A stretch of 64,000 bases of DNA from Acidobacteriota bacterium (GTDB lineage: Bacteria > Acidobacteriota > JAAYUB01). The stretch is taken from positions 14,286 to 78,285 of the forward strand of contig JAGNHB010000018.1 in NCBI GenBank assembly GCA_018001935.1, in the 5' to 3' direction. Positions 1 through 64,000 of the stretch are shown piece by piece (the stretch's first letter is position 1; the number at the start of each line of letters is the position of its first letter). Both the position numbers and the translations under genes were made by a program. The notes below the pieces were generated by a model. The model did not search any database, was not told the DNA's origin, and saw only the letters and a list, made by a program, of their open reading frames with translations.

Positions 1-1
1 A

Positions 2-148
2 ATGGCCGAAAAACGCTTTCCGGACCAGCCAGAGCAGCACGGTGGAGTCCTTCCCGATGGACCAGAGCATGCAGAGGCGGTCGAAGTGCTTGTAGGCTTC
101 CCGCAGGATGTAGACGGAGCGGTTCTCCAGTTCCGTCAGGTGTTTCAT
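2..148 (-). CDS. cysD: sulfate adenylyltransferase subunit 2, N-terminal 49 aa only (gene runs off the window start)
   Basis: reverse-strand translation [49 protein letters not shown] matches the CysD PAPS-reductase-like N-terminus; ATG overlaps the cysC stop (ATGA). Confidence 0.8.
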
Positions 149-798
149 GAAACCTCCTCCGCTCCCTGCCCGGGTGCACCCGCCCAGGACGGCCGCTGGC
201 GGGCTTCCAGGCCGTCCGTCAGGGCGAGCAGCCGGTCGAGGGCCCCGGCGGGGGACAACGCCTCGGTGTCCAGGACCAGCTCGGGCTCGAGGGGCTCCTC
301 GTAGGGGTCGTCGATGCCGGTGAAGCCGGGGAGCCCGCCGGCCCGGGCCTTCCGGTAGAGCCCGTTCACGTCCCGGCGCTCGCAGGTCTCGAGGCTGCAG
401 CGCACGTGGACCTCGGCGAACTCGCCCGGGGCGAAGAGGGCCCGGACCCGGTCCCGGTCCGCCCGGTAGGGGGAGATGAAGGCGGCGACCACGCCCAGCC
501 CGGCCTCCACCAGGAGCCTCGCGACCTCCCCGGCGCGGCGGATGTTCTCCCGCCGGTCCTCCGCCGAGAAGCCGAGCCCGGCGTTCAGGCCCGTGCGAAG
601 ATGGTCTCCGTCCAGGTGGAAGACCCGCCGCCCGCGGCGGTGAAGTTCGGCCTCCAGCATCCGCGCCAGGGTCGACTTGCCGGAGCCGGACAGCCCCGTG
701 AGCCAGACCAGCCAGGAACCGTGCCCGTTCAGGCGCCGCCGGTCGTTCACGCCGAGGGCGCGGGGGCAGGGGTTGAGTTCTTGCCGGGTGTCACACAT
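145..798 (-). CDS. cysC: adenylyl-sulfate (APS) kinase
   Basis: P-loop [13 protein letters not shown] and APS kinase core FHLDGDHLR; stop overlaps cysD start. Confidence 0.9.
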
Positions 799-825
799 CT
801 TCTATATCCTTCTCGCTCTCTCCCC

Positions 826-1050
826 TCGGTATCGGTATCGGTATCGGAATCGCCATCGGTATCGCTTTCGGTATCGCAATCGCCATCGATATCGGAATCG
901 GTATCGGTGTCGCAATCGCAATCGGTGCCGCCTGTTCCCCGGTCTGGAAGCCTAGATAGCGACAGCGACTGCGATACCGATACCGAATTCCGACCCCGAT
1001 AGCGATTCCGACCCCGATACCGGTGGGGTATCGGGGGAACCCCTCTCTGA
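826..1050. repeat. composite tandem-repeat element: inverted arrays of hexamers (CGGTATC/GGAATCG versus CGATACC/CGATTCC) forming a long imperfect hairpin
   Basis: read directly: ggtatcggtatcggtatcggaatcgccatcggtatcgc ... gcgataccgataccgaattccgaccccgatagcgattccgaccccgataccggtggggtatcgggggaacccctc. Confidence 0.85.
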
Positions 1051-1082
1051 AAAAACAGACTATAGCACGAGAAGGGGGGGCA

Positions 1083-1895
1083 TCACAAACCCCATCCCGA
1101 GCCCTGGGGCTCGTGGCCCCACCGTTCCTGGATCTTCCGCTCCAGGTAGCCGAAGACCAGGCGGTCGGCCAGCAGGCCCAGGAGCATGATGACGCCCATG
1201 ACGGCCACCACCTGGGGCATGTCGTGCAGTTCCCGCCCCGTGGTCAGCAGGGCGCCGAGGCCGGTGTCCACGTAGAGCAGCTCGGCGGCCATGAGGGAGC
1301 GCCACGCGAAGGACCACCCCATCTTGGCGCCGGTGACCACGGCGGGGAGGGACGCGGGGAGCACCACGTGGAGGTAGGCCTGCCGCGCGCCGGCGCCCAG
1401 CATGCGGGCCGCGCGAAGGTAGAGGGGCGGGATGGCCCGGACGCCGTCGCGCACTGACAGGGTGAGGGCCATCAGGGAGCCCATGACCACCACGAAGAGC
1501 ATCCCCTCCTCGCCCAGGCCGAACCACAGGATGGCCAGGGGGAGCCAGCAGATGCTGGGGATGGCCTGGAGGCCCAGCGCCAGGGAGCCGATGGTGGCGT
1601 CGGCCCACCGGACGCGCCCCAGGAGGAGGCCCAGGGGAACGCCGCCCGTCACGGACAAGGCGTACCCCAGCAGGAGCCGCTGCAGGCTGGCTGCCGCGGC
1701 CGCCGGGTAGCTCCCGTTGGCGAACCCCGTCCAGAAGGACTGCGCCACCTGGAGCGGCGAGGGGAAAAGCACGGGGTCCCAGATCCGGGCGGCGTGGAGG
1801 CCGTGCCAGAGGAGGACCAGGCCCCCGAAGAAGCCGACCTGCAGCAGGGCCCGGCCGAGACGTCCGCGGCTTTCCCCGGCGCGCGCGGTGCTCAT
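1083..1895 (-). CDS. ABC transporter permease (NitT/TauT family, SsuC-like)
   Basis: multi-TM permease with the ABC-2/BPD signature region; start overlaps upstream ATPase stop (ATGA). Confidence 0.8.
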   Translation of the reverse strand: MSTARAGESRGRLGRALLQVGFFGGLVLLWHGLHAARIWDPVLFPSPLQVAQSFWTGFANGSYPAAAAASLQRLLLGYALSVTGGVPLGLLLGRVRWADATIGSLALGLQAIPSICWLPLAILWFGLGEEGMLFVVVMGSLMALTLSVRDGVRAIPPLYLRAARMLGAGARQAYLHVVLPASLPAVVTGAKMGWSFAWRSLMAAELLYVDTGLGALLTTGRELHDMPQVVAVMGVIMLLGLLADRLVFGYLERKIQERWGHEPQGSGWGL

Positions 1896-2695
1896 GACCC
1901 GCCTCCCGCCGCCGGTGCCGAGGCCTCCGGCGCAACGGCCCCCGGGCCGGCCTGGGAACGGAGGTCGTCCCGAATCACGGAGGCGATCCGCACCAGCTCC
2001 ACGTCCTCGAGGTGGCGTCCGCGGGGGAGGTCGACCGGGTACTCCCGGTGGATCGACCCGCCCCGGACGGACATCAGGATCACCCGCTCACCGAGCCGGA
2101 CGGCCTCGCGGACGTTGTGGGTCACGAAGATCACCGTCTTGCGGGTGGTCTGCCAGATCCGCTCCAGTTCCTCGTGGAGTTCGTCGCGGGTCTGGGCGTC
2201 CAGGGCGGCGAAGGGCTCGTCCATGAGCAGGATCTCGGGGTCCTTGGCCAGGGCGGCGGCCAGGGCGACCCGCTGGCGCATGCCGCCCGAAAGCTCGTGA
2301 GGCCAGGCCCGGGCGAAGTCGGTCAGCCCCACCGTGCGGAGGAGCGAGTGGGCCCGCTCGGTGCGCTCCCGGGGGGGAAGGCCCGCCATGCGCAGGGCGA
2401 AGGCCACGTTCTGCGACGCGTTGAGCCAGGGGAAGAGGGGCGGTTCCTGGAAGATCATCCCGCACTCGCGCGAGGGTCCCGTGACGGGGACGCCGCCGAT
2501 GCGGACCTCGCCCCGGTCGGGCTTCTCCAGCCCGGCGACGAGATTGAGGAGGGTGGACTTGCCGCAGCCCGAGGACCCCACCACGCAGAGGAACTCCCCC
2601 GGGGCCATCGACAGGGTGACGTCCGTGGCGGCCGGCACGGGGCCGGAGCGCTGCTGGAAGCTCTTGGAGATGTGGTCGAGTTCGACGCGTTTCAA
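1892..2695 (-). CDS. ABC transporter ATP-binding protein (SsuB/TauB-like)
   Basis: Walker A GSSGCGKST, signature LSGGMRQRV, Walker B LLMDEPF; start inferred (TTG near 2695), while the longer upstream ORF extension is high-GC read-through. Confidence 0.75.
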   Translation of the reverse strand: MKRVELDHISKSFQQRSGPVPAATDVTLSMAPGEFLCVVGSSGCGKSTLLNLVAGLEKPDRGEVRIGGVPVTGPSRECGMIFQEPPLFPWLNASQNVAFALRMAGLPPRERTERAHSLLRTVGLTDFARAWPHELSGGMRQRVALAAALAKDPEILLMDEPFAALDAQTRDELHEELERIWQTTRKTVIFVTHNVREAVRLGERVILMSVRGGSIHREYPVDLPRGRHLEDVELVRIASVIRDDLRSQAGPGAVAPEASAPAAGGGS

Positions 2696-2724
2696 AGCTG
2701 CCGCCTGTGCACCGCGGTCCGCCG

Positions 2725-3807
2725 TCAGGGTTGGACCGGGGGAAGGTTCATCGCCTGCAGCACGGCACCGAGCGGGGCGAGCTCGAACAGTCCCCCGATG
2801 TCGTCGGGACCGTACCCCGGCGGCAGGTAACCCAGGTCCCGGGCCCGGGCCGCCGACTCCCTCATGGAGGCGACCCCCGGGTCCCAGGTCAGCTTCATGC
2901 GGGAAAACGCCTCCGACAGGATTTCCCGGGACAGGGGTTTCTGCATGACGGCCTCGAGGCCGGCCCGGATGACGTCCACCGCTTCCGCCGGGTGGTCCAG
3001 GGACCACCGGGTGGTCTCCACGTGGGCTTCGACGAACTTTCGGACCACGTCGGGGCGCTGCCGGACCCAGTCCTCCCGGACCACCAGGACCGCGGTGGTG
3101 AACCGGCCCCCGGGCCACAGGGAAGTCTCGTCGATCAGGATCTCCCCCCCCGCCTCCCGGCACAGGCGGGTGGCCCAGGGCTCGGGGACCCACGCGGCGT
3201 CCAGGCTCCCCTGGCGGAAGAGCATGAGGATCTCGGGGTTCTTCACCGGCTTGACCTTGACGTCCGTCCCCGGGGTGAACCCCTGCTGCTTCAGCCAGGC
3301 CCTCAGGGTGATGTCCTGGGTGTTGCCCAGTTCCGGCGAGGCCACGGTGCGCCCCTTCAGGTCGGCCGGGGCACGGAGGCCCAGTTCCCTGCGGACCACC
3401 AGCGAGGCCCCGCCCGAGGTGGCGCCGGCGACGATGCGCAGGGCGCCCTTGCCGGCGCGGAGGTAGGCGTTGATGGCGGGGTTGGGGCCGACGTAGGCGA
3501 TGTCGATCTCGCCGGCCAGGAGCGCCTCCATCTCCGTCGGGCCGGCGTTGAAGACCTTGTAGGCCACCGGCAGGCCCGTCTTCGCCTCGAAGGTCCCCTT
3601 GGCGCGTCCGATGATGGCCTGGGCGTGGGTGATGTTGGCGAAGTAGCCGACACGGAGGGTCCCCGAGGCGACGCCGTCCTTTCGACCGCAGGCGGCGCCG
3701 GCGAGCAGGAGGGCGACCACGGCGGGGACCGCGGCGAGGGATCGAAGGCCGGCGGCGCGCCGACGCGGTGCCGGGAGAAGACACAACGGGCTGAAATTAA
3801 AGGTCAT
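2725..3807 (-). CDS. ABC substrate-binding lipoprotein, aliphatic sulfonate/NitT-TauT family (SsuA-like)
   Basis: signal peptide with lipobox LLAGAACG; periplasmic binding protein fold typical of SsuA/TauA. Confidence 0.8.
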   Translation of the reverse strand: MTFNFSPLCLLPAPRRRAAGLRSLAAVPAVVALLLAGAACGRKDGVASGTLRVGYFANITHAQAIIGRAKGTFEAKTGLPVAYKVFNAGPTEMEALLAGEIDIAYVGPNPAINAYLRAGKGALRIVAGATSGGASLVVRRELGLRAPADLKGRTVASPELGNTQDITLRAWLKQQGFTPGTDVKVKPVKNPEILMLFRQGSLDAAWVPEPWATRLCREAGGEILIDETSLWPGGRFTTAVLVVREDWVRQRPDVVRKFVEAHVETTRWSLDHPAEAVDVIRAGLEAVMQKPLSREILSEAFSRMKLTWDPGVASMRESAARARDLGYLPPGYGPDDIGGLFELAPLGAVLQAMNLPPVQP

Positions 3808-3936
3808 GCTTGTCCTCTTTGAATCCGGAGACCGATTGACCGATCACTCTAGCAGGAACCCCCGGCCGCCGTCAACCCTCAATCCGGGGACGTCAAGGTT
3901 GGGGAGGGAGGGCGGGAACCCCTCTGCCGAGGGGTT

Positions 3937-6843
<2,907 letters not shown>

Positions 6844-6860
<17 letters not shown>

Positions 6861-7866
6861 GCAGCCGGAACGCGGGGAGGGCGGCGAGCATCCCCTCGTC
6901 CTCCAGGTCGAGGCCGCCCCGTTGCGCCACACGGACGACCCCCGGCATCTCGTGGAACGCGCCCGCGGGGTCGTGCAGCAGGATCTCCGGCCGCTCGTCG
7001 ATTCCGGCCTCGGAGCGGATCTCGGCGAAAATACCCCCGTCCAGGCGGATCTCCTCGTCCAGCGGGGCGCCGGCCACCGTGCGGAGGATGTAGTCCTCCA
7101 GTTTCCGCGGGTTAAGCAGCGCCGTGCGGTGCGAGAATACCGCCGTCAACCGGAAACCCGTCAGGGCCGGGCGGGAAACCGGTCCCCCGGGGGAGGGCGC
7201 CGCGCCGCAGGCCACCGGCGGCACGCTCCCGGTATCGCGTCCGCGGGGCGGGGCGGGGGTGACGGCCCCGGGGCAAGGGCCCGGGGCGCCGGCGTCGCCG
7301 GGGGGGGGCGGGGCACTCCGGCCCCCGTCAGCCCGGGGCGGCCTTTCCCGAAGGCAGAAAACGGTGGTCCGGTGCGGCCCCACGTGCACCCACGCCAGCG
7401 GGACGCCGCCGGGCAGACCGGCTTCCCGCGCCCGCGTCAGCCCCGCCGCCAGGGTGAAGTGCGGGGCGGGGGCGACGAGGGCGCCGGGGAGCTGGCGGAG
7501 CGCCTCGAGCTGGAGACCGGGGAAGGGGCGGTTCCGGTCGTGGTGGTACAGGTCCGCGACGCGACCGCCCGAGTCCAGGACATGGGAGAGGACCTGGCGC
7601 TCCGCGGACGGGGCGGCGTCGTCGAACCCCGGGGGGAGGTCCGAGCAGAGGGCCACGAGGCAGGCCGCGGGGCGTTCCGCCGCCGGCAGGCCCCGAAGGA
7701 AGGCGCCGAGGGGGACGCGTTCCTGCCGGCGGCCCGTTGGCACGCCGGGAGGGTCGAAGGGCGGGGGGCCCGGGAAGGATCGCCGGAAGGCGAGGTCGTC
7801 CTCCCGGACCAGGGTGAAGAGGGTCTCTTCCTCGAACAACCGGATGAGCAGGACGGCACAATCCAT
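6844..7866 (-). CDS. hypothetical protein with internal Pro/Gly-rich low-complexity insert
   Basis: ORF with conserved-looking N- and C-terminal segments; no family recognised. Confidence 0.45.
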
Positions 7867-8039
7867 GGATCAGGCAGGTCTCCCGTGCGATTTCGACCGG
7901 CGACGGGGAAACTGTAGCAGATTGGCGGGGGAAAGGGAAGGGGGCCCGACCGGTTCGGACCCCCTGAGGTTCCTCTGGTATGACGAAGCATCCGGGGTCG
8001 AGGGGTTGTCCTGCCTCCGACCTCGTCCGCTTCGCCCAC

Positions 8040-11000
8040 TCACGGGGTGAACGAGACGGGCGGGAAAAAGTCGATCCAGATGGGGTTGGTCAGGGCCCGT
8101 TTCCGCGGGTTGATGACCGACCGGACCTCGGCCCGGTAGTACAGGCCCGGCTTCACGTCCACCTGCCAGATGTGGGCCCCAAGGTAGCAACTGTCGGGGA
8201 CGACGGTTTCCGTTCCGCCGACGGTCCCCTTGTAGACCACGATGTCGAGGTTGGGGTTGTCCTGAAGGTTGGGGACCAGGACGTAGAGATCCCCCTTGTC
8301 GCGGAGGGGTTCGATGCTGGTGGCGGTGTACAGCGTCTGCCCCATGTGGAGGAAGCTCCCGTCGGTCCAGACGTTGTTCACCCGCTTGTACGGGAGCAGG
8401 TAGATGGCGATGTCGGGGCCGGTGGAGACGTAGCTGTAGCCGGACCTGACGGCGCTCAGGACGGAGGCGGTCGTGGGTTGGGGCGCGTAGGCCACCGTCC
8501 GGGTGGTGAAGAGGCTGTCGTGGCGTGCCGGGGCGGCGAGGTCACGGCACTCGGGGGGAAGCAGGCCGCTCCCGCCCACGATCCGGGTCTTGATGCCCTT
8601 CAGCAGCCGGTGTTTCACCCAGCTGTCGATGCTCTGCATGTCGTCCGTGTCGAAGCGGCCGTCGATGGCGACGAGGCCGTGCTCCCCGGAGAAAAAGGGC
8701 CAGGAGGTCGCCAGGACTTCGTCCGGGTCGTTCACCGCCCAGGCGCTCGTGGTCTCGCATCCCGGGTGGCTGATCAGGGAGAGCGCCCCCGGCTCCGTCT
8801 TCACCTGGTTGAGCACCCCCTGGGTGGATTGACCCGGCGCGATCTCGCCGGAGAAGTTGACCGCGTTCACGTGGATCTCGTCGGCGTTCACCGTGCGCTC
8901 CAGCAGGGTGGTCTTCACTTCCTGGCCGGGGATGAGCAGGCGGTCGTCGTTGGAGTAATAGCCGCAGTAGAGCCGGTGCCAGCCGAAGATGTCGCCGTAC
9001 CCCGAGTAGCCGAAGTTTTCCAGCGTGAGGTTGGCCCAGTCCAGGTAACGGTTGGTCAGGATGTCCGGGATGAGCGGGAAGCTCCAGTGCGGCCCGTTGC
9101 AGTCCCCGAGGTTCATCTGGGCGTCTCCCTCCCGCCAGTTCGCGTGAACCACCGCCTGGTCGAGCTTCCGGAAGCAGAAGTGAGGGAGCAGACTGTAGTG
9201 GACGTAAGGGTGCATGGGGAAATTGACATTGTATTCCCCCTCCGGGTCCCAGTCGTAGGCGTAGTGGCAGGCGTAGTCAGGTTCCCAGTGACGCCAGTCG
9301 GGGAACTCGTACCGCACTTTCGCCGCCGGCTTCCCCTTGGGGAAGAGGTCCCCCTTGGCCCGGACGAAGGCCCGGATCTCCCCCGGTCCGGACAGGTCGG
9401 CCGTGAAGAAGGTGTTCCGTGACCCCGAGGGGATGTCCCCCCGGAAGAGGAGCCGGTGGTTGGCCCCCGTCACGAAGCCTTCCAGGGGGACCGTGGAGCT
9501 GGTGCTCAGGCAGACCTGGGTCGGAAACTTCCACATGTTGGAGACCACCCCGCTGGCGGCGCTGTACCAGGGCGACAACGGGAGGTTCTCCAGAGGCGCG
9601 TACTTCCGGAACGCCAGGGAGGCGCTGGTGATGGCCGGGTTCGCGATGGACACGTCCAGGAACCCGGCGAAGAGCAGGTGGAAGACCTGGCCCCGGTACT
9701 CGGTGTTCCCCCAGAGCGGGAACCCCGCGGTCTTGAACCAGTCGCTCTCGTCGAAGCTGCCGATGAACTCCACGAGCGGGTGTTTTCGCCCCTCGTTGGT
9801 GTTGAACTGGCTCACGGGGCGGTTCAGGGCGCGGGTGAGCAGTTCGTCGGCCCCGGCATGGCCGATGAGCACCAGCTTCGACATGGCGAGGCTGTTGTAG
9901 AACGGCTCGAAGTTGTGGAGCAGGTTCTCGTCCGCGTTGTCCCAGCAGTCCATCCCCGCGGAACCGAAGTTCCCCAGCTCCCCGTTGATCCGGGCCAGGG
10001 CGTTGGGCGGGAAGAGGGGTTCCTTGATATAGTTGGCGGGGTTCTTCATCCAGGCCGCCAGCGTGTCGGGATCCTGGCCGGTGATCTCCTCGCAGAGCCA
10101 TTCCAGCACCCGGTCCTTGATCTCCTCCTTCAGGGCGGCGAGCGGGTCCAGGTACGCCAGGTAGTCCATGACGTCGCTGAACAACTCGTCCAGGGCCACC
10201 AGGATGTCCGGCTCCCCGCACATGCTGGACAGGTACTGGTCCGCCCAGGCCTGCAGGACGTCCACGGCGTCGTAGCCGTTCTCCCCCTTCTCGTCGTCGC
10301 TCAACACGAGCTTCCCCTGGGTGACGAGGCGGCCCACCTCCGCGTTGGCGTAAACCCAGGCGCTGAGCCCGGTGTCGATGTCGGCGACCCAGTTGATGCA
10401 GTACGTCCGGATCAGGTTCTGGAACCAGTCACCGGGGTTCAGCCGTCCGATGGCGTCCCCCAGCGATTGTCGCAGCCGTATGAACACGTCGAGGTGCTTG
10501 GGGAAACCGGTCTTCTGGAACAGCGGGTTGAACCCGGAGGCGACGGACCCGTTGAAGAGGATGGCCCGGAGGGAGAACATCCGGGGGGAGCAGCCCCCGT
10601 CGGCAGACCAGCCGATCTTCTGGTCCACGTAGGTTTCCACCAGCATGTGGCGGGCGATGTTCTGAGCCTCCGCGGACGTGATCCCGTCGGTGACCTTGGG
10701 AAAAGGGCCGCCGGCCCAGCTGTTCACCCAGGTGTGCCCGAAGAGGTCGCAGGCCCCGTGGACCATCATGCCCAGCACGAAAGCCTTGCAGGCTTTTTTG
10801 TACTGAGTGCGGGTCAGCCGCGACGCGGTGCGCTCGATGGCCACGTCCTCGAGCATCTGGGACCCCCGGCCCGTGTTGAGGGGGAGGTAGGCCCCCGCGG
10901 GCTCGTCGGTGGTCTCGCTGCCCTCCGGAAGGGCGCAGGCCTTGTCCCACAGGTACTTCACCCACTCGCCGGAGGTCGTCCCCTCCCGGGGGTGGATGAA

Positions 11001-11279
11001 GGCCTGGCCGATGTAGATGTCGGCGTAGGCGTCGGGCCCCACGGTGCCGCCCATGAAGTAGGCGTTGTAGGTGGTGATGAGTTCCAGATGCTCGGCCGGG
11101 ACCTTGAAGTAGCCATAGGGCGGGACCTCCACCCAGCCGCCGTGGTCGTTGCACTCCTTCACCAGCCGGTATCCCAGGAAGGAGTGGGTCTTGGGCTTCC
11201 AGGCGAGGGCGTCCGCCTGAAAGCAGGCCGAGAGGGCGAAAACGGCCAGGGTCATCAGAAATACGGATCGTCGGTTCAT
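8040..11279 (-). CDS. large secreted protein (1079 aa), possible zinc-dependent phospholipase C / S1-P1 nuclease-like N-terminal domain
   Basis: signal peptide MNRRSVFLMTLAVFALSA; mature N-terminus AWKPKTH...GPDAYADIY...H resembles the Zn-PLC Trp/His ligand pattern (weak); GGGAGG RBS upstream of ATG at 11279. Confidence 0.65.
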   Translation of the reverse strand: MNRRSVFLMTLAVFALSACFQADALAWKPKTHSFLGYRLVKECNDHGGWVEVPPYGYFKVPAEHLELITTYNAYFMGGTVGPDAYADIYIGQAFIHPREGTTSGEWVKYLWDKACALPEGSETTDEPAGAYLPLNTGRGSQMLEDVAIERTASRLTRTQYKKACKAFVLGMMVHGACDLFGHTWVNSWAGGPFPKVTDGITSAEAQNIARHMLVETYVDQKIGWSADGGCSPRMFSLRAILFNGSVASGFNPLFQKTGFPKHLDVFIRLRQSLGDAIGRLNPGDWFQNLIRTYCINWVADIDTGLSAWVYANAEVGRLVTQGKLVLSDDEKGENGYDAVDVLQAWADQYLSSMCGEPDILVALDELFSDVMDYLAYLDPLAALKEEIKDRVLEWLCEEITGQDPDTLAAWMKNPANYIKEPLFPPNALARINGELGNFGSAGMDCWDNADENLLHNFEPFYNSLAMSKLVLIGHAGADELLTRALNRPVSQFNTNEGRKHPLVEFIGSFDESDWFKTAGFPLWGNTEYRGQVFHLLFAGFLDVSIANPAITSASLAFRKYAPLENLPLSPWYSAASGVVSNMWKFPTQVCLSTSSTVPLEGFVTGANHRLLFRGDIPSGSRNTFFTADLSGPGEIRAFVRAKGDLFPKGKPAAKVRYEFPDWRHWEPDYACHYAYDWDPEGEYNVNFPMHPYVHYSLLPHFCFRKLDQAVVHANWREGDAQMNLGDCNGPHWSFPLIPDILTNRYLDWANLTLENFGYSGYGDIFGWHRLYCGYYSNDDRLLIPGQEVKTTLLERTVNADEIHVNAVNFSGEIAPGQSTQGVLNQVKTEPGALSLISHPGCETTSAWAVNDPDEVLATSWPFFSGEHGLVAIDGRFDTDDMQSIDSWVKHRLLKGIKTRIVGGSGLLPPECRDLAAPARHDSLFTTRTVAYAPQPTTASVLSAVRSGYSYVSTGPDIAIYLLPYKRVNNVWTDGSFLHMGQTLYTATSIEPLRDKGDLYVLVPNLQDNPNLDIVVYKGTVGGTETVVPDSCYLGAHIWQVDVKPGLYYRAEVRSVINPRKRALTNPIWIDFFPPVSFTP

Positions 11280-11484
11280 GTCAACCTCCCGCTCGATGGT
11301 GGTTGCATTGTCGCCGGGAGCGGGGGGAAACGGAACCGGGGGATATCACCGATCGCGTGGGAGGATTTACCGGTGCGCCGCCTTCGTCGATGCGATGGGC
11401 GAACGGGCCCAAAGCACGATCCCGCCCCGAAGGAGGCGGGATCGGCGGCGTTCTCGAGGCCTGTGCGTCGGGGCGGCCCGCCGG

Positions 11485-14349
11485 CTACTCCAGCTCCAGG
11501 CCGGGGTAACAGCCCAGGGCGGAGCCGTCCAGCGGGAGGATCCGGAGGTCCCCCGCCAACGGCTGGGTGCTCTCCGCCCTGATCCAGGCCACCTCCGGCG
11601 CTTCCGCCCCGAAGAGGTCCTCCAGGGAGGCCGACAGGACGGCCCCCGCCGGGAGGGTCGCCGCGTGGGCAGCACGTTGCGTCCCGGCGGCGTTGAAGCC
11701 CCGCAGGGTGACCTCCGCGGTGGACGCCGACACGTTGGTGAGCCGGAGCCGGGACACGGAAACCCCGGGTGTGCCCGTGAGCGGGAAGCAGAACTTCTTC
11801 AGACCGCTTTCGAAGGCCTCGAGGCCGTCGAAGCGGAAGGGGGCCGTCCGGGAGACCATGAGTTCGAAGCCCATCATCCGACGGGCGCCGTCCAGCCGGA
11901 ACCAGGCCGCCCCGGGGTAGTGGCCGCCCAGCACGGCCCAGACCTCGCGGGTGAGCTGCTGCCGGCCGTAGAGGCCCACGTAGGCGGTGGAGAGGGGGTT
12001 GCCGTCACGGTCGCGGATGTCCACGGTGCAGGTGTTGCCGGCGTTGTCCAGGTTGGTGAAGGTCACCCCGGTGAACCACTCGGCGTCGTCCGGGACCTCG
12101 TTGAAGACGAGGGTGAAGAGGGCGGAAGCGCCGGCGGTCTCCCCGTCCTTGGCCGACGCGTTGAGCGGGCGCGCCGGCAGCCCCGCGAGCCCCTGGTCGC
12201 CCAGTTTCCCGAAGAGTTCGAAGCCGAGGAGGGGCGTCTCGGCGTGGGCCCGGACGTACCGGATCCGGCCGGGGTCCTCGAGGTCGGCGAAGACCTGTTC
12301 CACCAGGCGGACCGCCTTGCCGTTCCCGGGAAGGAGGACCGACCGGGTGGCCAGTTTCTCGCCGGAGTCGGCGTAGGCGTCCAGGTCGGCCTGGACGGGC
12401 CCCGTGCCGGGGTTGACGAGGGTGATCCCCGTGTAGAAGGCCCCGGACTGTCCCGGGGAGACGAAGACGTAGGGGAAGACCAGGTCCGTGTCCCCGTCCG
12501 TCTCGTCGAGGGGAAGGGTCACCAGGGCCTGCCCGTCGGCGGTCCCGAAGGCCAGCACCCCCGCGAGGGCGGTGCGGGTGGAGATCGTCATCCAGGGGTC
12601 GCGGGCGAGGGTTTCCGGCGTGAAGTCGGCGGCGGCGTCCAGGGTGAACTGCTCGCCGGCCCCCAGACTGTCCAGGGTCCGGGTTTCGGCGGGCTGCCCG
12701 TCGGCCCCGTAGGCGTCGAAGCGGACCGGCCCCCCTACGGCGCCGGTGTTCACCAGGGTCAGCCGGGTCCACCAGCCGGGGGTCCCGGCGAGGTGGGCCA
12801 CCCGGTAGACCCGGTTGACGGTGAGGGTGACGGCGGCGCTGTCGGCGTGCCCGTAGGCGTTGCCGACCCGCACCCAGTAGACGGCCGTCTGCCGGGGCTT
12901 GACCTTGAGGGTGGCGGACGTGGCGCCGGAAACGGGGGTGGAGACGTCGCCCGCGGGGCCCGTGTACCACTGGTAGGTCAGCGGGTTGGTCCCCGTGGCC
13001 GTCACGCTGAGGGTTACCGACTGCCCGAAGCTGACCTCCTGGGAGCCGCTCTGGCTGGTGATGGCGGGCGGGACCGGGGGGGCGCCGCCCTGCTGGACCG
13101 TGTGAATCAGGGTCTGGAGGCCGGCGTTGAGACGAACGGAGCCCGTCCGGGGAACCGGGTCGTTGTTGGGGTCCACGGCGAACTGGACGGTCCCGTTGCC
13201 CGAACCGCTGTTGCCGCTGGTGATGTGGACCCAGGGGCTGTTGGTCATGGCGGTCCAGGTGCACCCAACGCCCGCGCTCACCGTGAAGCTCCCCGTCCCC
13301 CCGGTCCACCCCGCCGCGGACTGGGCGGGGTTCATCTGGTAGGTGCAGTTGGGGTCCACGTCGTAGACCAGGTAGCACACCTCGCACGCCACGATGGCGG
13401 AGGTGTACTTGATCCGCATGTAGCCCCCCTCGCCCCAGCCGGCTCCCCAGCTGTTCCGGAGGTAGAAGACGCCCTCGGCGTCGTTCCAGCCCACGAGGGC
13501 GATGGCGTGGTTGGTGGGGGTGTCGTAGCACGGGTTGGAGGAGCAGGCGGTGTTGGTGTCCTCGTAGATGCCGCCGCTGTACGCCTGGAAGGCACTCCCG
13601 GCGTAGACGGCGGCGTCCACCACGCCGTAGGTCAGGATGGCGGTCTTGATGGCGTCCACGTCGCCGCAGGGGACACGGTACCAGCCGGAGAACCGCGTCA
13701 CGGGGTCGCTCCAGTGCGTGCAGCTGCCGGGGTCGTTCTGCTGGTAGGGGAAGAGGGACTCGTCGCAGACGCCGTAGTCCACCAGGGCCTGAAGTTCACT
13801 GTAGGTGTAGTCCGCGCCGCTGCAGCCGTAGAAGTGGCTGCGGTACTCGGACAGGCGGCCCAGGCACCAGATGATGTAGGACTCGGAGAAGTCGGCGCAG
13901 TTGGCGTCGAAGCGCCCCGTGGCGAAGTTGTAGACCCCTTCCGCGGCGGCGTTGGCGCCGAAGGCGTAGCAGGAGCCGCAGCCGCCCTGGTTGCGGACGG
14001 GGCCGATGTAGGCGTGGCCGTTGACGTTCCGCCAGTCGAACTGGGCGGGGAGGCTCAGCTTGCCCAGCACGCCCTGCAGCGGGCCGGCGTCGGATGGCGC
14101 GGCCGGGTCGGCGGGCGTCGCCGGGGGCCGGCGGCTGAGGAACGCCCGCTTCTGTTCCGCCGGCATGTCGTAGACCCAGTTCCGGTCCACGGTGAACCGG
14201 TAGCCGTTGGCCTCGATCTTGGACCGGAGGGCGTCGAGGCTGTCGTCGTCGGCGAAGGGGAGCTTCGGCGACCCCTGGGCGGCGAGCGGGGCGGCCAGGG
14301 ACACGAGGAGGAGGAACCAAACGGCGGGGCGGGGGAAACTGGGCTTCAC
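11485..14349 (-). CDS. secreted papain-family (C1A) cysteine peptidase with Ig-like domain and about 480-aa C-terminal repeat module
   Basis: catalytic motifs QGGCGSCYAFG, NHAIALVGW, NSWGAGWGEGGYMRI; GTG start at 14349 with GGAG RBS and signal peptide VKPSFPRPAVWFLLLVSLAAPLAAQG; the ORF continues upstream only as 5' read-through. Confidence 0.85.
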   Translation of the reverse strand: MKPSFPRPAVWFLLLVSLAAPLAAQGSPKLPFADDDSLDALRSKIEANGYRFTVDRNWVYDMPAEQKRAFLSRRPPATPADPAAPSDAGPLQGVLGKLSLPAQFDWRNVNGHAYIGPVRNQGGCGSCYAFGANAAAEGVYNFATGRFDANCADFSESYIIWCLGRLSEYRSHFYGCSGADYTYSELQALVDYGVCDESLFPYQQNDPGSCTHWSDPVTRFSGWYRVPCGDVDAIKTAILTYGVVDAAVYAGSAFQAYSGGIYEDTNTACSSNPCYDTPTNHAIALVGWNDAEGVFYLRNSWGAGWGEGGYMRIKYTSAIVACEVCYLVYDVDPNCTYQMNPAQSAAGWTGGTGSFTVSAGVGCTWTAMTNSPWVHITSGNSGSGNGTVQFAVDPNNDPVPRTGSVRLNAGLQTLIHTVQQGGAPPVPPAITSQSGSQEVSFGQSVTLSVTATGTNPLTYQWYTGPAGDVSTPVSGATSATLKVKPRQTAVYWVRVGNAYGHADSAAVTLTVNRVYRVAHLAGTPGWWTRLTLVNTGAVGGPVRFDAYGADGQPAETRTLDSLGAGEQFTLDAAADFTPETLARDPWMTISTRTALAGVLAFGTADGQALVTLPLDETDGDTDLVFPYVFVSPGQSGAFYTGITLVNPGTGPVQADLDAYADSGEKLATRSVLLPGNGKAVRLVEQVFADLEDPGRIRYVRAHAETPLLGFELFGKLGDQGLAGLPARPLNASAKDGETAGASALFTLVFNEVPDDAEWFTGVTFTNLDNAGNTCTVDIRDRDGNPLSTAYVGLYGRQQLTREVWAVLGGHYPGAAWFRLDGARRMMGFELMVSRTAPFRFDGLEAFESGLKKFCFPLTGTPGVSVSRLRLTNVSASTAEVTLRGFNAAGTQRAAHAATLPAGAVLSASLEDLFGAEAPEVAWIRAESTQPLAGDLRILPLDGSALGCYPGLELE

Positions 14350-14580
14350 GGGATCACTCCGTCGGGGGATTTGGCGCCCGGGTGGGCAACCGTGCATTCT
14401 ACAACACCGGGTTCCGGGGTGGTGAGGCAAAAGCGGGGTGAACCGAAAAAACGGGCGAACGCCTGTGCGAGCTTGGCGCCAAGACCAGGCGGACCCGGAT
14501 CTGTCCCGCCAAGGAGCCAGGCTCGCAACGCAACGAAGGGAAGGGGGTTGCAAAAATGTCCATCGATCCGAAATTCGCCC

Positions 14581-14609
14581 TTGACCGGGGCGGGAAACGG
14601 GGGTATCTT
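14581..14609 (+). promoter_or_regulatory. candidate sigma70-type promoter (TTGACC, 17-nt spacer, TATCTT) for the 14654 gene
   Basis: cTTGACCggggcgggaaacgggggTATCTTcc, about 45 nt upstream of the AGGAGG RBS and ATG. Confidence 0.45.
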
Positions 14610-14653
14610 CCTTTTGAAAAAAACACGCAGGTTTCATCCTGTGACAGGAGGTT

Positions 14654-15406
14654 GTGATGAGGAAGCTTGTATTGGCCCTGTTCGTCGCCCTTTGCCTGAC
14701 GGCCTTCGTGGTGGGCATCACCCCCGAGGAGAAGCGCCAGTTCGACCTGGAGCACAGCGGTCACGGTTCCTCCCACCAGGTCGGGCCGGGGCTCCTGGGC
14801 GCCCACGCCCTGATCTTCTCCGAGGAATTCGAGGGCGCGGTCCCGCCGGCCGGCTGGACCATGGTCAACAACGCGGGGGGCGCGGTGGTCTGGAACACCA
14901 ACACCTCCTTCAGCGATGGAAACTTTACCGGCGGGGCGGGCAATTGCGCCGAGGCCTGCAGCGACTGTGTCGGGACCGCCGAGTTCGACGTCGAACTCCG
15001 GACCCCCGTCATCAACTGCACGGGCGTCACCAACGCCACCCTGACCTTCAACGCCAACTACCAGAACTTTGCCAACTACGATTTCTTCGCGGTGGACGTG
15101 AGCAACGACGGCGGGACCACCTGGAACAACGTCCTCTCCTGGAACGAGGACCACGGCGGTTTCGGGGCCCTGCCCGGCGTCCCCGTCAACCTGAACATCT
15201 CGGCCTACGCCGACAACCAGCCCAACGTCATGATCCGCTTCCACTACTGGGACCCCAACACCGCGGACTGGGACTGGTACGTGCAGGTGGACAGCGTGGC
15301 CGTCAACGGCGACCAGGCCCCCATCCCCACGGTGTCGCCCGCGGGCCTTCTCGGCCTGGTGGCGGTGCTGGCGGGCGCGGGCTTCCTGGTCTGGCGCCGG
15401 CTGTAA
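14654..15406 (+). CDS. secreted protein with PEP-CTERM-like C-terminal sorting signal
   Basis: N-terminal signal peptide; C-terminus PIPTVSPAGLLGLVAVLAGAGFLVWRRL (P-rich motif, TM helix, RR tail); AGGAGG RBS. Confidence 0.7.
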   Translation: MMRKLVLALFVALCLTAFVVGITPEEKRQFDLEHSGHGSSHQVGPGLLGAHALIFSEEFEGAVPPAGWTMVNNAGGAVVWNTNTSFSDGNFTGGAGNCAEACSDCVGTAEFDVELRTPVINCTGVTNATLTFNANYQNFANYDFFAVDVSNDGGTTWNNVLSWNEDHGGFGALPGVPVNLNISAYADNQPNVMIRFHYWDPNTADWDWYVQVDSVAVNGDQAPIPTVSPAGLLGLVAVLAGAGFLVWRRL

Positions 15407-15437
15407 CGAACGCTATTTGCAATGCTGCCGACCGCTC

Positions 15438-15480
15438 CGTCCCCAGCCGGGGACGGAGCGATCTGTTTTTCCGGGGCAGT
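15438..15480 (+). terminator. rho-independent terminator-like hairpin
   Basis: gctccgtcccc-agcc-ggggacggagc perfect 11-bp stem followed by gatctgttttt. Confidence 0.6.
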
Positions 15481-15660
15481 CAGAGCCGCGCGCGTAAGCA
15501 AGCGGCCATTTCTCCCTCAGAGCCGCGCGCGTAAGCAAGCGGCCATTTTCCCCTCAGAGCCGCGCGCGTGAGCAAGCGGCCATTTTACCTTCGTAAGCAA
15601 GCGTAAGAATTTCCATGATTTACCGCTCCCTAACGGTCGCGGCTCTGACTGTTTCCCGGA
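15470..15660. repeat. three tandem copies of an approximately 42-bp unit (cagagccgcgcgcgtaagcaagcggccatttt...) closed by an inverted arm (ggtcgcggctctg)
   Basis: read directly; the unit core GCCGCGCGCGTAAGCAAGCGG also occurs at 37012 and 52911. Confidence 0.8.
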
Positions 15661-15678
15661 GAGTTGAAAGCCTCCCGA

Positions 15679-17076
15679 TCAGGGGACCTCGCCCGAGGCG
15701 GCAGCGGGGTTTCCATTCCGGGGCGGGGCCGGCGCCCACGGGACCATGACGGAGACGGGGCCGTGGAAGGTGCGGGCCCCGGTGTCCTCGACGTCCTCGA
15801 GGCGGTACCAGTAACGGGTGCGGGGGAAAACGCCCGGGTCCGTGAAGGTGTACGCGGCCCCGCTGATCTCGGACTGTCCCCGGCCCGGGATGAGGGTCTC
15901 CGTGATCCGGGCGTAGGGCCCTTCTTCGGATTCCGCCCGCCAGAGGTGAAAGCCCGCGTTCCGGATCTCGGTTTCGGTGACCCAGTCCAGCCGGACCCCA
16001 CCCTGGCACGGCAGCGCCTCGAAGGAAACCAGTTCGACCAACAGCGGGGTGAGGTCCCGGGCCAGGCAGATGCGAAGGTCACTGCCGGAACCCGTCGGCG
16101 ACCCGCCGTAATACATCCGAAGGGACCCGTCTGGCGCGAGAATCACGTCCGGGGTGTAGGCCCTGCCCGCCCGGTAGGTCGGTGCACTGCCCCCCACGGC
16201 GAAGAGGGGGTTGTTGGCGTCCTTCGTCCAGGTGAGGCCGTCCGGGGACGAGGCGTAGCCGATCCCCTCGTGCGAGGCGGACTGGCCGCCGGAGTACCAG
16301 AGGTGGTAGCCGTTCTCGTCGCGGAAGACGGTGCCGAAGGTGGCGTAGGCGGCGTCCCACGACCCCGACCCGCCGTAGGGGAGAACCGCGCTCGTCGAGT
16401 AGGCGGTCCAGTCGATCCCGTCGCTGGAGTAGGCGAGGCCAAGGCTCTCCGTACCGCCGGAGGTCCCATCGTAGTACATCACGAAGCGGTAGTCCCAAGG
16501 GTCGGTTCCGCTGTTGGACGCGCCGGGTTGGTAGAGCACGCAGGCGGGACCGTAGCTGCCGCGGTTCCAGCCCGTCCCGGACATACCGGTGATGAGGGGG
16601 TTCGACGAACTCTGCGTGACGGCCTGGTCGTCGTCCCAGTCGATGCCGTCGCTCGATTGGGCGGTGTGGAGGTCGTCGAGGGTGTAGGTCATGTTGGACG
16701 TCCAGTACCAGACCCGATAGGGCGCTCCGCCGGTGATCCCGAACCCGTCGGCATCGTAGAGGACTTTGGCGTGCCCGGGGTTGGTCAGGCCCGTGGCGGA
16801 AACGGACGAACCCCAAGCCAGGCCGTCGGAGGACGTGACCATCCGGAGGGTGCCGCTCGCCCCGTACCACATCCGCCAGGTCGCCCCCCCCGACACGCCG
16901 AATGCCTCGTAATCGTAAAGAACGGAGGGGTAGTCCGCCCGCGAACCCGGGTCGACGAGCGGGTTGGCGGTGTAGTCCTCCCAGGCCGTGTAGTCGTGGT
17001 CCGCCCGGAGCGAGCCCACCAGGCAGAGGAAGGCGAGAACGAAGGCTGCCGACCGGATTTCACGCTGGGTTTTCAC
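15679..17076 (-). CDS. secreted BNR/Asp-box repeat beta-propeller protein (sialidase/glycosyl-hydrolase-like) with C-terminal beta-sandwich domain
   Basis: repeated Asp-box-like SSDGIDW, YSSDGIDWT, SSPDGLTWTK; GTG start at 17076 with GGAGG RBS and signal peptide. Confidence 0.7.
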   Translation of the reverse strand: MKTQREIRSAAFVLAFLCLVGSLRADHDYTAWEDYTANPLVDPGSRADYPSVLYDYEAFGVSGGATWRMWYGASGTLRMVTSSDGLAWGSSVSATGLTNPGHAKVLYDADGFGITGGAPYRVWYWTSNMTYTLDDLHTAQSSDGIDWDDDQAVTQSSSNPLITGMSGTGWNRGSYGPACVLYQPGASNSGTDPWDYRFVMYYDGTSGGTESLGLAYSSDGIDWTAYSTSAVLPYGGSGSWDAAYATFGTVFRDENGYHLWYSGGQSASHEGIGYASSPDGLTWTKDANNPLFAVGGSAPTYRAGRAYTPDVILAPDGSLRMYYGGSPTGSGSDLRICLARDLTPLLVELVSFEALPCQGGVRLDWVTETEIRNAGFHLWRAESEEGPYARITETLIPGRGQSEISGAAYTFTDPGVFPRTRYWYRLEDVEDTGARTFHGPVSVMVPWAPAPPRNGNPAAASGEVP

Positions 17077-17137
17077 GGGTGAAACGACCTCCGAGATTCG
17101 TGATGATGAAGGTTGATGCCCTCGAAAAAAGTCCTTT

Positions 17138-17223
17138 TCTCTCACGGAGGCACGGAGAGATGCAAATCGTATTTGATAGAATCAGCAATCCTTATATTTC
17201 TTCTCCGTGCCTTCGTGAGATCG
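17138..17223. promoter_or_regulatory. inverted pair of the conserved motif TCTCCGTGCCTCCGTGAGAGATGCAAATCG, 60-145 nt upstream of the 17076 gene
   Basis: the reverse copy at 17138-17169 is 30/32 identical to 37182-37213; a diverged forward copy lies at 17199-17223. Confidence 0.5.
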
Positions 17224-17508
17224 AAATCCGGACTTTTTCCGAGATCATCGCTCTGCGAAACCGCCGAAGTCACCCCCTTCAAAGCCCCGGCAGTGGACAA
17301 GCTGATCCCATTATAGGGGGGGGTGGATTGAAGTCAAGCCGAAATACGGTTAACTTATTGACGGATCTTGTGGATAATAGCGTTGGGCTTTCTTCGTCCA
17401 TTTACTGTGAAGCCCGAAACTCCCGGAACGATGCGGCCTGTTCCACCCGCGGCGGAAAGGGTGACGGCAACCCCGGGACCGCTCCAGGGCGATCCCGGGG
17501 CGCCGCCT

Positions 17509-19128
17509 TCACGGCAGGCCGAGGTAACTGACCAGGCGCGACTGGTCGACCGCTTCGAGGAACACGTCCCCGAAGATGGGGTGGTCGCTGGTGACCATCA
17601 TCCATACGGCGTCGTTCAGCATGCCCGGGAGGACCGTGACCATGTCTTCGGAACGGCTGCCGCCGGCGAGGAGGAACCCCGCCGGGGAGTCGTAGGTGCC
17701 GACAAGGCTCCCATCCGATGCGAAGGCCTTGACGGTATAAGTGGCGTCAAAGGCTGTCCGGTTGGTGAGGCGCAGCCAGGTCCGCCAGTTCGCAGTGCAG
17801 CGGACCACCGGGAAGAACAGAGCCTTCCGGGACTTGTCGGCTGCCGGCAGGCCGTCGAAGCGGAAGGTGGAGGCGGTTCCGCCGCGGGTCAGGTAGAGTT
17901 CGAAGCCGAGGGCCGGATCGGGCGATGAGACGGTCAGGTAATCGGCCTCGGGGTGGACCGTTCCGTCGAAGACGCTCCAGACTTCCCGGGTGTACTGCTC
18001 CATGGGGTGGATGAGGCGATCCGCCGAGGCCAGGAGGGCGCCGCCCGTGTCCCGCAATTCCGCGTGAAGCGTCTGGTCCGTGGTGGAGAGGTTGCAGAAG
18101 GTGACGCCGGTGTACCAGTTGGTGTTGTCCGGGATTTCGTTGAAGAGGAGTGCCGTGGTGACCCGGTCGGGAGCGCTCTCGAGGCTGCCCCCGCCGGGAA
18201 CCCCTGCGGTCAGGACGCCGCCGGCCCGGTTGAAGGCCGGGAGGCCGGCCAGGCCCGGGCTGCCGAAGTTCCCGAAGAGTTCGAAACCGATGAGGTTCCG
18301 GTCGGAGGCGACGTCCACCAGACGGATGGTGGAGGGGTCCGCCACGCCCGGGAAGCACTCGTTGATGAGACGGACATACTTGCCCATGGCGGGGATGGGC
18401 ACGCTCACGGTGCTCAGGAGGACGCCGGGCTCGCTGTAGGCCTTCAGCTCCACCGTCGCCGCCGCGGGCTTGGTGTTGATGAGGGTGAGCCCCGTGTACC
18501 ACCCCAGGGCCAGCACCACGTAGGGGAAAGTCAGGGCACGGCTGGAGCCGGCCACCATCGGCATGACCACCTGGGAGAGCCCGTCCGTGGTCCCGAACTC
18601 CAGGGCGCCGCGGAGGGGGGCTTCCGAGGACACGGTGATCCAGAGGTCCTGCTGGTACACCGCGGGGTCGAAGAGGGTGTTCACGTCGCGCTGCAGGTGG
18701 GCCCCGGGGGCCAGGGCCGGGGACTTGTACGTCTGGAGCGGTGTGCCCGAGGGGTGGTAGGCGGTGAAGACCACGGGCTCGGCGCCGGCGCCGGTGTTGG
18801 TCACCTGGAGTACCGTCCACCAGGTGGCGGAGCTGGCCGAGTGGGAGGCGTAGAGGAGGGAAGGCGCCGGGGTCAGGAAGCCCCCGGTGAGCTTGAAGGC
18901 GCCGCCGGCGGAAGGGCCGGCGTCGGCCTGGCCGATGACGCCGTCGAGGCCGAAGGGGCGGGCCAGGTCGTACGCGAAGCCCCCCCCGCCGTCCACGGTG
19001 TTCCAGCTCAGGTCGTAGGGCCCGCCGGTCTGGGCCGCGGCGGGGAGCAGCGCGGCGAGGACGAGGGCCGACAGCAGGCCCGGCCGGATTCTGAACGGGT
19101 GTTTCCACATGGCGCACCCCCCGCTCAC
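17509..19128 (-). CDS. secreted repeat-domain protein, paralogous to the C-terminal module of the C1 peptidase
   Basis: signal peptide; shared motifs LIGFELFGNFGSPGLAGLPA, LLFNEIPDNTNWYTGVTF, REVWSVF, LGFELYLTRGG...FRFDGL; GTG start at 19128 overlaps the upstream stop (alternative ATG at 19110). Confidence 0.7.
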   Translation of the reverse strand: MSGGCAMWKHPFRIRPGLLSALVLAALLPAAAQTGGPYDLSWNTVDGGGGFAYDLARPFGLDGVIGQADAGPSAGGAFKLTGGFLTPAPSLLYASHSASSATWWTVLQVTNTGAGAEPVVFTAYHPSGTPLQTYKSPALAPGAHLQRDVNTLFDPAVYQQDLWITVSSEAPLRGALEFGTTDGLSQVVMPMVAGSSRALTFPYVVLALGWYTGLTLINTKPAAATVELKAYSEPGVLLSTVSVPIPAMGKYVRLINECFPGVADPSTIRLVDVASDRNLIGFELFGNFGSPGLAGLPAFNRAGGVLTAGVPGGGSLESAPDRVTTALLFNEIPDNTNWYTGVTFCNLSTTDQTLHAELRDTGGALLASADRLIHPMEQYTREVWSVFDGTVHPEADYLTVSSPDPALGFELYLTRGGTASTFRFDGLPAADKSRKALFFPVVRCTANWRTWLRLTNRTAFDATYTVKAFASDGSLVGTYDSPAGFLLAGGSRSEDMVTVLPGMLNDAVWMMVTSDHPIFGDVFLEAVDQSRLVSYLGLP

Positions 19129-20171
19129 TTGAAGACTTCCTGCTTGATGACCAGGACGTTGAAGGTGATGCCGTCGTGCATGGACGCCAGGTCCTCGTTG
19201 AAGATCGTCCAGCGGTCCCGGAGGGGGTTGTACCAGACCCCGACCACGTGGTTGTGGTACGCGGCGCCCGTGATGAAGTTGCGGGTCACGAAGACCAGGG
19301 CGTACGGGTCGCCGTTGAGGAGCGGGTGATTGATTTCCGTGAAGTTGTCGTTGACATTGGATGTGGTGGTCAGGTGGGTGAACGCCATCCGGTGGTCCCC
19401 CGTGGTCCGGATGGCGCCGTTGCGAACCTCCAGGGCGGTCCCGCCGCCCTCCCCGCGGTAGACGGCGCGGACACCGGCCCCGTCGTACCCGTTCTGTACG
19501 GTTTCACCGTGGACCCCGACCCCGCCGCCGCCGGAGGCGTTGCTGGCGAAGCCGGCGGTCCCGACGGCGTGGGAGAGCGCGCCGCTGTTGCCGATGACGG
19601 CGTACCCCTCGTCGACGGCCGCGTTGTAAGCCTGTACGGTGGCACAGGCCTCCGGGCCGAAGGTCCCGCCGGAACCGGCGCCGCGCGCGGACACCGCCCG
19701 ACCGCAGGTGGTGGCGTTGTTCTCGACGTAGAGAGCGGAGGCGGTCCGGATTCCCCGGATCTCGGCGCCGCAGCGCAGGCCGAGGGCGTAGGGGGCGGCG
19801 GTGAGTAGCTGGCGCGGGGTCAGGTCGGTGTAGGCCCCGGCGTCGGCCCCGGGCCGGACGGAGATTTGAAGGTAGAGAATCTGCCCGTTGAAGATGCCTT
19901 CCCCGAAGTCCAGGAGGGTGCTGAACAGGCCGTTGGCCACCACCAGGTCGTTGACGGTGACGGTGGAGCCCACCTGGGAGCTTGTCGAGAGGCCTTCGAA
20001 GAGCTTGAACTCGAAGTCGTAGGCCCCGTTGGCGGGGAGGCCGTCGTCCGCCAGGCGGCCCTGGTAGGTGATGCCGGTGCCCACGGGAGCGGGTGCGAGG
20101 CGGAGTTCCCCCGCGGCCAGGCACCCGAAGGCGGTGAAAAGGACCCACAGCAGGCAGAGTGCTCGATACAT
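19125..20171 (-). CDS. secreted hypothetical protein with phage-tail-fibre-like N-terminal region
   Basis: signal peptide MYRALCLLWVLFTAFGCLAAG; N-terminal pattern ITYQGRLADDGLPANGAYDFEFKLF...VVANGLFSTLLDFG, common in tail-fibre-like secreted proteins. Confidence 0.65.
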   Translation of the reverse strand: MYRALCLLWVLFTAFGCLAAGELRLAPAPVGTGITYQGRLADDGLPANGAYDFEFKLFEGLSTSSQVGSTVTVNDLVVANGLFSTLLDFGEGIFNGQILYLQISVRPGADAGAYTDLTPRQLLTAAPYALGLRCGAEIRGIRTASALYVENNATTCGRAVSARGAGSGGTFGPEACATVQAYNAAVDEGYAVIGNSGALSHAVGTAGFASNASGGGGVGVHGETVQNGYDGAGVRAVYRGEGGGTALEVRNGAIRTTGDHRMAFTHLTTTSNVNDNFTEINHPLLNGDPYALVFVTRNFITGAAYHNHVVGVWYNPLRDRWTIFNEDLASMHDGITFNVLVIKQEVFK

Positions 20172-20299
20172 GGCAACCTCCTGGATCAGGTATTTTTCGG
20201 ATCTGTGACCGGGGATGCCCCGGTTTTCGGCGTCGATTCACGAAGTTGACAACATTATACACAGGACACGGCGGGGGGCGCAACCGGAAAGGCACTCCA

Positions 20300-20400
20300 G
20301 GGAGGGTGCCCGACACGGAAATGGAACCACGAAATACACGGAAGACACGAAAGGGAAAAGAACCACGAACCACACCAACCACACGAACCGCCTCCGCGGT
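20300..20400. repeat. CACGAAC/ACCACACGAAC short tandem repeat block
   Basis: ggaaccacgaaatacacggaagacacgaaagggaaaagaaccacgaaccacaccaaccacacgaacc; related blocks at 46560-46640 and 63240-63300. Confidence 0.7.
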
Positions 20401-20619
20401 CCCGGAGGGACCGAGGACATCAGTCGGTGGGAACACCGCCTCCGGCGGAGCACCCACCGGCCAGGCTCCCCCATCCCTTCGGGATGCCGCCGACCGCTCC
20501 CGATTTCTTGCTCATCCTGCCCAAGATCTTGCTTTGAAGGTACTGCGCTTTCTTCCGGGACTTCGCCCGGAAAAGTGGCCTCGGCAGGCAACCGGAATCG
20601 ACAACAGGTTGGCAAGAAC

Positions 20620-20680
20620 GCAGCCGCTGAAGCGCCTACCAGCCTTCAGCCTAACAGCCTTCAGCCTATCTCGCCTCCCC
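20620..20680. repeat. CCTTCAGCCTAACAG heptamer-pair repeat overlapping the stop of the 20666 gene
   Basis: cgcctaccagccttcagcctaacagccttcagcctatctcgcc; the TAG stop is inside cagcctatc. Confidence 0.8.
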
Positions 20681-21496
20681 CGCGAGGACCACGTCGGCGG
20701 GAAGGGCGCCGGAAGAAAGGGCCGTGGCCAGGACCCGGGCGTCCAGGAGGGACGGCAACCCGGAGATCATCCCCTGGTCGGTTATCCGGTCGCGGATGAC
20801 GGGGACGGAGAGGGCCCGGCCGTCCAGGACGATGGCCAGCCCCCGGCCGAGGCTCTTCGAGGTGGCGTCCCCGAAGATTCTCGCACCGGCAGGGTCCAGC
20901 GTGAACAGGATGACCGGCCGGCCGTAGGCGTTCTCCGGGGTATCGACCCGGGCGTCCTTCAGGTGCTCCCCGACGAGGACCGGCAGGGATTCCACCAGGA
21001 CGAACAGCCGCTCGGCCTCCCTCCCCTCGCCGACGAAGGGGACCGCCACGTAGCCGGCCGGGTGCTTTCCCTTGAACCGGGCCCGCAACTCGGCTTCCGG
21101 GAGCGGGCCCGGCGCCTCCGGGTGGGCGAGGTGAAACGACAGCAGGGCGCGGGTCGTCAGGAGACGTTGCACCGCCTCCCGGTCGACGGGGGCGTGGAGA
21201 AACACCCGCAGCCGATCCCGGCTTCCGGGTGCCCGGAAGACCTGGGCCTGCTGGCCGTATCGTTCCAGGCGGGACCTCAGGACGGCGCAGGTCCGGTCGA
21301 GGGTGCGGGTGACGGCTTCGGCGGAAAGGGCCGGGTCGAGCCTTACCTCCAGTTCGAGGCGGACCGACGCCTTTTTCCCGCCGGTCGTCGCCTGCGGCGT
21401 GCCGGGCGCTTCGCCGCCGTGCTCGGCTAGAGCCCCGGCCCACAGGGTCGCGCCGAAGAGGATCGCCGCCAATCCATGGAGCCCGTTTCTGTTCAT
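20666..21496 (-). CDS. periplasmic protein resembling the SecD P1-head domain, with no SecD/SecF membrane domain
   Basis: signal peptide MNRNGLHGLAAILFGATLWAGALA; C-terminal LAIVLDGRALSVPVIRDRITDQGMISGLP...SGALPADVVL matches the SecD periplasmic head consensus; GGGGAGG RBS; the ORF continues upstream only as read-through. Confidence 0.6.
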   Translation of the reverse strand: MNRNGLHGLAAILFGATLWAGALAEHGGEAPGTPQATTGGKKASVRLELEVRLDPALSAEAVTRTLDRTCAVLRSRLERYGQQAQVFRAPGSRDRLRVFLHAPVDREAVQRLLTTRALLSFHLAHPEAPGPLPEAELRARFKGKHPAGYVAVPFVGEGREAERLFVLVESLPVLVGEHLKDARVDTPENAYGRPVILFTLDPAGARIFGDATSKSLGRGLAIVLDGRALSVPVIRDRITDQGMISGLPSLLDARVLATALSSGALPADVVLAGEAR

Positions 21497-21556
21497 CCCA
21501 CGCCTCCCCACCCGTCGGCGGACCTTGCCTTGATGTCGTCTCTCATCATAGCACAT

Positions 21557-21572
21557 CCGTATTCTGCGGTTC
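21557..21572. repeat. solo copy of the CCGCAGAATACG inverted-repeat motif overlapping the stop of the 21571 gene
   Basis: ccgtattctgcggttcagtg is the reverse complement of the motif flanking the GxxExxY gene. Confidence 0.6.
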
Positions 21573-23403
21573 AGTGAAGGATGGCGGCCAGGTCGGCGGC
21601 GGTGACGCGGCCGTCGCCGTCGGCGTCGCCGCCGGAGCCGCCGGGGGGCAGGTCGGGGACGTTCCCGGCCAGGAAGGCGGACAGAAGGACGAGGTCGGCG
21701 GCCGTGCGCCGGCCGTCGCCGTCCACGTCCCCGGGGTGGGGTTGCGACACCCGCAGGCGGGACGGGCGGGCCGCGTCCTGGTAGACGGTGTTTACGGCCG
21801 GCCACGCGGGCCCCGCGACGTACAGGGGCCCGCCGTCGTTGCGGTTCAGATCGAAGTGCGGGTAGTCGGCGGAGCAGACCGCGATCCGCAGGCGGTGACC
21901 CGGCAGGACCGTCAGCGCCAGGTCCTGGAGCGTCACCTCCACCTCGTAAACCGCGCCCGGCGCCATCAGGTGCTCCGCCGTGAAGCCGTCCCGGAAGCGC
22001 AGGCGCCGGATCCCCTGGGCCAGGATGATCGACCGCCCGTCGGGGTGGACATCGGTGAGCCGGACGCAGAGGTCGGTGTCCGTCCGGTCGGAGGAGAAGA
22101 ACAGGCCGGCTTTCACGCTGCCGTTGATCCGGAGGGGGACGGCCAGGGACGGCGTCGACCAGGTTCGCACGTCCGGCCGGCTCTCCACCGGTCCCAGGTC
22201 CTGGGGGCCCACCGGGAGGTCCGGGGCGAAGGGGTCGAATCGGGACCCGCCCAGGGCCGGGGTCGGGTCGGCGGGGTCGTAGGTGAAACGCTCCGGGGCG
22301 CCGTCCGACGGCGGGGGCGACCCGGTCAGCGTCCCGCCGGGTTGGAGGTAGAGGGCCGTCTCCACCCGCGCACGGTCGGACCAGCTCTCGCCGGCGACCC
22401 AGGCGTCGGCCCCCACCTGGTAGAAGGTGACGGGCGGCTCCGCGACCCACCCGTTGGCGACGTTCCGCAAATGGTAGTCCCAGAAGCGCACGGTTTTCGC
22501 CTCCGCCACGCCGGCGGCTGCGGGGAAGGTCAGAATTCCCTGCTCCGCCCGGTCCACCTCCCCGTGGAGCCAGGGGCCGAAGAGGAGGCGGTGCTGTTCC
22601 CGGGCCGGCGCCGCGCTGCCTTCCCGGAGGTCGCGGAAGCAGCGGAGGACGTCGTCGGGGAAGTGGTCGAACCAGCCGCCGATGACGTAGCAGGGGACGG
22701 CGATCTCCGCCGCCATGTCGGAATTGGCTTCCATGAGCGCCCAGAAGGCGTCCCGCATCGGGTGGGCGAGGATGAAGCCGGCGTCCGTCAGGCCGAGCTT
22801 TTCCAGGCTCTCCACGTGCTCTTTCCGGTAGTCGCCGCCGAAGTAGTAATCGGAGTACTTGAACAGGAAATCCTTGACCCGCGGGACGCAGCAGACCAGG
22901 TGGGGCGGGCGGTGCCGGGCGGTCTGGAACTGGATGTAGCCCAGGGCGGAGGAGCCCCAGGTCCCCACGCGGCCGTCGCACCAGGGTTGGGCGGCGACCC
23001 ACTCCACGGCGTCGTAGCCGTCAAGCCCGCGGTCGTAGCCGGGGACGGCGGCGGCCGAGGACCCGTAGAAGCCCCGCCAGTCCAGCACCACGTAGTGGTA
23101 GTCCGCCGAGAGGGGGAACATCCCGCCGCTCTGGGGCGGAAAACCCGCCATGGCCCGGTAGAAGTTCTTGTTGTAGGGCGTTTGGATCAGGATCACCGGC
23201 CGGGGGACGGGGGTGGCCCCGTCGAAGGTGTGGACGTCCGCCGCCAGGGCCTTCCCGTCCCGGGTGGGAATGGACACGGCGGTCCAGGTGAGCCCGCGCG
23301 GGGAGGAGGGCCCCGCGCCGGCGCCCGTCCCGGCCGGCAGCGCCCCGCCGGCGACGCACAGGGAAAACAGCAGCACCCGGGTGAAGCGGTGTCGCGATAA
23401 CAA
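21571..23403 (-). CDS. CocE/NonD family (S15 X-Pro dipeptidyl-peptidase-like) hydrolase with C-terminal dockerin
   Basis: VILIQTPYNKN and GRVGTWGSSALGYIQ; C-terminal DVDGDGRRTAADLVLLSAFLAGN plus DADGDGRVTAADLAAIL dockerin repeats; TTG start at 23403 with GGGAGG RBS and signal peptide. Confidence 0.75.
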   Translation of the reverse strand: MLSRHRFTRVLLFSLCVAGGALPAGTGAGAGPSSPRGLTWTAVSIPTRDGKALAADVHTFDGATPVPRPVILIQTPYNKNFYRAMAGFPPQSGGMFPLSADYHYVVLDWRGFYGSSAAAVPGYDRGLDGYDAVEWVAAQPWCDGRVGTWGSSALGYIQFQTARHRPPHLVCCVPRVKDFLFKYSDYYFGGDYRKEHVESLEKLGLTDAGFILAHPMRDAFWALMEANSDMAAEIAVPCYVIGGWFDHFPDDVLRCFRDLREGSAAPAREQHRLLFGPWLHGEVDRAEQGILTFPAAAGVAEAKTVRFWDYHLRNVANGWVAEPPVTFYQVGADAWVAGESWSDRARVETALYLQPGGTLTGSPPPSDGAPERFTYDPADPTPALGGSRFDPFAPDLPVGPQDLGPVESRPDVRTWSTPSLAVPLRINGSVKAGLFFSSDRTDTDLCVRLTDVHPDGRSIILAQGIRRLRFRDGFTAEHLMAPGAVYEVEVTLQDLALTVLPGHRLRIAVCSADYPHFDLNRNDGGPLYVAGPAWPAVNTVYQDAARPSRLRVSQPHPGDVDGDGRRTAADLVLLSAFLAGNVPDLPPGGSGGDADGDGRVTAADLAAILH

Positions 23404-23540
23404 GGCAGGCCTCCCGTCTCGAAAAAACCGGTGGGGATTGCACAGACGCACGTGCCCCCTCGCAGCGTTCAACCTTCGAGGCCCGGAAAGGTTCCAGATG
23501 TTTTTCGCCAACGCCAAATGCCGTTGCCGGCTGGTCGGAG

Positions 23541-23672
23541 GAAAAGGACAAAAGGACCAAAAGGACATAAAGGACGGCACGGAGGGCAAACGGGTTACCC
23601 TGCGGACGCCCCTGCCCCCACCTGCTGTTATGAAGTCCTTTAAGTCCTTTAAGTCCTTCAAGTCCTTCCCGG
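23541..23672. repeat. inverted pair of AAAGGAC heptamer arrays with an approximately 56-nt loop
   Basis: ggaaaaggacaaaaggaccaaaaggacataaaggacgg ... gtcctttaagtcctttaagtcctttaagtccttcaagtcc. Confidence 0.85.
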
Positions 23673-23766
23673 GCGAAACGGTCCCGTGGGGGGAAGGCGG
23701 GAAAGCCACCGGCCTGGCCGCGTCGCGGCTGCAGGAACAGAAGCCGCCCCCCTCCCTCGGCCGCCG

Positions 23767-23845
23767 CCCCGATCGCCGCCGCCCATCGTCGCCCCCCGAT
23801 CGCCGCCGCCCATCGTCGCCCCCCCCGATCGCCGCCGCCCGCTGA
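23767..23845. repeat. three tandem copies of an approximately 28-bp unit CCCGATCGCCGCCGCCCATCGTCGCCCC
   Basis: read directly in the 5' region of the 23915 gene. Confidence 0.85.
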
Positions 23846-23914
23846 AAATGTTTGGCCGGTCCGGCGTTTTGTACTATCATGACTTGGAAAATTCGACGGT
23901 TGCGGGGAACGGCC

Positions 23915-26143
23915 ATGAGCAAATCGTACAGGCATGTCGGGCAGTCGGTGAGGCGGGGTGACGTGGAGGCCAAGATCCGGGGGACGGCCGGCTTCGGCGT
24001 GGACATCACCCCGCCGGGCTGCCTGTGGGGACGGGTCGTCCGGGCGAATGCGCCGCACGGGCGGATGAAGAAAATCGCCTTCGACCCCGCCTTCGACTGG
24101 GCCGGGTTCACCCGGCTGACGGCGGACGACGTCCCGGGGAAGAAAATCCTCCCTTACTTCCTCCAGGACCAGCCCTTCCTGGCGTTCGACACGGTGAAGT
24201 TCCCGGGCGACCCCGTGGCGCTGCTGGCCCACGAGGACCCGGACGCCCTGGAGAGGGCCCTGTCCCATGTCCACGTCGAGGTGGAGCCGCTCCCCGCCGC
24301 CTTCACCATCGAGGACTCCCTGGCGCTCGAGGCCGCCCTCTGGGAGGGGGACAACGTCTTCTGGGAGGTCCTCATCTCCAAGGGCGACCCGGGGCCGGTC
24401 CTGACGGGGCCGGGCGTCACCGTCTTCGACGAGGTCTACGAGACCGGGTCCCAGGAGCAGCTCTACCTCGAACCCCAGAACGTCATCGCCTTCAACGAGG
24501 ACGGGCGGATCCGCATCCTGGGGAGCATCCAGTGCCCCTACTACGTGAAACCCGGCGTGGAGGCCGCGCTGGGCGAACCCGTGGACGTGGAGCAGTCCAC
24601 CACCGGCGGCGCCTTCGGCGGCAAGGAGGACTACCCCACGCTCCTGGCGGCGTGGGCGGCCATGCTGGCGAAGAAGTCGGGGCGGACCGTGAAGATGGTT
24701 TTCGACCGGGACGAGGACTTCGCCTACACCACCAAGCGGCACCCCTCCCGGACCCGCGTCCGCTCCGCCGTGGGGCCGGACGGGAAGCTCCTGGCCATGG
24801 ACATCGACTTTGCCCTGGACGCCGGCGCCTACTGCACCCTCTCGCCGGTGGTCCTCTCGCGCGGCGCCCTCCACGCGGGGAGCGCCTACCTCTGCCCGAA
24901 CCTGCGCATCCTGGGGCGGGCGGTGGCCACCAACACCCCGCCCACGGGCGCGTTCCGCGGGTTCGGCGCCCCCCAGGGCCTCTTCGCCGTGGAGCGCCAC
25001 ATGGACGTCATGGCCCACCGCCTGGGCCGCGACCCCTTGGAATTCCGGCGCCTGAACCTGTTGCGCAACGGCGACACCAACGCCACCGGGCAGCTCTTCC
25101 GGTGGGAGAAGAACCTCCACGGCGTCCTGGACCGCGCCCTCGAGCTTTCCCGCTTCGAGGAGACCCGAAAGGCCGCGGAGGAGAACAACCGCTCCGACGC
25201 GTGGCGCAAGCGAGGTGTGGGCCTTTCCCTGTTCTTCCACGGGAGCGGGTTCACCGGCAGCGGCGAGACCAAGATGCGGAGCGTTGCCCGGCTGGAGGCG
25301 GACCCGGAAGGGTTCGTCGTCATCCGCGTGTCCAGCGTGGAGATGGGGCAGGGGGCCCGGACGGTCCTGGCCCAGATGGTGGCCGAGACCATGGGGATCG
25401 GCCTCGACCAGGTCCGCTACCCCAACCCCGACACGGCCCGGGTCCCCAACACGGGCCCCACGGTGGCGTCGCGCACCACGGCCGTGGTGGGCGGCATCCT
25501 GGTGAAGGCCGCGGAGGCCCTCCGCCGGCGCATCGAGGACGTCACGGGGCGTGTCTGGGAGGACGGCGAGGGCTTTGCCCGGACCCTTCGGGCGGTCCCG
25601 TACGGCATCGTGCCCCTGGCGGAGGACGCGGTCTACGAGCCGCCGCCGGGGCTGGTCTGGGACGAGGAGACCTTCCGCGGCGAGGCCTACGCCGACTACG
25701 CCTGGGCCTGCTACGTGGCCGAGGTGGAGGCGGACCTGCGGGACTACACCGTGACGGTGAAAACCTTCACCGCCGTCCAGGACGTGGGCACCGTCATCCA
25801 CCCCGAGCTGGCCCGCGGGCAGGTGGAAGGGGGCGTGGTGCAGGGGATCGGCTGGACGCTCACCGAGAAGGTCCACTTCAAGGACGGCCGGGTCCTCAAC
25901 CCCGGGTTCTCCGACTACATCATCCTGACCCCCGCGGACCTTCCCGAACTCCGGGTGGACTTCGTCCAGAACCCGTCCCCTCACGGGGGGTATGGGGCCA
26001 AAGGGCTCGGCGAACTCCCCATGGACGGCCCGGCGCCGGCCATCCTGGCCGCCCTGCACCAGGCCCTGGGCCGGGAGTTCAACCGCATCCCCCTGACCCC
26101 GTCCGACCTGTTCCGGGAGCTGGAGACGGACGGAAAATCGTGA
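23915..26143 (+). CDS. xanthine dehydrogenase / aldehyde oxidase family molybdopterin-binding subunit (CoxL-like)
   Basis: a/b hammerhead and MoCo-binding domains (GFGGKED, TLSPVVLSRGALHAGSAY, AFRGFGAPQG, GQGARTVLAQMVAE); no FAD or Fe-S subunit adjacent. Confidence 0.85.
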   Translation: MSKSYRHVGQSVRRGDVEAKIRGTAGFGVDITPPGCLWGRVVRANAPHGRMKKIAFDPAFDWAGFTRLTADDVPGKKILPYFLQDQPFLAFDTVKFPGDPVALLAHEDPDALERALSHVHVEVEPLPAAFTIEDSLALEAALWEGDNVFWEVLISKGDPGPVLTGPGVTVFDEVYETGSQEQLYLEPQNVIAFNEDGRIRILGSIQCPYYVKPGVEAALGEPVDVEQSTTGGAFGGKEDYPTLLAAWAAMLAKKSGRTVKMVFDRDEDFAYTTKRHPSRTRVRSAVGPDGKLLAMDIDFALDAGAYCTLSPVVLSRGALHAGSAYLCPNLRILGRAVATNTPPTGAFRGFGAPQGLFAVERHMDVMAHRLGRDPLEFRRLNLLRNGDTNATGQLFRWEKNLHGVLDRALELSRFEETRKAAEENNRSDAWRKRGVGLSLFFHGSGFTGSGETKMRSVARLEADPEGFVVIRVSSVEMGQGARTVLAQMVAETMGIGLDQVRYPNPDTARVPNTGPTVASRTTAVVGGILVKAAEALRRRIEDVTGRVWEDGEGFARTLRAVPYGIVPLAEDAVYEPPPGLVWDEETFRGEAYADYAWACYVAEVEADLRDYTVTVKTFTAVQDVGTVIHPELARGQVEGGVVQGIGWTLTEKVHFKDGRVLNPGFSDYIILTPADLPELRVDFVQNPSPHGGYGAKGLGELPMDGPAPAILAALHQALGREFNRIPLTPSDLFRELETDGKS

Positions 26144-26241
26144 CCGGAATGAAGGGCATTCGATGATATACTGCAAGGGGATGATGAAAACCGCTTTTGA
26201 ACGAGCCATTGACTCATCCACGCGGGCGTCGGGGGAAACCC

Positions 26242-26475
26242 ATGGTTCAAGCACTGAAGGAAAAAACGACGGTTCAGGCCGGAGGAACCATTCATCTTGA
26301 AATCCCGGGGCTTACTCCGGGAACACCCGTTGAAGTCGTCGTTTATATCGAAAGCAATTCAACCCCGAAGAAAAACTCTCTTGCAAACAGGGTCGGATCC
26401 GCCAAGGGAGGGTTTTATTCACCCGAAGCGGTTGACGGGTTTCTGTCACAGGAGCGCGGTGCGTGGGAAGATTGA
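26242..26475 (+). CDS. vapB: type II antitoxin VapB-like
   Basis: small ORF MVQALKEKTTVQAGGTIHLEIPGL... immediately upstream of and overlapping a PIN gene. Confidence 0.7.
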   Translation: MVQALKEKTTVQAGGTIHLEIPGLTPGTPVEVVVYIESNSTPKKNSLANRVGSAKGGFYSPEAVDGFLSQERGAWED

Positions 26476-26900
26476 GCGAGTTCTTCGGGAAAAAGATCTA
26501 TCTCGATACAAACGTATTGATCTATGCACTCGAAGGGTTCCCGGATTATTCCGGAGTTCTGACGGCTCTGTTCCAGGCGGTCGATCAGGAGCTTTTGAGG
26601 GCTTTCACCAGCGAGTTGACCATTGCGGAAGTGTTGGTGAAGCCATTCATTGATCGAAACCGGGAGAGGGAACATGCCTATCTGGAACTCTTTGACGGTT
26701 CCGGGCCCCTTCACGTCGAACCGGTTACCCGCAGCATCCTGATCGAGGCCGCCCGATTGCGGGCTTTGCACCCCCTTCGCCTTCCGGATGAAATTCACCT
26801 GGCAACCGCTTTTTTTTCAGAGTGTTCTTTCTTTATCACCAATGATTTCCGCATCAACCCCGTCTCCGGTCTGGATGTCATCCGTTTAAGCGAACTGTAA
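26463..26900 (+). CDS. vapC: PIN-domain toxin VapC
   Basis: KIYLDTNVLIYAL with conserved acidic residues, ITNDF; GTG start overlaps the vapB stop; locally lower GC. Confidence 0.8.
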   Translation: MGRLSEFFGKKIYLDTNVLIYALEGFPDYSGVLTALFQAVDQELLRAFTSELTIAEVLVKPFIDRNREREHAYLELFDGSGPLHVEPVTRSILIEAARLRALHPLRLPDEIHLATAFFSECSFFITNDFRINPVSGLDVIRLSEL

Positions 26901-26924
26901 CCTTCATTTTTCAGAGGTGAGTTG

Positions 26925-27998
26925 ATGAGATTATCCGAGATCGCCCGTCTGACGGGTTGCGAACACGTGGGGGAGGACTGCGGGATTGTCGGCGTTTCGG
27001 ACCTGAAGCAGCCGGAACCGGGCACCATCGCCTACGCCGACAGCACCGTCAACGTCCGCCGGCTCCTGGCGAGCCCCGTGGCGGCGCTCCTGGTGGGGCC
27101 CGGCAGCGCCTGCGAGGGGAAACCCCACCTGCGGGCGGCCAACCCCCGGCTGGCCCTGGCGCGCTTGCTGGGGTGCTTCCAGCGACCGTCGAGCCTGCGG
27201 AAGGAGGTCTACCCCGGCGCCTACGTCGAGGAGGGCGCGAAAATCGGGCGGGACGTCGCCATCCTCCCCTTCGCCTGCGTGATGGCGGGCGCCGAGATCG
27301 GCGACGGGAGCGAGCTTCACGCCGGCGTGTACGTCGGCCCAAACGCCCGGGTGGGGAAGGGGTGCGTCCTCAAGGCGGGGGTGGTCGTCGGCGACGGCGT
27401 GGTCCTGGGGGACCGGGTGATCGCCCACCCCAACGCCGTCATCGGCGGCGACGGCTTCGGCTACGCCCCGGACGGCGCGACCCTCGTCAAGATCCCCCAG
27501 ATCGGCACCATCGAGGTGGGGGACGACGCGGAGATCGGCGCCTGCACCACCATCGACCGGGCCACCCTGGGCCGGACCGTGATCGGGAAGGGGACCAAGA
27601 TCGACAACCTGGTGCAGATCGGCCACAACGTCACCGTGGGGGAGAACACCGTCATCATCTCCCAGGTGGGGATCGCGGGGAGCACCCGCATCGGGAACTC
27701 CTGCATCCTGGCGGGGCAGGCGGGGATCACCGACCACGCCGTCATCGAGGACCGGGTCGTCATCGGCGCCATGGCGGGGATCGAGTCGAAGCACGTCAAG
27801 GCCGGGAGCGTCCTCCTGGGGGCCCCCGCCCGGGACCACATGGAGACGAAGCGCATCTTCGCCTGCTTCCCGCGCCTGCCGGACCTGCTGAAACGGGTGG
27901 CGGCCCTGGAGCAGAAATTGCGGGAATTGGAGGGGGAGAGTTCCGGGCGAACCGACCTGGAATCCCCGGCGGCGGATCGGGAACATCGAGTTTTATGA
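26925..27998 (+). CDS. lpxD: UDP-3-O-(3-hydroxyacyl)glucosamine N-acyltransferase
   Basis: N-terminal [11 protein letters not shown]...[17 protein letters not shown] plus left-handed beta-helix hexapeptide repeats; GAGGTG RBS before ATG at 26925. Confidence 0.85.
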
Positions 27999-28109
27999 AA
28001 AAGTGCCATCGCCTCCCGGGCGACGGCTTGAAAAAGAGGTTACGACACTGTTTCGGTTCGTTTCCCGACTTTTTGCGAACCCATCAAACTTCATCCGGGG
28101 AGGCGCAAG

Positions 28110-28502
28110 ATGAGACTGGGTACCAGGCGGCGCGGGTGGGTGAGGGAGTGTTCCCCGGTCATTTGGGCAACGATTCTCGTGATGTTTCTGGGCGCCTGTG
28201 CCGGTCCGGCGGGCAGTTACGATGCGGACAGCATCATTTTCGTGACCGCGGGCGGCAAGATGGACTCCATGGGGAAGACCTCCGCCGACATGGAGGAAAA
28301 GGCCCAACCCGGATTCGGAGATGCCCTGAAGGGCACGATCGTGGTGTTTCGCAGCGATGAGACCTTCGGGGATACGGGCGAGAAAGGGAAGAAGGGCTGC
28401 GCCTACCGCATTACCCCCGAACAGCGTCTGGAATTCCTCGAGGAAGTGGACCTGAACCTGTCCAACCGCCAGCTGGCCGACCACTTCGGCATCCCGAAGT
28501 AA
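28110..28502 (+). CDS. small lipoprotein, hypothetical
   Basis: lipobox VMFLGACAG; GGGGAGG RBS. Confidence 0.5.
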   Translation: MRLGTRRRGWVRECSPVIWATILVMFLGACAGPAGSYDADSIIFVTAGGKMDSMGKTSADMEEKAQPGFGDALKGTIVVFRSDETFGDTGEKGKKGCAYRITPEQRLEFLEEVDLNLSNRQLADHFGIPK

Positions 28503-28565
28503 GCGTCCCGGCGGACAGGCCTCCCGCAAAGCCGGCAAGGCGCAGAACCTCGCGAAGAAATCATC

Positions 28566-28660
28566 GAATCAGGATCACGGACAACAGTCTCCCAGGACCG
28601 CCTCCAGGCGGTCACCGCCTTTCTCGCCAAACAGGCAGGCCAGCAGGGCCGATGCATCAA
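28566..28660 (-). pseudogene. truncated PIN (VapC) toxin remnant, 31 codons
   Basis: MIALDASALLACLFGEKGGDRLEAVLGDCCP then stop; ATG overlaps the antitoxin stop (ATGA); the remainder of the PIN domain is not recoverable in any frame. Confidence 0.5.
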
Positions 28661-28666
28661 GGGCGA

Positions 28667-28918
28667 TCATTCGTCCCCCGTCTCTTCCCGCCGTTCCGCG
28701 AGGAAAGCGTCCACGACGCCCGAGGGCTTTTGCCCGCCGTAGAGGCGATTAACCCACTCCGCAAGCGATTCACGAGGCCGGGCATCCTCTTCCGGACGGC
28801 AGGACTCGGTCAGGATCGCCCGGGCCTCCGCCTCCATGCTCCGATTGGCCCGGGCCGCCCGGAGCCTCGGCCGCGCATGGACCTCCGTTGGGAGATTCTG
28901 GATATTCAGGGTCGCCAT
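28667..28918 (-). CDS. RHH-type antitoxin (FitA/VapB, plasmid-stability family)
   Basis: MATLNIQNLPTEVHARPRLRAARANRSMEAEARAIL matches the Arc/MetJ-type antitoxin consensus. Confidence 0.7.
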   Translation of the reverse strand: MATLNIQNLPTEVHARPRLRAARANRSMEAEARAILTESCRPEEDARPRESLAEWVNRLYGGQKPSGVVDAFLAERREETGDE

Positions 28919-29106
28919 GGGGTCACCTCCTCCTTGCCATGCTTTCATTGTGGGCAATGACTACGATGATATCAAGTCAGTTCCAGGCTTTCACGTCCTC
29001 AGGGATCGCCAAGCGGAAAAACAGGTCCCCGCCGTGGACGGGTGTCGCCAGCGGGGACCTGTTGTGGACAGGTGTCGCGGAAATTCCGTCCGTGGGCGGT
29101 GAGCCC

Positions 29107-31572
29107 TCACTCGTACCGCAGGGCGGCCAGGGGGTCGATGCGGGTGGCGCGGAAGGCGGGGATGTAGCCCGCCAGGAGCCCCACCAGGGCCAGGATGACC
29201 GGGACCGCGACGAACGTGGCGGGGTCGGTGGCGGGGATCCCGAAGAGCATGCTCTCCAGGACGCGGGTCAGGGCGAGCGCACCCGCCAGTCCGAGAACGA
29301 GCCCCAGGGCGATGAGCAGGCCGGCCTGCCCGAGGATGAGCCGGAGGATATCGGCCCCCCGGGCGCCCAGGGCGATGCGGACGCCCATCTCGTGGGTCCG
29401 CTGGGCCACCGAGTACGACATCACGCCGTAGATCCCCACCGCGGAGAGCAGCAGGGCGAGCCCCGCGAAGACCGAGAGGAGCATCATGGAGAAGCGCTGG
29501 GACGCCACCACCTCCGACAGCCGGTCTTCCATCAGGCGGACGTCGGACAGGGCGAGTTCGGGGTCGAGCCGTTTCACTACGGCACGGATCTCGGGGAGGA
29601 ACGTCAGCGGGTCGACGTCGGAGGCCACCACGATCCGCTGGGAGCGGAGGAAGTCGCCGACGGGGAACTCCAGCCAGTCGTCCTGTTCCTGGGCGTAGGG
29701 AGAGTAGGAGCGGGGCTTCGGCTGCAGGTGAAGGGGGCCGTCCTTGACGTCCGCCACCGTCCCTACCACCGTGAGCCACTCCTTTCCCCAGCGAATCCGC
29801 TTCCCGAGCGGGTCCTGCGACGGCCAGTACGCCCGGGCCATGGACTCGCTCACCACGGCCACCGGAACTTGCCCCGCCCGGTCGGCCTCCGTGAAGACAC
29901 GGCCGCGGCGGAGCGGGATCTGCATGGCCTCGAAGTAATCCCCCTGGACCCAGGTCTGGGTGGCGGAGAGGGGGCCCTCCCCCTGGGTCGAATGACCTTC
30001 GACCTCTATGGCGTGCACTTCGCCGATTTCCAGGGGGACGGAGGAAGCGGCGGCCGCCTTGCGGACGCCCGGCAGTTCAGCGGTCCTGGCCAGGACCTGG
30101 TCGTAGAGGTTTCGGATCCTGGGGGCCTTGTCATAGGCATTGTGGGGGAGGGTGAGGGTGAAGGTGAGCACCCGGCGGGCCTTGAAGCCGGGGTCGGTGT
30201 CCAGCAGCCGGAGGAAGCTCCGGACGAGCAGCCCCGCCCCGGTGAGCAGGACCAGCGCCAGGGCCACCTGGACCACCACGAATGCCGATTGGAGCCGGCG
30301 CCGGCCGCGGGAGGCCCCGCCGCTCCGCCCGCCCTCGGCCAGGGCCTCCTGGAAGCTGGTCCGGGAGGCCATGAGGCCCGGGGCCAGGCCGAAAACCAGG
30401 GTGGTCAGGAGGGAGATCCCCAGGGTGTAGAGGAGGACGGTCCCGTCGATGCCGATCTCCTGGGCGCGGGGGAGCCCCTCGGGGACGAGGGAGAGGAACG
30501 CGTCCTTCCCAACGGCGGCCAGGAGGACCCCCAGGGCGCCGCCCAGGACGGAGAGGACCAGCCCTTCCGTCAGCATCTGGCGGACCAGCCTCGCGGGGCT
30601 CGCGCCGAGGGCCCCCCGGATGGCGATTTCCTTGCGGCGGGCCGCGGCGCGGGCCAGGAGCAGGTTCGCCACGTTGGCGCACCCGATCAGCAGGACCAGG
30701 GCCACGGCGGCGAGGAGGATGAACAGGGGGGTCCGGACGTCGCCCACCACCACGGCCTGGAGGGGTTCCACGGACAGGGCGACCCCCGGGAAGACTTCCC
30801 GCAATTTGGCCGGGTAGCTCTCGTCGATCCGCTTCGCCAGGGCGGCGGTTTCCTCCCGGGCGCGTTCCAGCGAGACGCCGGGCTTCAGGCGCCCCACGAC
30901 GCTGTTGTTGAACATGGATCCCTGGGATTCGAATTCCAGGGACGTGAAGGCGATGGGGAAGAACAGTTCCGCGGGCTCGCCGTTGTAAGGGAGACCCTTC
31001 AGGGGAAACTGGACTCCCTCGGGGAGCACTCCCACCACCACGGCGGTGTGCCGGTTCAGGCGGATGGTTTTCCCGACGAGGGCCGGATCGGCGCCGAACC
31101 GCCGCTTCCACAAGCCGTACGACAAGATCACCGCCCCTTCGCCCGGCCGGTCCTCCTCGGCTTGGAACGAACGTCCCCGGACCGGGTTGATCCCCAGCAT
31201 CGGGAAGAGGTTCACCGAGACGCGCGCCCCTTTCACCCGTTCCGGGACCCCGCCCCCGTCGAGATCCACGGTGACGCACTGGAACGCGGCCGTTTCCTCG
31301 AAGCAGGTCTGTTGTTCCTGGAACAGCCGGTAATCGGGCGCGGAGAAGGGGAGTACCGGGAGGTCGGCCTTGGGGATCCCCTCGTTGACGAGGACCAGTC
31401 GCTCGGCGCCGCGAAAAGGGAGCGGCCGGAGCAGGACCGCGTGGACGATGCTGAAGATCACCGTGTTGGCGGCGATCCCCAGCGCGAGGGTGAGGAGGGC
31501 CGCGCCGGCGAAGACGCGGTCCTTCATCAGCATCCGGAAGCCGTATCGAAGGTCTTTGAGCAGCGTGTTCAT
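29107..31572 (-). CDS. ABC transporter permease with duplicated FtsX domain and MacB periplasmic core (ADOP family)
   Basis: 821 aa; two FtsX 4-TM bundles each preceded by a periplasmic MacB_PCD-like domain. Confidence 0.85.
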   Translation of the reverse strand: MNTLLKDLRYGFRMLMKDRVFAGAALLTLALGIAANTVIFSIVHAVLLRPLPFRGAERLVLVNEGIPKADLPVLPFSAPDYRLFQEQQTCFEETAAFQCVTVDLDGGGVPERVKGARVSVNLFPMLGINPVRGRSFQAEEDRPGEGAVILSYGLWKRRFGADPALVGKTIRLNRHTAVVVGVLPEGVQFPLKGLPYNGEPAELFFPIAFTSLEFESQGSMFNNSVVGRLKPGVSLERAREETAALAKRIDESYPAKLREVFPGVALSVEPLQAVVVGDVRTPLFILLAAVALVLLIGCANVANLLLARAAARRKEIAIRGALGASPARLVRQMLTEGLVLSVLGGALGVLLAAVGKDAFLSLVPEGLPRAQEIGIDGTVLLYTLGISLLTTLVFGLAPGLMASRTSFQEALAEGGRSGGASRGRRRLQSAFVVVQVALALVLLTGAGLLVRSFLRLLDTDPGFKARRVLTFTLTLPHNAYDKAPRIRNLYDQVLARTAELPGVRKAAAASSVPLEIGEVHAIEVEGHSTQGEGPLSATQTWVQGDYFEAMQIPLRRGRVFTEADRAGQVPVAVVSESMARAYWPSQDPLGKRIRWGKEWLTVVGTVADVKDGPLHLQPKPRSYSPYAQEQDDWLEFPVGDFLRSQRIVVASDVDPLTFLPEIRAVVKRLDPELALSDVRLMEDRLSEVVASQRFSMMLLSVFAGLALLLSAVGIYGVMSYSVAQRTHEMGVRIALGARGADILRLILGQAGLLIALGLVLGLAGALALTRVLESMLFGIPATDPATFVAVPVILALVGLLAGYIPAFRATRIDPLAALRYE

Positions 31573-31639
31573 GGGATTCCCCTTGATTTCAGTGTTCGGC
31601 GATTCGGTGGCGCGAGAACGAAGTCAGGAGTCAGGAGGA

Positions 31640-31815
31640 AGAGGAGGGATGGGAATAGTGGGAGTTATGGGAATTCTGGGAGTTGTCAAGATGTGGGAGG
31701 AAAGGGGAGAGAAAGGGGCAAGAAGAGGCAAGAACCCCCCAGGCTCCCGCAATTGCCACGAATCCCATAATTCCCATAACTCCCATCATTCCCATCATTC
31801 CCATTCTCCCCTCAC
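31640..31815. repeat. inverted pair of 9-nt tandem arrays (GGGAATGAT/GGGAGTTAT versus CCCATAATT/CCCATCATT) between the ATPase and permease genes
   Basis: gggaatagtgggagttatgggaattctgggagttg ... cccataattcccataactcccatcattcccatcattccc. Confidence 0.85.
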
Positions 31816-31828
31816 CCTGCGCCAACCC

Positions 31829-32530
31829 TCAGTGCCCCCCTCGTGTCTCCTCCACGATCCGGCCGTCGAACAGGTGGATGACCCGGCCAGAGGCGGCGGT
31901 ATAACGGGGGTCGTGGGTCACCATGCAGATGGTGGTCCCTTCCGCGTTGAGCTGGTGCAGCAGGTTCATCACCACCTCGCCGTTCTTGGAGTCCAGGTTC
32001 CCGGTGGGCTCGTCCGCCAGCAGGATCTGGGGCTTGCCCGCCAGCGCCCTCGCCACGGCGGCGCGCTGCTGCTGCCCGCCCGAGAGCTGGGAGGGGTAGT
32101 GCTTCACCCGGTGGGCCAGTTCGACCCGTTCCAGGGCCTCCAGGGCGCGTTTCCGGCGCTCCGCCGCCGGCATCCCCCGGTAGGTGAGGGGAAGCTCCAC
32201 ATTCTCGAGGATGGTGAGGTCGCCGATGAGGTTGAAAGCCTGGAAGATGAAGCCGATCTCCCGGTTTCGGATACGGGCCCGCTCCCGGGCGCCCAGGTCG
32301 GACACCGCGTGGCCGTCGAGGAGGTAGGTCCCCTCCGTGGGGGAATCGAGGAGTCCCAGGAGGGACAGCAGGGTGGACTTCCCGCAGCCGGAGGGGCCCG
32401 CGATGGAGAGGTAGTCCCCCGGGCGGATTTCCAGGTGGATCCCCGCCAGGGCGTGGGTCTCCACCTCGTCGGTGTAGAAGACCTTGCGGATGTTCTCGAG
32501 CTTGATCAGGGATCTGCCGTTGTCGTTCAT
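31829..32530 (-). CDS. ABC transporter ATP-binding protein (MacB/LolD type)
   Basis: Walker A GPSGCGKST, Q-loop, signature LSGGQQQRAAVARAL, Walker B LLADEPTGNLD; ATG at 32530 with GGAGG RBS; the upstream ORF extension is spurious. Confidence 0.9.
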   Translation of the reverse strand: MNDNGRSLIKLENIRKVFYTDEVETHALAGIHLEIRPGDYLSIAGPSGCGKSTLLSLLGLLDSPTEGTYLLDGHAVSDLGARERARIRNREIGFIFQAFNLIGDLTILENVELPLTYRGMPAAERRKRALEALERVELAHRVKHYPSQLSGGQQQRAAVARALAGKPQILLADEPTGNLDSKNGEVVMNLLHQLNAEGTTICMVTHDPRYTAASGRVIHLFDGRIVEETRGGH

Positions 32531-32539
32531 GATATGTTC

Positions 32540-32925
32540 CTCCACTCGGAGCTGTTTTTCGATGGGCATGGGATGTTTATCGGAGTCGGAAAAGGACGAA
32601 AGGACCAAAAGGACCAAAAGGACCAAAGGGACGGCAAGAACCGAAAAACATGAAAGATATGAAAGACATGAAAGACATGATCCCCAACCTCCAGCCCTGG
32701 CCTTCCGCCTTGTGTCTGCAACATCTTTCCGCCTCGTGTCTCCGACAAGCCTTCCGCCTCGTGTCTCCCGCAAACCTTCCGCCTGTTTCCCTTGCGATGC
32801 CGATTGCGATGCCGATTGCGACTGCGATTGCGACTGCGATTGCGATACCGATACCGATACCGATTCCGACCCCGATGGGAAGATCCCCGGACCTTCAGCC
32901 TAACAGCCTTCAGCCTAACAGCCTA
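32540..32925. repeat. composite repeat element: AAAGGAC x5, ATGAAAGAC x3, approximately 21-nt CCTTCCGCCTCGTGTCTCC x3-4, GATKGCGA/GATACC hexamer array, CCGATGGGAAGATCCCCGGACC linker, TTCAGCCTAACAGCC x2
   Basis: read directly; fills the whole 390-bp spacer between macA and the ATPase gene; the macA TAG stop lies in the terminal cagcctac. Confidence 0.9.
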
Positions 32926-34176
32926 CTTCAGCTGTATCCGGTCCGCGTCGCCCAGGCGGGCCGTGTCGGAGAGGATCACCCGGTCGCCGGGGTTGAGGCC
33001 GCGAACCACCTCGATGGTGTTGACGGAGGTGCGGCCGAAGGTGACGGGAACCCGGACGGCAACCGTGCCGTCCCCCTCGAGGCGGAAGACGCTCGCCGTG
33101 CCGTTCTCCTGGGCGTAGGCGGGTCGGCCGACGTACACCACGTCGTCGAGGCGGACGATCTCCACGGTCCCGTCCACGCTGAGGTCGGGGCGCGCACCCT
33201 TGGGCAGTTCACCCTCGAGGGCGATGTCGAGGGTCACCGTGCCGTTGCGGACGGCGGGGTCGATCCGGGCCACGCGCCCGGGGATGACGCCGTTGCGGGT
33301 GTCCACCGTGGCGGGCTGGCCCACGGCCACGTCGCGGGCCTCGGTTTCCCGGACCTTGATCTCGGCCTTGAGCCGGCCGGGGTTGGCCACCCGGGCCAAA
33401 TTGGCGCCGGCGACTACCTGCTGGCCGACTTCCACGGGGACCTCCTGGATCACGCCGTCGATGCCGGCCCGCACCCGCAACGCGGCCAGTTGCTCCTCCC
33501 GGATCCGGCACTGGGCGCGGACCTGTTCAACCCGGGCGCGCTGGACCTCCAGCTGGGCCTTCATGGCGTCGGCGCCGATGGCCAGCCGCTTGACCTCGAT
33601 GGCGTGGCGGGTGTTGAGTTCCTCGGCCCGGAGGCGGGAGCGCTTGAGCTCGACGTCGGAGATGAGACCGTCCCGGGAAAGCTCGGAATTCACGTCGGCC
33701 TGCAGCTTGGCCTGGCTGAAGTCGGACAGGGCGCTGGCCTCCACCGCCTGCTGGGTCAACCGCTGGCTCTCCAGCTGGACCTGCAGGTTGTTGAGTTCCG
33801 CCAGGGAGGCTTTGAGCTGCATCCGGGCGTCCACGACGGTCTCCTCGAGTTCGGGGTTGCTCAGGACCAGGATCTCGGTGTCGGCGCTCACCCGCGCCCC
33901 CGGTTTCACCAGGATCCGCACCACCCGCCCGGACGTCAGGGCCGGGACCAGGGCGACTTCCTCGGTGACCAGGGTGCCCACGCCGCGGACCTGCCGCAGC
34001 ATCCGCCCGCGCTGGACGGTGTCGATCCAGACGGACGCCCTTTCCACCGAGGGAACCGCGGGTTTCATCCGCAGCACGAACCACGCCCCCGCGGCCACGG
34101 CGCCTCCCACCAGGAGGAAAACGGCGATCTGCCGAATCCGCTTCTTCGCCTTTGCCGGTCGATGTTGAATGTCCAT
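32923..34176 (-). CDS. HlyD-family periplasmic adaptor (MacA-like membrane fusion protein)
   Basis: N-terminal TM, long coiled-coil region, beta-barrel and MP domains. Confidence 0.85.
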   Translation of the reverse strand: MDIQHRPAKAKKRIRQIAVFLLVGGAVAAGAWFVLRMKPAVPSVERASVWIDTVQRGRMLRQVRGVGTLVTEEVALVPALTSGRVVRILVKPGARVSADTEILVLSNPELEETVVDARMQLKASLAELNNLQVQLESQRLTQQAVEASALSDFSQAKLQADVNSELSRDGLISDVELKRSRLRAEELNTRHAIEVKRLAIGADAMKAQLEVQRARVEQVRAQCRIREEQLAALRVRAGIDGVIQEVPVEVGQQVVAGANLARVANPGRLKAEIKVRETEARDVAVGQPATVDTRNGVIPGRVARIDPAVRNGTVTLDIALEGELPKGARPDLSVDGTVEIVRLDDVVYVGRPAYAQENGTASVFRLEGDGTVAVRVPVTFGRTSVNTIEVVRGLNPGDRVILSDTARLGDADRIQLK

Positions 34177-34339
34177 GTCTCACCCCCGCACGTCTCAATA
34201 CGCAGATCCCGTGCCAAAAACCGGGCATCGACCCCCTCTCTCGGCCGCCGTCAAATTCCGGGTTCAGACCGCCTCCGCCACCCGAAGTTCTCTAAATGTG
34301 AAAAACGTGAAGTTTAGACAATCGATCCCGCCTTCTGCG

Positions 34340-34389
34340 CCTTCTGTGTATTCTGCGGTCCCAGGCCGCGGAATACGCAGAACATACGG
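34340..34389. repeat. closely spaced inverted pair of the GCAGAATACGCAGAACA motif (hairpin, no ORF between)
   Basis: ccttctgtgtattctgcggtccc-agg-ccgcggaatacgcagaacatacgg. Confidence 0.7.
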
Positions 34390-34662
34390 AAAGCGATTCG
34401 CCTGCGAACGGGGACTCCGCCGGAAGGGGTGTCCGGTTCCGGGACGGGCTGTCCCGAAAGCGGACACTTTCTGGGGGCCCTCCCGCAAACTCTTCGATTT
34501 TCGGGGCCGTCTCCGGGTATAATAGGCCCGTAGGATCGATCGAAAAGGGGGGGAATGCCCGGGGGCCGGGCCGTTCAAGGTTTGGAACCGCCCCGGGTCG
34601 TGGGGCGGGCGGTCCTGGATCGCCCGGTTGCCCGTGTCCACCCCCTCGGGTCAGGATGGTTT

Positions 34663-36834
34663 ATGCCCCAGGTCGGCGACATGATCCGGGAGTACCAGCT
34701 GGAGGCCTTCGTCGGAAAGGGCGGGATGGCCACGGTCTGGAAGGCCCGCCAGACGCTGCTGGACCAGGTCCGGGCCATGAAGGTCATGTCCGAGGTCCTG
34801 GCGGCGGACGAGGGCTTCGGGCAGCGGTTCCGGGCCGAAGCCCAGAACATGGCCCGGCTCGATCACCCCAACGTCCTGTCCATCCACGAGTTTTTCGTCG
34901 AGCGGGGGCTGCACTGCATCGTCATGCCGTTCATCGACGGGGAGTCCCTGGAGGCGCACCTCCGCCGGGGCGGCCCCATGGCGGCGCCGGACGTGGCGCG
35001 GTACGCCCTGCCCGTCCTCAACGCCCTGGATTTCGCCCACGAGCGGGGGCTCGTCCACCGGGACGTCAAGCCGTCCAACATCCTGCTGGACCGGGCGGGG
35101 AAACCCCTGCTCGCCGACTTCGGGATCGCCCTCATGCTGGGCGAGGAGCGCCGGACCCGGACGGGGGCGTCCATCGGGACGCCCCACTACATGAGCCCCG
35201 AGCAGATCTTCCGCCCTCGTCTCGTGGACCGGCGCTCGGACGTCTACGCTTTCGGGTGCGTGATCTACGAGATGCTGGCGGGGCGTCCGCCCTTCATCCA
35301 GGAGGAGGGGGAGTCCACCGAAACGGTGATGCTCAAGCACGAGACCCGGCCGGTGGAACCGCCCGGGCGGTGGAACCCCGGCATCCTGCCGGGCGTCGAG
35401 GCCGTGGTGCTCCGGGCCCTCGCCAAGAAACCCGACGAGCGCTTCCCCACCTGCGCGGAGTTCGCCCGGGCCCTGGCCCGCGAGGCCCGGCCCGCTTCAC
35501 GTCACAACGGGGCCACCATCGTGAAGCCCTCCTCCGCCTTGGCGGCCACCGTCGTCACGCCGCCCCGTCTGCCGACCCCGCCGCCGGTCGCACCGGCCGG
35601 CCCGCCGCCTTGGCCGTCGCCGTCAATGACACCCCCGCCGCCGACCGTCCCGCCGCCGCCGATGACCCCCCCGCCGCTGCAGGGAACGGCGATGGGGGCC
35701 CAGGTCCCGAGCCCGCCGGAGGTGAGCCCCACGATCCGCGACCCTCGTGCCGCCCCCGCCCTTCACCCCGGCGTGCCGGCGGCGATGAAGCGGGCCTCCC
35801 CGGTCCCCCTGGTCGGCGCAGGTCCCCCGGAGACCACCCTTTCGACCCGGGCCGCGCCCCCCGTCCGCCGCGGCCGGGTCAAAGCCCTGGCCTGGTCGGC
35901 GGCGGCTCTGGCGATTGTCCTGGGCATAGTCTTCTTCTTCGTGTTCAGGCCCGGCGGACAGGCCGGCGCCCCCGCTGCGCCCGAGGCTTCGCCCGCCACG
36001 GGGACCGCCGTTCCCGCCGCCGGCCCGTCCGTCGCCGACGCGACCCTCTTCCCGGAAGCGGGCAGGCCGTTCCGCAACTCCCTGGGGATGGTCTTCGTCT
36101 GGGTCGGGCCCGGCGCCTTCAAGATGGGGTCGGAGGAGGACCCCAACGAGGGCCCCCCCCACGCGGTCCGCCTCACGAAACCCTACTTCCTCCAGACCAC
36201 GGAGGTCACCGTGGACCAGTTCCGCCAGTTCGCCCTGGCGGCCGGGTACCGCTCCGAGGCGGAAGTGAGCGGGACGGGTTTCGCCAGCAACGGCAAGGAC
36301 TGGGTCCCCACCGCCGGGGTGTCCTGGCAGAGCCCCGGCTTTCCCCAGAGCGGACAGGACCCGGTGGTCTGCATCACCTGGAACGACGCGCGGGCCTTCT
36401 GCGAGTGGCTGTCGCGGAAAGAGGGCCGGGTCTACCGGCTCCCCACGGAGGCGGAGTGGGAATACGCCTGCCGGACGGGCGCCCCGACCCGCTGGCCCTT
36501 CGCGGGGGACGAGTCCCAGCTCCCGTCCCACGCCTGGTACACCGCCAACGCCCAGGGCCGGACCCACCCCGTGGGGTCCCTCAAGCCCAATGCCTGGGGT
36601 CTTCACGACATGCTGGGGAACGTCTGGGAGTGGTGCGGGGACTTCTACACCGACGTCTACCCGTCCGACCAGGCGGCGACGGACCCCGCGGGCCCCGCGA
36701 CCGGCGACCGGCGGGCGATCCGGGGCGGCGGCTGGGCCGACGGCCCTTCGGACCTCCGGCCCGCCACCCGGTGGGGGTTGCCCCCCACCGACCCCGACAA
36801 CGACACGGGCTTCCGCGTGGTGCTCGTGCCGTGA
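34663..36834 (+). CDS. Ser/Thr protein kinase fused via Pro-rich linker and TM helix to an FGE-sulfatase (SUMF1/formylglycine-generating-enzyme-like) domain
   Basis: kinase motifs GKGGMATVWKA, HRDVKPSNILL, DFGIA, SPEQ; C-terminal FGE-domain hallmarks RGGGW and GFRVV; alternative start at 34681. Confidence 0.85.
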   Translation: MPQVGDMIREYQLEAFVGKGGMATVWKARQTLLDQVRAMKVMSEVLAADEGFGQRFRAEAQNMARLDHPNVLSIHEFFVERGLHCIVMPFIDGESLEAHLRRGGPMAAPDVARYALPVLNALDFAHERGLVHRDVKPSNILLDRAGKPLLADFGIALMLGEERRTRTGASIGTPHYMSPEQIFRPRLVDRRSDVYAFGCVIYEMLAGRPPFIQEEGESTETVMLKHETRPVEPPGRWNPGILPGVEAVVLRALAKKPDERFPTCAEFARALAREARPASRHNGATIVKPSSALAATVVTPPRLPTPPPVAPAGPPPWPSPSMTPPPPTVPPPPMTPPPLQGTAMGAQVPSPPEVSPTIRDPRAAPALHPGVPAAMKRASPVPLVGAGPPETTLSTRAAPPVRRGRVKALAWSAAALAIVLGIVFFFVFRPGGQAGAPAAPEASPATGTAVPAAGPSVADATLFPEAGRPFRNSLGMVFVWVGPGAFKMGSEEDPNEGPPHAVRLTKPYFLQTTEVTVDQFRQFALAAGYRSEAEVSGTGFASNGKDWVPTAGVSWQSPGFPQSGQDPVVCITWNDARAFCEWLSRKEGRVYRLPTEAEWEYACRTGAPTRWPFAGDESQLPSHAWYTANAQGRTHPVGSLKPNAWGLHDMLGNVWEWCGDFYTDVYPSDQAATDPAGPATGDRRAIRGGGWADGPSDLRPATRWGLPPTDPDNDTGFRVVLVP

Positions 36835-37011
36835 CGGCCCGGGCGGCGAGGGGTGCGGGCCCGGCCGGCTGGCCCCGGCGACGTAAACCGGGACGGGGGC
36901 CGGGAGGGGTCCGGGCGATTTTTCGGGAATCGGGGCAGGGCGTGAATCCCTGACCGGTCACCGGCCGTATCTGTAAAACGGGGTGGCGGTTGGGCCGACG
37001 GGAAACCCGTC

Positions 37012-37080
37012 AGCGCCGCGCGCGTAGGCAAGCGGTTGAAGATTTTGCAGTTGCCACCATTTCTCGGTCGCGGCTCCGTT
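37012..37080. promoter_or_regulatory. copy of the GCCGCGCGCGTA(A/G)GCAAGCGGTT(G/A)AAG motif with downstream inverted arm GGTCGCGGCTC
   Basis: cagcgccgcgcgcgtaggcaagcggttgaag ... tctcggtcgcggctccg; compare 52911-52940 and the 15470-15600 tandem copies. Confidence 0.5.
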
Positions 37081-37181
37081 TTGCCGCGGTAACTTTCGGG
37101 CCTGCAATAGCCCGGATTCTGATCTCACTGAGGCAGGGAGACACGGGGAAGAACCCTTACGATTGTTGAGCCCGTCAGATC

Positions 37182-37215
37182 CGATTCGCATTTCTCCGTG
37201 CCTCCGTGAGAGATG
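37182..37215 (+). promoter_or_regulatory. conserved 32-bp motif CGATTCGCATTTCTCCGTGCCTCCGTGAGAGA, 47-78 nt upstream of the sensor-kinase start
   Basis: 30/32 identity to the reverse complement of 17138-17169, which sits at a similar distance upstream of another gene. Confidence 0.5.
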
Positions 37216-37259
37216 AATACGCTTTACCGGGCCGTCAGACTGACTCGACAGGGGCGCCG

Positions 37260-40200
37260 ATGTCTCAACCGAACGAGAACGGGTATCCCACGGTTCCGGG
37301 GCGCCGCCCGGGAAGCCGGCGCGGGCGAATCCCCGGCTGCCCGGAGCCGTCCGGGCCCGCCCGCTTCGCCCTTCCCGCTCTTTTCACCCTGGTGGGGGCC
37401 CTCCTGTGGGCGCCCTTGATCCACGCCCGCGGCAAGGACCTGCTGTTTAACCACCTCTCCCTGGAGGAGGGGCTCTCCCAGGTCTCGGTCACCTGCATCA
37501 TCCAGGACCGGAAGGGGTTCATGTGGTTCGCCACCGAGGGCGGCCTGAACCGCTACGACGGCTACCGTTTCGTCAACTACCGGCACCGGCCCGCCGACCC
37601 GGGCTCGCTGGCCGACAACGCCGTCCACGCCCTGCTGGAGGATCGCCGGGGGAACCTCTGGGCCGCCGCGGGGACCCGGGGCCTGGATCGGCTCGACCCG
37701 GAGTCGGGGGCCTTCGACCATTTCCTGCCCGACCCCCCCAACCCCAACAGCCTGAGCGACGGGCAGGTCACCGCGCTCCTCGAGGGGGGCGCCGCCTCCT
37801 CCCCCTTCCTCTGGATCGGGACCCTCAAGGGGGGGATGCAGCGGCTGGAGGTCAACCGGCGTCGGTTCACCACCTACCGCCACCTCCCGGACGACCCCGG
37901 GAGCCTCGGCCACGACACGGTCAACGGCATCCTCGAGCAGCCGGGGAGCGGCGGCAACGTCCTGTGGGTCGCCACCGCCGGCGGCCTGGACCGCTTCGAC
38001 GTCCGGCTCAACCGCTTCACCCACTTCCGGGCCGGCCCGGGGGGGCTGAGCCACGATCACGTGAAGGCCATCGCGTTCACCGACCCTTTGACCCTCTGGG
38101 CGGGAACGCTCGGGGGCGGTCTCAACCGGCTCGACCTCCGGACCGGTGCGGTGACGGTGTTCCGGAAGGTGGAGCAGGACCCCGCGAGCCTCAGCGACGA
38201 CTTCGTCAACGTCCTGCTCCGCGACTCCGCCGGCCGGCTCTGGGTCGGCACCGACAAGGGGCTCAACCTCCGGGTGGAGGACCCGCCGGGCTTCGTCCGC
38301 TTCCTCCACAACCCCTTCTTCTCCGCCGGGCTCAACGACAGCATGATCGTCTCCCTCTGCGAGGACCGTTCCCAGGTCCTCTGGGTGGGGACGTGGAGCG
38401 GCGGCATCAACAAGGCCGACAACAAGGCCCCGATGTTCACGGCCGTGCTCCAGCGGCCGGGTGAAGCGAATTCGCTGATCCACAACACCGTGAGGGACAT
38501 CGTGCAGGACCGCCGGGGCGCCCTCTGGATCGGGACCACCGAGGGCCTGGACCGGTACGACCGGGCGACGGGCGTCTTCACCCACTTTCTCCGGGACCCT
38601 GCCCGTCCGGACAGCCTCAGTTTCAACTACGTCCTCGACCTCTACGAGGACGGCCAGGGGACGCTCTGGGTCGGGACCATGCGGGGCCTCAACCGCTACG
38701 ACGACCGCACGGGGGTGTTCCGGCGCCATTTCCACGACCCCGCGAACCCCGCGAGTCTCAGCTCCGACGAGATCCAACGGGTGATCGACGACCCGGTCGA
38801 GCCCGACCGGTACCTCTGGGTCGGGACCCGGGACCGCGGGCTGAACCGCTTCGACAAGGCGACCGGGGCGTGCGTCCGCTACCTGCACGACCCGGGCAAC
38901 CCCCTGAGCATGGGGAACGACAAGGTGTACGCTCTTCTTCCCGCGGGCGGCGGGAAGCTGTGGGTGGGGACCTGGGAGGGGCTCGACCGCTTCGATCCCG
39001 GCACGGGCGTCTTCGAGCACTTCCCCAGCGACCCGGGCAACCCCGCATCCCTGAGCAACGGGCGGGTGACCTGCATCGAGCGCGACCCCTCCGGGCACGC
39101 CGACGTCCTGTGGGTCGGGACCTGGGGCGGCGGCCTGAACCGGTTCGACGTGAAGGCCCGCACCTTCCGGAGCTACTCGGAGAACACGGGGTTCCCGTCC
39201 GACCTGGTGTCCGGCGTCCTGGCGGACGGCGACGGCAAGCTCTGGGTCAGTTCCCCCCGGGGCGTGGCCCGGTTCGACCCCGCCACCGGGGAGGCCCGGG
39301 CCTACACGGTCCCCGTGGGGGAGAAAAACAACGCCTACAACGGGGGGGCTTTCTTCCGGGGCGCGGACGGGGAGATGTTCTTCGGCGGGCTGTGGGGAAT
39401 GACGAGTTTCTTCCCCCGGAACGTCCGGGACAACCCCCACGTGCCGCCGGTGGTCCTGACCTCGTTCCGGGTGTTCAACCGGGAAGCCGCGCTTCCCCGG
39501 CCGCTTTCGGAGACCCGGGAGATCGTCCTCTCCCACGCCGACAAGTACCTCGCCTTCGAATTCGCGGGCCTGGAGTACACCGCACCGGGCCGGAATCGGT
39601 ACAAGTTCCGCCTGGAGGGGTTCGACGCCGACTGGGTCCAGACCGATGCCGGCCACCGGACGGCCACCTACACCAACCTGGACCCGGGCGAGTACACCTT
39701 CCGGGTCATCGCCTGCAACAACGACGGCGTCTGGAACCCGGAGGGCGTGTCCGTCCGGGTCGTCGTCGTGCCACCCTTCTGGCGGACCACCGGCTTCCGG
39801 GTCCTGACGGCGGCCGTGCTGGTGCTGGCCGTCTTCGGGCTCTACCGCCTGCGGGTCCGCCACATCCGCCGGCGGGCGCGCGAACTGGAGGAAACCAACC
39901 GGGTCCTGAACCGGGAGGTCCTCGAGCGGCAGCGGGCGGAGGCGCAGGTCCGCAAGAGCGAGCAGCGGCTCCTGACCTTCCTGGAGACCGCCCAGGAAGG
40001 CTTCATCGAGGTGGACGAGCAGGAGATCGTCCTGGACGTGAACCCGGAGCTGTGCCGGATCATGGGCCGCCCCCGGGAGGAACTCCTGGGCCGGAGCTTC
40101 TTCGACTTCATCCGCCAGGAGGACCTGGAGAGCTTCCAGGAGGAGGTGGGGAGGCGGGCGAAGGGGAAGACGGGCTCCTACGCCCTCACGCTCATCAAGC

Positions 40201-41513
40201 CCGACACCACCCCCGTCCACTGCCTGGTGAACGCCTCGCCCCTCTTCGACCCGGACGGCCGCCGGCGGGGCTCCTTCGCCCTGGTCACCAACATCACGGA
40301 GATGAAGCAGGCGGAGGCCCAGCTCCGGCAGGCCCAGAAGATGGAGACCATCGGCACCCTGGCCGGCGGGCTCGCCCACGACTTCAACAACGTCCTGGGC
40401 GGCATCTCGGGGACGCTGTCGGTCATCAAGTTCAAGTACCGCGGCAAATCGTCCATCGGCGTCCAGGAACTGGAGCCGCACCTCCGGGTCATGGAGGAGG
40501 CTTCCGCACGGGCGGCGGACATGGTGAAGCGGCTGCTGACCCTGTCCCGGCAGCAGGAACTGGCCTTCGAGAGCGTGGACCTCGGCGTGTCGGTGTCCAA
40601 CGTGATTACCCTCTGCGAGAACACCTTCGACAAGTCCATCGGGATCCGGTGGTCCCCGCCCGCGGAAGCGGCCCGGGTCCGGGCGGACGCCACGCAGGTG
40701 GAGCAGGTCCTCCTCAACCTCTGCGTGAACGCCTCCCACGCCATGACCCTCATGCGCCCGGAGACGGATCCGCCGGGGGGGACCCTGACGGTGTCCCTGC
40801 GGAAAATCCTCTCCGACAAGATCTTCTGCTACACCCACCCCGAGGCCGGGGAGCTGAAGGCGTTCTGGGTGGTCAGCATCAGCGACACGGGCGTGGGGAT
40901 GAGTTCGAAGATCATCGCCAAGATGTTCGACCCCTTCTTCACCACCAAGCAGAAAGGGGTCGGCACGGGGCTCGGCCTGTCCACGGTCTACAGCATCGTC
41001 CAGCAGCACGGCGGCTTCATCGACGTCTACTCCGAGCCCGGCATCGGCTCCACCTTCAACGTGTACTTCCCCGTCCCGGCGGGCGAGAAGGCGGGCGGGG
41101 CGGGGGCCGGGGAGGAGGAGCCCCTCCCGCGGGGCACCGGGACCATCCTGGTGGTGGATGACGAGAAGGCCATCCGCGACGCGGCGAAGGCCTTCCTGGA
41201 GTACTGCGGGTACACGGTCCTGCTGGCCGGGGACGGCCTGGAGGCGGTGGACGTCTTCCGCGCCCGGCACGCGGAGATCCGGGTGGTCCTGCTGGACGTG
41301 GTGATGCCGCGGATGTCCGGGCGGGAGGCTTTCCTCGAGCTGCGAAAGATCCGGCCGGACGTGCGGGTCATTGTTGCCTCCGGTTTCCAGATTGACGGCC
41401 GGGTCCGGTCGCTCCTGGACCTGGGCGCGCAGGACACCATCCACAAGCCGTTTGCATTAAACGAATTAGCCCACAAGATCGCCGCCCTCGCCCCCGACTT
41501 TACCGCCGAGTAA
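37260..41513 (+). CDS. hybrid sensor histidine kinase / response regulator with periplasmic two-component-regulator beta-propeller repeats and Y_Y_Y domain
   Basis: many LWVGT/GGLNR propeller repeats, TM helix, coiled coil, PAS, HisKA (LAHDFNNVLGGI), HATPase_c (ISDTGVGM...GTGLGLS), REC (ILVVDDE...VLLDVVMP). Confidence 0.85.
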   Translation: MSQPNENGYPTVPGRRPGSRRGRIPGCPEPSGPARFALPALFTLVGALLWAPLIHARGKDLLFNHLSLEEGLSQVSVTCIIQDRKGFMWFATEGGLNRYDGYRFVNYRHRPADPGSLADNAVHALLEDRRGNLWAAAGTRGLDRLDPESGAFDHFLPDPPNPNSLSDGQVTALLEGGAASSPFLWIGTLKGGMQRLEVNRRRFTTYRHLPDDPGSLGHDTVNGILEQPGSGGNVLWVATAGGLDRFDVRLNRFTHFRAGPGGLSHDHVKAIAFTDPLTLWAGTLGGGLNRLDLRTGAVTVFRKVEQDPASLSDDFVNVLLRDSAGRLWVGTDKGLNLRVEDPPGFVRFLHNPFFSAGLNDSMIVSLCEDRSQVLWVGTWSGGINKADNKAPMFTAVLQRPGEANSLIHNTVRDIVQDRRGALWIGTTEGLDRYDRATGVFTHFLRDPARPDSLSFNYVLDLYEDGQGTLWVGTMRGLNRYDDRTGVFRRHFHDPANPASLSSDEIQRVIDDPVEPDRYLWVGTRDRGLNRFDKATGACVRYLHDPGNPLSMGNDKVYALLPAGGGKLWVGTWEGLDRFDPGTGVFEHFPSDPGNPASLSNGRVTCIERDPSGHADVLWVGTWGGGLNRFDVKARTFRSYSENTGFPSDLVSGVLADGDGKLWVSSPRGVARFDPATGEARAYTVPVGEKNNAYNGGAFFRGADGEMFFGGLWGMTSFFPRNVRDNPHVPPVVLTSFRVFNREAALPRPLSETREIVLSHADKYLAFEFAGLEYTAPGRNRYKFRLEGFDADWVQTDAGHRTATYTNLDPGEYTFRVIACNNDGVWNPEGVSVRVVVVPPFWRTTGFRVLTAAVLVLAVFGLYRLRVRHIRRRARELEETNRVLNREVLERQRAEAQVRKSEQRLLTFLETAQEGFIEVDEQEIVLDVNPELCRIMGRPREELLGRSFFDFIRQEDLESFQEEVGRRAKGKTGSYALTLIKPDTTPVHCLVNASPLFDPDGRRRGSFALVTNITEMKQAEAQLRQAQKMETIGTLAGGLAHDFNNVLGGISGTLSVIKFKYRGKSSIGVQELEPHLRVMEEASARAADMVKRLLTLSRQQELAFESVDLGVSVSNVITLCENTFDKSIGIRWSPPAEAARVRADATQVEQVLLNLCVNASHAMTLMRPETDPPGGTLTVSLRKILSDKIFCYTHPEAGELKAFWVVSISDTGVGMSSKIIAKMFDPFFTTKQKGVGTGLGLSTVYSIVQQHGGFIDVYSEPGIGSTFNVYFPVPAGEKAGGAGAGEEEPLPRGTGTILVVDDEKAIRDAAKAFLEYCGYTVLLAGDGLEAVDVFRARHAEIRVVLLDVVMPRMSGREAFLELRKIRPDVRVIVASGFQIDGRVRSLLDLGAQDTIHKPFALNELAHKIAALAPDFTAE

Positions 41514-41628
41514 GAACAGCCGCACAAAACCCGAAAAAAAACTCGGAATTTCTTCCGCAGAAACGTTGATATAGGAGGGAGTGATTGCCCTGAGGTCATG
41601 ATTCTTCCCGTCGGCGATGATCTGTTCT

Positions 41629-41655
41629 GAACCGCAGAATACGCAGAACACGCAG
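41629..41655 (+). repeat. left inverted repeat GAACCGCAGAATACGCAGAACACGCAG flanking the GxxExxY gene
   Basis: about 21/27 identity to the reverse complement of 42328-42354. Confidence 0.7.
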
Positions 41656-41806
41656 ATGTAGAAGTGTAGCGATTATAGGGTTTGAGGATGGAAAGAGGTG
41701 ATGCCAGAGATGAGAAGAGAATTCGTGAAGGGGGTGGAAGAGATTTGAAAGATGTGGGAAGTGGGCCGGAGGAGGGTGTGAAAAGAACTTGAGGAAGAGG
41801 AGGTGG

Positions 41807-42262
41807 ATGATGGGGGTCAGGCAGAGTGCTTCCGATTCGGACGGTTTTCCTTTGAAAGACGAGGGATACGCAATCCTGGGTGCCGTGTTTGAAGTGTACA
41901 AGGTGATGGGGTGTGGTTTCCTTGAGGCTGTTTACCAGGAGTGCCTCGAGTACGAGTTCGAAGACCGGGGAATTCCCTTCGAGGCGAACCCGAACCTCAC
42001 CATCGATTTCAAGAAGCGACGCTTGAAGAGGAAATATCAACCTGATTTTCTGTGTTTCAGCCAGATTGTGGTGGAACTCAAAGCGGTCTCGGCGCTGATT
42101 CCCGAGTATCGTGCCCAGCTTCACAATTACTTGAAAGTTTCCGGCATGACCGTCGGTTACCTTGTCAATTTCGGGCATTTCCCCCTTGTGGAATACGAAC
42201 GCATCATCCGGACCGACCCGGAGAAGGGACGCCAAAACGGGAGCACGAACGGGGAACCGTGA
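41807..42262 (+). CDS. GxxExxY family protein (PD-(D/E)XK nuclease superfamily)
   Basis: LKDEGYAILGAVFEVYKVMGCGFLEAVYQECLEYEF...QPDFLC...IVVELKAV; strong GAGGAGG RBS; AT-richer flanks. Confidence 0.75.
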   Translation: MMGVRQSASDSDGFPLKDEGYAILGAVFEVYKVMGCGFLEAVYQECLEYEFEDRGIPFEANPNLTIDFKKRRLKRKYQPDFLCFSQIVVELKAVSALIPEYRAQLHNYLKVSGMTVGYLVNFGHFPLVEYERIIRTDPEKGRQNGSTNGEP

Positions 42263-42327
42263 TGGCCTTCCGATGACACCATCTCCGTCTCTCAGATAGA
42301 CCGAAAAAATAGATAATATAACTCTTT

Positions 42328-42354
42328 CTGCTTATTCTGCGTATTCTGTGGTTC
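42328..42354 (-). repeat. right inverted repeat (reverse complement GAACCACAGAATACGCAGAATAAGCAG) flanking the GxxExxY gene
   Basis: ctgcttattctgcgtattctgtggttc; overlaps the stop codon of the sensor kinase gene. Confidence 0.7.
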
Positions 42355-43774
42355 ACTCAGGATTGGGCGGGGGGGGAGGTGCTGGGGCGGGGAGGGCGGG
42401 GATGCGGACCCGGAACACCGCCCCCTGGCCCGGCTCGCTCTCCACTTCCACGCTCCCCCGGTGCAGCTCCACCAGGTCCTTGACGATGGAGAGCCCCAGG
42501 CCCGTGGAGTGCTCGCCGCCCGTCGGCCGGGCGCTGAGGCGCTGGAATCGCCCGAAGACCCGCTCCCGGTCGCCCTCCGACAGGCCGGGCCCCCGGTCGT
42601 GGACCTCGAAGCGGACTTCCCCGTTCTCCCGGCACAGCCGCAGGAAAATCACCCCCCCCGGCGGCGAGAACTTGACGGCGTTGCTCACCAGGTTGTCCAT
42701 GACCTGCTGGAGGCGCAGCCGGTCCCCCCGCACGCGACACCCCTCCCCGGGCTCCAGCACGAGGGTCTGCCCCTTTCGCGCCGCCAGCGGCCGGTTGAGG
42801 CTGACCACCGACTCCGCCAGCGGCCCCAGGAGCAGTTCCTCCTCCACCAGCTGGAGGCGGCCGGTGTCGATGACCACGGTGTCCAGCAGCTCGTTGATGA
42901 GGGTCACCATCTTCTCGGAGGCGCTGATGATCATCTCCAGCTGTTCGATCCCCTTCCGGTCTTCCTTGATCCGCCGCCGGAGAAGTTTCGAGAACCCGGT
43001 CACGACCTGGAGCGGGTTCTTCAGGTCGTGGGCGGCGACGGCGAGGATGGAACTCTTGAGGTCGTTCACCTGCCGAAGTTCCTCGTTGGTCCGCCGCAGC
43101 TCGTCGGCCGTGGTCTCCAGGCTCCGGTTGGCCTCCATGAGCTTCAGCTGCACCCGTTGGAGCTGGATGTTGCTCAGGTGGATGGTCTGCTGGGCGACGA
43201 AGTTGTCGCGGCGGGCCCGTTCGAGGAGAACGGCCGCCACGACGGCGATGAGCGTCGCCTCGGCGAAGTTGAACAGCCCGTAGAGCCGCTGGGGGGTGTC
43301 GAAGCGCATCCCCCGGCACAGGCCAAGGGCGGCGAAGAGGGCGATGGAAAGGGCGATCAGCCACAGGGAATTCTTGCGGCCCAGGGGCGCCATGGGGAGG
43401 ATCAGCAGGATGATGCTGAAGCCGCCGAGGTACACGGGGTCGCCGCCCACCAGCCCGAGGATGGCGCCGGCCGAGAGGTTCAGGTAGGCGAAGAGGGCCA
43501 GGAGGAGGACGTGGCTGTTCTCGCGGACCCGGGGGAGGGCCAGCAGGGCGAGGACGCCGGCCCCGACGACGGTGAGGCCGAGCCTCAGGGCGGTCACGAG
43601 GTCGTTGCCGGGGAAGAGATGGCGGTCCACCAGGAGGAAGGGGATCCAGGCCGCCAGGGAGGCCAGGGCGGCGGGCAGCACCAGGGGCCGGCTCAGGCGC
43701 TCCAGGTCCATCCCGAAGGCGTAGTCGCCGAACAGTTCCTCGTGCCCCGCGAGGTCGGGCGCGTCGTCGTGCAT
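42353..43774 (-). CDS. membrane sensor histidine kinase (orphan, no cognate regulator adjacent)
   Basis: 6 TM helices, coiled coil, HisKA AHDLKNPL, HATPase_c N/G boxes (HDRGPGLS, GLGLSIV); ATG at 43774 with GGAGG RBS. Confidence 0.8.
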   Translation of the reverse strand: MHDDAPDLAGHEELFGDYAFGMDLERLSRPLVLPAALASLAAWIPFLLVDRHLFPGNDLVTALRLGLTVVGAGVLALLALPRVRENSHVLLLALFAYLNLSAGAILGLVGGDPVYLGGFSIILLILPMAPLGRKNSLWLIALSIALFAALGLCRGMRFDTPQRLYGLFNFAEATLIAVVAAVLLERARRDNFVAQQTIHLSNIQLQRVQLKLMEANRSLETTADELRRTNEELRQVNDLKSSILAVAAHDLKNPLQVVTGFSKLLRRRIKEDRKGIEQLEMIISASEKMVTLINELLDTVVIDTGRLQLVEEELLLGPLAESVVSLNRPLAARKGQTLVLEPGEGCRVRGDRLRLQQVMDNLVSNAVKFSPPGGVIFLRLCRENGEVRFEVHDRGPGLSEGDRERVFGRFQRLSARPTGGEHSTGLGLSIVKDLVELHRGSVEVESEPGQGAVFRVRIPALPAPAPPPPPNPE

Positions 43775-43949
43775 GACCGGGATTTCCTCCCCGTGGGCGG
43801 CCGCGATCCCGGATTTCACGCCGGGCGGCTCCCGGCGGCCGCGCCTGTCCGAATTGTACCCCAGAGTCGAGGGCTTGTTCAACCGGTCTGAAAAGCCCGC
43901 AACGTTGACCGTTCCTGCGCTCGTGCCGCCTCCCTGGCGATTCGTTTTC

Positions 43950-44300
43950 CTTCGCGATCTTGGCGCCTTGGCGAGAGCCGACCCGGATCTTGATCTCGTA
44001 AAGGCGCAAAGATCGCAAAGGAAGACTGCAAAAGGAAGGGAGAAGATCGAGGGTTGCGGGCTGTAGTCGACAAGGGGGCCGCCGATCCCGGTCGCGAGCG
44101 CGTCCCCGGTCGAGTGCGACAGCGCGTGCGAGTGCGGCTGCGACAGCGCATGCGATTGCGATTGCGATTGCGATTGCGACGGCGATTGCGACGGCGATTG
44201 CGATACCGATAGCGATTGCGATACCGACCCCGATACCGATACCGACCTCGATGGGAACCCCTCCGGACCTACAGCCTACAGCCTATAGCCTACAGCCTAA
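43950..44300. repeat. composite repeat element: GCAAAG block, long GCGAYWGCGA/GATACC hexamer array, CTCGATGGGAACCCCTCCGGACC linker, CCTACAG x4
   Basis: read directly; lies immediately downstream of the 44312 gene. Confidence 0.9.
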
Positions 44301-44311
44301 CCCGGCGGCGG

Positions 44312-45715
44312 TCAGGCGGGGTCGAGTTCGGAGCAGAACGGGACCACCTTTCCGCCCGGTTGGTCGTCACCGAGGCGCTCGTCGATGCGGACGGTGATCC
44401 TGACCCCCTTCCCGAAAAGCGCCCGGAGCCGCTTCGCGATGGCGGCGGGGTCCAGGGGGCAGCCCGGGGCGGGGCGGAGGGCGAGGGTGCACGACCCGTC
44501 GCGGTGCTGCACGAACGCGTGCTGCAGGACGATCCACTCCCGGATGACCCGGCCGATGTCCACCGGCCCCACCCGGCTGCCGTCCGCCGCGCGGAACGTC
44601 ACCGGGGCCCGGGCCTGGAGGTCCAGCAGGCGCGGGACGGGGTCGGCCCCCGGCGGGTCGCTCCAGGAGAGGCGGGCGACGTCGCCGGTCCGGTAACGGA
44701 GCAGTGGGAGGTAGGGGTTTCGCCCGCCGGTGACGCTGATCTCGCCCGGTTCACCCTCGGGGACGGGTCGGCCGTCCGCGTCCACGATCTCGACGTAGAG
44801 GTCGGCGGGCAGGAGGGTGAAACCGGGGGCGTCGGGGGCGGCGTAGCCGATGACGCCGGTCTCCGTAGTGGCGTAGGTGTCGATCACCGGACAGCCGTAC
44901 GCGTCCTCCAGTCGCCGCTTCAGGCCGGAATCCAGGGCGACCGCCGAGCTGATCATGGCGGCGGGCTTCACCGGGATTTCCCAGGCCAGCAACCGGGCGT
45001 ATCCCAACGGGTCGCCCGTCAGGAAGAGGGGCGCAAGGTCCGCGAGGAAACGGCGGGCCGCCGCGGGGGTCCAGGCATGCGGGTGCAGGTTGACCTTGGC
45101 GAAGGCGGCGTTGCCCCATACCGCGAAGACGGTGGCAAAGACGACCGTGGTTCGGTGGGCGCTGAGGTTGACGCAGGCCGTGACCGTCTCGTCGAAGGAA
45201 AGCCGGACGCCGTGGCGTTCCAGCACGAATTCCAGGAAGGCGTGGTTCGTCGCCATGGTGACGGGGTGGTGGGGGACGTAGAGGGCGTGGCCGGTCACCC
45301 CCGAGGTCTCGTAGGTGATGAGGCGGGAAAGGTCGGCGTCGCGGGGAACGATCCGCTCGAGGCGGGCGGCGAGGTCCGCACGGCGCATCGTGGGTACCCG
45401 GGCCCAGTCGCGGGCCAGATTCAGCCCTTTCGGCAGCGCGTCCGCGAACCAGGGCGAGCGGCGGCGCATCGCCCGCGCCCAGGCGCGGATCGCGGCCGGG
45501 GGGCGGCCGTCGCCGGGGCGGCGGCCTTCCCGGATCGACCGGCGCACGACGTCCACGGCGGGGAGGTCTCCCGGGAGCAGCCGGTCGCCGGTGGCGAAGT
45601 TCCACGCCGGGGCGTCGGGGTGCTGGAGAATCCCCCGGAGCCGCTCCCAGGCCCCGACCGTGATCAGGGGGTTTCGCTCTCTCTGCTCAGCGGGGATGAA
45701 CTGTTCCGTCTCCAT
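44312..45715 (-). CDS. phenylacetate-CoA ligase-like adenylate-forming enzyme (PaaK/CapK/F390-synthetase family)
   Basis: adenylation-domain core YETSGVTG (AMP-binding TSGTTG-like); other conserved segments match the family only loosely; ATG at 45715. Confidence 0.7.
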   Translation of the reverse strand: METEQFIPAEQRERNPLITVGAWERLRGILQHPDAPAWNFATGDRLLPGDLPAVDVVRRSIREGRRPGDGRPPAAIRAWARAMRRRSPWFADALPKGLNLARDWARVPTMRRADLAARLERIVPRDADLSRLITYETSGVTGHALYVPHHPVTMATNHAFLEFVLERHGVRLSFDETVTACVNLSAHRTTVVFATVFAVWGNAAFAKVNLHPHAWTPAAARRFLADLAPLFLTGDPLGYARLLAWEIPVKPAAMISSAVALDSGLKRRLEDAYGCPVIDTYATTETGVIGYAAPDAPGFTLLPADLYVEIVDADGRPVPEGEPGEISVTGGRNPYLPLLRYRTGDVARLSWSDPPGADPVPRLLDLQARAPVTFRAADGSRVGPVDIGRVIREWIVLQHAFVQHRDGSCTLALRPAPGCPLDPAAIAKRLRALFGKGVRITVRIDERLGDDQPGGKVVPFCSELDPA

Positions 45716-45789
45716 GCCTTGCCTCGCTATCCCAACCCGGATGAACCGGAAAAGCACCACGGATGAATACGGATCACGCGGACTCACCA

Positions 45790-45900
45790 GAAAAAAACAG
45801 GCGATCTCAACCTCTCGCGAAGGCGCAAAGCCGCCAAGCCTCGCAAAGTCGGAACCGGGAAAAGAGGGACCTTTGCGAAGCTTTGCGTCTTCGCGCCTTT
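45790..45900. repeat. GCGCAAAG-type inverted repeats
   Basis: gaaggcgcaaagccgccaagcctcgcaaagtc ... cctttgcgaagctttgcgtcttcgcgcctttgcg. Confidence 0.7.
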
Positions 45901-45954
45901 GCGTGAAACCGAGGAAACGATCCTCGTCCAGGGTTGTTCAGAGACCAATCGCCT

Positions 45955-46539
45955 CTACCAGTCGCTCGCGGCCCGGGCGGCGGCTTCCCGGGCCTTCTCC
46001 GCCCGGAGGCGTTCCCGCAGTTCCCGCGCCCGCTCCTGCTGGGCCCGGGTGGCTTCGATGAGCTGCGCCCGGCGGACGCTGTCGAGGGTGGCGAGGCGGT
46101 CCGCCGCCTGCTCCATCGTCTCGCCCGGCGGTTCGATCCCCAGCGACCGCAGGCAGAGGCGAACCAGCTCCTCCCGACGGTCCGGGTCCCCGACGAAGGC
46201 GTCGGCGTTGACCACGGTCGCCAGTTCCCTCAGGCGATCGTCGAGGAAGGCCTGGACGCGGGCGGGCGGGGGCGGTGGCTGCCGGAGGCTCTCGTCCGCC
46301 AGGAGCCAGCAGCCGACCAGCACCAGCCGGAGCCAGTCGCGGTCGCCCTTGCCAGGCCCCGTGAAGGCGCGGAGTTCCAGTTCGGAGAGTGACACGCCCG
46401 CCAGGTCGAGGACCAGGTCGTGCACCACGGCGTCCACCCGGACGGCGCCCTTCCCCCGCAGGCAGGGCTCCGCCAGGAAGTCCGGGGGGCACTCGCTCAG
46501 TCGGTGCATCAGGCGGTCCAGGGACATCTCAGGAAGCAT
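45955..46539 (-). CDS. hypothetical protein with C-terminal coiled coil
   Basis: ATG at 46539 (MLPEMSLDRLMHRLSE); no family recognised. Confidence 0.45.
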   Translation of the reverse strand: MLPEMSLDRLMHRLSECPPDFLAEPCLRGKGAVRVDAVVHDLVLDLAGVSLSELELRAFTGPGKGDRDWLRLVLVGCWLLADESLRQPPPPPARVQAFLDDRLRELATVVNADAFVGDPDRREELVRLCLRSLGIEPPGETMEQAADRLATLDSVRRAQLIEATRAQQERARELRERLRAEKAREAAARAASDW

Positions 46540-46559
46540 GCCAACCTCACTCGGAGTAT

Positions 46560-47030
46560 AAACCAAGAACCACACGAAACAGCGACCACGAAACACTTGA
46601 AAACGGAACCGCAAACCGCACGAAAGAGAACCGCCCCTTGTTTGTCGGGAAGGCGGACCGAATTCCCGCGAAGAAACAGGACAGGCCGGAAATCAACCGC
46701 TCGAGGGCGTTCTGGTTTTCCGGGAAAGGACGAAAGGACTTAAAGGACCAAAACGACCCAAAGGACAGGGTGGGCGGCCACTTTTTCTCCGCGGTCCGGT
46801 TCGGGGATCCCGCACCGTGATCCGTTTCTTCTCATCGCTCCCCTTCATCCCCTTCATCCCCTTCATCCCATTCATCCCATTCATCCCATTTATCCCATTT
46901 ATCCCATTCATCCCATCATTCCCATTCTCCCCACTCTCTGCTTTCTTCTCTCTTTTTCTTTGCTTTCTTTGCTCTCTTTGCTTTCTTTGCGGTTTCTGCT
47001 CTCTTTGTGGCTTCCCCCGGTTTCGCGCCC
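46560..47030. repeat. composite repeat region: CACGAAC block, AAAGGAC x5, CCCATTCAT 9-mer x10, CTTTGCTTT array
   Basis: read directly. Confidence 0.9.
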
Positions 47031-47031
47031 G

Positions 47032-48807
47032 TCACTTCCTGTAAAGTCGGCGGGCGAAGGCGCGGGCGAAGTCCACCATTTCCTCCTGGGTGTTGACGAA
47101 GTGGACGTTCCAGCCCTGCTCCCGGAGTCGTTGAACCTCGGGCGATGCGTAAGACTCCGGCATGTGCAGCACGAAGGTGCCGCCCCCCCTCGCCGCCGCC
47201 AGGGCCCGGGCGGCGACCCCCCAGCCGTCCGGTGCGTCCTCCAGCATGTGGAAGATGTCGTGGTCGGACACCACCATGACGTGGACGGGATTGCGGGGGG
47301 GCGGCCCTTTCAGGAACGCATCCTCCAGCCGGAGGACCCCGAAGGCGTAGCCGGTGCCGAGGTAGTTGACCAGGACCTCCAGGACTTCCGCCGGGTTGCG
47401 GATGAACCCGCGGGTCTGGTGGAATTTTCCCGGTTCGCCGGAGAGGCACGCCATCACCCGCGCCCCGGCCCGCAGCGCCGACAGGGCCACGATGGCGCCC
47501 GCCAGGACCGGGTGGGAGAGATGCGCCGCCGGGTTGAGCATGGAGCCCGAGCAGTCGATGCCGAGGTAGAGGTCGGTGGGGACCCGGGCGGGCTCGGGGC
47601 CCTCCACCGCCCCGTGGAGCCGCCGGACCGTGGTCACGCCGGGGATCACCACCGGACTGCGGACGGCCGTCTCCACCCAGTCGATCTCCTGGGGGCTTCG
47701 GCCCGTGTCCCACACGTCCACGCCCTCGGGTTGGGGTTCCATGGATTTCCCGAGGACCTTGACGGGAAAGCGGATCAGGTGGGGAATGGCCCGCTCCCGG
47801 TAGTAGCGGGCGACCAGGTCCTGCTCGGGAACGTCCACCCCGAGGCCCCGCATCAGCGCGGTGTACGCCTCGGGGTCGCGGTACGTCTTCACCCCGCCCA
47901 CGGTCTCCTTCCCGTCACCCGCCACGGGCGCCTTCTCGGGGGCCGCCGCCTCCCCCGTCACCAGCGGGTCCTCGGCGGGGTGGACGGCGGCCTCCTCGTC
48001 CGCCTCGATCTCGGCCAGGCCGTCGGGGACCTCGATCCCGGCGCCCGCCTGCGCGGTGTCGAGCCAGATCATCCGCCCCCGGCCCAGGCCTTCCTGCTCC
48101 GGTATCTCCAGAAAGTAGGGGAGCAGCAGCGCGGCGAAGCGGCCAGCGCCCTTGAGCCAGTCCTTCGCGTAGACGCGGACGACCCGGGCCCCGAGGCCGG
48201 CGTCCACCTCCAGGGCGGGGTCGGGCGGCCCCGCCGCCGCCAGCGTCCCGCCCGGCAGGGCCCACAGGACCTCGTAGATCCGCATGTAGAGGCGCCACAG
48301 CCGGTCGTCTTCCCTCGTTTTGCCCCTGAGCGCCCGGTAGACGGCGGCCATGTCGAGGCCGGCGCCGCGCTGGAGACGGTCGTTGACCAGGAGGTCGGCG
48401 TAGAGGTTGGCCGCCAGTCCCGCGAAGGCCTCGCGGGTGGGGAGGCCCGCGCGCATGCGGGCCAGGAGGCGGCCGTTGTCGGCCAGGTCGGCGGGGCACA
48501 GGGCGTGGTGCCCCGCCTCGTGGGCCAGGATGGCGGTGGCCAGGGCGTGGTGACCGGCTTCGTGGGCCGGGATGGCGGGGTCGCGCTGGTCCAGTCCCAG
48601 TTCCTGGATTTTCCGGAGGTTGATCACCACGGTGTGGTCGAGGAGCCGGATCATGGCGATGGAATCGTAGATCCCCTCGTCCTCCTCCCTCAGGCGCCAC
48701 GTGGGCGGCCTCAGGCGCAGGAAGGGGCTCCAGGCCGCCAGGGCCGCCGGCCAGCACGCCTCCCACCCGGCCTGCAGGGAAGCGAGCGCGGCGTCCTTCG
48801 CCCTCAC
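47032..48807 (-). CDS. vWA (MIDAS) domain protein with N-terminal HExxH metallopeptidase-like motif (DUF2201-like architecture)
   Basis: MIDAS DLYLGIDCSGSM; duplicated HEAGHHAL; GTG start at 48807 overlaps the upstream stop (GTGA); alternative ATG at 48654. Confidence 0.7.
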   Translation of the reverse strand: MRAKDAALASLQAGWEACWPAALAAWSPFLRLRPPTWRLREEDEGIYDSIAMIRLLDHTVVINLRKIQELGLDQRDPAIPAHEAGHHALATAILAHEAGHHALCPADLADNGRLLARMRAGLPTREAFAGLAANLYADLLVNDRLQRGAGLDMAAVYRALRGKTREDDRLWRLYMRIYEVLWALPGGTLAAAGPPDPALEVDAGLGARVVRVYAKDWLKGAGRFAALLLPYFLEIPEQEGLGRGRMIWLDTAQAGAGIEVPDGLAEIEADEEAAVHPAEDPLVTGEAAAPEKAPVAGDGKETVGGVKTYRDPEAYTALMRGLGVDVPEQDLVARYYRERAIPHLIRFPVKVLGKSMEPQPEGVDVWDTGRSPQEIDWVETAVRSPVVIPGVTTVRRLHGAVEGPEPARVPTDLYLGIDCSGSMLNPAAHLSHPVLAGAIVALSALRAGARVMACLSGEPGKFHQTRGFIRNPAEVLEVLVNYLGTGYAFGVLRLEDAFLKGPPPRNPVHVMVVSDHDIFHMLEDAPDGWGVAARALAAARGGGTFVLHMPESYASPEVQRLREQGWNVHFVNTQEEMVDFARAFARRLYRK

Positions 48808-49823
48808 GCCGGCACCGCCGCCAGGAGCCACACGACGTGGCTCCGTTCCAGGGCCACCGCCAGGGTCTCGCCGTCGGCGGCGGCGGTGCCGGCGCCGGAC
48901 AGCTCGGGGACGCACGCTTCCAGGCCCCGGAAGCGCACCCGGCCCCCGGGCTGAAGGTGGGCCGCCACCGCCGTCCCGGACGGCCGGGGCGGGACCGGGT
49001 CGTCCGCCCGGGTGAGGGTGCAGCCGAAGTGGTCGGCGTGGATTTCCCGGACCGTTTCGCCGTCGGTGGCCAGGAGGCGGCGGCCGTCCGCGGCCACCCA
49101 CGGCGGGCGGGCGAAGGGGCCGCCGAAGCCGCGAAAGGCGCCCGTTCGCGCCATGACCCGGAGGGCCAGGCTTTCGGCGGGCCCCGGTCGGCGAGGGTCG
49201 TACCACCGGCTGATGCACAGGCCCTCCAGCGCCCGGCGCACCCCGGCCTCGTCCACGCCGGGGGTCCCCAGGACCGCGGCCTGCAGCGGCGGGGGGAGCG
49301 TCCGGCACACCGCCAGGGCCGACGGGCGATAGTGGGCGAGACCGACGGTCCAGGCCAGGACCTGCCCCGCCGCCAGCAGTTCGCCGGGGTTGCGGGCCAG
49401 GGGGGAAACCCCGGCCAGGGCCGCCGTCCAGCGCTCCAACGCCGGTCGCCCGTGTTCAGCCACCGCCAGGGCGCCGTTGAAGACCGCCGCCAGGACCTGC
49501 CGCGGGGCCGCCGCCAGGTGGGGCAGGAGCCGGGGCAGGGCCGTCTCCCAGGCCCGGGCGGGGAGGGGCGAGACGGCCCGGGGACCGAGCAGCCGCAGGG
49601 CGAAGAGGTCGAGGGAGACGTCGCAGAGGGCGTGGACCAGCGCGTCCAGGTTGGGGAGACCCCCGCCGGCGGCCGCCGACACCAGGCGGTCCACCGGGCC
49701 GCGGAGGTGCTCCAGGTACTCCCCGGCGTCGAGTCCGGGCCAACGCTCCCGGGCCTCGGCGAAGCGTGCATTGAAGGCGTCGCGGTCCCGGGCGAGGACG
49801 TTTTGGAAGACGGGGTGGATCAC
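48804..49823 (-). CDS. hypothetical protein encoded between the AAA+ and vWA genes (candidate vWA-MoxR-associated component)
   Basis: GTG start at 49823 overlaps the AAA+ stop (GTGA), and the stop overlaps the vWA start; mostly alpha-helical, Ala/Leu-rich. Confidence 0.55.
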   Translation of the reverse strand: MIHPVFQNVLARDRDAFNARFAEARERWPGLDAGEYLEHLRGPVDRLVSAAAGGGLPNLDALVHALCDVSLDLFALRLLGPRAVSPLPARAWETALPRLLPHLAAAPRQVLAAVFNGALAVAEHGRPALERWTAALAGVSPLARNPGELLAAGQVLAWTVGLAHYRPSALAVCRTLPPPLQAAVLGTPGVDEAGVRRALEGLCISRWYDPRRPGPAESLALRVMARTGAFRGFGGPFARPPWVAADGRRLLATDGETVREIHADHFGCTLTRADDPVPPRPSGTAVAAHLQPGGRVRFRGLEACVPELSGAGTAAADGETLAVALERSHVVWLLAAVPA

Positions 49824-51409
49824 GGCTTCCACTTCAGCCAGCGCAGGTAGTTGGTGTAGCGCTGGTGGAGGTACTTCAGCTTCAGGATCCGGTCGTACAT
49901 GTGGCCGTAGAGCTTGCGGGAGGCGCTCCACTCCCGGAGCACCTTCTCCACCTTCGCCAGGCGCCTGCGCACGTCGCCCTCGGCGACCCCCACGAGGCCG
50001 CTGCCGAACTCCTCCTCCAGCGGGGTCAGCGGGTCCGCGCGGTCGAGGTCGAGGCGGTCGTACTCCTTGCACGCGGCGTCGAAAAGGCTGCGGATCCAGC
50101 TCACGCGGTCGGTCCGGAGGGCGGCGTTGCGGCCCTGCTCGAAGAAGGGGCTCTCGGGGTTGGGCACCAGTTTGTCCTGGAGGACGAAGGGGAGGACCTG
50201 CCGGACGTCCTCGAAGTCGACGCTGGGTCTCCCCCGGAACCAGGCCGCGGCCTTGACGTAGGCCAGGGCCGTCATGAGGGCGCGCACCGAGAGGCCGTTC
50301 AAGGTCTGGCCGCCCAGGTCCACGGCGCGGTCGCGGCCGGTCTCCCCGGCGGCGAGGGCGACGAGGTCGGCGCCGGCGAGCTTGACGGTGTCCTTGGTCA
50401 TGTACTCCACCTGGTGGGCGGCGGGCTCGAAGAACTCGAAGTGCCCCGCGAAGAACTCCAGACGCTTCAGGAGCGGGGCGGGGAAGCCCACGGCGCGGAC
50501 CTGGGCCTCCGCGGCGTCCAGCTCGGTCTCGGTGAAGACGAGGCGGGACGGGACCACCTCCTCGGGGCGGACGTTCTCCTCGAGGCGCGTCAGCAGCTCC
50601 CCGAGGAAACGGGTGTTGAAGTGGAGGGCCCGGACCACCACGTCGATACGGTCGCGCAGGGCCTCGATCACCTGGTAGGTCCCGCCGCCGGCGTCGTCGT
50701 TGGCCGTGAGGTACCAGGCCGCCTCGGGGCACTCGAAGACCTGGTCGTACATCTCGGCGTAGTTGTCCGCCATGACGGTGAGGAGGGCGGACTGGGTGCG
50801 GGTGGGGATGCGGTTGTACTCGTCGATGATCTTGATGCGCATCCCGAGCCACTTCCGCCAGGCGATGCGGATGTCCTCGTTGCTGGCGGCGCTCACCATG
50901 GAGCTGGGGAGGGGGTTGCCCAGGAGGTCCGCCACGGTCATCTGGGGCTGGCCGTGCTGGATGGCCCGCCGGATCTCCCGCAACGAGTAGCCCGACAGGA
51001 CGCCCATGAGGATGGCGATGGCGGTTTTCCCCCGCCCGGGGCCGCCCACCAGCAGGCAGCGGCGCCGCACCGCCAGGGTGAGGAGGGGCAGCAGCACGAA
51101 ACTGGAGTAGCTCTGGTCGCTCGGAAGCCGAACGGTGACCTTCGCGTCGCCGAACTCGTAGGAGAGGGGCGGCGTGTCGTTGTACTCGATATCGTAGTGG
51201 GGGCTGATGATGGCGTGGTTGGTGACCCAGAAGTACACCTGGCGGAACTTCTCGTCCAGCGGCACCGCGCCGGGCTCCGCGGCGCGGCCGTCGTCCACGG
51301 GGCCCTGGTAGAGGTCCGCCACGTCGAAGCGGGGCCGCCCCGCCGCCGGCGACGCCGGGTGCGTGGGCGCCTCGGAGACCTTCTCGTAGTCGCGCTTGAA
51401 AAACCCCAT
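49820..51409 (-). CDS. MoxR-like AAA+ ATPase with long N- and C-terminal extensions
   Basis: Walker A GGPGRGKT, Walker B/sensor IIDEYNRIPTRTQSALLTVMAD (MoxR signature); GGAGGG RBS before ATG at 51409. Confidence 0.8.
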   Translation of the reverse strand: MGFFKRDYEKVSEAPTHPASPAAGRPRFDVADLYQGPVDDGRAAEPGAVPLDEKFRQVYFWVTNHAIISPHYDIEYNDTPPLSYEFGDAKVTVRLPSDQSYSSFVLLPLLTLAVRRRCLLVGGPGRGKTAIAILMGVLSGYSLREIRRAIQHGQPQMTVADLLGNPLPSSMVSAASNEDIRIAWRKWLGMRIKIIDEYNRIPTRTQSALLTVMADNYAEMYDQVFECPEAAWYLTANDDAGGGTYQVIEALRDRIDVVVRALHFNTRFLGELLTRLEENVRPEEVVPSRLVFTETELDAAEAQVRAVGFPAPLLKRLEFFAGHFEFFEPAAHQVEYMTKDTVKLAGADLVALAAGETGRDRAVDLGGQTLNGLSVRALMTALAYVKAAAWFRGRPSVDFEDVRQVLPFVLQDKLVPNPESPFFEQGRNAALRTDRVSWIRSLFDAACKEYDRLDLDRADPLTPLEEEFGSGLVGVAEGDVRRRLAKVEKVLREWSASRKLYGHMYDRILKLKYLHQRYTNYLRWLKWKP

Positions 51410-51499
51410 GGGGCCCTCCGTCTTTTTCGATGTTCCGCGGACACCATCGAACGACCGTCATTCGTCGCTCACCGGTGCTTCCTTCGGGGTTGGTTTCGC

Positions 51500-51830
51500 T
51501 GTCACCGGCGGTTTCGAGGCGAAAGGACGAAAGGACCAAAAGGACCCAAAGGACCAAAAGGACCGCGACAAGCCGGTGCCGGATGCAACGAGACCGTAAC
51601 CGGCATTGCCATCGCTGTGGGTATCGCTGTCGCCGTCGTCGCTGTCGCCGTCGTCGCAGCCTCCGATCCCGTCTCCCTCATCGTCAGCCCCTGGCCGTCC
51701 TTTGCGTCCCTTTGGTCCCTTTGGTCCTTTCGTCCTTTGATTCCGACCTCGATCCCGATTGCGACAGCGACCCCGATCCCAACCCCGATGGAAAATCCGA
51801 AAAGAACCGGTGTACGTCCCGAAACATAGG
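51500..51830. repeat. composite repeat element: AAAGGAC array, GC-rich hexamer block, inverted GTCCTTT array, GATYCCGA hexamers, CCCCGATGGAAAATCCG linker
   Basis: read directly upstream of the AAA+ gene. Confidence 0.85.
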
Positions 51831-52115
51831 GCGAATCCGCCGGGATGTCAACGCGAAAACGGGTCGTAACCCATTCCGGACAGGGGAGGTCGGAACCACG
51901 GACCACACGCAAGAGAAAGGTTGTTCTGCCTGTTCTCTGTCCGTGAAGTTTTGCCGAGGCACGAGTGAGGATTATCCTAATTTGTGGCTCGAAATACGGT
52001 GGGCATCGCGATACAATGAATCTTGAAGAAAAATGGGGAGGATGTTCGGGCTGCGAAACAAAGAGGGACCACTTTCTTTCGGTCGGAGAAGTTTGAACCG
52101 CACGAGGTGAAGTTC

Positions 52116-52415
52116 ATGTTGGAGATTGACAAGATCAAACCAGAGATCGCCGCCCTCTGCAAGCGCTTGTATGTCAGGCGCCTGGAACTTTTCGGCTCGG
52201 CGGTTACGAAGGAGTTCGGTCCGGGGAGCGATGTGGACTTTCTTGTCGAATTCGACCGGGGAAAGGGGGATCTCTTCAACTGGTTTTTTGAGTTGAAAGA
52301 GGAGCTGGAGAGACTGGTATCAAGGCCGGTGGATGTCATCGTCACAGACGCGATCCGGGATTCTTTCTTCAGGAAAGTGATAGAGCAAACCCGGACGTTG
52401 CTGTATGCCGCTTGA
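52116..52415 (+). CDS. minimal nucleotidyltransferase (MNT) antitoxin
   Basis: LELFGSAVTKEFGPGSDVDFLVEF nucleotidyltransferase-fold motif (GS...DxD); ORF may begin at 52023. Confidence 0.7.
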   Translation: MLEIDKIKPEIAALCKRLYVRRLELFGSAVTKEFGPGSDVDFLVEFDRGKGDLFNWFFELKEELERLVSRPVDVIVTDAIRDSFFRKVIEQTRTLLYAA

Positions 52416-52617
52416 GATCAAGAAAACTCTTTTTGACATCGTGGCTCCCTCTTTGTTTTCAAGGATTACAAACGCCCAGCGGATTGCAGGCTTCCGCAAT
52501 ATTATCGCCCACGGATACGATGCGGTCGATGAAGCCATTGTCTGGGAGGCGGCTACCGTCCACTTGCCAATTCTGAAGGCGGAAATCGAGCACTGGATGG
52601 AGGCTGACGAGAGGTGA
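52405..52617 (+). CDS. HepT-like (DUF86) toxin, apparently short or N-terminally truncated
   Basis: Rx4HxY motif RNIIAHGYD; only 70 codons versus about 115-140 typical. Confidence 0.5.
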   Translation: MPLEIKKTLFDIVAPSLFSRITNAQRIAGFRNIIAHGYDAVDEAIVWEAATVHLPILKAEIEHWMEADER

Positions 52618-52865
52618 ACCTGATGCAGGAATTCGAGGTGGCGGTGGAGAAGGGGGAGGACGGCAGCTACCGCGCGTCCGTTCCCGGTCTGCCGGGCTGC
52701 GAAGCCCGGGCGAAGAACCTGGAGCAGTTGATGCCCCGGGTGCGCCAGGCTGTCCTGTCCCGGCTCGCGGAGGAAGGCGGCGGGCCCGGCGCCGGGGACG
52801 AGCTCGTGTTGCGGGTGTCCATCTCGCTGCCCGCGCCCTGGGCCCCCTTCCCGCGCGAGTGCTGA
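52614..52865 (+). CDS. HicB-family antitoxin-like protein (no HicA found)
   Basis: EFEVAVEKGEDGSYRASVPGLPGCEARAKNLEQL matches the HicB N-terminal consensus. Confidence 0.6.
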   Translation: MNLMQEFEVAVEKGEDGSYRASVPGLPGCEARAKNLEQLMPRVRQAVLSRLAEEGGGPGAGDELVLRVSISLPAPWAPFPREC

Positions 52866-52910
52866 GACGTTCGCCGCGGGGGCGGCCATCCGGCAGGTCG
52901 GAAACCAGCC

Positions 52911-52940
52911 GAAGCCGCGCGCGTAAGCAAGCGGTTAAAG
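52911..52940 (+). promoter_or_regulatory. copy of the GCCGCGCGCGTAAGCAAGCGGTTAAAG motif, 30-60 nt upstream of the 52970 start
   Basis: about 26/30 identity with 37012-37042. Confidence 0.45.
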
Positions 52941-52969
52941 ATCTGTTATTTACCACTTGGAGGTGCGTA

Positions 52970-54199
52970 ATGGTGAGACGGAGCGTGTTCCGCGTTTCGG
53001 CGGTCGGCGTGTGCCTGCTGCTGGCCGTCCTGGCCGCGACCCCGTGCCCGGCCCAGAAAAAGGCCGCCACGGCCCCGCCAAAGCCGGCCCCCGCCGCGCA
53101 GAAAGCGACCCCGGCCGCGGCCCCGGAGAAGATCGTGCCGTGTCCGCCCGACTTTGTGCTGGAAAAAGAACTCCCCGGCGAGGACCCCTTCTGGGTCTAC
53201 CGGCCCACCTTCTCGCCGGACGGCCTCACCGCCGCCGGTTTCCTCCACTCCAGCCACAAGATCCTGATCTGGGACCTCAAGACGGCGAAGGTGATCAAGG
53301 AGTACGACGAGTCGGTCCACGGCATGCCGGCCCTGGACGGGTTTGAGTACACCGCGGACGGCAAGATGCTGATCCTGATCTACCGGGACCTCCCGCTGAA
53401 GTTCCTGGACCTCGCCGCGGGGAAGGTGGTCCGCACCCTGCCCACCGCGGCGGACCCCAAGAAGGTCTACGACTACGCCTTCAGCCCGGACATGAAGCTC
53501 CTGGCCTTCGGGACCACCACCGGCATCAAGCTGTGGGACCTGGAGAAGGGCGCCCAGATCGCCACGTACCTCGACGGGAAGACCGTCAGCGGCCTGGACA
53601 TCGTCTACTACAAGACGAAGGAGGGCAAGCTCGTCCGACTCATGGCCTACGGGCTGTTCCTGGGGAAAGGGGCCGAGTTCCGCGACGTGGCGGGGATCAT
53701 CGATCTCGACACCGGGGCGGTGAAGCCGGTCCTCAACGACGTTCCGAAGGAGAAGGTGAAACTGGGCGACATGACCCTCTTCTGGGTCTCCTTCGAGCAC
53801 GGCGGCGGCTACCTGATGGTGGGCTACTCGGTCTTCCCGCCCCAGGTGACCGCGGGCGTCTACCTGGTGGGGACGGCCACCGGCAAGTACCTGGCCGACC
53901 ACGCCCTGGAGCAGTACATCCTGATGTACGACGCCTGCTACCTCTGGAAGCCCTTCTACGGCTATCTGGTCTGCACCAGGAACATGAAAGTGGACCCCTA
54001 CAAGGTGAGCACGGAGTTCCTGGTGATCACGAAGACGGACGGGCTCACGGCCATCGACTGCACCCGCGAGGACAAGCTGGCGGTGCAGTCCGTCACCGTC
54101 GCCCGGGACCAGTCCCGGGCGCTGATCGCCACCAAGGCCTCCCAGGCGGCCCCCAGCAAGGTGTACCTGTACCGCCTGGTGCCCAAGACGCCGAAGTAG
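52970..54199 (+). CDS. secreted WD40/beta-propeller-like protein
   Basis: signal peptide MVRRSVFRVSAVGVCLLLAVLAATPCPA; repeated LxxWDL/FSPD blade-like motifs; GGAGG RBS. Confidence 0.65.
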   Translation: MVRRSVFRVSAVGVCLLLAVLAATPCPAQKKAATAPPKPAPAAQKATPAAAPEKIVPCPPDFVLEKELPGEDPFWVYRPTFSPDGLTAAGFLHSSHKILIWDLKTAKVIKEYDESVHGMPALDGFEYTADGKMLILIYRDLPLKFLDLAAGKVVRTLPTAADPKKVYDYAFSPDMKLLAFGTTTGIKLWDLEKGAQIATYLDGKTVSGLDIVYYKTKEGKLVRLMAYGLFLGKGAEFRDVAGIIDLDTGAVKPVLNDVPKEKVKLGDMTLFWVSFEHGGGYLMVGYSVFPPQVTAGVYLVGTATGKYLADHALEQYILMYDACYLWKPFYGYLVCTRNMKVDPYKVSTEFLVITKTDGLTAIDCTREDKLAVQSVTVARDQSRALIATKASQAAPSKVYLYRLVPKTPK

Positions 54200-54213
54200 T
54201 GGCGCAAGCCAAA

Positions 54214-54240
54214 GTGGTGGCGCAAGCTTCAGCTTGCGCG
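54214..54240 (+). terminator. hairpin gcgcaagc-ttca-gcttgcgc after the 54199 gene (no T-tract)
   Basis: perfect 8-bp stem; between convergent genes. Confidence 0.35.
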
Positions 54241-54494
54241 GGAACTCAATCGGCGGCTCTCTGTCTCCGGAAGGCCTTTCCCGGCCGCTGCCGCCCAGAT
54301 CGGACCGATCGGTCGGATCCGACGGATCGGTCCGATGCTGCCCCTCCCCGTCCTCGGCCGTTCAGGCTCCGGCGGCGTGCGGGTCCTTCGCAACCCGGGC
54401 CGTCTGGGGCCGACCGCGCCGCTCCGCGGACTGCGCGGCGCGGGGAAAGCGGCGCTCCGGCAACCTGCGCACCGCACTCCGCAGCGGAGACGGC

Positions 54495-54650
54495 GGCGGC
54501 GATCCCGATTGCGACAGCGATCCCGATTACGACAGCGAGAGCGATTGCGATACCGATACCGATACCGATGGGAACCCCTCCGGACCTACAGCCTACAGCC
54601 TTCAGCCTTCAGCCTTCAGCCTAAACCCCTTCAGCCTATCCCCTACCTTC
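54495..54650. repeat. composite repeat element: GATCCCGATTGCGACAGC hexamer array, CCGATGGGAACCCCTCCGGACC linker, CCTACAG/CCTTCAG heptamers
   Basis: read directly; the giant gene's TAG stop lies in the terminal ccctacc. Confidence 0.9.
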
Positions 54651-57600
54651 CCGGCGGTGCGGCCTCCTTCACCACGGCGCCGTCGGTGTCGCTGAGGACG
54701 AGAATGGCGAAGCGGTCCGTGCGGTCCAGGTCGTCGGTGCTCAGCGAGGCGTAGTCGAAGCGCCCGCGCAGGTCGGTGTAGCCGTCCTTGTAGAAGTTGA
54801 CGGAGCCGTCCTTCCACCGGGCGTACACCTTCACGTAGGCCTTGGACACGGGCCGGCCGCCGGCCTCGCGGGTCACCTTGACCTGCCCGAAGGCCTCCAC
54901 CACCTGCACGGTGAGCGCGCCGCCGTGGCAGGGGGTGGTCCGGGTCACGCCGCCGCCCTCGGCCGAGACCACCACGTCGGCGTTCTGCAGGCCGGGCGGG
55001 AGGTCCACCACGGTCCGGGTCGCCCCCGGCGCCGGCTTGACCACACGTGTCTCCTTTGCCCTCACGACCGCGGCCTGCCCGGCGGTGGCCCCCCCGAACG
55101 GGTCGCGGGAGAAGAGCACCTCGGCGTCCGTGGGGTGGAAGCCCAGGCGGATCTCCGGCACGTTGCGGTGCTCCAGGACGATCTTCCGCCCCTCCACCTT
55201 CAATTCCAGCGAGGGTTCCGTGGACGCCAGCGCCTCCTGCCGGCGGTTGCGGTCGTTGCGGTCGGGGGCCGCCGCACCCGCGCGCCCCTCCATCTCGTCC
55301 AGCTGTGCCAGGACGTCGCCGAAGCGTTCGGCCCAGCGCTTGACGGGGTGGCTTTTGTAGCCCTGCGCCAGGGCCCGGGCCGTGGCGGGCGTGTCGGTGA
55401 AGAAGGCCAGCCAGGCGGCGCAGTAGTCGTACTGGAGCCGGGTGGCGAGCTTGCCCGCATCCACCTTGGCGAAGAGGTCCCGCCCCTCGGGGATGCGGTC
55501 CTGCAGGAGCAGGTAGTAAGCCGCCTCGAGCCGGTCGGCGTCGGTCAGTGTGGGCCTGAAGGCCAGCAGGTTCAGGAAGGCCTGGTACTGGGCCGACAGG
55601 CGGTCGTTGGGGATGGTCCGCTGCTTCCCGAAGGTGTGGGCGCGGGCGTTGACCAGGGGCTCGTACTCCAGGTGCCGGTAGGCGCCGATCGCGGCGGGGT
55701 CGAGATCCAGGAGCGGGCTCTGGAGGAAGGGCCCCAACCGGTCCCGGAAGTCGGGGCGGTGGAGGAGGAATTCCCGGATGGCGGGCACGTCCTTGTGGCG
55801 GACGCCGTAGGAAAAGAGGTCGGCGTCGTAGACGTGGCGCCGGGTCAGGACGTCTAGGGCGGCCCGGTAGAAGGCCGCGTCCTTCACCCGCCAGGCGATC
55901 CGGCCGAGGCGGACCCCGTTGAGGTTCTCTTCGCCCAGGTAGCGCAGGACATCCTCGGGCGGCGCGTCCTGGGAGATGTAGGACCAGGAGGTTTTATCGA
56001 TGACGCTGGGCGTCTCCACCACATGCAGGGGCTTCGCCTCGCAGGCGGCCAGGGGGACGCCGCCCGCCGAGACCTGGGCCGGGTAGTGGGCGAACTCCCC
56101 GGGCTTCGGGAAGTAGAAGAAGTACATGAGCTGCCTCGTGGCGTAGGGGTCCAGCAGGACCGGGACGCTTCGGGTGACCCTGCCGGCGCTGACGGGGACC
56201 GCTCCCCGCGGCACCTGGAGCAGCACGTCCAGGCGCTTGCGCAGCCCGCCCGGGTTGGTCAGGACCACGCGGCAGCCGTAGACCACCCGCGGCAGGAACT
56301 CGCCCTCCACGTACTTCTCCTGGGGCTCGCCGTTGATCATGACGGTGTCCTCATCGGGGCGGAAGAAGCGCTGGGTGGCCAGGATGGAGGCCCCCGCGGG
56401 CTTGCTCTCCCCGGCTTCCCGGATTTCCCGCACCACGGCCAGGGCGGGACTCGCCGCCTTGAGGGTGAAGGCGGTCCCCTCCGCTTTCGTCTCGGGTTTT
56501 TCGGCCTTGAAGGGGACGTCCAGGACCGCCAGGGCGGCCAGGGTCTCGGTCAGGCTCCCCGGCGCCTCCAGGACGTGGGGCGAGCGGAAGCCGTCGCCGC
56601 CCTCGTGGAGGACGAAGTCGAGCCAGAAGCGGTTCGGGCGGACCCGCCCGGGGGACTCGGCCGCGGGGGCGAGCCGGTAGTAGTCGCTCTCGGCCAGTTC
56701 CCTGGTCCGCTCCACCTGGCGGAAGGCGGCCGGGGCGTCCATGCGCCGGGCCTTCATGGCGGCGGGCGCCGGGCGGGGCGCGGACGGCTGCATGGCGGCC
56801 TTCTCCTTCTTGGCGAAATAGCCGTCTCTAGAGCTTTCATCCGCCTCTTCACTCGCCAAGGGCGCGGACGACGCGACCGTGATCTGGTCCGCGGAGATGC
56901 CGGCCTCCGGCATGCCAGAAATCTGGTCCTCCGCGGCTTCACGTGCCTCCTCGAGCCCCAGCCGGTCGCCGGCGTCGAGGCCCTCGATGCCCAGGGCCGT
57001 GTCGAAGCGGAGGACCAGTTCGTCCACGGAGGGAGGGTTCGACTCGAGGTGTTTTCGAATCCAGTCCGCCACCGCCTTGCGCTCCTCGGGGACGCGCACC
57101 GCCAGGAACGCCTTCTCCAGGGTGTTGAGCCGTTCGAAGGCGAAGGGTCGCCGGTACGCGGCCAGGTCCTCCTCCAGCAGGAACTTGTCGATGAAGGTCT
57201 TGGTGAGCTTGTTCTTCAGGTAGGGGCGCACCACCCGGTCGAACCAGGGGCGGTCCTTGAAGTAGAGGAAGAGGTGCAGCTCGTGGGAGGCGCAACGGCC
57301 GTAGGCCTCCGCCCGCTCGGCTTCGCTCATCTTGTCCCAGCGCGGGAGGAAGGCGAACTCGCCGAGGGCGCCGTCGGGGCTGACGGCGGAGAAAAGCCGG
57401 TAGGCCCGGTCGAGGTCGTCCACCAGGACCAGTTTGGCGCTGGTGAGGTCGGCGATGGCGACGGACTCGCCCGCGGCGAGGGGCCGGACCGCCTTCTGCT
57501 CCGTGAAGCGCTTCGCGGGGTCGAGCCCCTCGGCGAGGCACAGGTCGCGGAAGGCGGCGGGCGTCTCGGGAAAGGGGAAGACCCGGCAGGCGGACCGTCG

Positions 57601-60600
57601 CTCGTCGACGGCCAGGACCCGCACCAGTTGGGCGTCTCCCAGGTCCTTGCGGGGGACGGTCACCACACCGTTGGCGTCGGGCCGGAGGTTCGCCAGGAAG
57701 ACGCCGGGGTTGCGGAGGAACTCCAGGGATTCGTAGCCCCCCGGAAGGGCCACGGAGAGCTTGGTTCCCGCATCGCCCCGGGATGCGCCGGCCCATCCTC
57801 CCGCAGCGCCCGCGCCGTACCCTTCGCCGGCCATGCCCGCCTGGACGCCCGTCTCGGTCTTCTCCACCGCCCAGGGGTTGAGGAGGAGCCCCGGCCGGGG
57901 GAGCGTGTTCCCCGGCAGGCGAGGCGCGCGCTGCCGTTCCAGGATGTAGCGCATCTCGTCGTCCAGGGCGCGCCCGCCGGTGTAGTCCGAAAGGGGGACG
58001 CCCACCAGGGCCGACGCCGGGCCCGGGAAGGCGAAGGGCGTCAGGTCGGCGAACAGGTCGTGGTCGGGGAGGAATCGCGAGGCGGCGACGTGCACGCGCG
58101 TCCCGGCCGTCCAGTTCGCCAGCTGGATGCGGACGGCCTCGGCGCCCGCGTCCAGGCGGATCACCTGGAGCGGCTCGGGCGTGGCGGCGTCCCACCGCCG
58201 GTCGCCGTCGCGCAAGCGGCCTTCCGCGCCTTCGGGCGGGGCCAGCCGCACGCCGATCACCCGGCCATCGTCGGGAAGGTACAGTTCGTAGGCGCCCGCC
58301 GGGAGGTCCTTGAGGACGAGGAAGCCGTCCTCCCGGCCGAGGGCGGCGGAGCGGTCGTGCAGGGCCACCCCGCGGTCCCCTCGCTCCAGGAGGAAGGGCG
58401 GCGGGCCGTCCGCCGCCGCGCCGGGGATGCGCACGGGCGCCCCGGCGGGGCGGACGACGGGGGACTCCAGGAGGTAGCGGTCCGTGGGGAGCGTCCAGGA
58501 GCGCTGGACGGGTTCCGCCTGGGCCTGGACGGCCGTGACGCCCGGGAGCTTCCCGAGCCGGACGCGCCCGTTCGCGTCGGTCCGCAGCAGGAAGTCCAGC
58601 GTTTCCTTGAAGTCCCGGTGGGTCAGCTGCACCATCACGGCCCGGCCGACCCGCGCTTCGCCGGACTTCCCGAGAAGGTCAACGGCGTAACCGCCCTCGG
58701 CGAGGGAGAGGAAGAGCGCCTCGGTGGCGTCGGTGGCGTCGATGCCGTTGAGGGGGAAGCTCGCCGTGCTGGAAAGGTCCCGGGGCTCCCCGCCCTGGGC
58801 GGGCCTCACCTTCGCCTTCAGCGTGAAGGTGATGGACGTCAGCCGCTCGGGGACCTGGAAGGCGTAGACCGGCTCGAGTTCCCCCTTGAGCGCAAAGTTG
58901 GGGACCTCCCGGACCGATTGGGCGCGGTCCAGGTCCCCGGTGGCGACGACCAGGACCGGGGACTCCAGACAGTCGAGCCCGATCGGTTTGCCGTTGATCG
59001 TGAGGACCGGCCGGACGGCCACGGTGGCCGTCTTCCCGGCCAGGAGCGCCTCCCGCTCCACGTGGAAGCCGGCGTCCAAGCGGTAGTTCTCGGCGAGGTG
59101 GTCCAGGGTGCCCAGGGAGACGGACTCCCCGGCCAGGAAGGCGACGTTTTTCGTCCCGGGCCGCTCGGAGTAGGGGAGGACGATCGTCCCGTCCGCCGCG
59201 GAACGGTAGAGGCGGTTTTCCATCCACAGGCCGGCGTCCTTCACGATACGGCCCGACTCGTCCAGGACCGTGACGTGCTGGCCGTCAGCGGCAGGTTCCG
59301 TCAGGGCGGTCAGGCGCCCCTTCTGGACCAGGGCGCGCACGCTGCGGCCGTTCCCGATGAAGTCCACCACGTACAGGCCCCGCCCGGACAGCTCGGGGAA
59401 GTCGTAGGACCGGACCACCCGCCGCACCGGCGGTTCCTCGTAGGTGAAGGAGCGCTCGGCGGTGGGGAGGATCCCCTCCAGGTCGGCGTTCCGCTCGAAG
59501 GCGGCCGCGGTGCCCGCCCGGCGGAAGGCCAGCAGGTCGACGGCGTAGACCTTGACCAGGAGGGTCTTGATGTTCTTGACGGCGAGGGAGAGCTTCACCG
59601 GGTCGGCGGCGCCGAAGGTCCGCGGGTTGACGGGGAGGAACTCCAGGTCCACCCGTTCCTTCAGGGCGTCGGCCACCACGGGGGTCAGAACGGCGGTCAG
59701 GCGCTGGGGGTCCCCCTTGCCGGCCAGGAGCCGGGTCTCGGCCCAGAGTTTCTGAAGGTACCCGCTCTCGATGAACTCCGCGAACTCGGCGGGCGTGTCG
59801 GCGTCCTCGAGAAACCGGGCCAGGTAGTCGCGGACCAGGGGCTCGTCGTCGCCCGCGCCCAGCAGGGCGAGCTGGCTCCCCCACGAGGAGTTCATGTCGC
59901 CCAGCGACTGGCGTCCGCCGGACTTGGCCCGGAAGTCGGGGTTGACGTAGCCGGCGGCCTTCGGCAGGCGCAGGTAGGCCAGGAAACGGGCCCGGTCGTA
60001 GGTGCCCCGGGTCCGGTCCTCGAGGAGGCGGTGGTAGAGGACGAGGGCTTTCAACCCGTCGAAGGCGGGGGCCAGGCGTTCAGCGAAAGCTTGAAGACGC
60101 TCGAGATACGCCATGCGCTCCGCGGGGGAGGCCTCCAGCTGGGCGGCGCCGTCCCGCGGGCGCAGGCGGACGAGGCAGGCGCCCACGTAGTTGGTGTTCC
60201 GGAGCAGGGCGGGCCGGAGTGCGGCCAGTTCGTCCAGCTGCTCCTGTGTCAGTTGACGGTGGACCATGTAGTCGCCGAAGCCGCGCTCGGGGTGGGCGTC
60301 CAGGTCCTCGGCGACCCAGCGGGCCAGGTCGGGGAGGATGGGGAGTTGAAGCCGCTTGAGGATCTCGTGCTTGAGGCGGGCGTCCGGGTTCAGGGCCGCC
60401 AGGCGGGGCAGGGCCGAGTCGTTGAAGCGGGAGAGCCCGGGGTCCTGCGCGAGGTACTTCGCCGCCAGTTTCCCGAAGTCCAGGGCGTCCGGGGCGAGGG
60501 TGGACGGCGTGGTGTCGGCCCCGGCCGCGTTCTCGCGCTCGTGGTCGAAGCGCAGGCCCAGCTCGTCCTTCAACCGGGTCAGGGATTTCTCCGGGTCGGC

Positions 60601-60912
60601 GCTGTAGAGCAGGAGGATCTGCCGGCACAGGAGCTGCCGGCGCCGGTCGGAGTCGCCGAGCGCTTCGCGCCACTGCTGGAGGAGGGTGTCCGCCTCGGCG
60701 AGCTTGCCCTGGTGCTGGTACAGGAGGCATCGGTAGTAGAAGTGCTCCTCGGAGCCCGGCACCAGCTGGGCCAGCGCGGCCTCGCGGTCGGGGGCCAGGG
60801 CGAAGGTCTCCTCGAAGCCCACGGGGCTCTGGGCGCAGAGGGCCCCCGTGAAGACCGGAAGTCCCAGGAGCCAGAACAGGGCGGTGAAGGCAAGGCGGGA
60901 AGCGTGGCGCAT
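54643..60912 (-). CDS. giant secreted protein (2089 aa) with N-terminal helical/TPR-like region, multiple beta-sandwich (macroglobulin-like?) domains and C-terminal transthyretin/CarboxypepD_reg-like domain
   Basis: ATG at 60912 with GGAGG RBS and signal peptide MRHASRLAFTALFWLLGLPVFTGALCAQ; no thioester CxEQ seen. Confidence 0.75.
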   Translation of the reverse strand: MRHASRLAFTALFWLLGLPVFTGALCAQSPVGFEETFALAPDREAALAQLVPGSEEHFYYRCLLYQHQGKLAEADTLLQQWREALGDSDRRRQLLCRQILLLYSADPEKSLTRLKDELGLRFDHERENAAGADTTPSTLAPDALDFGKLAAKYLAQDPGLSRFNDSALPRLAALNPDARLKHEILKRLQLPILPDLARWVAEDLDAHPERGFGDYMVHRQLTQEQLDELAALRPALLRNTNYVGACLVRLRPRDGAAQLEASPAERMAYLERLQAFAERLAPAFDGLKALVLYHRLLEDRTRGTYDRARFLAYLRLPKAAGYVNPDFRAKSGGRQSLGDMNSSWGSQLALLGAGDDEPLVRDYLARFLEDADTPAEFAEFIESGYLQKLWAETRLLAGKGDPQRLTAVLTPVVADALKERVDLEFLPVNPRTFGAADPVKLSLAVKNIKTLLVKVYAVDLLAFRRAGTAAAFERNADLEGILPTAERSFTYEEPPVRRVVRSYDFPELSGRGLYVVDFIGNGRSVRALVQKGRLTALTEPAADGQHVTVLDESGRIVKDAGLWMENRLYRSAADGTIVLPYSERPGTKNVAFLAGESVSLGTLDHLAENYRLDAGFHVEREALLAGKTATVAVRPVLTINGKPIGLDCLESPVLVVATGDLDRAQSVREVPNFALKGELEPVYAFQVPERLTSITFTLKAKVRPAQGGEPRDLSSTASFPLNGIDATDATEALFLSLAEGGYAVDLLGKSGEARVGRAVMVQLTHRDFKETLDFLLRTDANGRVRLGKLPGVTAVQAQAEPVQRSWTLPTDRYLLESPVVRPAGAPVRIPGAAADGPPPFLLERGDRGVALHDRSAALGREDGFLVLKDLPAGAYELYLPDDGRVIGVRLAPPEGAEGRLRDGDRRWDAATPEPLQVIRLDAGAEAVRIQLANWTAGTRVHVAASRFLPDHDLFADLTPFAFPGPASALVGVPLSDYTGGRALDDEMRYILERQRAPRLPGNTLPRPGLLLNPWAVEKTETGVQAGMAGEGYGAGAAGGWAGASRGDAGTKLSVALPGGYESLEFLRNPGVFLANLRPDANGVVTVPRKDLGDAQLVRVLAVDERRSACRVFPFPETPAAFRDLCLAEGLDPAKRFTEQKAVRPLAAGESVAIADLTSAKLVLVDDLDRAYRLFSAVSPDGALGEFAFLPRWDKMSEAERAEAYGRCASHELHLFLYFKDRPWFDRVVRPYLKNKLTKTFIDKFLLEEDLAAYRRPFAFERLNTLEKAFLAVRVPEERKAVADWIRKHLESNPPSVDELVLRFDTALGIEGLDAGDRLGLEEAREAAEDQISGMPEAGISADQITVASSAPLASEEADESSRDGYFAKKEKAAMQPSAPRPAPAAMKARRMDAPAAFRQVERTRELAESDYYRLAPAAESPGRVRPNRFWLDFVLHEGGDGFRSPHVLEAPGSLTETLAALAVLDVPFKAEKPETKAEGTAFTLKAASPALAVVREIREAGESKPAGASILATQRFFRPDEDTVMINGEPQEKYVEGEFLPRVVYGCRVVLTNPGGLRKRLDVLLQVPRGAVPVSAGRVTRSVPVLLDPYATRQLMYFFYFPKPGEFAHYPAQVSAGGVPLAACEAKPLHVVETPSVIDKTSWSYISQDAPPEDVLRYLGEENLNGVRLGRIAWRVKDAAFYRAALDVLTRRHVYDADLFSYGVRHKDVPAIREFLLHRPDFRDRLGPFLQSPLLDLDPAAIGAYRHLEYEPLVNARAHTFGKQRTIPNDRLSAQYQAFLNLLAFRPTLTDADRLEAAYYLLLQDRIPEGRDLFAKVDAGKLATRLQYDYCAAWLAFFTDTPATARALAQGYKSHPVKRWAERFGDVLAQLDEMEGRAGAAAPDRNDRNRRQEALASTEPSLELKVEGRKIVLEHRNVPEIRLGFHPTDAEVLFSRDPFGGATAGQAAVVRAKETRVVKPAPGATRTVVDLPPGLQNADVVVSAEGGGVTRTTPCHGGALTVQVVEAFGQVKVTREAGGRPVSKAYVKVYARWKDGSVNFYKDGYTDLRGRFDYASLSTDDLDRTDRFAILVLSDTDGAVVKEAAPPGR

Positions 60913-61379
60913 GACATCCTCCGTTTGGGCGACAGTCGTGGCGGGGGCGCAAGCCTCGACCTCGCGCAGCGCCGCGAAGTCGCAACACCTCGCAAGGAAG
61001 CCATGAGGTTTGGGCCGGATCCAGGGCCTCGGAGGGGATCGTCGCTGCGAAACCTCGGAGCCATCCTGTTTTTCCCTGCGGGCTGTCTTGCGCGTCCACG
61101 TGTATTGGACACCCATCCGGACGTTTTCACCAGATATTTTTTGCAGGGTTTTTCACCTCCGGTCCTGACCTGGCCGGAAAACGCCTCGATCCCCGCCGGG
61201 GGATCAATTTGAATGGACCGATGGGGAGTGCGGCGCGGAGGCTTGCCGGAGCGCCGCTTTGCGACAAGCCCCAGGCGCAAGGCGCGCAGGCCGCCGGAGC
61301 GCCGAATTCCCGTCGCCGCCGACCCGTCGTTTCGGCCTCGGGTCCGACCCAATGCCGCCACCCCGCAGGATACGGGTGC

Positions 61380-61702
61380 CAGGTGTTGGTTAACTTCGCT
61401 TCCACCAGTTCGTCGACCGCCCCGTCGCGAACCACGACGAAATCGACCTCGCGGCCGTCCCGGTCGCGCAGGAACGCGAGCTCCCACTCCTCGCCGGTGT
61501 AGTCCTCCAGGAAGTCGATCTTCTTCCGCAGGTGCGTGGCGACCAGGTTCTCGAACCGTGCGCCCGGTTGCCGGTCCTCGGGGCAATCAACGTCCAGGTT
61601 GTCGTAGAAGTACGCCTTGAAAGGTCCCTGCACGGCCCGGGCCACGTTGACCGAGTAGGGCCGCACCACGAAGACCAGGTACATCCGGCTGAGGATCTCC
61701 AC
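61380..61702 (-). pseudogene. 5'-truncated fragment of a DUF4143-containing AAA+ ATPase gene
   Basis: PFKAYFYDNLDV...ARFENLVATHL...EVDFVVV...VEAK matches the DUF4143 C-terminal domain; no AAA domain upstream; the ORF tail runs into low-complexity sequence. Confidence 0.5.
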
Positions 61703-61840
61703 CCAGTGGGGAAGATGGGCGACCTGTTACGGCAATCTCCCAATGAAATCCAACCGTCCTTTGCGCACATAGGCCATTCCCGTTTCCACGAATGATCGAA
61801 AAAAGCCCGCACAGATCAGACGGTCGAGATCGCCGTACCG

Positions 61841-62668
61841 TCACAGCCCGCCACGCACCGGCCACACGGAGGAGGAGACCGTTTTTAAGCCCGCCACAGG
61901 GGTCAAGACGCCGTCCGACAGCCTCACGTACCAGGCGTACGTTGGCACGTCGGTGTAGGTGGTACTCGTCCACGCGAAGGCCGGGACGCCGGTGAAGGGT
62001 GGGCCAGGAGGCCACCCCGGGCCCAAGCTGTGCAACTCGTTTGCGTTGGGCAGCCGCCAGTCTCCCTCGGCCGACCCATCACTCAAGTTGCACTCGCCGC
62101 TGTGCAGCGTCTTGGCGGAACTCAAGGCCGCAGTCCATGTCTGCGTACCAAGGCAAGAAGCGTCCTTCAGCCAGATCAGCGCCGTCAGGTTATCGGTGAC
62201 CGTGCCGTCGCCGTTGTCTGTGAAGCGCACCCCCGTCCACGCCGGCGTGTTGTACCCACCACCGCTCATAGTGGGCACCACGGCTGGATCGATGCCCGCC
62301 CGGTACTCACCGTCCTGGCCTGTTCCCGAGCAGGCGATCACGTTGCCCGCCTCATCGTAGCACGTTGTCTGGCCGGTCTTGGCCACGCGCTTCGCCAGCG
62401 CGCGCGGCTGCGCTTTGGCCATGATCTCGTCCAGCGTATGCATCGTGCTCCCCGGCCCGCTCGTCGGCTCCGTGAACCCGCTCAGCTTCACGAAGTAGTA
62501 GCCCGTCGTCAGCCGCTGGTAGATCTGCTCCAGCGTGTACATCCGCGAGCCGGGATCGGCCGGCCCGGCAACCGGCTCCAGCTCCCCAGCCCGTACGACG
62601 CCGGCTGCCGCGAGCAGCAGGCCGATGATCAAACCGATCACGACAACAAACAGGGTTTTGCTGCGCAT
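61841..62668 (-). CDS. DUF1566 (Lcl C-terminal domain) protein with N-terminal TM anchor
   Basis: TGQTTCYDEAGNVIACSGTGQDGEY...RFTDNGDGTVTDNLTALIWLKD...DWRLPNANEL; ATG at 62668 with GGAGG RBS; lower-GC region. Confidence 0.7.
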   Translation of the reverse strand: MRSKTLFVVVIGLIIGLLLAAAGVVRAGELEPVAGPADPGSRMYTLEQIYQRLTTGYYFVKLSGFTEPTSGPGSTMHTLDEIMAKAQPRALAKRVAKTGQTTCYDEAGNVIACSGTGQDGEYRAGIDPAVVPTMSGGGYNTPAWTGVRFTDNGDGTVTDNLTALIWLKDASCLGTQTWTAALSSAKTLHSGECNLSDGSAEGDWRLPNANELHSLGPGWPPGPPFTGVPAFAWTSTTYTDVPTYAWYVRLSDGVLTPVAGLKTVSSSVWPVRGGL

Positions 62669-63239
62669 TGTGAACCTCCCCGGTGCTGTTCCCGGATGCT
62701 TGGGTGAATCATCCTGATCCACGTTACCTGTCTCCTGCCACGCAACTCTACCCGAATTTCCCGGCGTTGGTGCGTGGATCCACATTGAGCGGCGAGGTGG
62801 GGGTCGTACACCGCGGCTCGCCGGGGATCGTCCCGCACGTTACGGACAGGAAGTCGGTTTTTCGATGATCCGTGGGCATGGGTGGAAAATATTCGGAAAT
62901 GGGGAAGCAGTCAAGAGAATTCCGAGCTGACAATAGCTTCATCATCGGCCGCCACCTGGGCGTCCCGGAAGCGGAGGTGGACAAGCTCATCCGGCAGTAC
63001 ATCGAATCGACCCGGGTGGACTTCCCGGACCGCCCGGACGTTTTTCCTCCGGGGTTGTAGCGACCGTAGGCCAGGTGCCCTTTGCCACTCGAAGTGTCGT
63101 GAGTCCGTTGATCCATTTTCGGCGAATTTGAAGTCTGAGTCAAATCTGCCGCGGCAATTTGCAACTCCAGTCAAGTGATGCCGTCAACGGTGCCCCATTC
63201 ACTCTTGGACCCATCTTCGACAGTTGGAGACCAACCTAA

Positions 63240-63300
63240 CCCGGATAAACCGGAATGGAACCACGAACCACACGAACCACACGAAAAAGATCGGACAGGA
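63240..63300. repeat. CACGAAC-type short tandem repeat block
   Basis: ggaatggaaccacgaaccacacgaaccacacgaaaaag. Confidence 0.7.
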
Positions 63301-63438
63301 AATCTTTGCCAATATGACAAAAAGTGCACTTTGAAGGTACTACCGCTCAACCTCCAAACCAACGTGTCGAAGATGGGGTCGATATGTTGGAAACGGAACC
63401 GGGTTACCCACATTATTACCCAGATAATTGGATCTTAC

Positions 63439-64000
63439 CTACATTCTCCGCCAACGGGCGTTACGTCCCATGCCGAGGCATTCCAGTTGGCCGGCCGCTT
63501 TGCGGGCTTTGATCGTCCTCCGGATCAAATCGATACTCACTTCCGGGCAGGCGCGCCGAACGTCCCCCACGCTGAACTCACCCATGACTTGCTGGAGAAA
63601 ACGATCAACCCTCTCGGTCTTCTCCCCCCGCAGCGAATCGAATGATCCGACTCTTTCGATGAACTCGTCGTAGGCCTTTTTCAAGATGAACAACAGGTAG
63701 CCGATGTAGGGCCAGGGATCGTGATTTCCCTCATGCCACCCTTGGGAGCTCTCTTTCAAGGTCTCGTAATACCTCTCCTTGTTTTCTTCGATCAAGCGTT
63801 CGAGGCTGATGTAGCGGCCTACTTCGATCCCCAGATGGTAACAGGTCAAAAGTAACAGCAGGCGGGAGACCCGGCCATTTCCGTCCCGAAAGGGGTGAAT
63901 GCAGAGGAAGTCCAGGTTGAGCGCGGCGATGAGAACAACGGGGGCAATGGCGTGTTCCTTGATTTCTTCCTCCCACAGCGCGAACGCGGACTGCAGGTAA
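63439..64000 (-). CDS. Fic/Doc family protein, C-terminal part (5' end beyond the window)
   Basis: Fic motif IHPFRDGNGRVSRLLLLL in the reverse-strand translation near 63880-63930; C-terminal winged-helix-like tail. Confidence 0.8.
   Translation of the reverse strand, partial: YLQSAFALWEEEIKEHAIAPVVLIAALNLDFLCIHPFRDGNGRVSRLLLLLTCYHLGIEVGRYISLERLIEENKERYYETLKESSQGWHEGNHDPWPYIGYLLFILKKAYDEFIERVGSFDSLRGEKTERVDRFLQQVMGEFSVGDVRRACPEVSIDLIRRTIKARKAAGQLECLGMGRNARWRRM

Follow-up and report, generated by a model that had tools for sequence, protein, structure and literature searches.

The region examined here is a spacer of 510 bp (positions 23404-23914) in a stretch of 64,000 nucleotides from an Acidobacteriota bacterium, which was analysed as a whole and is referred to below as the window. 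It separates two divergently transcribed genes, which bear out those named in the initial annotation, a CocE/NonD-dockerin gene and a gene of the xanthine-dehydrogenase family. The genes and the features found between them are the following.

21571-23403, minus strand: gene with Peptidase_S15, PepX_C and Dockerin_1 domains (Pfam); TTG start at 23403, preceded by GGGAGG, in agreement with the public gene call
23539-23577, plus strand: 5' arm of a hairpin, four AAAGGAC units starting at 23543, 23551, 23560 and 23569, with spacers A, CA and AT (exact matches and array alignment)
23578-23632: loop of about 55 nt, G+C-rich, with a predicted inner stem and unique in the window (folding and repeat search)
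23633-23670, minus strand: 3' arm of the hairpin, AAGTCCTTT twice and then AAGTCCTTC twice, 9-nt period, reverse complement of AAAGGAC units
23762-23840, plus strand: local minisatellite of 27 nt, 2.8 copies, C-rich on this strand (Tandem Repeats Finder, 94% matches)
23852-23880, plus strand: sigma-70-like promoter candidate, TTGGCC-17-TATCAT (consensus match only)
23915-26143, plus strand: xanthine-dehydrogenase-family molybdopterin subunit gene, ATG start at 23915

The hairpin at 23539-23670 is made of two heptamer arrays of opposite orientation, with four AAAGGAC units (23543-23575) on one side and four GTCCTT(T/C) units (23635-23667) on the other, and a strong fold is predicted, so that the inverted arrays first reported from this spacer are borne out. 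On the minus strand, AAAGGAC is found at 23635-23641 and 23644-23650, and these units are followed by GTCCTTC at 23653 and 23662. The arms measure about 38-39 nt and are about 55-59 nt apart, in line with the 37-39 and 56 nt given initially. Tandem Repeats Finder assigned a period of 9 and 3.9-4.0 copies to each arm, and the individual unit periods of the 4 + 4 units are 8-9 nt. Folded as RNA, the 151-nt segment 23530-23680 gave -65 to -71 kcal/mol for each of the two strands (z = -4.76; 0 of 200 shuffles folded as well); folding as DNA gave z = -2.8. Complementarity between the arms does not extend to their spacers, so that the predicted stem would consist of 7-bp helices parted by small internal loops. 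Over the hairpin, two Logan short-read assemblies from different runs (L243 and L244) match the window at 100% identity, which rules out an assembly artefact. The two runs did not differ in unit number, which is weak evidence because assemblies and not reads were compared; the heterogeneous spacers and the identity of both assemblies set the arrays apart from phase-variable simple-sequence repeats.

Downstream of the hairpin, the core of the second repeat, GATCGCCGCCGCCC, occurs at 23771, 23798 and 23827, the third copy being truncated. The initial annotation had described three direct repeats of 28 bp abutting the start at 23915: the core is indeed present thrice, but the period is 27, the copies amount to 2.8, and the array stops 74 nt short of the ATG. 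No further copy of this repeat turned up in the rest of the window. Because the short-read contigs break within it, at 23795/23796, its copy number is less certain than any other part of the spacer. It appears to be a separate local repeat, distinct from the hairpin element.

As the genes are divergent, the geometry places both promoters somewhere in the 510 bp. The initial proposal that they are embedded in or between the repeats holds with regard to the spacer as a whole, but is not supported with regard to the repeats: the only sigma-70-like match in 23300-24000 is TTGGCC-17-TATCAT, located downstream of all repeats and 35 nt ahead of the ATG of the xanthine dehydrogenase gene, of which it is probably the promoter, judging from the consensus. 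By the same token, the repeats are not the only sequence features of the spacer, as had been stated. Searches of the minus strand with a relaxed TTGNNN-16/18-TANNNT pattern and with a sigma-54 pattern gave no match. A scan of 23300-24000 for intrinsic terminators (a short G+C-rich stem with a 3-8-nt loop, followed by a T run) returned 0 terminator-like sites. The covariance models of Rfam 15, at gathering score, gave 0 matches in the whole 64-kb window, which therefore contains no rRNA.

A coding explanation of the spacer was considered and rejected. Neither the open frames that cross it nor the overlapping 99-aa gene call on L243 have the GC3 signature of the genuine genes of this genome, and all were treated as spurious. 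For the xanthine dehydrogenase protein, an identical sequence exists in a metagenome-assembled genome labelled 'Acidobacteria bacterium', and the closest other homologues, 57-62% identical, lie in xdhC / large subunit / Fer2 / FAD operons. There is no orthologous spacer to compare, since these relatives are at most 62% identical, differ in gene order and share no common upstream region.

The AAAGGAC heptamer is not restricted to this spacer. It occurs 26 times in the window, compared to 6.25 +/- 2.5 times in shuffled sequences (an over-representation of about 4-fold), and it is clustered at four intergenic loci. The three others are listed here together with two inverted arrays of different unit.

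31649-31804: inverted short-unit pair, ATGGGAAT x3.7 and TCCCATAAT x4.7, between macB-like and ABC-ATPase genes
32589-32636, plus strand: single AAAGGAC array of 5 units, between co-directional HlyD-like and ABC-ATPase genes
41627-42357, plus strand: GxxExxY / PDDEXK_3 gene (41807-42262) inside inverted 28-nt ACGCAGAAY arrays (41627-41657 and 42324-42357; Tandem Repeats Finder and domain search)
46722-46768, plus strand: single AAAGGAC array of 5 units, between two co-directional minus-strand genes
51520-51740: second inverted AAAGGAC pair, 5 + 5 units (51522-51563 and 51697-51738), with a loop of 133 nt (array search)

The pair at 51520-51740 has the same polarity as the hairpin at 23539-23670, and the array at 32589-32636 is found inside an apparent macB / ABC-ATPase / HlyD operon. 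Of the whole spacer 23404-23914, only the AAAGGAC arms recur in the window; the loop and the 27-nt repeat are unique. The six arms of the window align in a single unit order, AAAGGAC-G-AAAGGAC-CA-AAAGGAC-CN-AAAGGAC, and because this order is common to all of them, they are taken as copies of one module of about 45 nt and not as independent products of slippage. Short-period arrays, built on several kinds of unit and in part arranged as inverted pairs, fill nearly all long intergenic regions of the window. The locus 41627-42357, for its part, displays the architecture of a hairpin element with a cargo gene, built on another repeat unit.

A scan covering one genome per species, in which three AAAGGAC units with spacers of 1-3 nt were sought, returned at least 120 loci. 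The matches listed came from Thermoanaerobaculia and other Acidobacteriota, Hydrogenedentota, Chlamydiae, Planctomycetota, Verrucomicrobiota, Chloroflexota, cyanobacteria, Gammaproteobacteria and others, and nearly all of them had spacers of 2 nt. Among these listed matches, a relaxed array finder identified 38 inverted pairs, with the AAAGGAC arm located 5' of the GTCCTTT arm in 34 of them (binomial p ~6e-7); the typical pair had 4-6 units per arm and a median loop of about 25 nt, so the loops of the window (59 and 133 nt) fall at the long end of the range. The hairpin at 23539-23670 shows the characteristics of this class, namely at least three AA(A/G)GGAC units at a phase of about 9 nt and the AAAGGAC arm in the 5' position, and it is thus one copy of a dispersed family with fixed polarity and a conserved core. 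Some members (L111, L108, L043 and L053) are perfect palindromes including spacers and flanks. In partner arms, which lay outside the search pattern, the core positions were 73-93% conserved and the spacer bases near uniform, adjacent spacers being identical in 58 of 314 cases. A conserved core with free spacers would not be produced by slippage, because slippage duplicates whole units.

With heuristic gene calls, the hairpin pairs among the matches listed were distributed over about 8 convergent, 17 tandem and 8 divergent contexts. The ratio, close to 1:2:1, is that of random intergenic placement and reveals no enrichment of the hairpins at divergent promoters. In loci of low G+C content, the arrays were mostly found right after stop codons (13 convergent and 2 divergent, also with heuristic calls), and single arrays showed no strand bias relative to transcription. 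The identical search pattern applied to viral contigs, which served as a control and not as a source of relatives, gave 116 loci, mostly single arrays and about half of them inside long open reading frames; none of the 116 held a hairpin with the AAAGGAC arm in the 5' position. The in-frame viral arrays are suspected to encode collagen-like Lys-Gly-X. Since that genome collection was scanned for the AAAGGAC pattern alone and the matches listed set only a lower bound, the polarity and the association with a gene described below count for more than the recurrence of the bare motif across phyla.

The first indication of a gene associated with these arrays came from a search for autonomous elements, that is, for arrays 0.25-7 kb apart, in which only one locus qualified among the matches listed. 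In this locus, of Nitrospirales origin (L057), a small open reading frame belonging to the four-helix-bundle family lies between a plus array and a minus array, and homologues of its product, 67-72% identical, adjoin arrays in Pirellulaceae, Hydrogenedentota, Parachlamydiaceae and a Clostridia genome bin. The relationship was then approached in reverse, with 80 metagenome loci chosen by protein homology alone (66-80% identity) and flanks of +/-2 kb, amounting to 242 kb. Arrays of at least three AAGGAC-type units were present no more than 600 nt from the gene, and nowhere else in the flanks, at 55 of the 80 loci, and both arm types occurred within 220 nt upstream at 43 of 76 loci, compared to 0 of 86 control windows. 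Loci scored as negative also carry short AAGGAC hairpins right ahead of the ribosome-binding site. Tandem Repeats Finder, run on the 80 gene loci, reported 85 AAGGAC-type arrays as opposed to 19 other short-period arrays. The association extends to the cultured Geobacter sp. SVR and Thioalkalicoccus limnaeus. The AAGGAC hairpin family is, therefore, specifically associated with one highly conserved small gene.

Two layouts were recognised: either the gene has one hairpin ahead of it and often another after its stop codon, or it is enclosed between a plus array and a minus array. The distance from the last GTCCTT unit to the ATG is usually 17-30 nt, and such proximity to the start codon implies that the upstream hairpin would be transcribed with the gene. 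Genomes with gene-linked copies also contain many gene-less 'solos', and both kinds occur together in two genome bins, JAUIMA01 (L016 and L075) and CAWDEQ01 (L032 and L058, L085, L111). Neither the gene nor a remnant of it was found in the 64-kb window, including the loop at 23578-23632.

The full-length protein has about 183-198 residues (around 188 aa) and is 66-80% identical across phyla. It scores 69-72 bits against TIGR04258 (four helix bundle suffix domain; curated cut-off 40) and 29 bits against TIGR02436 (the 23S-rRNA-intervening-sequence or S23p family; cut-off 24). The family comprises at least 8000 clusters at 90% identity, and the closest 120 homologues retrieved by the protein search were all at least 75% identical. 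The AlphaFold model (pLDDT 88) is all-helical and its best match among solved structures is 2RLD, of the S23 ribosomal protein family, with a probability of 0.92-0.99 and weak E-values; a search of solved structures by sequence gave no match.

These observations can be integrated by regarding the hairpin at 23539-23670 as a 'solo', a copy lacking the gene, of a repeat element that is dispersed and has spread horizontally, a reading to which we assign a probability of about 0.6. The copy would be a solo of the TIGR04258-linked system, by analogy with the relationship of REP sequences to RAYT or with a cargo-less intervening sequence. In the proposed mechanism, the repeated heptamers, in arrays of the type (AAGGACNNN)n and (NNNGTCCTT)n, would be the target of the four-helix-bundle protein or of a host factor, and the hairpin would act as RNA, because beside its gene it must fall within the 5' untranslated region. 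At 23539-23670, the solo would most likely be a passenger in a tolerant spacer, not a dedicated operator, although it could still structure a long 5' leader if the promoter of the peptidase gene lies to its right. Given the loop of 55-59 nt (compared to the median of 25) and the non-complementary spacers, this copy could be old or degenerate. Neither target-site duplications nor presence/absence polymorphism were seen in the inspected copies, and mobility is accordingly deduced just from the dispersal of the hairpins and the cross-phylum identity of the protein.

The closest parallels in kind are dispersed palindromic repeats tied to a flanked gene and selfish elements resembling intervening sequences. 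The literature on the motif, on short-unit repeat classes and on both gene families yielded no description of the arrays or of this link, within a coverage that is incomplete, and an earlier description is possible. The REP/BIME sequences of E. coli and Pseudomonas, with their RAYT proteins, are likewise dispersed, multi-copy extragenic palindromes that form mosaics with other modules and inverted hairpin pairs, in which a low-copy protein gene is flanked by repeats and most copies are solos; here, too, imperfect palindromes are dispersed, at four loci in 64 kb, and the hairpin at 23539-23670 folds well (z = -4.76). In contrast, RAYT is a Y1 HUH transposase, whereas the gene flanked here encodes a four-helix-bundle protein of S23p/Avd-like type with no known catalytic motif, and Pfam scans of the window genes detected no transposase domain, hence no Y1 (IS200/IS605-like) RAYT. 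Moreover, each arm is a tandem heptamer array with a 9-nt phase and not a single palindrome of 20-40 nt, and one unit, together with a protein 66-80% identical, is shared across many phyla.

The intervening sequences of 23S rRNA in Leptospira and Coxiella burnetii are selfish, horizontally acquired elements that carry an S23p gene, and in Coxiella RNase III cuts them out (PMC4990558). They resemble the present elements in the inverted termini that pair into a long stem, in the optional PF05635 / TIGR02436 gene and in the existence of cargo-less versions. For the hairpins described here, a stem is predicted and the open reading frame is found in complete copies elsewhere, being absent at 23539-23670. 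The differences are that this copy lies between protein-coding genes and not in helix 25 or 45 of 23S rRNA, that the stems are made of repeated heptamers, and that the protein bears the extra TIGR04258 suffix domain. A structural parallel to the protein is Avd of the diversity-generating retroelements, a pentamer of four-helix bundles that forms a positively charged barrel, described as 'similar to S23 ribosomal proteins', and grips an RNA stem-loop with all five of its protomers (bioRxiv 10.1101/2023.10.23.563531). Both proteins are of the same structural kind, and 4-6 units per arm would suit such an oligomer, although no reverse transcriptase, template repeat or variable repeat occurs near the arrays. 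By this analogy, recognition of RNA by the TIGR04258 protein is plausible.

With BOX elements of Streptococcus pneumoniae and with MITEs, the hairpins have in common that they are modular, dispersed, hairpin-forming intergenic elements with variable internal tandem modules, but here there is no target-site duplication, shared terminal sequence beyond the unit, related transposase or conserved loop, the two neighbouring copies in L016 being the only ones that showed loop conservation. A MITE reading of the window copy (terminal inverted repeats, target-site duplication and origin from an insertion sequence) was discarded, as no direct duplication was found at the inspected flanks.

Long simple-sequence repeats are known from Burkholderia, Xanthomonas and the cyanobacteria, where the heptamers are termed STRR. 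The TAACTGA direct repeats of Beggiatoaceae are likewise short-unit intergenic arrays whose unit is common to distant phyla, with no known transfer mechanism (PMC4679880). All these classes consist of tandem units of 5-11 nt, mostly intergenic, as do the arrays of the window, with their period of 9; STRR and TAACTGA arrays are, however, mostly homogeneous direct arrays, as opposed to the conserved core, free spacers, inverted pairs of fixed polarity and link to a gene described here. The likeness leads to the first of the rival explanations, that the arrays are plain products of slippage, long simple-sequence repeats with no function and no true gene link, inverted by template switching. The window is certainly rich in short-period arrays of many unrelated units, many single AAAGGACNN arrays elsewhere are homogeneous 9-mers (for instance, in a Rhodanobacteraceae genome bin), and such repeats, with units of 5-11 nt and most often heptamers, are on record (Mrazek 2007, as cited in PMC4679880). 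This account is rather unlikely, because the cores are conserved while the spacers vary in sequence and length, because slippage predicts neither the 34:4 polarity among the pairs listed nor a tight, specific association with one gene clade, and because the unit number was identical in two sequencing runs.

It is also unlikely that the hairpin represents an RNA structure adopted by the host, that is, a bidirectional terminator or insulator, an RNase III site or a stabiliser of mRNA ends, acting independently of the four-helix-bundle protein. REP elements in E. coli do play such a role in termination, processing and mRNA stabilisation. The predicted hairpin is very stable on both strands, its polarity gives an A-rich lead and a U-rich tail on both strands, as in bidirectional terminators, and the placement of low-G+C arrays mostly right after stop codons (13 convergent, 2 divergent) points in the same direction, as does the excision by RNase III of the S23p-bearing intervening sequences of 23S rRNA (PMC4990558). 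Against this, 0 terminator-like sites were scored in the region, the contexts of the pairs (about 1:2:1) are those of random intergenic placement, a divergent spacer receives no incoming transcript unless the promoters overlap, and the spacers of the 23539-23670 copy are unpaired. A role as a terminator or processing hairpin is possible for the class, without direct support at this locus.

The initial annotation implied a locus-specific divergent control region, in which the arrays and the 27-nt repeats would serve as operators or promoter elements by which a regulator acts on the peptidase gene, the xanthine dehydrogenase gene or both. The spacer is, in fact, divergent and long (510 bp), and two promoters are required; short repeats with a conserved core and free spacers resemble protein-binding sites; and the minus-strand gene has no promoter match, so its promoter could be unconventional. 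The proposal is nevertheless quite improbable and was not sustained: the module is dispersed and recurs at three other loci of the window, two of them in non-promoter contexts, it is not enriched in divergent spacers across genomes, the sole promoter-like site lies outside the repeats, and the gene to which arrays are tied elsewhere is the small four-helix-bundle gene and neither a peptidase nor a xanthine dehydrogenase gene. Finally, binding of the arrays by a general single-strand-binding host protein (a cold-shock protein or CsrA) is very improbable: GTCCTTT matches at 6 of 7 positions the optimum of Bacillus subtilis CspB (consensus 5'-GTCTTTG/T-3', with a strong preference for C at position 3; PMC1904285), which is a lead only, AAGGA recalls a CsrA or Shine-Dalgarno motif and a 7-nt site with a 2-nt linker suits a beads-on-a-string arrangement, but this is resemblance only, many other unrelated units make similar array pairs, the arrays are specifically linked to the four-helix-bundle gene, and single arrays lack strand bias relative to transcription.

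Returning to the solo copy of a dispersed element, a wider proposal can be formulated, which is tentative and may well prove wrong: AAGGAC hairpins and the four-helix-bundle-suffix protein would constitute a previously unrecognised, selfish, REP/RAYT-like system spanning phyla, in which an Avd-like oligomeric helical-bundle protein would take the place of the transposase. It would recognise the phased heptamers, either in RNA or in single-stranded DNA, and would either favour or go along with their spread, with the thousands of solos, the copy at 23539-23670 included, as its footprints. Each clade of small 'intervening-sequence' genes (four-helix-bundle, GxxExxY nuclease) would have its own repeat unit; if so, the mosaic of array types in the intergenic DNA of this genome would be explained.

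The four-helix-bundle (S23p or intervening-sequence protein) and GxxExxY families have thousands of members with no known function, and the phased heptamers of the AAGGAC hairpins provide a specific candidate partner in cis that opens the function of these families to experiment. The link to the gene, if true, would account for much of the repeat-filled intergenic DNA in Acidobacteriota, Hydrogenedentota, Planctomycetota, Chlamydiae and others. Breaks in the short-read assemblies of these genomes at sites of this kind are explained as well. In annotation, AAGGAC hairpins should not be taken for locus-specific regulatory regions.

The xanthine dehydrogenase large subunit gene (23915-26143) is solitary in the window, being followed on its 3' side by genes for a PIN-domain protein and an LpxD-like acyltransferase, while in the loci of its relatives of 57-62% identity (L002 and L004) the large subunit gene is flanked by those for xdhC, Fer2 and the FAD-binding subunit.

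Genes of the macB-like, ABC-ATPase and HlyD-like types are usually arranged close together. In the window, they are split by spacers of 256 nt (31573-31828) and 392 nt (32531-32922), which are occupied over almost their whole length by different tandem arrays. These include the inverted pair ATGGGAAT / TCCCATAAT, as well as AAAGGACC, GAAAGACAT, a 25-mer present in 3.4 copies, hexamers and heptamers.

A composite element was found directly 3' of the stop codons of minus-strand genes, in several copies:

20634-20668, composite element
32792-32925, composite element
44111-44299, composite element
54499-54638, composite element
51739-51800, partial composite element

It is made of a hexamer array (CGATAC or TTGCGA type), a unique junction, conserved between copies as CCGATGGGAAC.CCTCCGGACCT, and a heptamer array of CCTACAG or CCTTCAG units. 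TAG or TGA is present within these heptamers, and the stop codon of the HlyD-like gene lies in the heptamer array.

Other spacers are similarly rich in arrays. The spacer on the 5' side of the NAD-dependent DNA ligase gene (318 nt, 6526-6843) is a chain of them:

14-mer, 5.9 copies
GTCAGACCT, 11 copies
ACCCCAG, 5.7 copies
CCTAAAG, 4.4 copies

The 5' coding part of ligA (3937-6525) carries a 21-nt tandem repeat (6397-6481), giving peptide repeats of the EIDAD type, and the 862-residue product matches the adenylation domain in two separate stretches, which suggests an insertion. The convergent spacer 15480-15586 contains 2.9 copies of a 37-nt tandem repeat (95% matches; TCAGAGCCGCGCGCGTAAGCAAGCGGCCATTTTCCCC), and a related sequence of the 'FLRASVR' type is found in the upstream extensions of the ORFs at 15679-17181 and 37170-41513. 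Two arrays of the nonamer CACGAACCA are located at 20328-20389 and 63262-63285. Because this nonamer array is also intergenic in the genome of a 61% identical relative (GCA_964412195.1; L002, 5975-5995), distant acidobacterial relatives have some repeat units in common.

A further convergent spacer (41627-42357) houses a low-GC3 cassette, in which a GxxExxY gene (TIGR04256, PD-(D/E)XK) lies inside 28-nt inverted arrays with the unit ACGCAGAAY. Its layout is the same as that of the cassettes carrying the four-helix-bundle gene (TIGR02436 and TIGR04258) in other genomes, although the gene family and the repeat unit are different. Several small low-GC3 accessory genes are also scattered among the array-rich spacers, at 26463-26900, 28667-28918, 52023-52415 and 61127-61702, their kinds being PIN-domain, FitA-like ribbon-helix-helix, MntA-like nucleotidyltransferase and a DUF4143 fragment.

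The ends of L001 and of L243 and L244, two short-read contigs matching the window, fall at window positions 20641, 23669, 23795/23796 and about 32090. Public short-read assemblies of the same samples stop at or inside the CCTACAG array, the right arm of the AAAGGAC hairpin and the 27-nt repeat. Many contigs bearing the four-helix-bundle gene span no more than 1-2 kb, a length that fits short-read assembly ending at arrays.

Outside the window, a Hydrogenedentota genome bin (L016) carries the four-helix-bundle gene between two AAAGGAC hairpins (1147-1381 and 1964-2135), whose loop sequence of about 150 nt is conserved between both, the only case seen of a repeated hairpin interior. In viral contigs (L127-L242), the AAAGGAC-N2 pattern appears mostly as single arrays, about half of them inside ORFs of 250 codons or more. 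The in-frame translation of the unit is Lys-Gly-X, and from this sequence the viral arrays may represent collagen-like repeats; they and the bacterial hairpins are separate phenomena.

Follow-up and report, generated by a model that had tools for sequence, protein, structure and literature searches.

Spacers of a MacAB-type efflux operon in an Acidobacteriota bacterium as probable insertions of modular short-tandem-repeat elements

The efflux operon and its two spacers

The three genes of a MacAB-type efflux operon, all on the minus strand of a 64,000-nucleotide stretch of Acidobacteriota DNA (hereafter, the window), are separated by two spacers of several hundred bp, and the question is whether these spacers serve the operon or belong to something more widespread. 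The first gene encodes a macA-type periplasmic adaptor (MFP) of 417 aa (32923-34176; Pfam HlyD_3/HlyD_D23; TIGR01730, 126 bits with a cutoff of 94.9), the second an ABC transporter ATPase of the MacB/LolD type with 233 aa (31829-32530; PF00005, 117.8 bits), and the third an ADOP-family duplicated MacB-type permease of 821 aa (29107-31572; TIGR03434, 953.9 bits with a cutoff of 622.3; NCBI accession MBP7866125.1). These models confirmed the gene identities given in a preliminary description of the locus. Two MacB_PCD and two FtsX domains were detected in the permease using Pfam, consistent with the ADOP duplication, and the ABC ATPase and MFP adaptor adjoin it, as in MacAB/ADOP systems. NCBI accessions are consecutive over the three genes, and the C-terminus of MacA aligns residue for residue with those of its orthologues. 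No equivalog model matched the ATPase at cutoff, and no TolC-type family was found among the scanned neighbour genes in the window.

The spacer between macA and the ATPase gene (S1) occupies positions 32531-32922 (392 bp) and that between the ATPase and permease genes (S2) positions 31573-31828 (256 bp); the preliminary description had located both correctly, with lengths of 390 and 255 bp. In two orthologous operons, at 68% and 63% identity, the spacers measure 33/19 bp and 51/-4 bp, respectively, and the ADOP-ATPase gap in eight loci with an adjacent ATPase ranges from -4 to 177 bp. The suspicion that such spacers are abnormal for this operon was thus justified, and given the orthologous lengths, they were therefore added in this lineage. 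A search of a species-representative genome collection with the permease as query returned only matches at 46% identity or below, none of which showed the repeat vocabulary of this locus.

Within S1 and S2, the GC content drops from approximately 0.70 to 0.46-0.55. By TRF (score ≥40), tandem arrays account for 72% of S1 but for 49% of S2, and the remainder consists of unique linkers and the Shine-Dalgarno regions of the ATPase and permease genes; the arrays are present as first described, but the statement that the spacers contain nothing but repeats was slightly overstated. Similarly, inverted 9-mer arrays, which had been ascribed to both spacers, were found in S2 only (49-nt arms, 82% complementary), whereas all arrays of S1 are direct and share one orientation.

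Neither spacer makes sense as a protein-coding sequence: the translations are of low complexity, and no Pfam family was detected at threshold. No Rfam family matched at the gathering threshold anywhere in the window. Nearly all Rfam matches with E ≤ 1 were to generic long-hairpin models of plant or animal miRNA precursors, on both strands, at 24-42 bits compared with thresholds of 80-168, and the remaining two, to an lncRNA region and a 3' UTR element, were equally far below threshold. It is nevertheless conceivable, though highly improbable, that the arrays encode small repetitive peptides, such as the 64-aa ORF at 31631-31825 on the minus strand (MGMMGMMGVMG...HNSHNSH) or a DxDxD... sequence on the plus strand of S1. 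The period is a multiple of 3 in 26 of the 34 intergenic arrays of the window, S1 has two fully open frames and contains 11 stop codons compared with 23.7 ± 3.3 in shuffled sequences, and an ORF of similar composition appears, on inspection of the sequence, to be open in the corresponding spacer of a close relative. However, indels between relatives break the frame, the unit lengths of the 25-mer and heptamer arrays are not divisible by 3, and the ORFs lack a properly spaced Shine-Dalgarno sequence. Moreover, the repeat units, if translated, would appear to rely on codons with A or T in the last position, which is atypical for a genome whose called genes have a GC3 of approximately 0.9, and the low-complexity translations matched no family.

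Repeat modules in S1 and along the window

S1 consists of five tandem arrays placed end to end in one orientation on the minus strand, together with linkers. Starting from macA, these are a TAGGCTG/TTAGGCTG/AAGGCTG heptamer-octamer array (32892-32925; a 15-mer in 2.2 copies), which is in register with the macA stop codon; a CGATNN/TTGCGA hexamer array of approximately 13 units (32792-32869), joined to the heptamers by a conserved unique linker (32870-32891; plus strand CCGATGGGAAGATCCCCGGACCT); a 25-mer array of GCCTTCCGCCTCGTGTCTCCAACAA in 3.4 copies (32700-32784); and two 9-mer arrays, of GAAAGACAT in 4.2 copies (32643-32680) and of AAAAGGACC in 4.9 copies (32590-32632). The ATPase Shine-Dalgarno sequence, GGAGGA (32538-32543), follows 7 nt upstream of the ATG, and is identical in the relative whose permease shares 89% identity (L084).

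The components of S1 recur at other loci in the window. The hexamer array is 80-88% identical to arrays at 826-926, 44151-44252 and 54499-54569, the linker CCGATGGGAAGATCCCCGGACCT is found again at 44250-44276 and 54567-54593, and copies of the AAAAGGACC array occur at 46724, 51522, 51697 and 23542. Hexamers, linker and heptamers form a module of which a second copy lies on the minus strand at 44111-44300, 12 nt downstream of the stop codon of an AMP-binding gene (82% identity to S1 over 137 nt), and a third at 54499-54645, also on the minus strand. An intergenic region at 46724-47007 contains arrays of AAAGGACNN, TCCCATTCA (10 copies) and TTTCTTTGC, the first two of which belong to the same unit families as arrays in S1 and S2. 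Two regions are of the hairpin type, namely an inverted pair of hexamer arrays at 826-1040 (z = -9.2) and inverted AAAGGACCA/GTCCTTTG arrays with a degenerate hexamer module at 51522-51777 (z = -5.9).

Overall, arrays were found in 11 of the 26 intergenic regions of the window (about 40%), and the recurring units comprise AAAGGACCA, TCCCATNNN and TTCTGCGTA 9-mers, CGATNN hexamers, TAGGCTG heptamers and the conserved linker, with five TAGGCTG arrays and at least nine 9-mer families in total. Tandem repeats cover 12.9% of intergenic bases compared with 1.6% of coding bases, and their density is 33.5 bp/kb; in 68 Acidobacteriota/Gemmatimonadota loci (1.24 Mb in total), the median density is 3.0. 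The linker motif GATGGGAA-N7-GGACCTWCAGCC occurs three times in the window, compared with an expectation of 0.00. A metagenome scan with the module linker motif gave one match, which lay by chance inside a low-GC coding region, and a literature search with the array unit sequences yielded primer noise only.

The presence of identical units along with non-repetitive linkers and flanks at unrelated loci indicates a dispersed family rather than local microsatellites. Since repeat elements lie between genes all along the 64-kb stretch, they are a regional trait and not a control device built for the operon; the preliminary description, which had treated the spacers as a feature of this operon, was not borne out on this point. 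We therefore consider it probable that S1 and S2 are non-coding insertions of multi-copy, lineage-specific modular short-tandem-repeat elements into an originally compact operon. Each element is a string of arrays with units of 6, 7, 9 or 25 nt joined by short conserved linkers, and there are two forms, one with inverted arrays predicted to form long hairpins, such as S2, and one with one-way arrays lacking structure, such as S1, whose heptamer end (TAGGCTG)n both starts exactly at and supplies the macA stop codon. The elements may have spread by transposition, by recombination between dispersed copies or by slippage. Their genome-wide occurrence is an extrapolation from the 64-kb window and from the pattern of contig breaks.

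S1 itself differs among close relatives. In those whose MacA is 94% identical, 2-3 or 7 heptamer units lead directly into the TGGTCCTTT array, and the hexamer, 25-mer and ATGTCTTTC modules are absent. Such differences fit turnover of elements better than a tuned regulatory spacer, and S1 is more likely to be tolerated passenger DNA.

The preliminary description had also named misassembly as a possible origin of the spacers. S2 and the ATPase-proximal 90 bp of S1 were found at 100% identity in independent Logan assemblies of two other runs, and same-strain Logan contigs end 24-26 nt after the macA stop codon and at position 32620; S2 and both ends of S1 thus have independent confirmation. The S1 interior (approximately 32621-32897) is carried by the deposited MAG assembly only, as every Logan contig breaks inside the arrays; the AAAAGGACC array at 32590-32632 is itself a break point, and the short-read contigs of at least five sequencing runs end inside arrays. 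An assembler that crossed from one shared array into another locus might have produced this interior, in which case the true S1 would be approximately 160-216 bp, as in the relatives. The presence of the hexamer-linker-heptamer module at no fewer than two other loci (81-82% identity) and the absence of these S1 modules from relatives are compatible with such an artefact. We regard it as distinctly unlikely, because the S1 module is just 81-88% identical to the other copies and thus is no collapsed duplicate, and because both edges of the extra block, as read from the sequences, adjoin sequence homologous to the relatives' linker, as expected for a true insertion. In practice, the arrays make it predictable where short-read assemblies of this lineage will fragment.

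No transposase, RAYT or other mobilizing enzyme and no IS was found in the 64-kb window, nor was any clear target-site duplication; only a 6-bp direct repeat, CACTGA, flanks S2, which is degenerate in L084 and could be due to chance. For the kinase-sensor intergenic region, empty and filled sites were compared, and the alignment was too poor to place the insertion boundaries. A GxxExxY PD-(D/E)XK gene (41789-42262) was considered as a mobilizing enzyme and rated unlikely, with no support. It is flanked in the window by inverted TTCTGCGTA-type arrays, oriented unlike the small hairpin upstream of macA, and a 65%-identical homologue in another organism lies in a plain operon without arrays.

If these elements were confirmed genome-wide, the lineage would be an extreme example of intergenic DNA colonized by modular arrays with units of 6-9 nt, in a phylum of which few members have been cultured, and would add to what has been described in cyanobacteria, Geobacter and Beggiatoaceae. 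The operon also offers a natural experiment in which insertions of 250-390 bp are tolerated between genes whose products are needed in fixed ratios.

The S2 hairpin and expression of the operon

The inverted-array element of S2 (31573-31828, minus strand) is predicted to form a long imperfect hairpin of 222 nt with 57 pairs in the main stem (31606-31827; MFE -115.9 kcal/mol, z = -6.0), including a 31-pair core in which positions 31764-31796 pair with 31648-31680. The array of the 5' arm (31763-31804) has the sense unit ATGGGAATG (plus strand TCCCATAAT) in 4.7 copies and has a 25-nt flank in common with the array at 46839-46938; that of the 3' arm (31649-31684) has the sense unit NNNTCCCAT (plus strand ATGGGAATA) in approximately four copies. 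The permease Shine-Dalgarno sequence, AAGGGG (31579-31584), lies 6 nt upstream of the ATG. S2 is accordingly strongly hairpin-prone, as had been proposed for both spacers, whereas the proposal failed for S1, which is not predicted to fold better than shuffled sequence (z = +1.1).

We compared S2 with its counterpart in L084, in which the spacer has a length of 251 bp. At four-fold degenerate sites, the two loci are 73-78% identical, the spacers differ by indels of 2-5 nt, and the hairpin potential is kept (z = -5.7) at 65% spacer base identity. An RNAalifold consensus of the two spacers contains 64 pairs, 8 of them compensatory and none broken, a count scored on the same two sequences from which the consensus was derived. 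When the window fold was mapped onto L084 without such bias, 22 of 77 pairs were broken and no asymmetry between sense and antisense was observed, and in the window the antisense strand of S2 gives an equally good fold. These results do not demonstrate RNA-level selection, and only the hairpin potential is therefore claimed to be conserved. The maintenance of this potential and of a nearly constant length across a divergence that saturates synonymous sites could indicate that S2 is functional rather than a passenger.

These observations bear on the possibility, in line with the preliminary description, that selection has shaped the spacers into a regulatory device of this operon, which through processing, attenuation or transcript stability would set adaptor, ATPase and duplicated permease near 6:2:1. 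A falling stoichiometry of this kind is generally expected for MacAB-type pumps with a duplicated permease, and the gene order fits it; the hairpin, moreover, begins right after the ATPase stop codon, and its potential and length have been kept in the 89% relative despite rapid sequence change. We consider this possibility unlikely, however, as the same elements occupy many unrelated intergenic regions, orthologous pumps function although their genes are only -4 to 51 bp apart, S1 lacks structure and its modules come and go in close relatives, and the S2 hairpin shows no strand asymmetry that would point to RNA-level selection.

The signals for transcription and translation were also searched. 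A sigma-54-like -24/-12 element, TGGCACGGGATCTGC, lies just upstream of macA on the minus strand (34202-34216) and is conserved in the loci L087 and L089; the match alone is not significant, with 2.8 expected by chance in the window, and it is the sole promoter candidate found for the operon. No second sigma-54-like site was detected in the window, and a scan with the sigma-70 consensus detected no promoter in S1 or S2, with the reservation that little is known of promoters in Acidobacteriota. A canonical terminator was not detected: the three terminator-like matches, compared with 1.4 ± 1.3 by chance, are weak, and one of them is internal to the S2 hairpin, after which the sequence is CCUCCUCUUCCUCCUGAC, without the U run of an intrinsic terminator. 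Both the ATPase and permease genes retain a Shine-Dalgarno sequence.

It might be argued that the three genes no longer form one operon, the insertions having carried or created promoters or terminators such that the ATPase and permease genes are transcribed separately. Gaps of 392 and 256 bp are roomy enough for promoters, a separate Shine-Dalgarno sequence precedes each of the two downstream genes, and the S2 hairpin could be a terminator without a U-tract, a type known in other high-GC bacteria. Such a split appears quite unlikely, as neither spacer contains a sigma-70-like or sigma-54-like promoter, a hairpin followed by a T run is missing apart from the weak internal match, and the gene order, orientation and upstream sigma-54-like element are conserved.

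Under the preferred reading, that of inserted repeat elements, the operon is probably still transcribed as one mRNA from the lone sigma-54-like promoter in front of macA, and the ATPase and permease are probably each translated from their own retained Shine-Dalgarno sequence. The S2 hairpin of about 57 pairs would be the only part of the transcript that is likely to matter. Its action might resemble that of a REP/BIME element or a terminator without a U-tract: it could be a barrier to 3' exonucleases, a target of RNase III or a partial terminator, and any such action would lower the expression of the permease relative to the ATPase. Any regulatory effect on the operon would thus plausibly reside in S2 only.

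Stop-codon heptamers and comparison with known repeat systems

The TAGGCTG-type array has the TAG stop codon of macA (32923-32925) as its first unit, so that, as the preliminary description had pointed out, this stop lies inside the terminal repeat. TAGGCTG arrays are in register with a TAG stop at four of the five sites in the window. In the third copy of the module, a minus-strand gene of approximately 2090 aa in the gene model ends in a TAG (54643-54645) that precedes the first TAGGCTG unit by two bases. TAGGCTG arrays are also present in unrelated IMG/VR contigs of 0.40-0.65 GC, and the tendency toward stop register was likewise observed in 13 IMG/VR stretches; of the 23 arrays in unrelated viral contigs, 10 were in stop register, compared with 6.9% of random positions. 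One array-rich viral contig (L109) had no match among deposited phages.

From these results, we put forward as a tentative and rather unlikely idea that the TAGGCTG arrays, and perhaps the whole modular system, are a gene-end element that recognizes or replaces stop codons and is common to this Acidobacteriota lineage and to high-GC phage or prophage contigs. Such an element may be mobile DNA of a new, non-autonomous kind whose insertion is targeted precisely to TAG/TGA stop codons. Alternatively, it may be a 3'-end signal that provides a translation stop in all frames and a platform for an RNA-binding factor, in which case a host or phage protein may recognize the arrays and thereby govern termination, decay or the translation of the following cistron. 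Hairpins of inverted arrays such as S2 may then be the paired form of the same system. The stop-codon register of the heptamers offers a concrete lead on how such repeats arise or act.

Several known repeat systems resemble these elements in part. In Geobacter metallireducens, paired tandem-repeat sites occur in many intergenic, lineage-specific copies that are absent from sister species; they consist of 3-5 tandem units of 7-9 nt (TCTCCGTS[Y], MTYCTGA, GGACCGG), often form pairs on opposite strands at variable distances, and have been guessed to bind a global regulator or to act as RNA elements (PMC2700814). In the main-text passages on these sites, neither a stop-codon register nor the interruption of operons is mentioned (PMC2700814). 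The many lineage-specific intergenic copies, short tandem units and opposed pairs are shared with the arrays of the window, whereas the unit sequences differ, and here several types of arrays are chained with conserved linkers into blocks of 130-390 bp.

Heptamer repeats of cyanobacteria, the STRR sequences, were reportedly described by Mazel et al. in 1990, and the consensus sequences reported for STRR1-3 are CCCCAGT, TTGGTCA and CAACAGT. The units of the window match none of these three, although a short tandem unit of about 7 nt at many intergenic sites of one genome, which characterizes repeats of the STRR type, is also found here. The window is dominated by 9-mers and hexamers, with heptamers as just one of several modules. 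Direct repeats of TAACTGA occur in Beggiatoaceae, Cyanobacteria and Bacteroidetes with a patchy distribution that suggests horizontal spread by a mechanism that is unknown, and in the Guaymas 'Maribeggiatoa' the majority of these arrays lie just upstream of start codons (PMC4679880). STRR and TAACTGA repeats are like the heptamers of the window in being dispersed intergenic tandem heptamers whose units contain stop codons and which are patchy across lineages; TAACTGA arrays are, however, located at starts, whereas TAGGCTG arrays begin at stop codons.

MIRU, mycobacterial intergenic tandem repeats within operons that were reportedly described by Supply et al. in 1997, are similar to S1 in that they lie inside operons, their repeat ends overlap flanking stop or start codons, and their copy number varies among strains. 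The units of MIRU, all of a single family, are 40-100 bp long and include short ORFs to which translational coupling has been attributed, whereas here units of 6-25 nt from several unrelated families are joined, with no conserved coupling ORF: the macA stop is overlapped, but no ORF runs from stop to start, given stop codons in the relevant frames of S1 and indels in relatives. The pneumococcal BOX elements, in which boxA and boxC flank a variable number of boxB units (modules of 45-59 nt), are likewise modular, intergenic and hairpin-capable, with a module content that varies between strains. In contrast to BOX, the units here are far shorter, and no terminal inverted repeats with a target-site duplication are definable. 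For a MITE, terminal inverted repeats flanked by a target-site duplication, with a related autonomous IS, would be expected; S2 has inverted arms, its short flanking repeat may be chance, and the window contains no IS.

REP, BIME and REPIN sequences are high-copy extragenic elements of enterobacteria and pseudomonads (PMC3116915). A REP is a single imperfect palindrome of 20-40 nt mobilized by a RAYT transposase, whereas each stem here consists of two arrays of 9-nt direct repeats in opposite orientation; the units here are direct repeats of 6-9 nt, and palindromy arises only through opposed arrays. The malE-malF REP reportedly lies within an operon (Newbury et al. 1987). Like S2, REP/BIME elements can lie between genes of one operon, where stem-loops in the transcript can stabilize the upstream mRNA and skew expression, and by this analogy REP/BIME would be the best functional parallel for S2.

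Structure of the spacers and of orthologous operons

The efflux operon lies on the minus strand, and its three co-directional genes encode an MFP-family adaptor (macA, 32923-34176), an ABC ATPase (31829-32530) and an ADOP-family duplicated MacB-type permease (29107-31572). The preliminary description had placed two long spacers between these genes, and with small corrections we found gaps at exactly those places: S1 (32531-32922, 392 bp) between macA and the ATPase gene, and S2 (31573-31828, 256 bp) between the ATPase and permease genes. The feature is real and had been correctly seen. The interior GC of S1 and S2 falls to 0.46-0.55, compared with 68% for the window. Tandem Repeats Finder detected five arrays in S1. 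Going from macA toward the ATPase gene, these have heptamer/octamer (32892-32925), CGATNN hexamer (32792-32869) and 25-mer (32700-32784) units, followed by two 9-mer arrays, GAAAGACAT (32643-32680) and AAAAGGACC (32590-32632); S2 contains a pair of opposed 9-mer arrays (31649-31684 and 31763-31804) with a purine-rich centre between them. The spacers had been described as nothing but repeats, which is true of 72% of S1 and 49% of S2; the remainder consists of unique linker and good Shine-Dalgarno sequences, located 7 nt from the ATPase start codon and 6 nt from that of the permease. As also described, the macA stop codon lies inside a repeat, the heptamer array having this TAG as its first unit.

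As the permease family is highly paralogous, true orthologues were selected by identity and their contigs were fetched. The adaptor-ATPase and ATPase-permease distances were 33 and 19 bp in L085 (68% permease identity) and 51 and -4 bp (an overlap) in L086 (63%), compared with 392 and 256 bp here (100%); in L084 (89%), the ATPase-permease gap is 251 bp, that is, an S2 spacer, and the adaptor-ATPase junction lies outside the contig. Among 82 ADOP loci, the eight with an adjacent ATPase gene had gaps of -4 to 177 bp. The suspicion that such spacers are abnormal for this operon was therefore borne out. The C-terminus of MacA aligns residue for residue with those of the orthologues, indicating that the heptamer array starts at the native stop position, where the orthologues have TGA and the window has TAG. 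The repeat vocabulary of the window is absent from the relatives at 63-68% identity and present in those at 89-94%. Comparison of these sequences gives good support to the view that the operon was originally compact and that S1 and S2 were added later, in this lineage.

The first 30 nt of S2 (31795-31828, GGCGCAGGGTGAGGGGAGAATG) resemble the ancestral ATPase end/Shine-Dalgarno/permease ATG junction of the orthologues (L086 6815-6840, GCGCAGGGGGAGAAATG; L085 9980-10003, GGCGAGGGGAGCAGAACGATG), and the present permease Shine-Dalgarno sequence and ATG (AAGGGGAATCCCATG) resemble a second copy of that junction. The 6-bp sequence CACTGA occurs on both sides of the S2 element, and could be a target duplication, a trace of microhomology insertion or a coincidence. 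The only such repeat seen among the more distant relatives was a 16-mer (GGAACGGAGAACAGAT) repeated 3.4 times in tandem in the 848-bp gap upstream of the MFP gene of L086 (3971-4819).

Misassembly, the alternative raised in the preliminary description, is countered for S2, all of which is reproduced in independent Logan short-read assemblies of other runs that match 29980-32620 at 100% identity. Every short-read contig ends within an array, either in the AAAGGACC array, at 90 nt before the ATPase start codon, or 24-26 nt past the macA stop, as repeats present at many genomic sites cause in de Bruijn graph assembly; the interior of S1 is consequently that of the deposited MAG alone.

Recurrence of the repeat modules in the window

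The spacers had been taken for a device of this operon, a reading that was not sustained, since the same units and linkers recur at unrelated sites of the window. Outside the operon, hexamer arrays occur at 826-1022, 44111-44252, 54499-54569 and 51739-51777, and TAGGCTG-type heptamers at 6823-6852, 20634-20670, 44268-44299 and 54585-54638. The 9-mers comprise AAAGGACCA (23542-23575, 46724-46766 and 51522-51564, with inverted copies at 23633-23667 and 51697-51739), TCCCATNNN (46839-46931), CACGAACCA (20328-20389 and 63262-63285) and TTCTGCGTA/GAACACGCA (34329-34357, 41629-41656 and 42326-42348). Moreover, the non-repetitive linker GATGGGAA-N7-GGACCTWCAGCC occurs three times in the window (0.00 expected), the whole hexamer-linker-heptamer module is 81-82% identical over 123-137 nt among three loci, and a 25-nt flank is common to an S2 arm and the array at 46839-46938. 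Because non-repetitive parts are shared between loci, these are dispersed copies of composite elements rather than independently arisen microsatellites.

Tandem repeats account for 12.9% of intergenic and 1.6% of coding bases, a contrast that is larger in truth because our crude gene model counts the arrays at 23542-23840 as coding although they lie in a divergent intergenic region; arrays were present in 11 of the 26 intergenic regions. Tandem-repeat density is 33.5 bp/kb, compared with a median of 3.0 for 68 loci, 1.24 Mb in total, of other Acidobacteriota and Gemmatimonadota, just one of these loci being denser. On these sequence grounds, S1 and S2 are best regarded as two insertions, into a formerly compact operon, of a modular intergenic repeat family specific to the lineage; their structure as described, their origin in this lineage and their membership in the repeat family are each well supported.

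Other repeats were also observed. A dispersed 37-mer, TCAGAGCCGCGCGCGTAAGCAAGCGGCCATTTTCCCC, forms 2.9 tandem copies at 15480-15586 and single intergenic copies at 37006-37035 and 52913-52942, and the contig L089 of a relative begins exactly at this repeat. Inverted-orientation intergenic pairs of 40-75 nt with 79-88% identity (17138-17212/37139-37213 and 54435-54487/61218-61319) are not tandem arrays. A low-GC (0.50) island at 41628-42357, between two convergent sensor-kinase genes, contains a GxxExxY/PDDEXK_3 gene (41789-42262; TIGR04256, 129 bits) flanked by inverted arrays of ~30 nt, with (CGCAGAAYA)x3 to the left and (TTCTGCKTA)x3 to the right; the latter is where all short-read contigs from the same strain end, and a 65%-identical homologue from another organism has no such flanks. 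Longer gaps (26463-26900, 28652-28960 and 52023-52415) hold small toxin-antitoxin-type genes (PIN domain, FitA-like RHH from the L083 gene calls, and MNT-type nucleotidyltransferase), and large high-GC3 ORFs without any Pfam family, one of ~2090 aa, were noted at 54643-60912, 47032-48831, 15679-17076 and 17509-19128.

Coding potential, folding and expression signals

Of 34 non-redundant intergenic arrays in the window, 26 have periods divisible by three, mostly 9, 18 or 27 (18 of the 26), and S1 contains 11 stop codons, compared with 23.7 +/- 3.3 in shuffles. The possibility that the arrays are coding was rejected: their translations are low-complexity junk without a family match, the units as read would use A/T-ending codons compared with a GC3 of ~0.9 in the called genes, the spacers of relatives differ by 2-5-nt indels, and the NCBI accessions are consecutive across the three operon genes. 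We accordingly treat the arrays as non-coding. At least nine unrelated 9-mer families were counted among the intergenic arrays, and hexamer-containing regions are depleted in stop codons.

Each repeat-rich intergenic region was folded and compared with dinucleotide shuffles, which yielded two classes. Long hairpins were predicted for regions with inverted arrays, namely 802-1082 (z = -9.2), the 37-mer region at 15407-15678 (z = -8.2), S2 (z = -8.1, 24 shuffles), 51410-51830 (z = -5.9) and 6526-6843 (z = -5.7), whereas regions with one-directional arrays had no structure: S1 (z = +1.3), 43883-44311 (z = -0.9), 46540-47031 (z = 0.0) and 54200-54642 (z = -1.3). Seven coding control segments ranged from z = -2.0 to +1.6. 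With 200 shuffles, S2 folded at -115.9 kcal/mol (z = -6.0), with a predicted hairpin at 31606-31827 of 57 main-stem pairs, and S1 showed no structure beyond the shuffles (z = +1.1); the hairpin-prone character ascribed to both spacers thus applies to S2, not S1.

Between the window and L084, 65% of S2 bases are identical, a lower share than the 73-78% at four-fold degenerate positions in the genes on either side; length is kept (256 and 251 bp), and S2 of L084 folds equally strongly (z = -5.7). A consensus structure derived from these same two sequences has 64 pairs, of which eight carry changes in both bases and none is broken; in a mapping of the fold of the window sequence alone onto L084, 37 pairs were unchanged, 5 compensatory, 13 kept with a one-side change, 22 broken and 6 gapped, with no sense/antisense asymmetry. 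For the antisense strand, folding is as strong in the window and weaker in L084. The hairpin potential of S2 is maintained, which may reflect selection on the RNA, a need of the repeat element as such or homogenisation of the two arms at the DNA level.

In the relatives with 94% MacA identity, the macA stop is followed by 2-3 (L087, L088) or 7 (L089) heptamers, a different linker and then directly a TGGTCCTTT array. As the ends of such contigs overlap the start of L084, S1 there would measure ~160-216 bp, without the hexamer, 25-mer and ATGTCTTTC modules. Whole S1 modules thus appear to be gained or lost on a short timescale, and S1 is probably a passenger.

A scan in and around the spacers found no sigma-70-like promoter and only weak terminator-like matches, no more than expected by chance. 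Just upstream of macA is a sigma-54-like TGGCACGGGATCTGC (34202-34216, minus strand), the only one in the window and not significant as a match alone; it is conserved in L087 and L089, as is a small hairpin of opposed TTCTGCGTA/CGCAGAANA 9-mers farther upstream (34290-34360). Genes for a sigma-54 activator and a histidine kinase precede the orthologous operons of L085 and L086. Unlike these distant orthologues, the window has upstream of macA a divergent gene fusing a Ser/Thr kinase to an FGE-sulfatase domain. The Shine-Dalgarno sequences of both downstream genes are retained and are conserved in L084. The simplest reading would be one transcript on which each cistron starts translation independently; we infer that co-transcription continues and that the S2 hairpin may act as a stabiliser or attenuator.

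Stop-codon register and known repeat systems

The register with stop codons is the most promising lead. Heptamer arrays read TAG-GCTG-TAG-GCTG on the sense strand, and four of the five in the window start with the gene's own TAG (6844, 20666, 32923 and 54643), the fifth (gene end 44312) starting 12 nt after a TGA; in the crude gene model eight of 31 genes end in TAG, and these four are half of them. When IMG/VR was scanned for (TAGGCTG)3, 13 stretches were obtained; most have a GC of 0.58-0.65 and a dense load of heptamer arrays, frequently arranged in inverted pairs. Of the 23 arrays in these stretches, ten started between -18 and +9 nt from the stop of an ORF of 80 codons or more on the same strand, compared with 6.9% for random positions (p = 1.3e-6). 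One of the stretches, L109, is a structural module of a phage, with Mu F-like, capsid and cement proteins, and heptamer arrays follow most of its co-directional genes. Heptamer arrays anchored at stops thus also occur between co-directional genes outside this operon, and even outside this organism. The viral/prophage contigs (L100-L112) carry dense TAGGCTG, AGCTATC, GCTGAAA and AATCCGC heptamer arrays, often in inverted pairs directly behind stop codons; the distal arm in L109 (1-10246) falls within the 5' part of the following gene, where it reads LATAYSLQPTAC and resembles a lipoprotein signal peptide, and arrays of (ATCTGCGCA) and (GCGCAGAG), present in L109 and L106, resemble the TTCTGCGTA 9-mers of the window.

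Membership in the REP, MITE, MIRU or intrinsic-terminator classes or in any Rfam family was not supported, and a limited literature search on such repeats found no description of these particular elements. Among described systems, the closest parallels are cyanobacterial STRR heptamers, the multicopy paired 7-9-mer arrays of Geobacter metallireducens (PMC2700814) and the TAACTGA repeats of Beggiatoaceae (PMC4679880). In its possible function, S2 is best compared with REP/BIME stem-loops located within operons. As to position, the best comparison is with the mycobacterial MIRU, in which the repeat overlaps flanking stop and start codons.

Follow-up and report, generated by a model that had tools for sequence, protein, structure and literature searches.

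The GxxExxY-family nuclease gene analyzed here is bounded by inverted arms made of tandem 9-bp units. The reading that we favor, at a probability close to even, is that it represents a single instance of a miniature cassette, conserved across phyla, in which a GxxExxY nuclease is paired with its cognate repeats, REPIN/RAYT- or MITE-like in character and with a mechanism that we infer. Such arms are a specific feature of bacterial GxxExxY genes, from the Acidobacteria to the Bacteroidota, and no prior description of repeats flanking these genes was found in the literature, Rfam or PADLOC. The term window is used below for the whole 64,000-nucleotide stretch of Acidobacteriota DNA that was analyzed.

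The GxxExxY cassette of the window

The cassette is flanked by protein-coding genes, being inserted between two sensor-kinase genes. The left arm (->, 41628–41656, plus strand), delineated with an inverted-repeat finder, TRF (period 9) and a core search, consists of TGAACC followed by three 9-nt units, CGCAGAATA CGCAGAACA CGCAGA. Next on the plus strand come a purine-rich, C-poor leader of 150 nt with a GGAGG ribosome-binding site at its end (41657–41806), the GxxExxY/PDDEXK_3 gene (41810–42262; 150 aa, with alternative starts at 41807, giving 151 aa, and at 41789) and an AT-rich spacer of 64 nt from the stop codon to the right arm (42263–42326), leader and spacer being read directly from the sequence. 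The right arm (<-, 42327–42355, minus strand) has the reverse complement TGAACC ACAGAATA CGCAGAATA AGCAGA. The repeat finder gives two arms of 29 nt each, 90% complementary and 670 nt apart, and TRF and the core search resolve each of them into three 9-mers in tandem, CGCAGAAYA.

These results bear out the original prediction, which had described a 151-aa GxxExxY-family gene with a strong ribosome-binding site, set between inverted repeats with AT-richer flanks and looking like an inserted unit. The repeats are real and reach one base further on each side, the GGAGG box lies ahead of the start codon, and the GC content of the island at 41601–42400 is 0.52 against ~0.70 around it (with a GC skew of 0.385 across 41601–42000); the 150-aa frame at 41810–42262 has the start annotated in an Acidobacteria MAG with 100% identity. 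An exact-protein look-up with the window GxxExxY protein matched only Logan contigs of 1–1.3 kb, all from that locus. Also as predicted, the right arm overlaps the end of a kinase gene: its terminal TGA is the stop codon (42353–42355) of the convergent histidine-kinase gene at 42353–43882 on the minus strand. The leader is exceptionally long, since in most relatives it measures 0–15 nt, and a similarly long one is found in L126, the closest relative of the window cassette. With its long leader, its 3′ spacer and its provision of one kinase's stop codon, the window copy is an atypical member of the family.

The encoded protein matched PF13366 (PDDEXK_3; E = 1.9e-37, 128.6 bits against a cut-off of 22) and TIGR04256 (GxxExxY; E = 8.9e-38, 129.2 bits against a cut-off of 35), and PDDEXK_3/GxxExxY models are its only Pfam/NCBIfam matches. 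Both the signature motif (G36-F-L-E39-A-V-Y42) and the catalytic motif (P78-D79 ... E89-L-K91) are intact; none of 39 homologues departs from G36, E39, P78, D79, E89 or K91, and conservation of Y42 among them is at least 90%. The predicted structure (pLDDT 86) has a restriction-endonuclease-like fold with Cas4/RecB-like neighbors. A sequence search of the PDB with the window protein gave no match, nor did PADLOC, and PHROGs returned a marginal endonuclease match only. The GxxExxY/PDDEXK_3 family comprises 10,457 clusters at 50% identity (E ≤ 1e-3), and a superfamily survey of 2012 entered the function of PDDEXK_3 as 'Unknown' (PMC3424549). As a separate observation, read-through tripeptide repeats, such as MTTEYTEYTE and PQNTQNTQN, occur in a few database proteins only and are regarded as anecdotal because so few entries show them.

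Arms around related GxxExxY genes

Other GxxExxY genes carry the same arms, including relatives in other phyla; the original prediction had advised inspecting paralogs for them. An IR score of at least 13 was reached at 23/31 metagenome GxxExxY loci and 3/132 control positions. A test that is independent of this score, and that looks on each flank for a shared 5-mer repeated with a period of 8–10 nt in the inverted sense, was passed at 23/31 of the metagenome loci and 2/168 control positions; by eye, both arms are present in 28 of the 31. Applied to distant viral homologues, the both-flank test gave 0/22. Arms also accompany the Bacteroides finegoldii, Bernardetia and Treponema homologues, which are 33–46% identical. 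When GTDB genomes were scanned at the DNA level with the 17-mer, TTAA-CCACGGAATACACGGAATACACGGAA arrays turned up at many loci, distributed over the Verrucomicrobiota, Kiritimatiellae, Lentisphaerae, Planctomycetes, Acidobacteria, Chloroflexi and Bacteroidota, and wherever a wide array pair encloses a recognizable gene (L022, L026, L058) that gene is GxxExxY. Core type clusters with protein clade, and the GC content of the hosts ranges from 0.32 to 0.70; in L147, the two arms differ in core type.

In general form, an arm opens with T-N-A-A-C, after which come about three 9-bp units in tandem; the conserved part of each is a core of 5–6 nt, RCRRA[W]. CGAAT, GCAGATT and CACAGAG are among the core types. 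The termini TNAACC/GGTTNA belong to the inverted repeat, and the arms themselves are direct tandem 9-mers without an internal palindrome. Cassettes have an overall length of ~0.45–0.73 kb and a gene of ~125–150 aa, those other than the window copy being compact, and complementarity between the two arms is near-perfect at many loci. Among the Kiritimatiellia orthologues, CGAA(T) recurs unchanged with a 9-nt period and the spacers are variable; the spacers gave 15/44 matches to the corresponding unit of the opposite arm against 19/44 to a non-corresponding one, in a comparison limited to inner units, the special terminal unit being a confounder. The simple 27-bp terminal inverted repeat originally proposed is thus superseded by an arm of three 9-bp units, of which the old lineage keeps only the periodic cores and not the complementarity of arm to arm. 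Two candidate explanations of the repeats were rejected. CsrA-like GGA sites or Hfq ARN repeats, considered for the CACGGAAUA type, are absent from the core types CGAAT, GCAGATT and CACAGAG; and in the analogy with type III toxin-antitoxin systems, where tandem RNA repeats precede an endoribonuclease, the units of the cassette are just 9 nt and are mirrored downstream.

Inheritance and turnover

In a Kiritimatiellia clade, the cassette sits between an MBL hydrolase gene and argS. This site is occupied in L131, L133, L135–L140, L146 and L147 and empty in L173 and in L171/L172, where the ParA-MBL-argS synteny is kept and the spacer, of 31 or 54 nt, holds no ORF and no arrays; presence and absence at syntenic sites, for which the original prediction had advised looking, are therefore both observed. 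In an ArgRS identity matrix the empty sites fall outside the cassette-bearing cluster. L167, L169 and L170 (ArgRS 74–78%) were rejected as further empty sites, their upstream gene being a different one. At the window's own intergenic site, the sister genome (L158–L160, kinase 89% identical) carries a 5′-truncated GxxExxY gene of another subtype with CGCAAGG units, a remnant that was recognized via the translated spacer, pairwise alignment being uninformative past the first ~95 nt; in the next kinase relative (L161, 68% identical) synteny is lost. Taken together, the syntenic empty sites, the replacement in the sister genome and the recurrence of the arms indicate that gene and arms behave as one unit of gain, loss and replacement.

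Among the orthologues that can be compared, dN/dS is 0.02–0.15, with dS up to saturation, and the cassette has been vertically inherited there under strong purifying selection, which is not the typical behavior of a selfish transposon. Target-site duplications had been named as a further check; in the 24 cassettes inspected, no direct repeat was seen outside the arms. GxxExxY is the sole ORF in the cassette, so that no transposase other than the nuclease itself is present. The miniature mobile cassette of the original prediction is upheld in part, as a unit that is gained, lost and replaced and that does not behave like a typical selfish transposon.

Arrays without an open reading frame

The 17-mer core, with up to 3 mismatches, occurs 6 times in the window against 0.10 expected, and 0/100 shuffles reach 6. 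The core search located an ORF-less divergent pair of the same units, given without strand, at 34329–34390 (core matches 34342–34382; orientation from the sequence). Read by eye, its right-arm-like half (<-, 34329–34360) is ~23/27 identical to the left arm after reverse complementation and its left-arm-like half (->, 34364–34390) ~21/27, and the outer ends abut 4–6 nt apart across CCAG. The site is the divergent promoter region of an HlyD-family gene and a Ser/Thr kinase-FGE gene. The tight pair predicted at 34340–34389 is therefore present, but its reading as an empty site is not upheld: a right-arm-like half followed by a left-arm-like half (<- ->) is not the cassette geometry (-> ORF <-) minus its ORF, and matches only the rarer <- ORF -> layout of L144 and L089.

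The solo copy that had been placed over another gene's stop codon was recovered by the core search as a truncated arm of 1.5 units, TGAACCGCAGAATACGG (21555–21575, minus strand), within which TGAACCGCAGAATACG (minus strand, ~21557–21572) reproduces the first part of the left arm exactly over 16 nt; the TGA of this copy serves as stop codon for an S15-peptidase/dockerin gene (21571–24111, minus strand). On the plus strand, an ORF-less array of related RCRRA-type 9-mers (CACGAAATA, CACGGAAGA, CACGAACCA) at 20315–20391 is probably what remains of an arm belonging to the same superfamily; L129 and L156 have similar units beside their GxxExxY genes. A second CACGAACCA array of this superfamily, GGAACCACGAACCACACGAACCACACGAAA (63249–63290, plus strand), adjoins no detectable GxxExxY ORF, and a tblastn search for more GxxExxY remnants across the window gave nothing significant. 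Many other 9-, 7- and 6-nt ORF-less intergenic arrays are present in the window genome, and some array-making or array-using process may be independent of GxxExxY.

Inverted arrays without an ORF are common across phyla. Tight ORF-less pairs in the scanned loci number 34 convergent and 7 divergent, and an unbiased scan at the DNA level yielded ~5 ORF-less pairs for each one with an ORF. The loop of L100 retains a C-terminal GxxExxY remnant, and L033 and L044 contain nested palindromes of different 9-mer families. Where an ORF is enclosed, the -> ORF <- layout is found in ~35 loci and <- ORF -> in the two loci named above. Usually the ORF has a half-arm on either side and no single palindrome at its 3′ end; L089, with a complete palindrome on each side of its gene, is alone in its palindrome-ORF-palindrome appearance.

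Discussion

The cassette shares with REPIN-RAYT systems one small nuclease- or transposase-type gene flanked by a short repeat in inverted copies, and a mainly vertical, lasting inheritance with the gene under selection. Dispersal of the repeat as ORF-less inverted doublets may be a further common trait, with one doublet and one solo copy in the 64 kb of this genome that were covered; a repeat-flanked gene, dispersed doublets and vertical persistence are REPIN-RAYT traits in published accounts (PMC3337134, PMC3116915, bioRxiv 10.1101/2022.05.22.493013). It differs in that the gene encodes a predicted Cas4/RecB-like PD-(D/E)XK nuclease and not an HUH/Y1 (IS200/IS605-like) transposase, that each arm has three tandem 9-bp units and not a self-palindromic REP, and that near-identical arms occur across phyla. 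Like an autonomous IS with its MITEs, it is a TIR-bounded unit with presence/absence polymorphism and ORF-less derivatives, some with internal remnants; unlike one, it lacks a transposase of the DDE or any other known kind, shows no target-site duplication, measures only ~0.45–0.73 kb, and holds a gene under strong purifying selection that is syntenic over saturated dS. Free-standing PD-(D/E)XK homing endonuclease genes are likewise small nuclease genes between conserved genes that are absent in syntenic relatives, whereas the cassette has repeat arms and ORF-less arrays and no intron or intein. Several short direct-repeat protein-binding units are present at the ends of Mu and Tn7 and in the heptad or octad operators of omega or MetJ; the cassette appears analogous in having several short direct units per end, inverted and conserved unit by unit, and is distinguished by its 9-bp period, its quite regular number of about three units and its putative reader. 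The 23S rRNA intervening sequences of Leptospira and Coxiella (S23p) resemble it as 0.4–0.7-kb inserts with one small ORF, inverted repeats and a possible long stem, and the companion family of small 'four-helix-bundle' genes of these sequences is probably present in the same phyla; the cassette lies outside rRNA, has a different ORF family and has arms of periodic 9-mers.

The last comparison suggests an alternative in which the arms act in RNA: they would pair in the transcript and a long-range stem would close the ORF, as in the ORF-bearing 23S rRNA intervening sequences or the 5′–3′ fold-back of hok mRNA. Cleavage of this stem by an RNase III-type enzyme, or its masking of the ribosome-binding site, would insulate a potentially toxic nuclease gene, expressed by read-through, from the host operon, and the arms would accompany the gene as components of its expression unit and not as recombination sites. 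The MFE and centroid folds predicted for the mRNA of the window cassette both pair the arms, as does RNAalifold on the Kiritimatiellia alignment; cassettes are mostly co-oriented amid closely spaced genes, without a promoter-like site; the inverted repeat reaches the Shine-Dalgarno region in L127 (GGAAAGG/CCTTTCC) and L142 (GGAAGG/CCTTCC), and at some other loci the start and stop codons lie within the arms. Outer-stem columns have A or G opposite U, but arm mismatches overall (19 G·U, 14 A·C and 25 others) show no G·U enrichment, and the arm pairs, being invariant, show no compensatory change. The spacers of the oldest lineage are not complementary, so that just three 5–7-bp helices would remain there, and Rfam returned no match either for the cassette and six related loci (E ≤ 1) or, at the gathering threshold, for any rRNA or other family in the whole window. 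A published account describes a Coxiella intervening sequence as a 428-nt element with an ORF and regards ORF-bearing 23S rRNA intervening sequences as selfish (PMC4990558); pairing in RNA nevertheless leaves the 9-nt period, the three-unit rule, the <- ORF -> geometry and the abundance of ORF-less arrays unaccounted for. We consider this explanation somewhat unlikely, its share of the probability stemming from the near-perfect complementarity of many arms and their pairing in the predicted window fold.

A fixed locus, long vertical descent and strong purifying selection would also be expected of a resident host gene with its own operators, namely a domesticated nuclease gene with tandem sites on both sides, to which the nuclease or a host regulator would bind for autoregulation by looping, and for which presence/absence and replacement would reflect ordinary recombination and ORF-less arrays would be decayed relics. 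The periodic cores are conserved as protein-binding sites are, the lack of a visible target-site duplication fits, and some ORF-less pairs hold ORF remnants; near-identical arms in distant phyla, the ~5:1 excess of ORF-less pairs, the nested palindromes, a different cassette at the same site in the sister genome and the multiple transfers of PDDEXK_3 in a published phylogeny (PMC3424549) all argue the other way and make this explanation improbable. Nested palindromes suggest insertion at palindrome centers and favor a homing-type spread, in which the nuclease would cut ORF-less palindromes or cassette-free alleles and repair would place the ORF at the palindrome center, the arms being target and homology and not element ends: the ORF lies at the symmetry center always, in both geometries, and ORF-less palindromes of both orientations exist, the window pair at 34329–34390 among them. 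The two syntenic empty sites lack any array, so there the arms came with the ORF; homing is considered very improbable. It is scarcely credible that the arms reflect chance similarity, ordinary intrinsic terminators or integron attC sites. The shuffles, the IR score and the both-flank test rule out chance. One palindrome could serve as a terminator, but a terminator scan found nothing at either window arm, no T-run follows the arms, and they are 670 nt apart. The AAC ... GTT arm ends recall attC R boxes, and the palindromes on each side of the L089 gene look like a cassette array; against attC sites, the ten window genes around the cassette that were scanned (~21.5–49.3 kb, with gaps) encode kinases, a transporter, a peptidase and similar proteins and no integrase, the arms are by eye near-perfect stems of 27 bp, built of tandem 9-mers, that lack the bulges and two-box arrangement of attC, and half-sites around the ORF, not a single 3′ palindrome, are the rule.

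For the favored nuclease-plus-repeat cassette, the 9-bp units would be cis-acting recognition sites that a protein reads unit by unit. The reader would most likely be the encoded Cas4/RecB-like nuclease, a suggestion that comes from the co-occurrence and co-variation of nuclease and units, both of which simple co-inheritance would produce as well. Three inverted sites per end, as in multi-site transposon ends, may permit insertion, excision or copying as a unit, and the array-only palindromes would be non-autonomous or decayed derivatives, the overall logic being that of a RAYT/REPIN or autonomous/MITE pair that is long-lived and mainly vertical, with occasional turnover. That cassettes have stayed at fixed loci through long vertical descent, with dS saturated, argues against frequent movement, and since both the -> ORF <- and the <- ORF -> layouts exist, one simple end-recognition model does not cover both.

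We propose more tentatively, and with greater doubt than attaches to the favored reading of the window copy, that GxxExxY genes and 9-bp arrays constitute a hitherto unrecognized class of repeat elements, present across phyla and driven by a nuclease, as the PD-(D/E)XK equivalent of RAYT/REPIN. In this class each nuclease clade would recognize a 5–6-nt core of its own, set in a constant 9-bp register and present in three units at each end, and the elements may have seeded a large share of the short intergenic palindromes of the Acidobacteria, the PVC group and the Bacteroidota. A simple conserved cis-element beside nearly every bacterial GxxExxY gene makes the function of the family experimentally approachable, the candidate substrate, three 9-bp units whose core is specific to the clade, being defined base by base. 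Should the arms function in RNA, the cassette would be an mRNA-level analogue of the ORF-bearing rRNA intervening sequences, new for protein-coding operons. If the nuclease reads or moves the arrays, it would represent a second protein chemistry for REPIN-like persistent repeats, independent of RAYT, and would account for a class of intergenic palindromes in several phyla; the natural co-variation of core and protein would then offer a range of sequence specificities on a 125-aa scaffold.

Inverted arms of 9-bp units around the GxxExxY gene

The island at 41.6-42.4 kb has a GC content of 52%, against ~70% across the window, in agreement with the AT-richer flanks of the original prediction. A repeat finder placed two inverted 29-nt arms, 90% complementary and with 670 nt between them, at 41628-41656 (left) and 42327-42355 (right), confirming the inverted repeats claimed around the gene; each arm comprises TGAACC followed by three tandem copies of CGCAGAAYA. 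The enclosed ORF matches PF13366 (PDDEXK_3, E 1.9e-37) and TIGR04256 (GxxExxY, E 8.9e-38) in profile searches, and its product is 100% identical to an annotated protein of an Acidobacteria MAG. As predicted, the convergent histidine-kinase gene has its stop codon within the right arm, and a solo copy (a 16-nt exact match to the left-arm start, ~21557-21572) overlaps that of a peptidase gene. Six copies of a 17-nt core lie in the window (0.10 expected), four within the two arms and two as a pair at 34342-34382. The cargo-free pair that had been proposed at ~34.3 kb is thus present, but its order (right-arm-like then left-arm-like, outer ends abutting) is opposite to that of the cassette; it would be an ORF-less form of a rarer <- ORF -> geometry.

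PDDEXK_3 was without assigned function in a 2012 superfamily survey, which also noted multiple transfers between divisions (PMC3424549), and the GxxExxY/PDDEXK_3 family now holds 10,457 clusters at 50% identity. With the window protein, a PDB sequence search returned no relative and the PADLOC library no matching model. No description of these flanks was found in open-access literature text, Rfam or the defence-system library, sources by which absence cannot be proved.

Repeats of the same type were found at other GxxExxY genes. Of 33 metagenome loci whose products share 43-66% identity with the window protein, 31 were testable: the 300-nt flanks, compared with each other, gave a top ungapped inverted repeat scoring at least 13 at 23/31 (3/132 same-contig controls). 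A second, independent test asked whether one 5-mer recurs every 8-10 nt on the upstream side and, as its reverse complement, on the downstream side; it did so again at 23/31 (2/168 controls). None of 22 distant homologues from viruses or giant viruses (24-37% identity; L177-L216, IMG/VR contigs, some of them giant-virus MAGs) shows this periodic 5-mer. The closer homologue (48-50% identity) on the 'viral' contig L175 has it; at L174 and L176, which lack it, the inverted-repeat scan finds arms scoring 16 and 21. By inspection, both arms are present at 28/31 and at least one at 32/33 metagenome loci. Arms also accompany homologues of 33-46% identity, in Bacteroides finegoldii (CACCACAGAGGACGCAGAGGACACGGAG), Bernardetia (ACACAGAGA units) and, as a single unit, Treponema; at the Gemmatirosa homologue flanking arms are not visible and a CGCGGATNN pair lies immediately downstream. 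Arms of this kind characterise bacterial GxxExxY genes. Cassettes are usually very compact, with the ribosome-binding site or start codon directly 3' of the first arm and the second arm beginning 2-15 nt past the stop codon; in one lineage both codons lie inside the arms. Unit cores vary by cassette (CACGGAA, CGCAGAA, CACGAAA, CGCGAAA, nCGAAT, CGCAGAT, CACAGAG), and core type clusters with protein clade across hosts widely differing in GC content.

The CGCAGAAYA-type repeat is not private to the window genome. A scan with CCRCRGAATACRCAGAA across representative genomes, one for each GTDB species, gave at least 120 loci in 596 Gb, in which several hundred chance matches are expected by our own arithmetic. 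Among the matches listed, many fall in coding DNA and a large share are extended (T)TAA-CCACGGAATACACGGAATACACGGAA arrays, often with the inverse array 5-100 nt on, hosted mainly by Verrucomicrobiota, Kiritimatiellae, Lentisphaerae/Victivallales, Planctomycetes, Acidobacteria, Chloroflexi and Bacteroidota. A T-N-A-A-C leader is common to the arms, with T at -4 in 103/181 arms, A at -2 in 120/181 and A at -1 in 129/181. Tight ORF-less pairs among these matches are convergent in 34 cases and divergent in 7, and wide pairs with a recognisable gene inside always enclose GxxExxY (L022, L026, L058).

Gain, loss and replacement of cassettes

Eight Kiritimatiellia loci carry a cassette in the same position, between an MBL-fold hydrolase gene and argS. 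The orthologous loci L173 and L171/L172 (ArgRS ~80% identical) lack it: the ParA-MBL-argS order is kept, and the 31- or 54-nt spacer between MBL and argS contains no ORF and no arrays. In the ArgRS identity matrix these empty sites fall outside the cassette-bearing cluster, a grouping that fits a single gain; synteny is lost in more distant ArgRS relatives. The site of the window cassette itself is occupied differently in a sister genome (kinase 89% identical): its spacer is 365 nt long rather than 839 nt and holds a divergent array pair, a 5'-truncated GxxExxY gene and a right arm (L158 3620-4050, also L159, L160). Of this gene, which belongs to another subtype, the final ~40 codons remain (...LGLMLNFNVIKLKDGIRRLVNHFVD*), and arrays, remnant and arm use CGCAAGG units, not CGCAGAA. 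Different cassettes can therefore occupy one site in close relatives and, together with the empty syntenic sites, this occupant indicates that gene plus arms form one gain/loss unit. Target-site duplications, raised in the original prediction, were not seen at the inspected cassettes.

A decayed cassette can persist as an ORF-less pair, as at L100, where the loop retains a C-terminal remnant. In one Victivallales MAG, palindromes built from three different 9-mer families are nested within one another at two loci: at L033 (3110-3360) GCAGACTGC... lies outside CAGAATACG... outside CGAATTTNN..., and at L044 (1720-1990) the same outer layer encloses a CACGGAATA-type layer. The reverse geometry (<- ORF ->) occurs at two loci: at L144 (3700-4560, low GC) the outer ends of the arms face the GxxExxY ORF, and at L089 a whole palindrome lies on either side of the gene. 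In addition, two copies of an unrelated palindromic repeat of ~130 nt (TATGGAACAATGCAT...ATGCATTGTTCCATA) flank the L144 cassette.

Other repeats and islands in the window

Tandem 9-mers AAAGGACNN occur in 4-5 copies at 23548-23671, 51527-51733, 32594-32634 and 46725-46766, two arrays forming convergent inverted pairs with ORF-less loops of 58 and 127 nt; since their first units (CGAAAGGAC) are close to CACGAAAGG, which forms the arms in some GxxExxY cassettes, they may belong to the same superfamily. The 9-mers ATGGGAATT/TCCCATTCA, with which no gene was found associated in the window, form one inverted pair with a purine-rich loop (31649-31684/31763-31811) and a one-sided 10-copy array (46839-46931) followed by TTTCTTTGC x4 (46955-46990). 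Eleven tandem copies of GTCAGACCT (6663-6761) resemble the arms (CAGACTGCA/GAAGACTGA) that form the outer layer of the nested Victivallales palindromes at L033 and L044. A composite of, in order, CGATNC hexamer arrays, GGGAACCCCTCCGGAC and CAGCCTA heptamers recurs immediately past the stop codons of minus-strand genes (6823-6852, 20634-20670, 32792-32925, 44111-44299, 54499-54638; inverted at 826-1029); the heptamers read TAGGCTG on the gene strand and so place a stop codon in every frame. A 37-nt unit, TCAGAGCCGCGCGCGTAAGCAAGCGGCCATTT..., stands three in tandem (15480-15586), with related singles upstream of a large hybrid kinase (37010-37046) and near 52.9 kb (52909-52945); its CAGAGCCGCG and CGCGGCTCTG could pair with each other, and at the gathering threshold Rfam gives no match to it.

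Two other low-GC islands, 26463-26900 and 52023-52617, hold toxin-antitoxin genes (a PIN-domain gene; an MntA-like nucleotidyltransferase, then a short HepT-like fragment), and neither is bracketed by 9-mer arms. A 136-aa minus-strand ORF in a low-GC stretch (63439-63849), close to a CACGAACCA array at 63249-63290, is weakly similar to Fic-type proteins (PADLOC SoFic, E 6e-5; phrog_5978, E 6e-7) and has no Pfam match.

What the arms conserve and how they may be read

The Kiritimatiellia cassette genes span synonymous divergences from 0.2 to saturation with dN/dS of 0.02-0.15; selection has thus maintained the gene over a long history of vertical inheritance. In their arms CGAA(T) is invariant with a 9-nt period, and the intervening 3-4 nt are freely variable. 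At the variable positions of the two inner units, corresponding units of the two arms match at 15/44, no better than the 19/44 for non-corresponding ones, and arm-arm mismatches (19 G.U, 14 A.C, 25 others) are not enriched in G.U over A.C; arms that are near-perfect copies of each other occur in younger or other lineages. With periodic cores invariant and spacers uncoupled between arms, conservation falls on the periodic unit rather than on the duplex, as would be expected of sites that a protein reads individually. The main rival, in which the arm duplex would act in RNA, in processing or silencing of the cassette transcript, draws on the predicted pairing of the arms in the window mRNA, on RNAalifold, which pairs the Kiritimatiellia arms in an alignment without covariation to test, and on the analogy of ORF-bearing rRNA intervening sequences (PMC4990558). 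Weaker competitors are a purely autoregulatory role in a domesticated gene and a homing mechanism that targets palindromes; as explanations of the arms, chance, terminators and integron attC sites are effectively excluded or have no support. Separately, at the otherwise orthologous Kiritimatiellia site of L147 (3940-4400) the left arm is of CGAAA and the right of CGAAT type, and at L151 (3600-3770) and L152 (1030-1190) the left arm is tandemly duplicated several times with a 48-nt period.

We are confident that the window feature belongs to a conserved cassette class, in which a nuclease gene is combined with two arms each built of three 9-bp units, and that cassettes of this class behave as units of insertion and deletion. 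We favour recognition of the arms unit by unit by a protein, the simplest candidate for the reader being the encoded nuclease. The logic is like that of RAYT/REPIN or autonomous/MITE pairs—long-lived, mostly vertical, with occasional turnover and many ORF-less arrays (REPIN properties: PMC3337134, PMC3116915 and bioRxiv 10.1101/2022.05.22.493013)—and we regard the finding as a repeat-associated nuclease or miniature mobile cassette. A very large orphan family thereby gains a concrete, testable candidate substrate.
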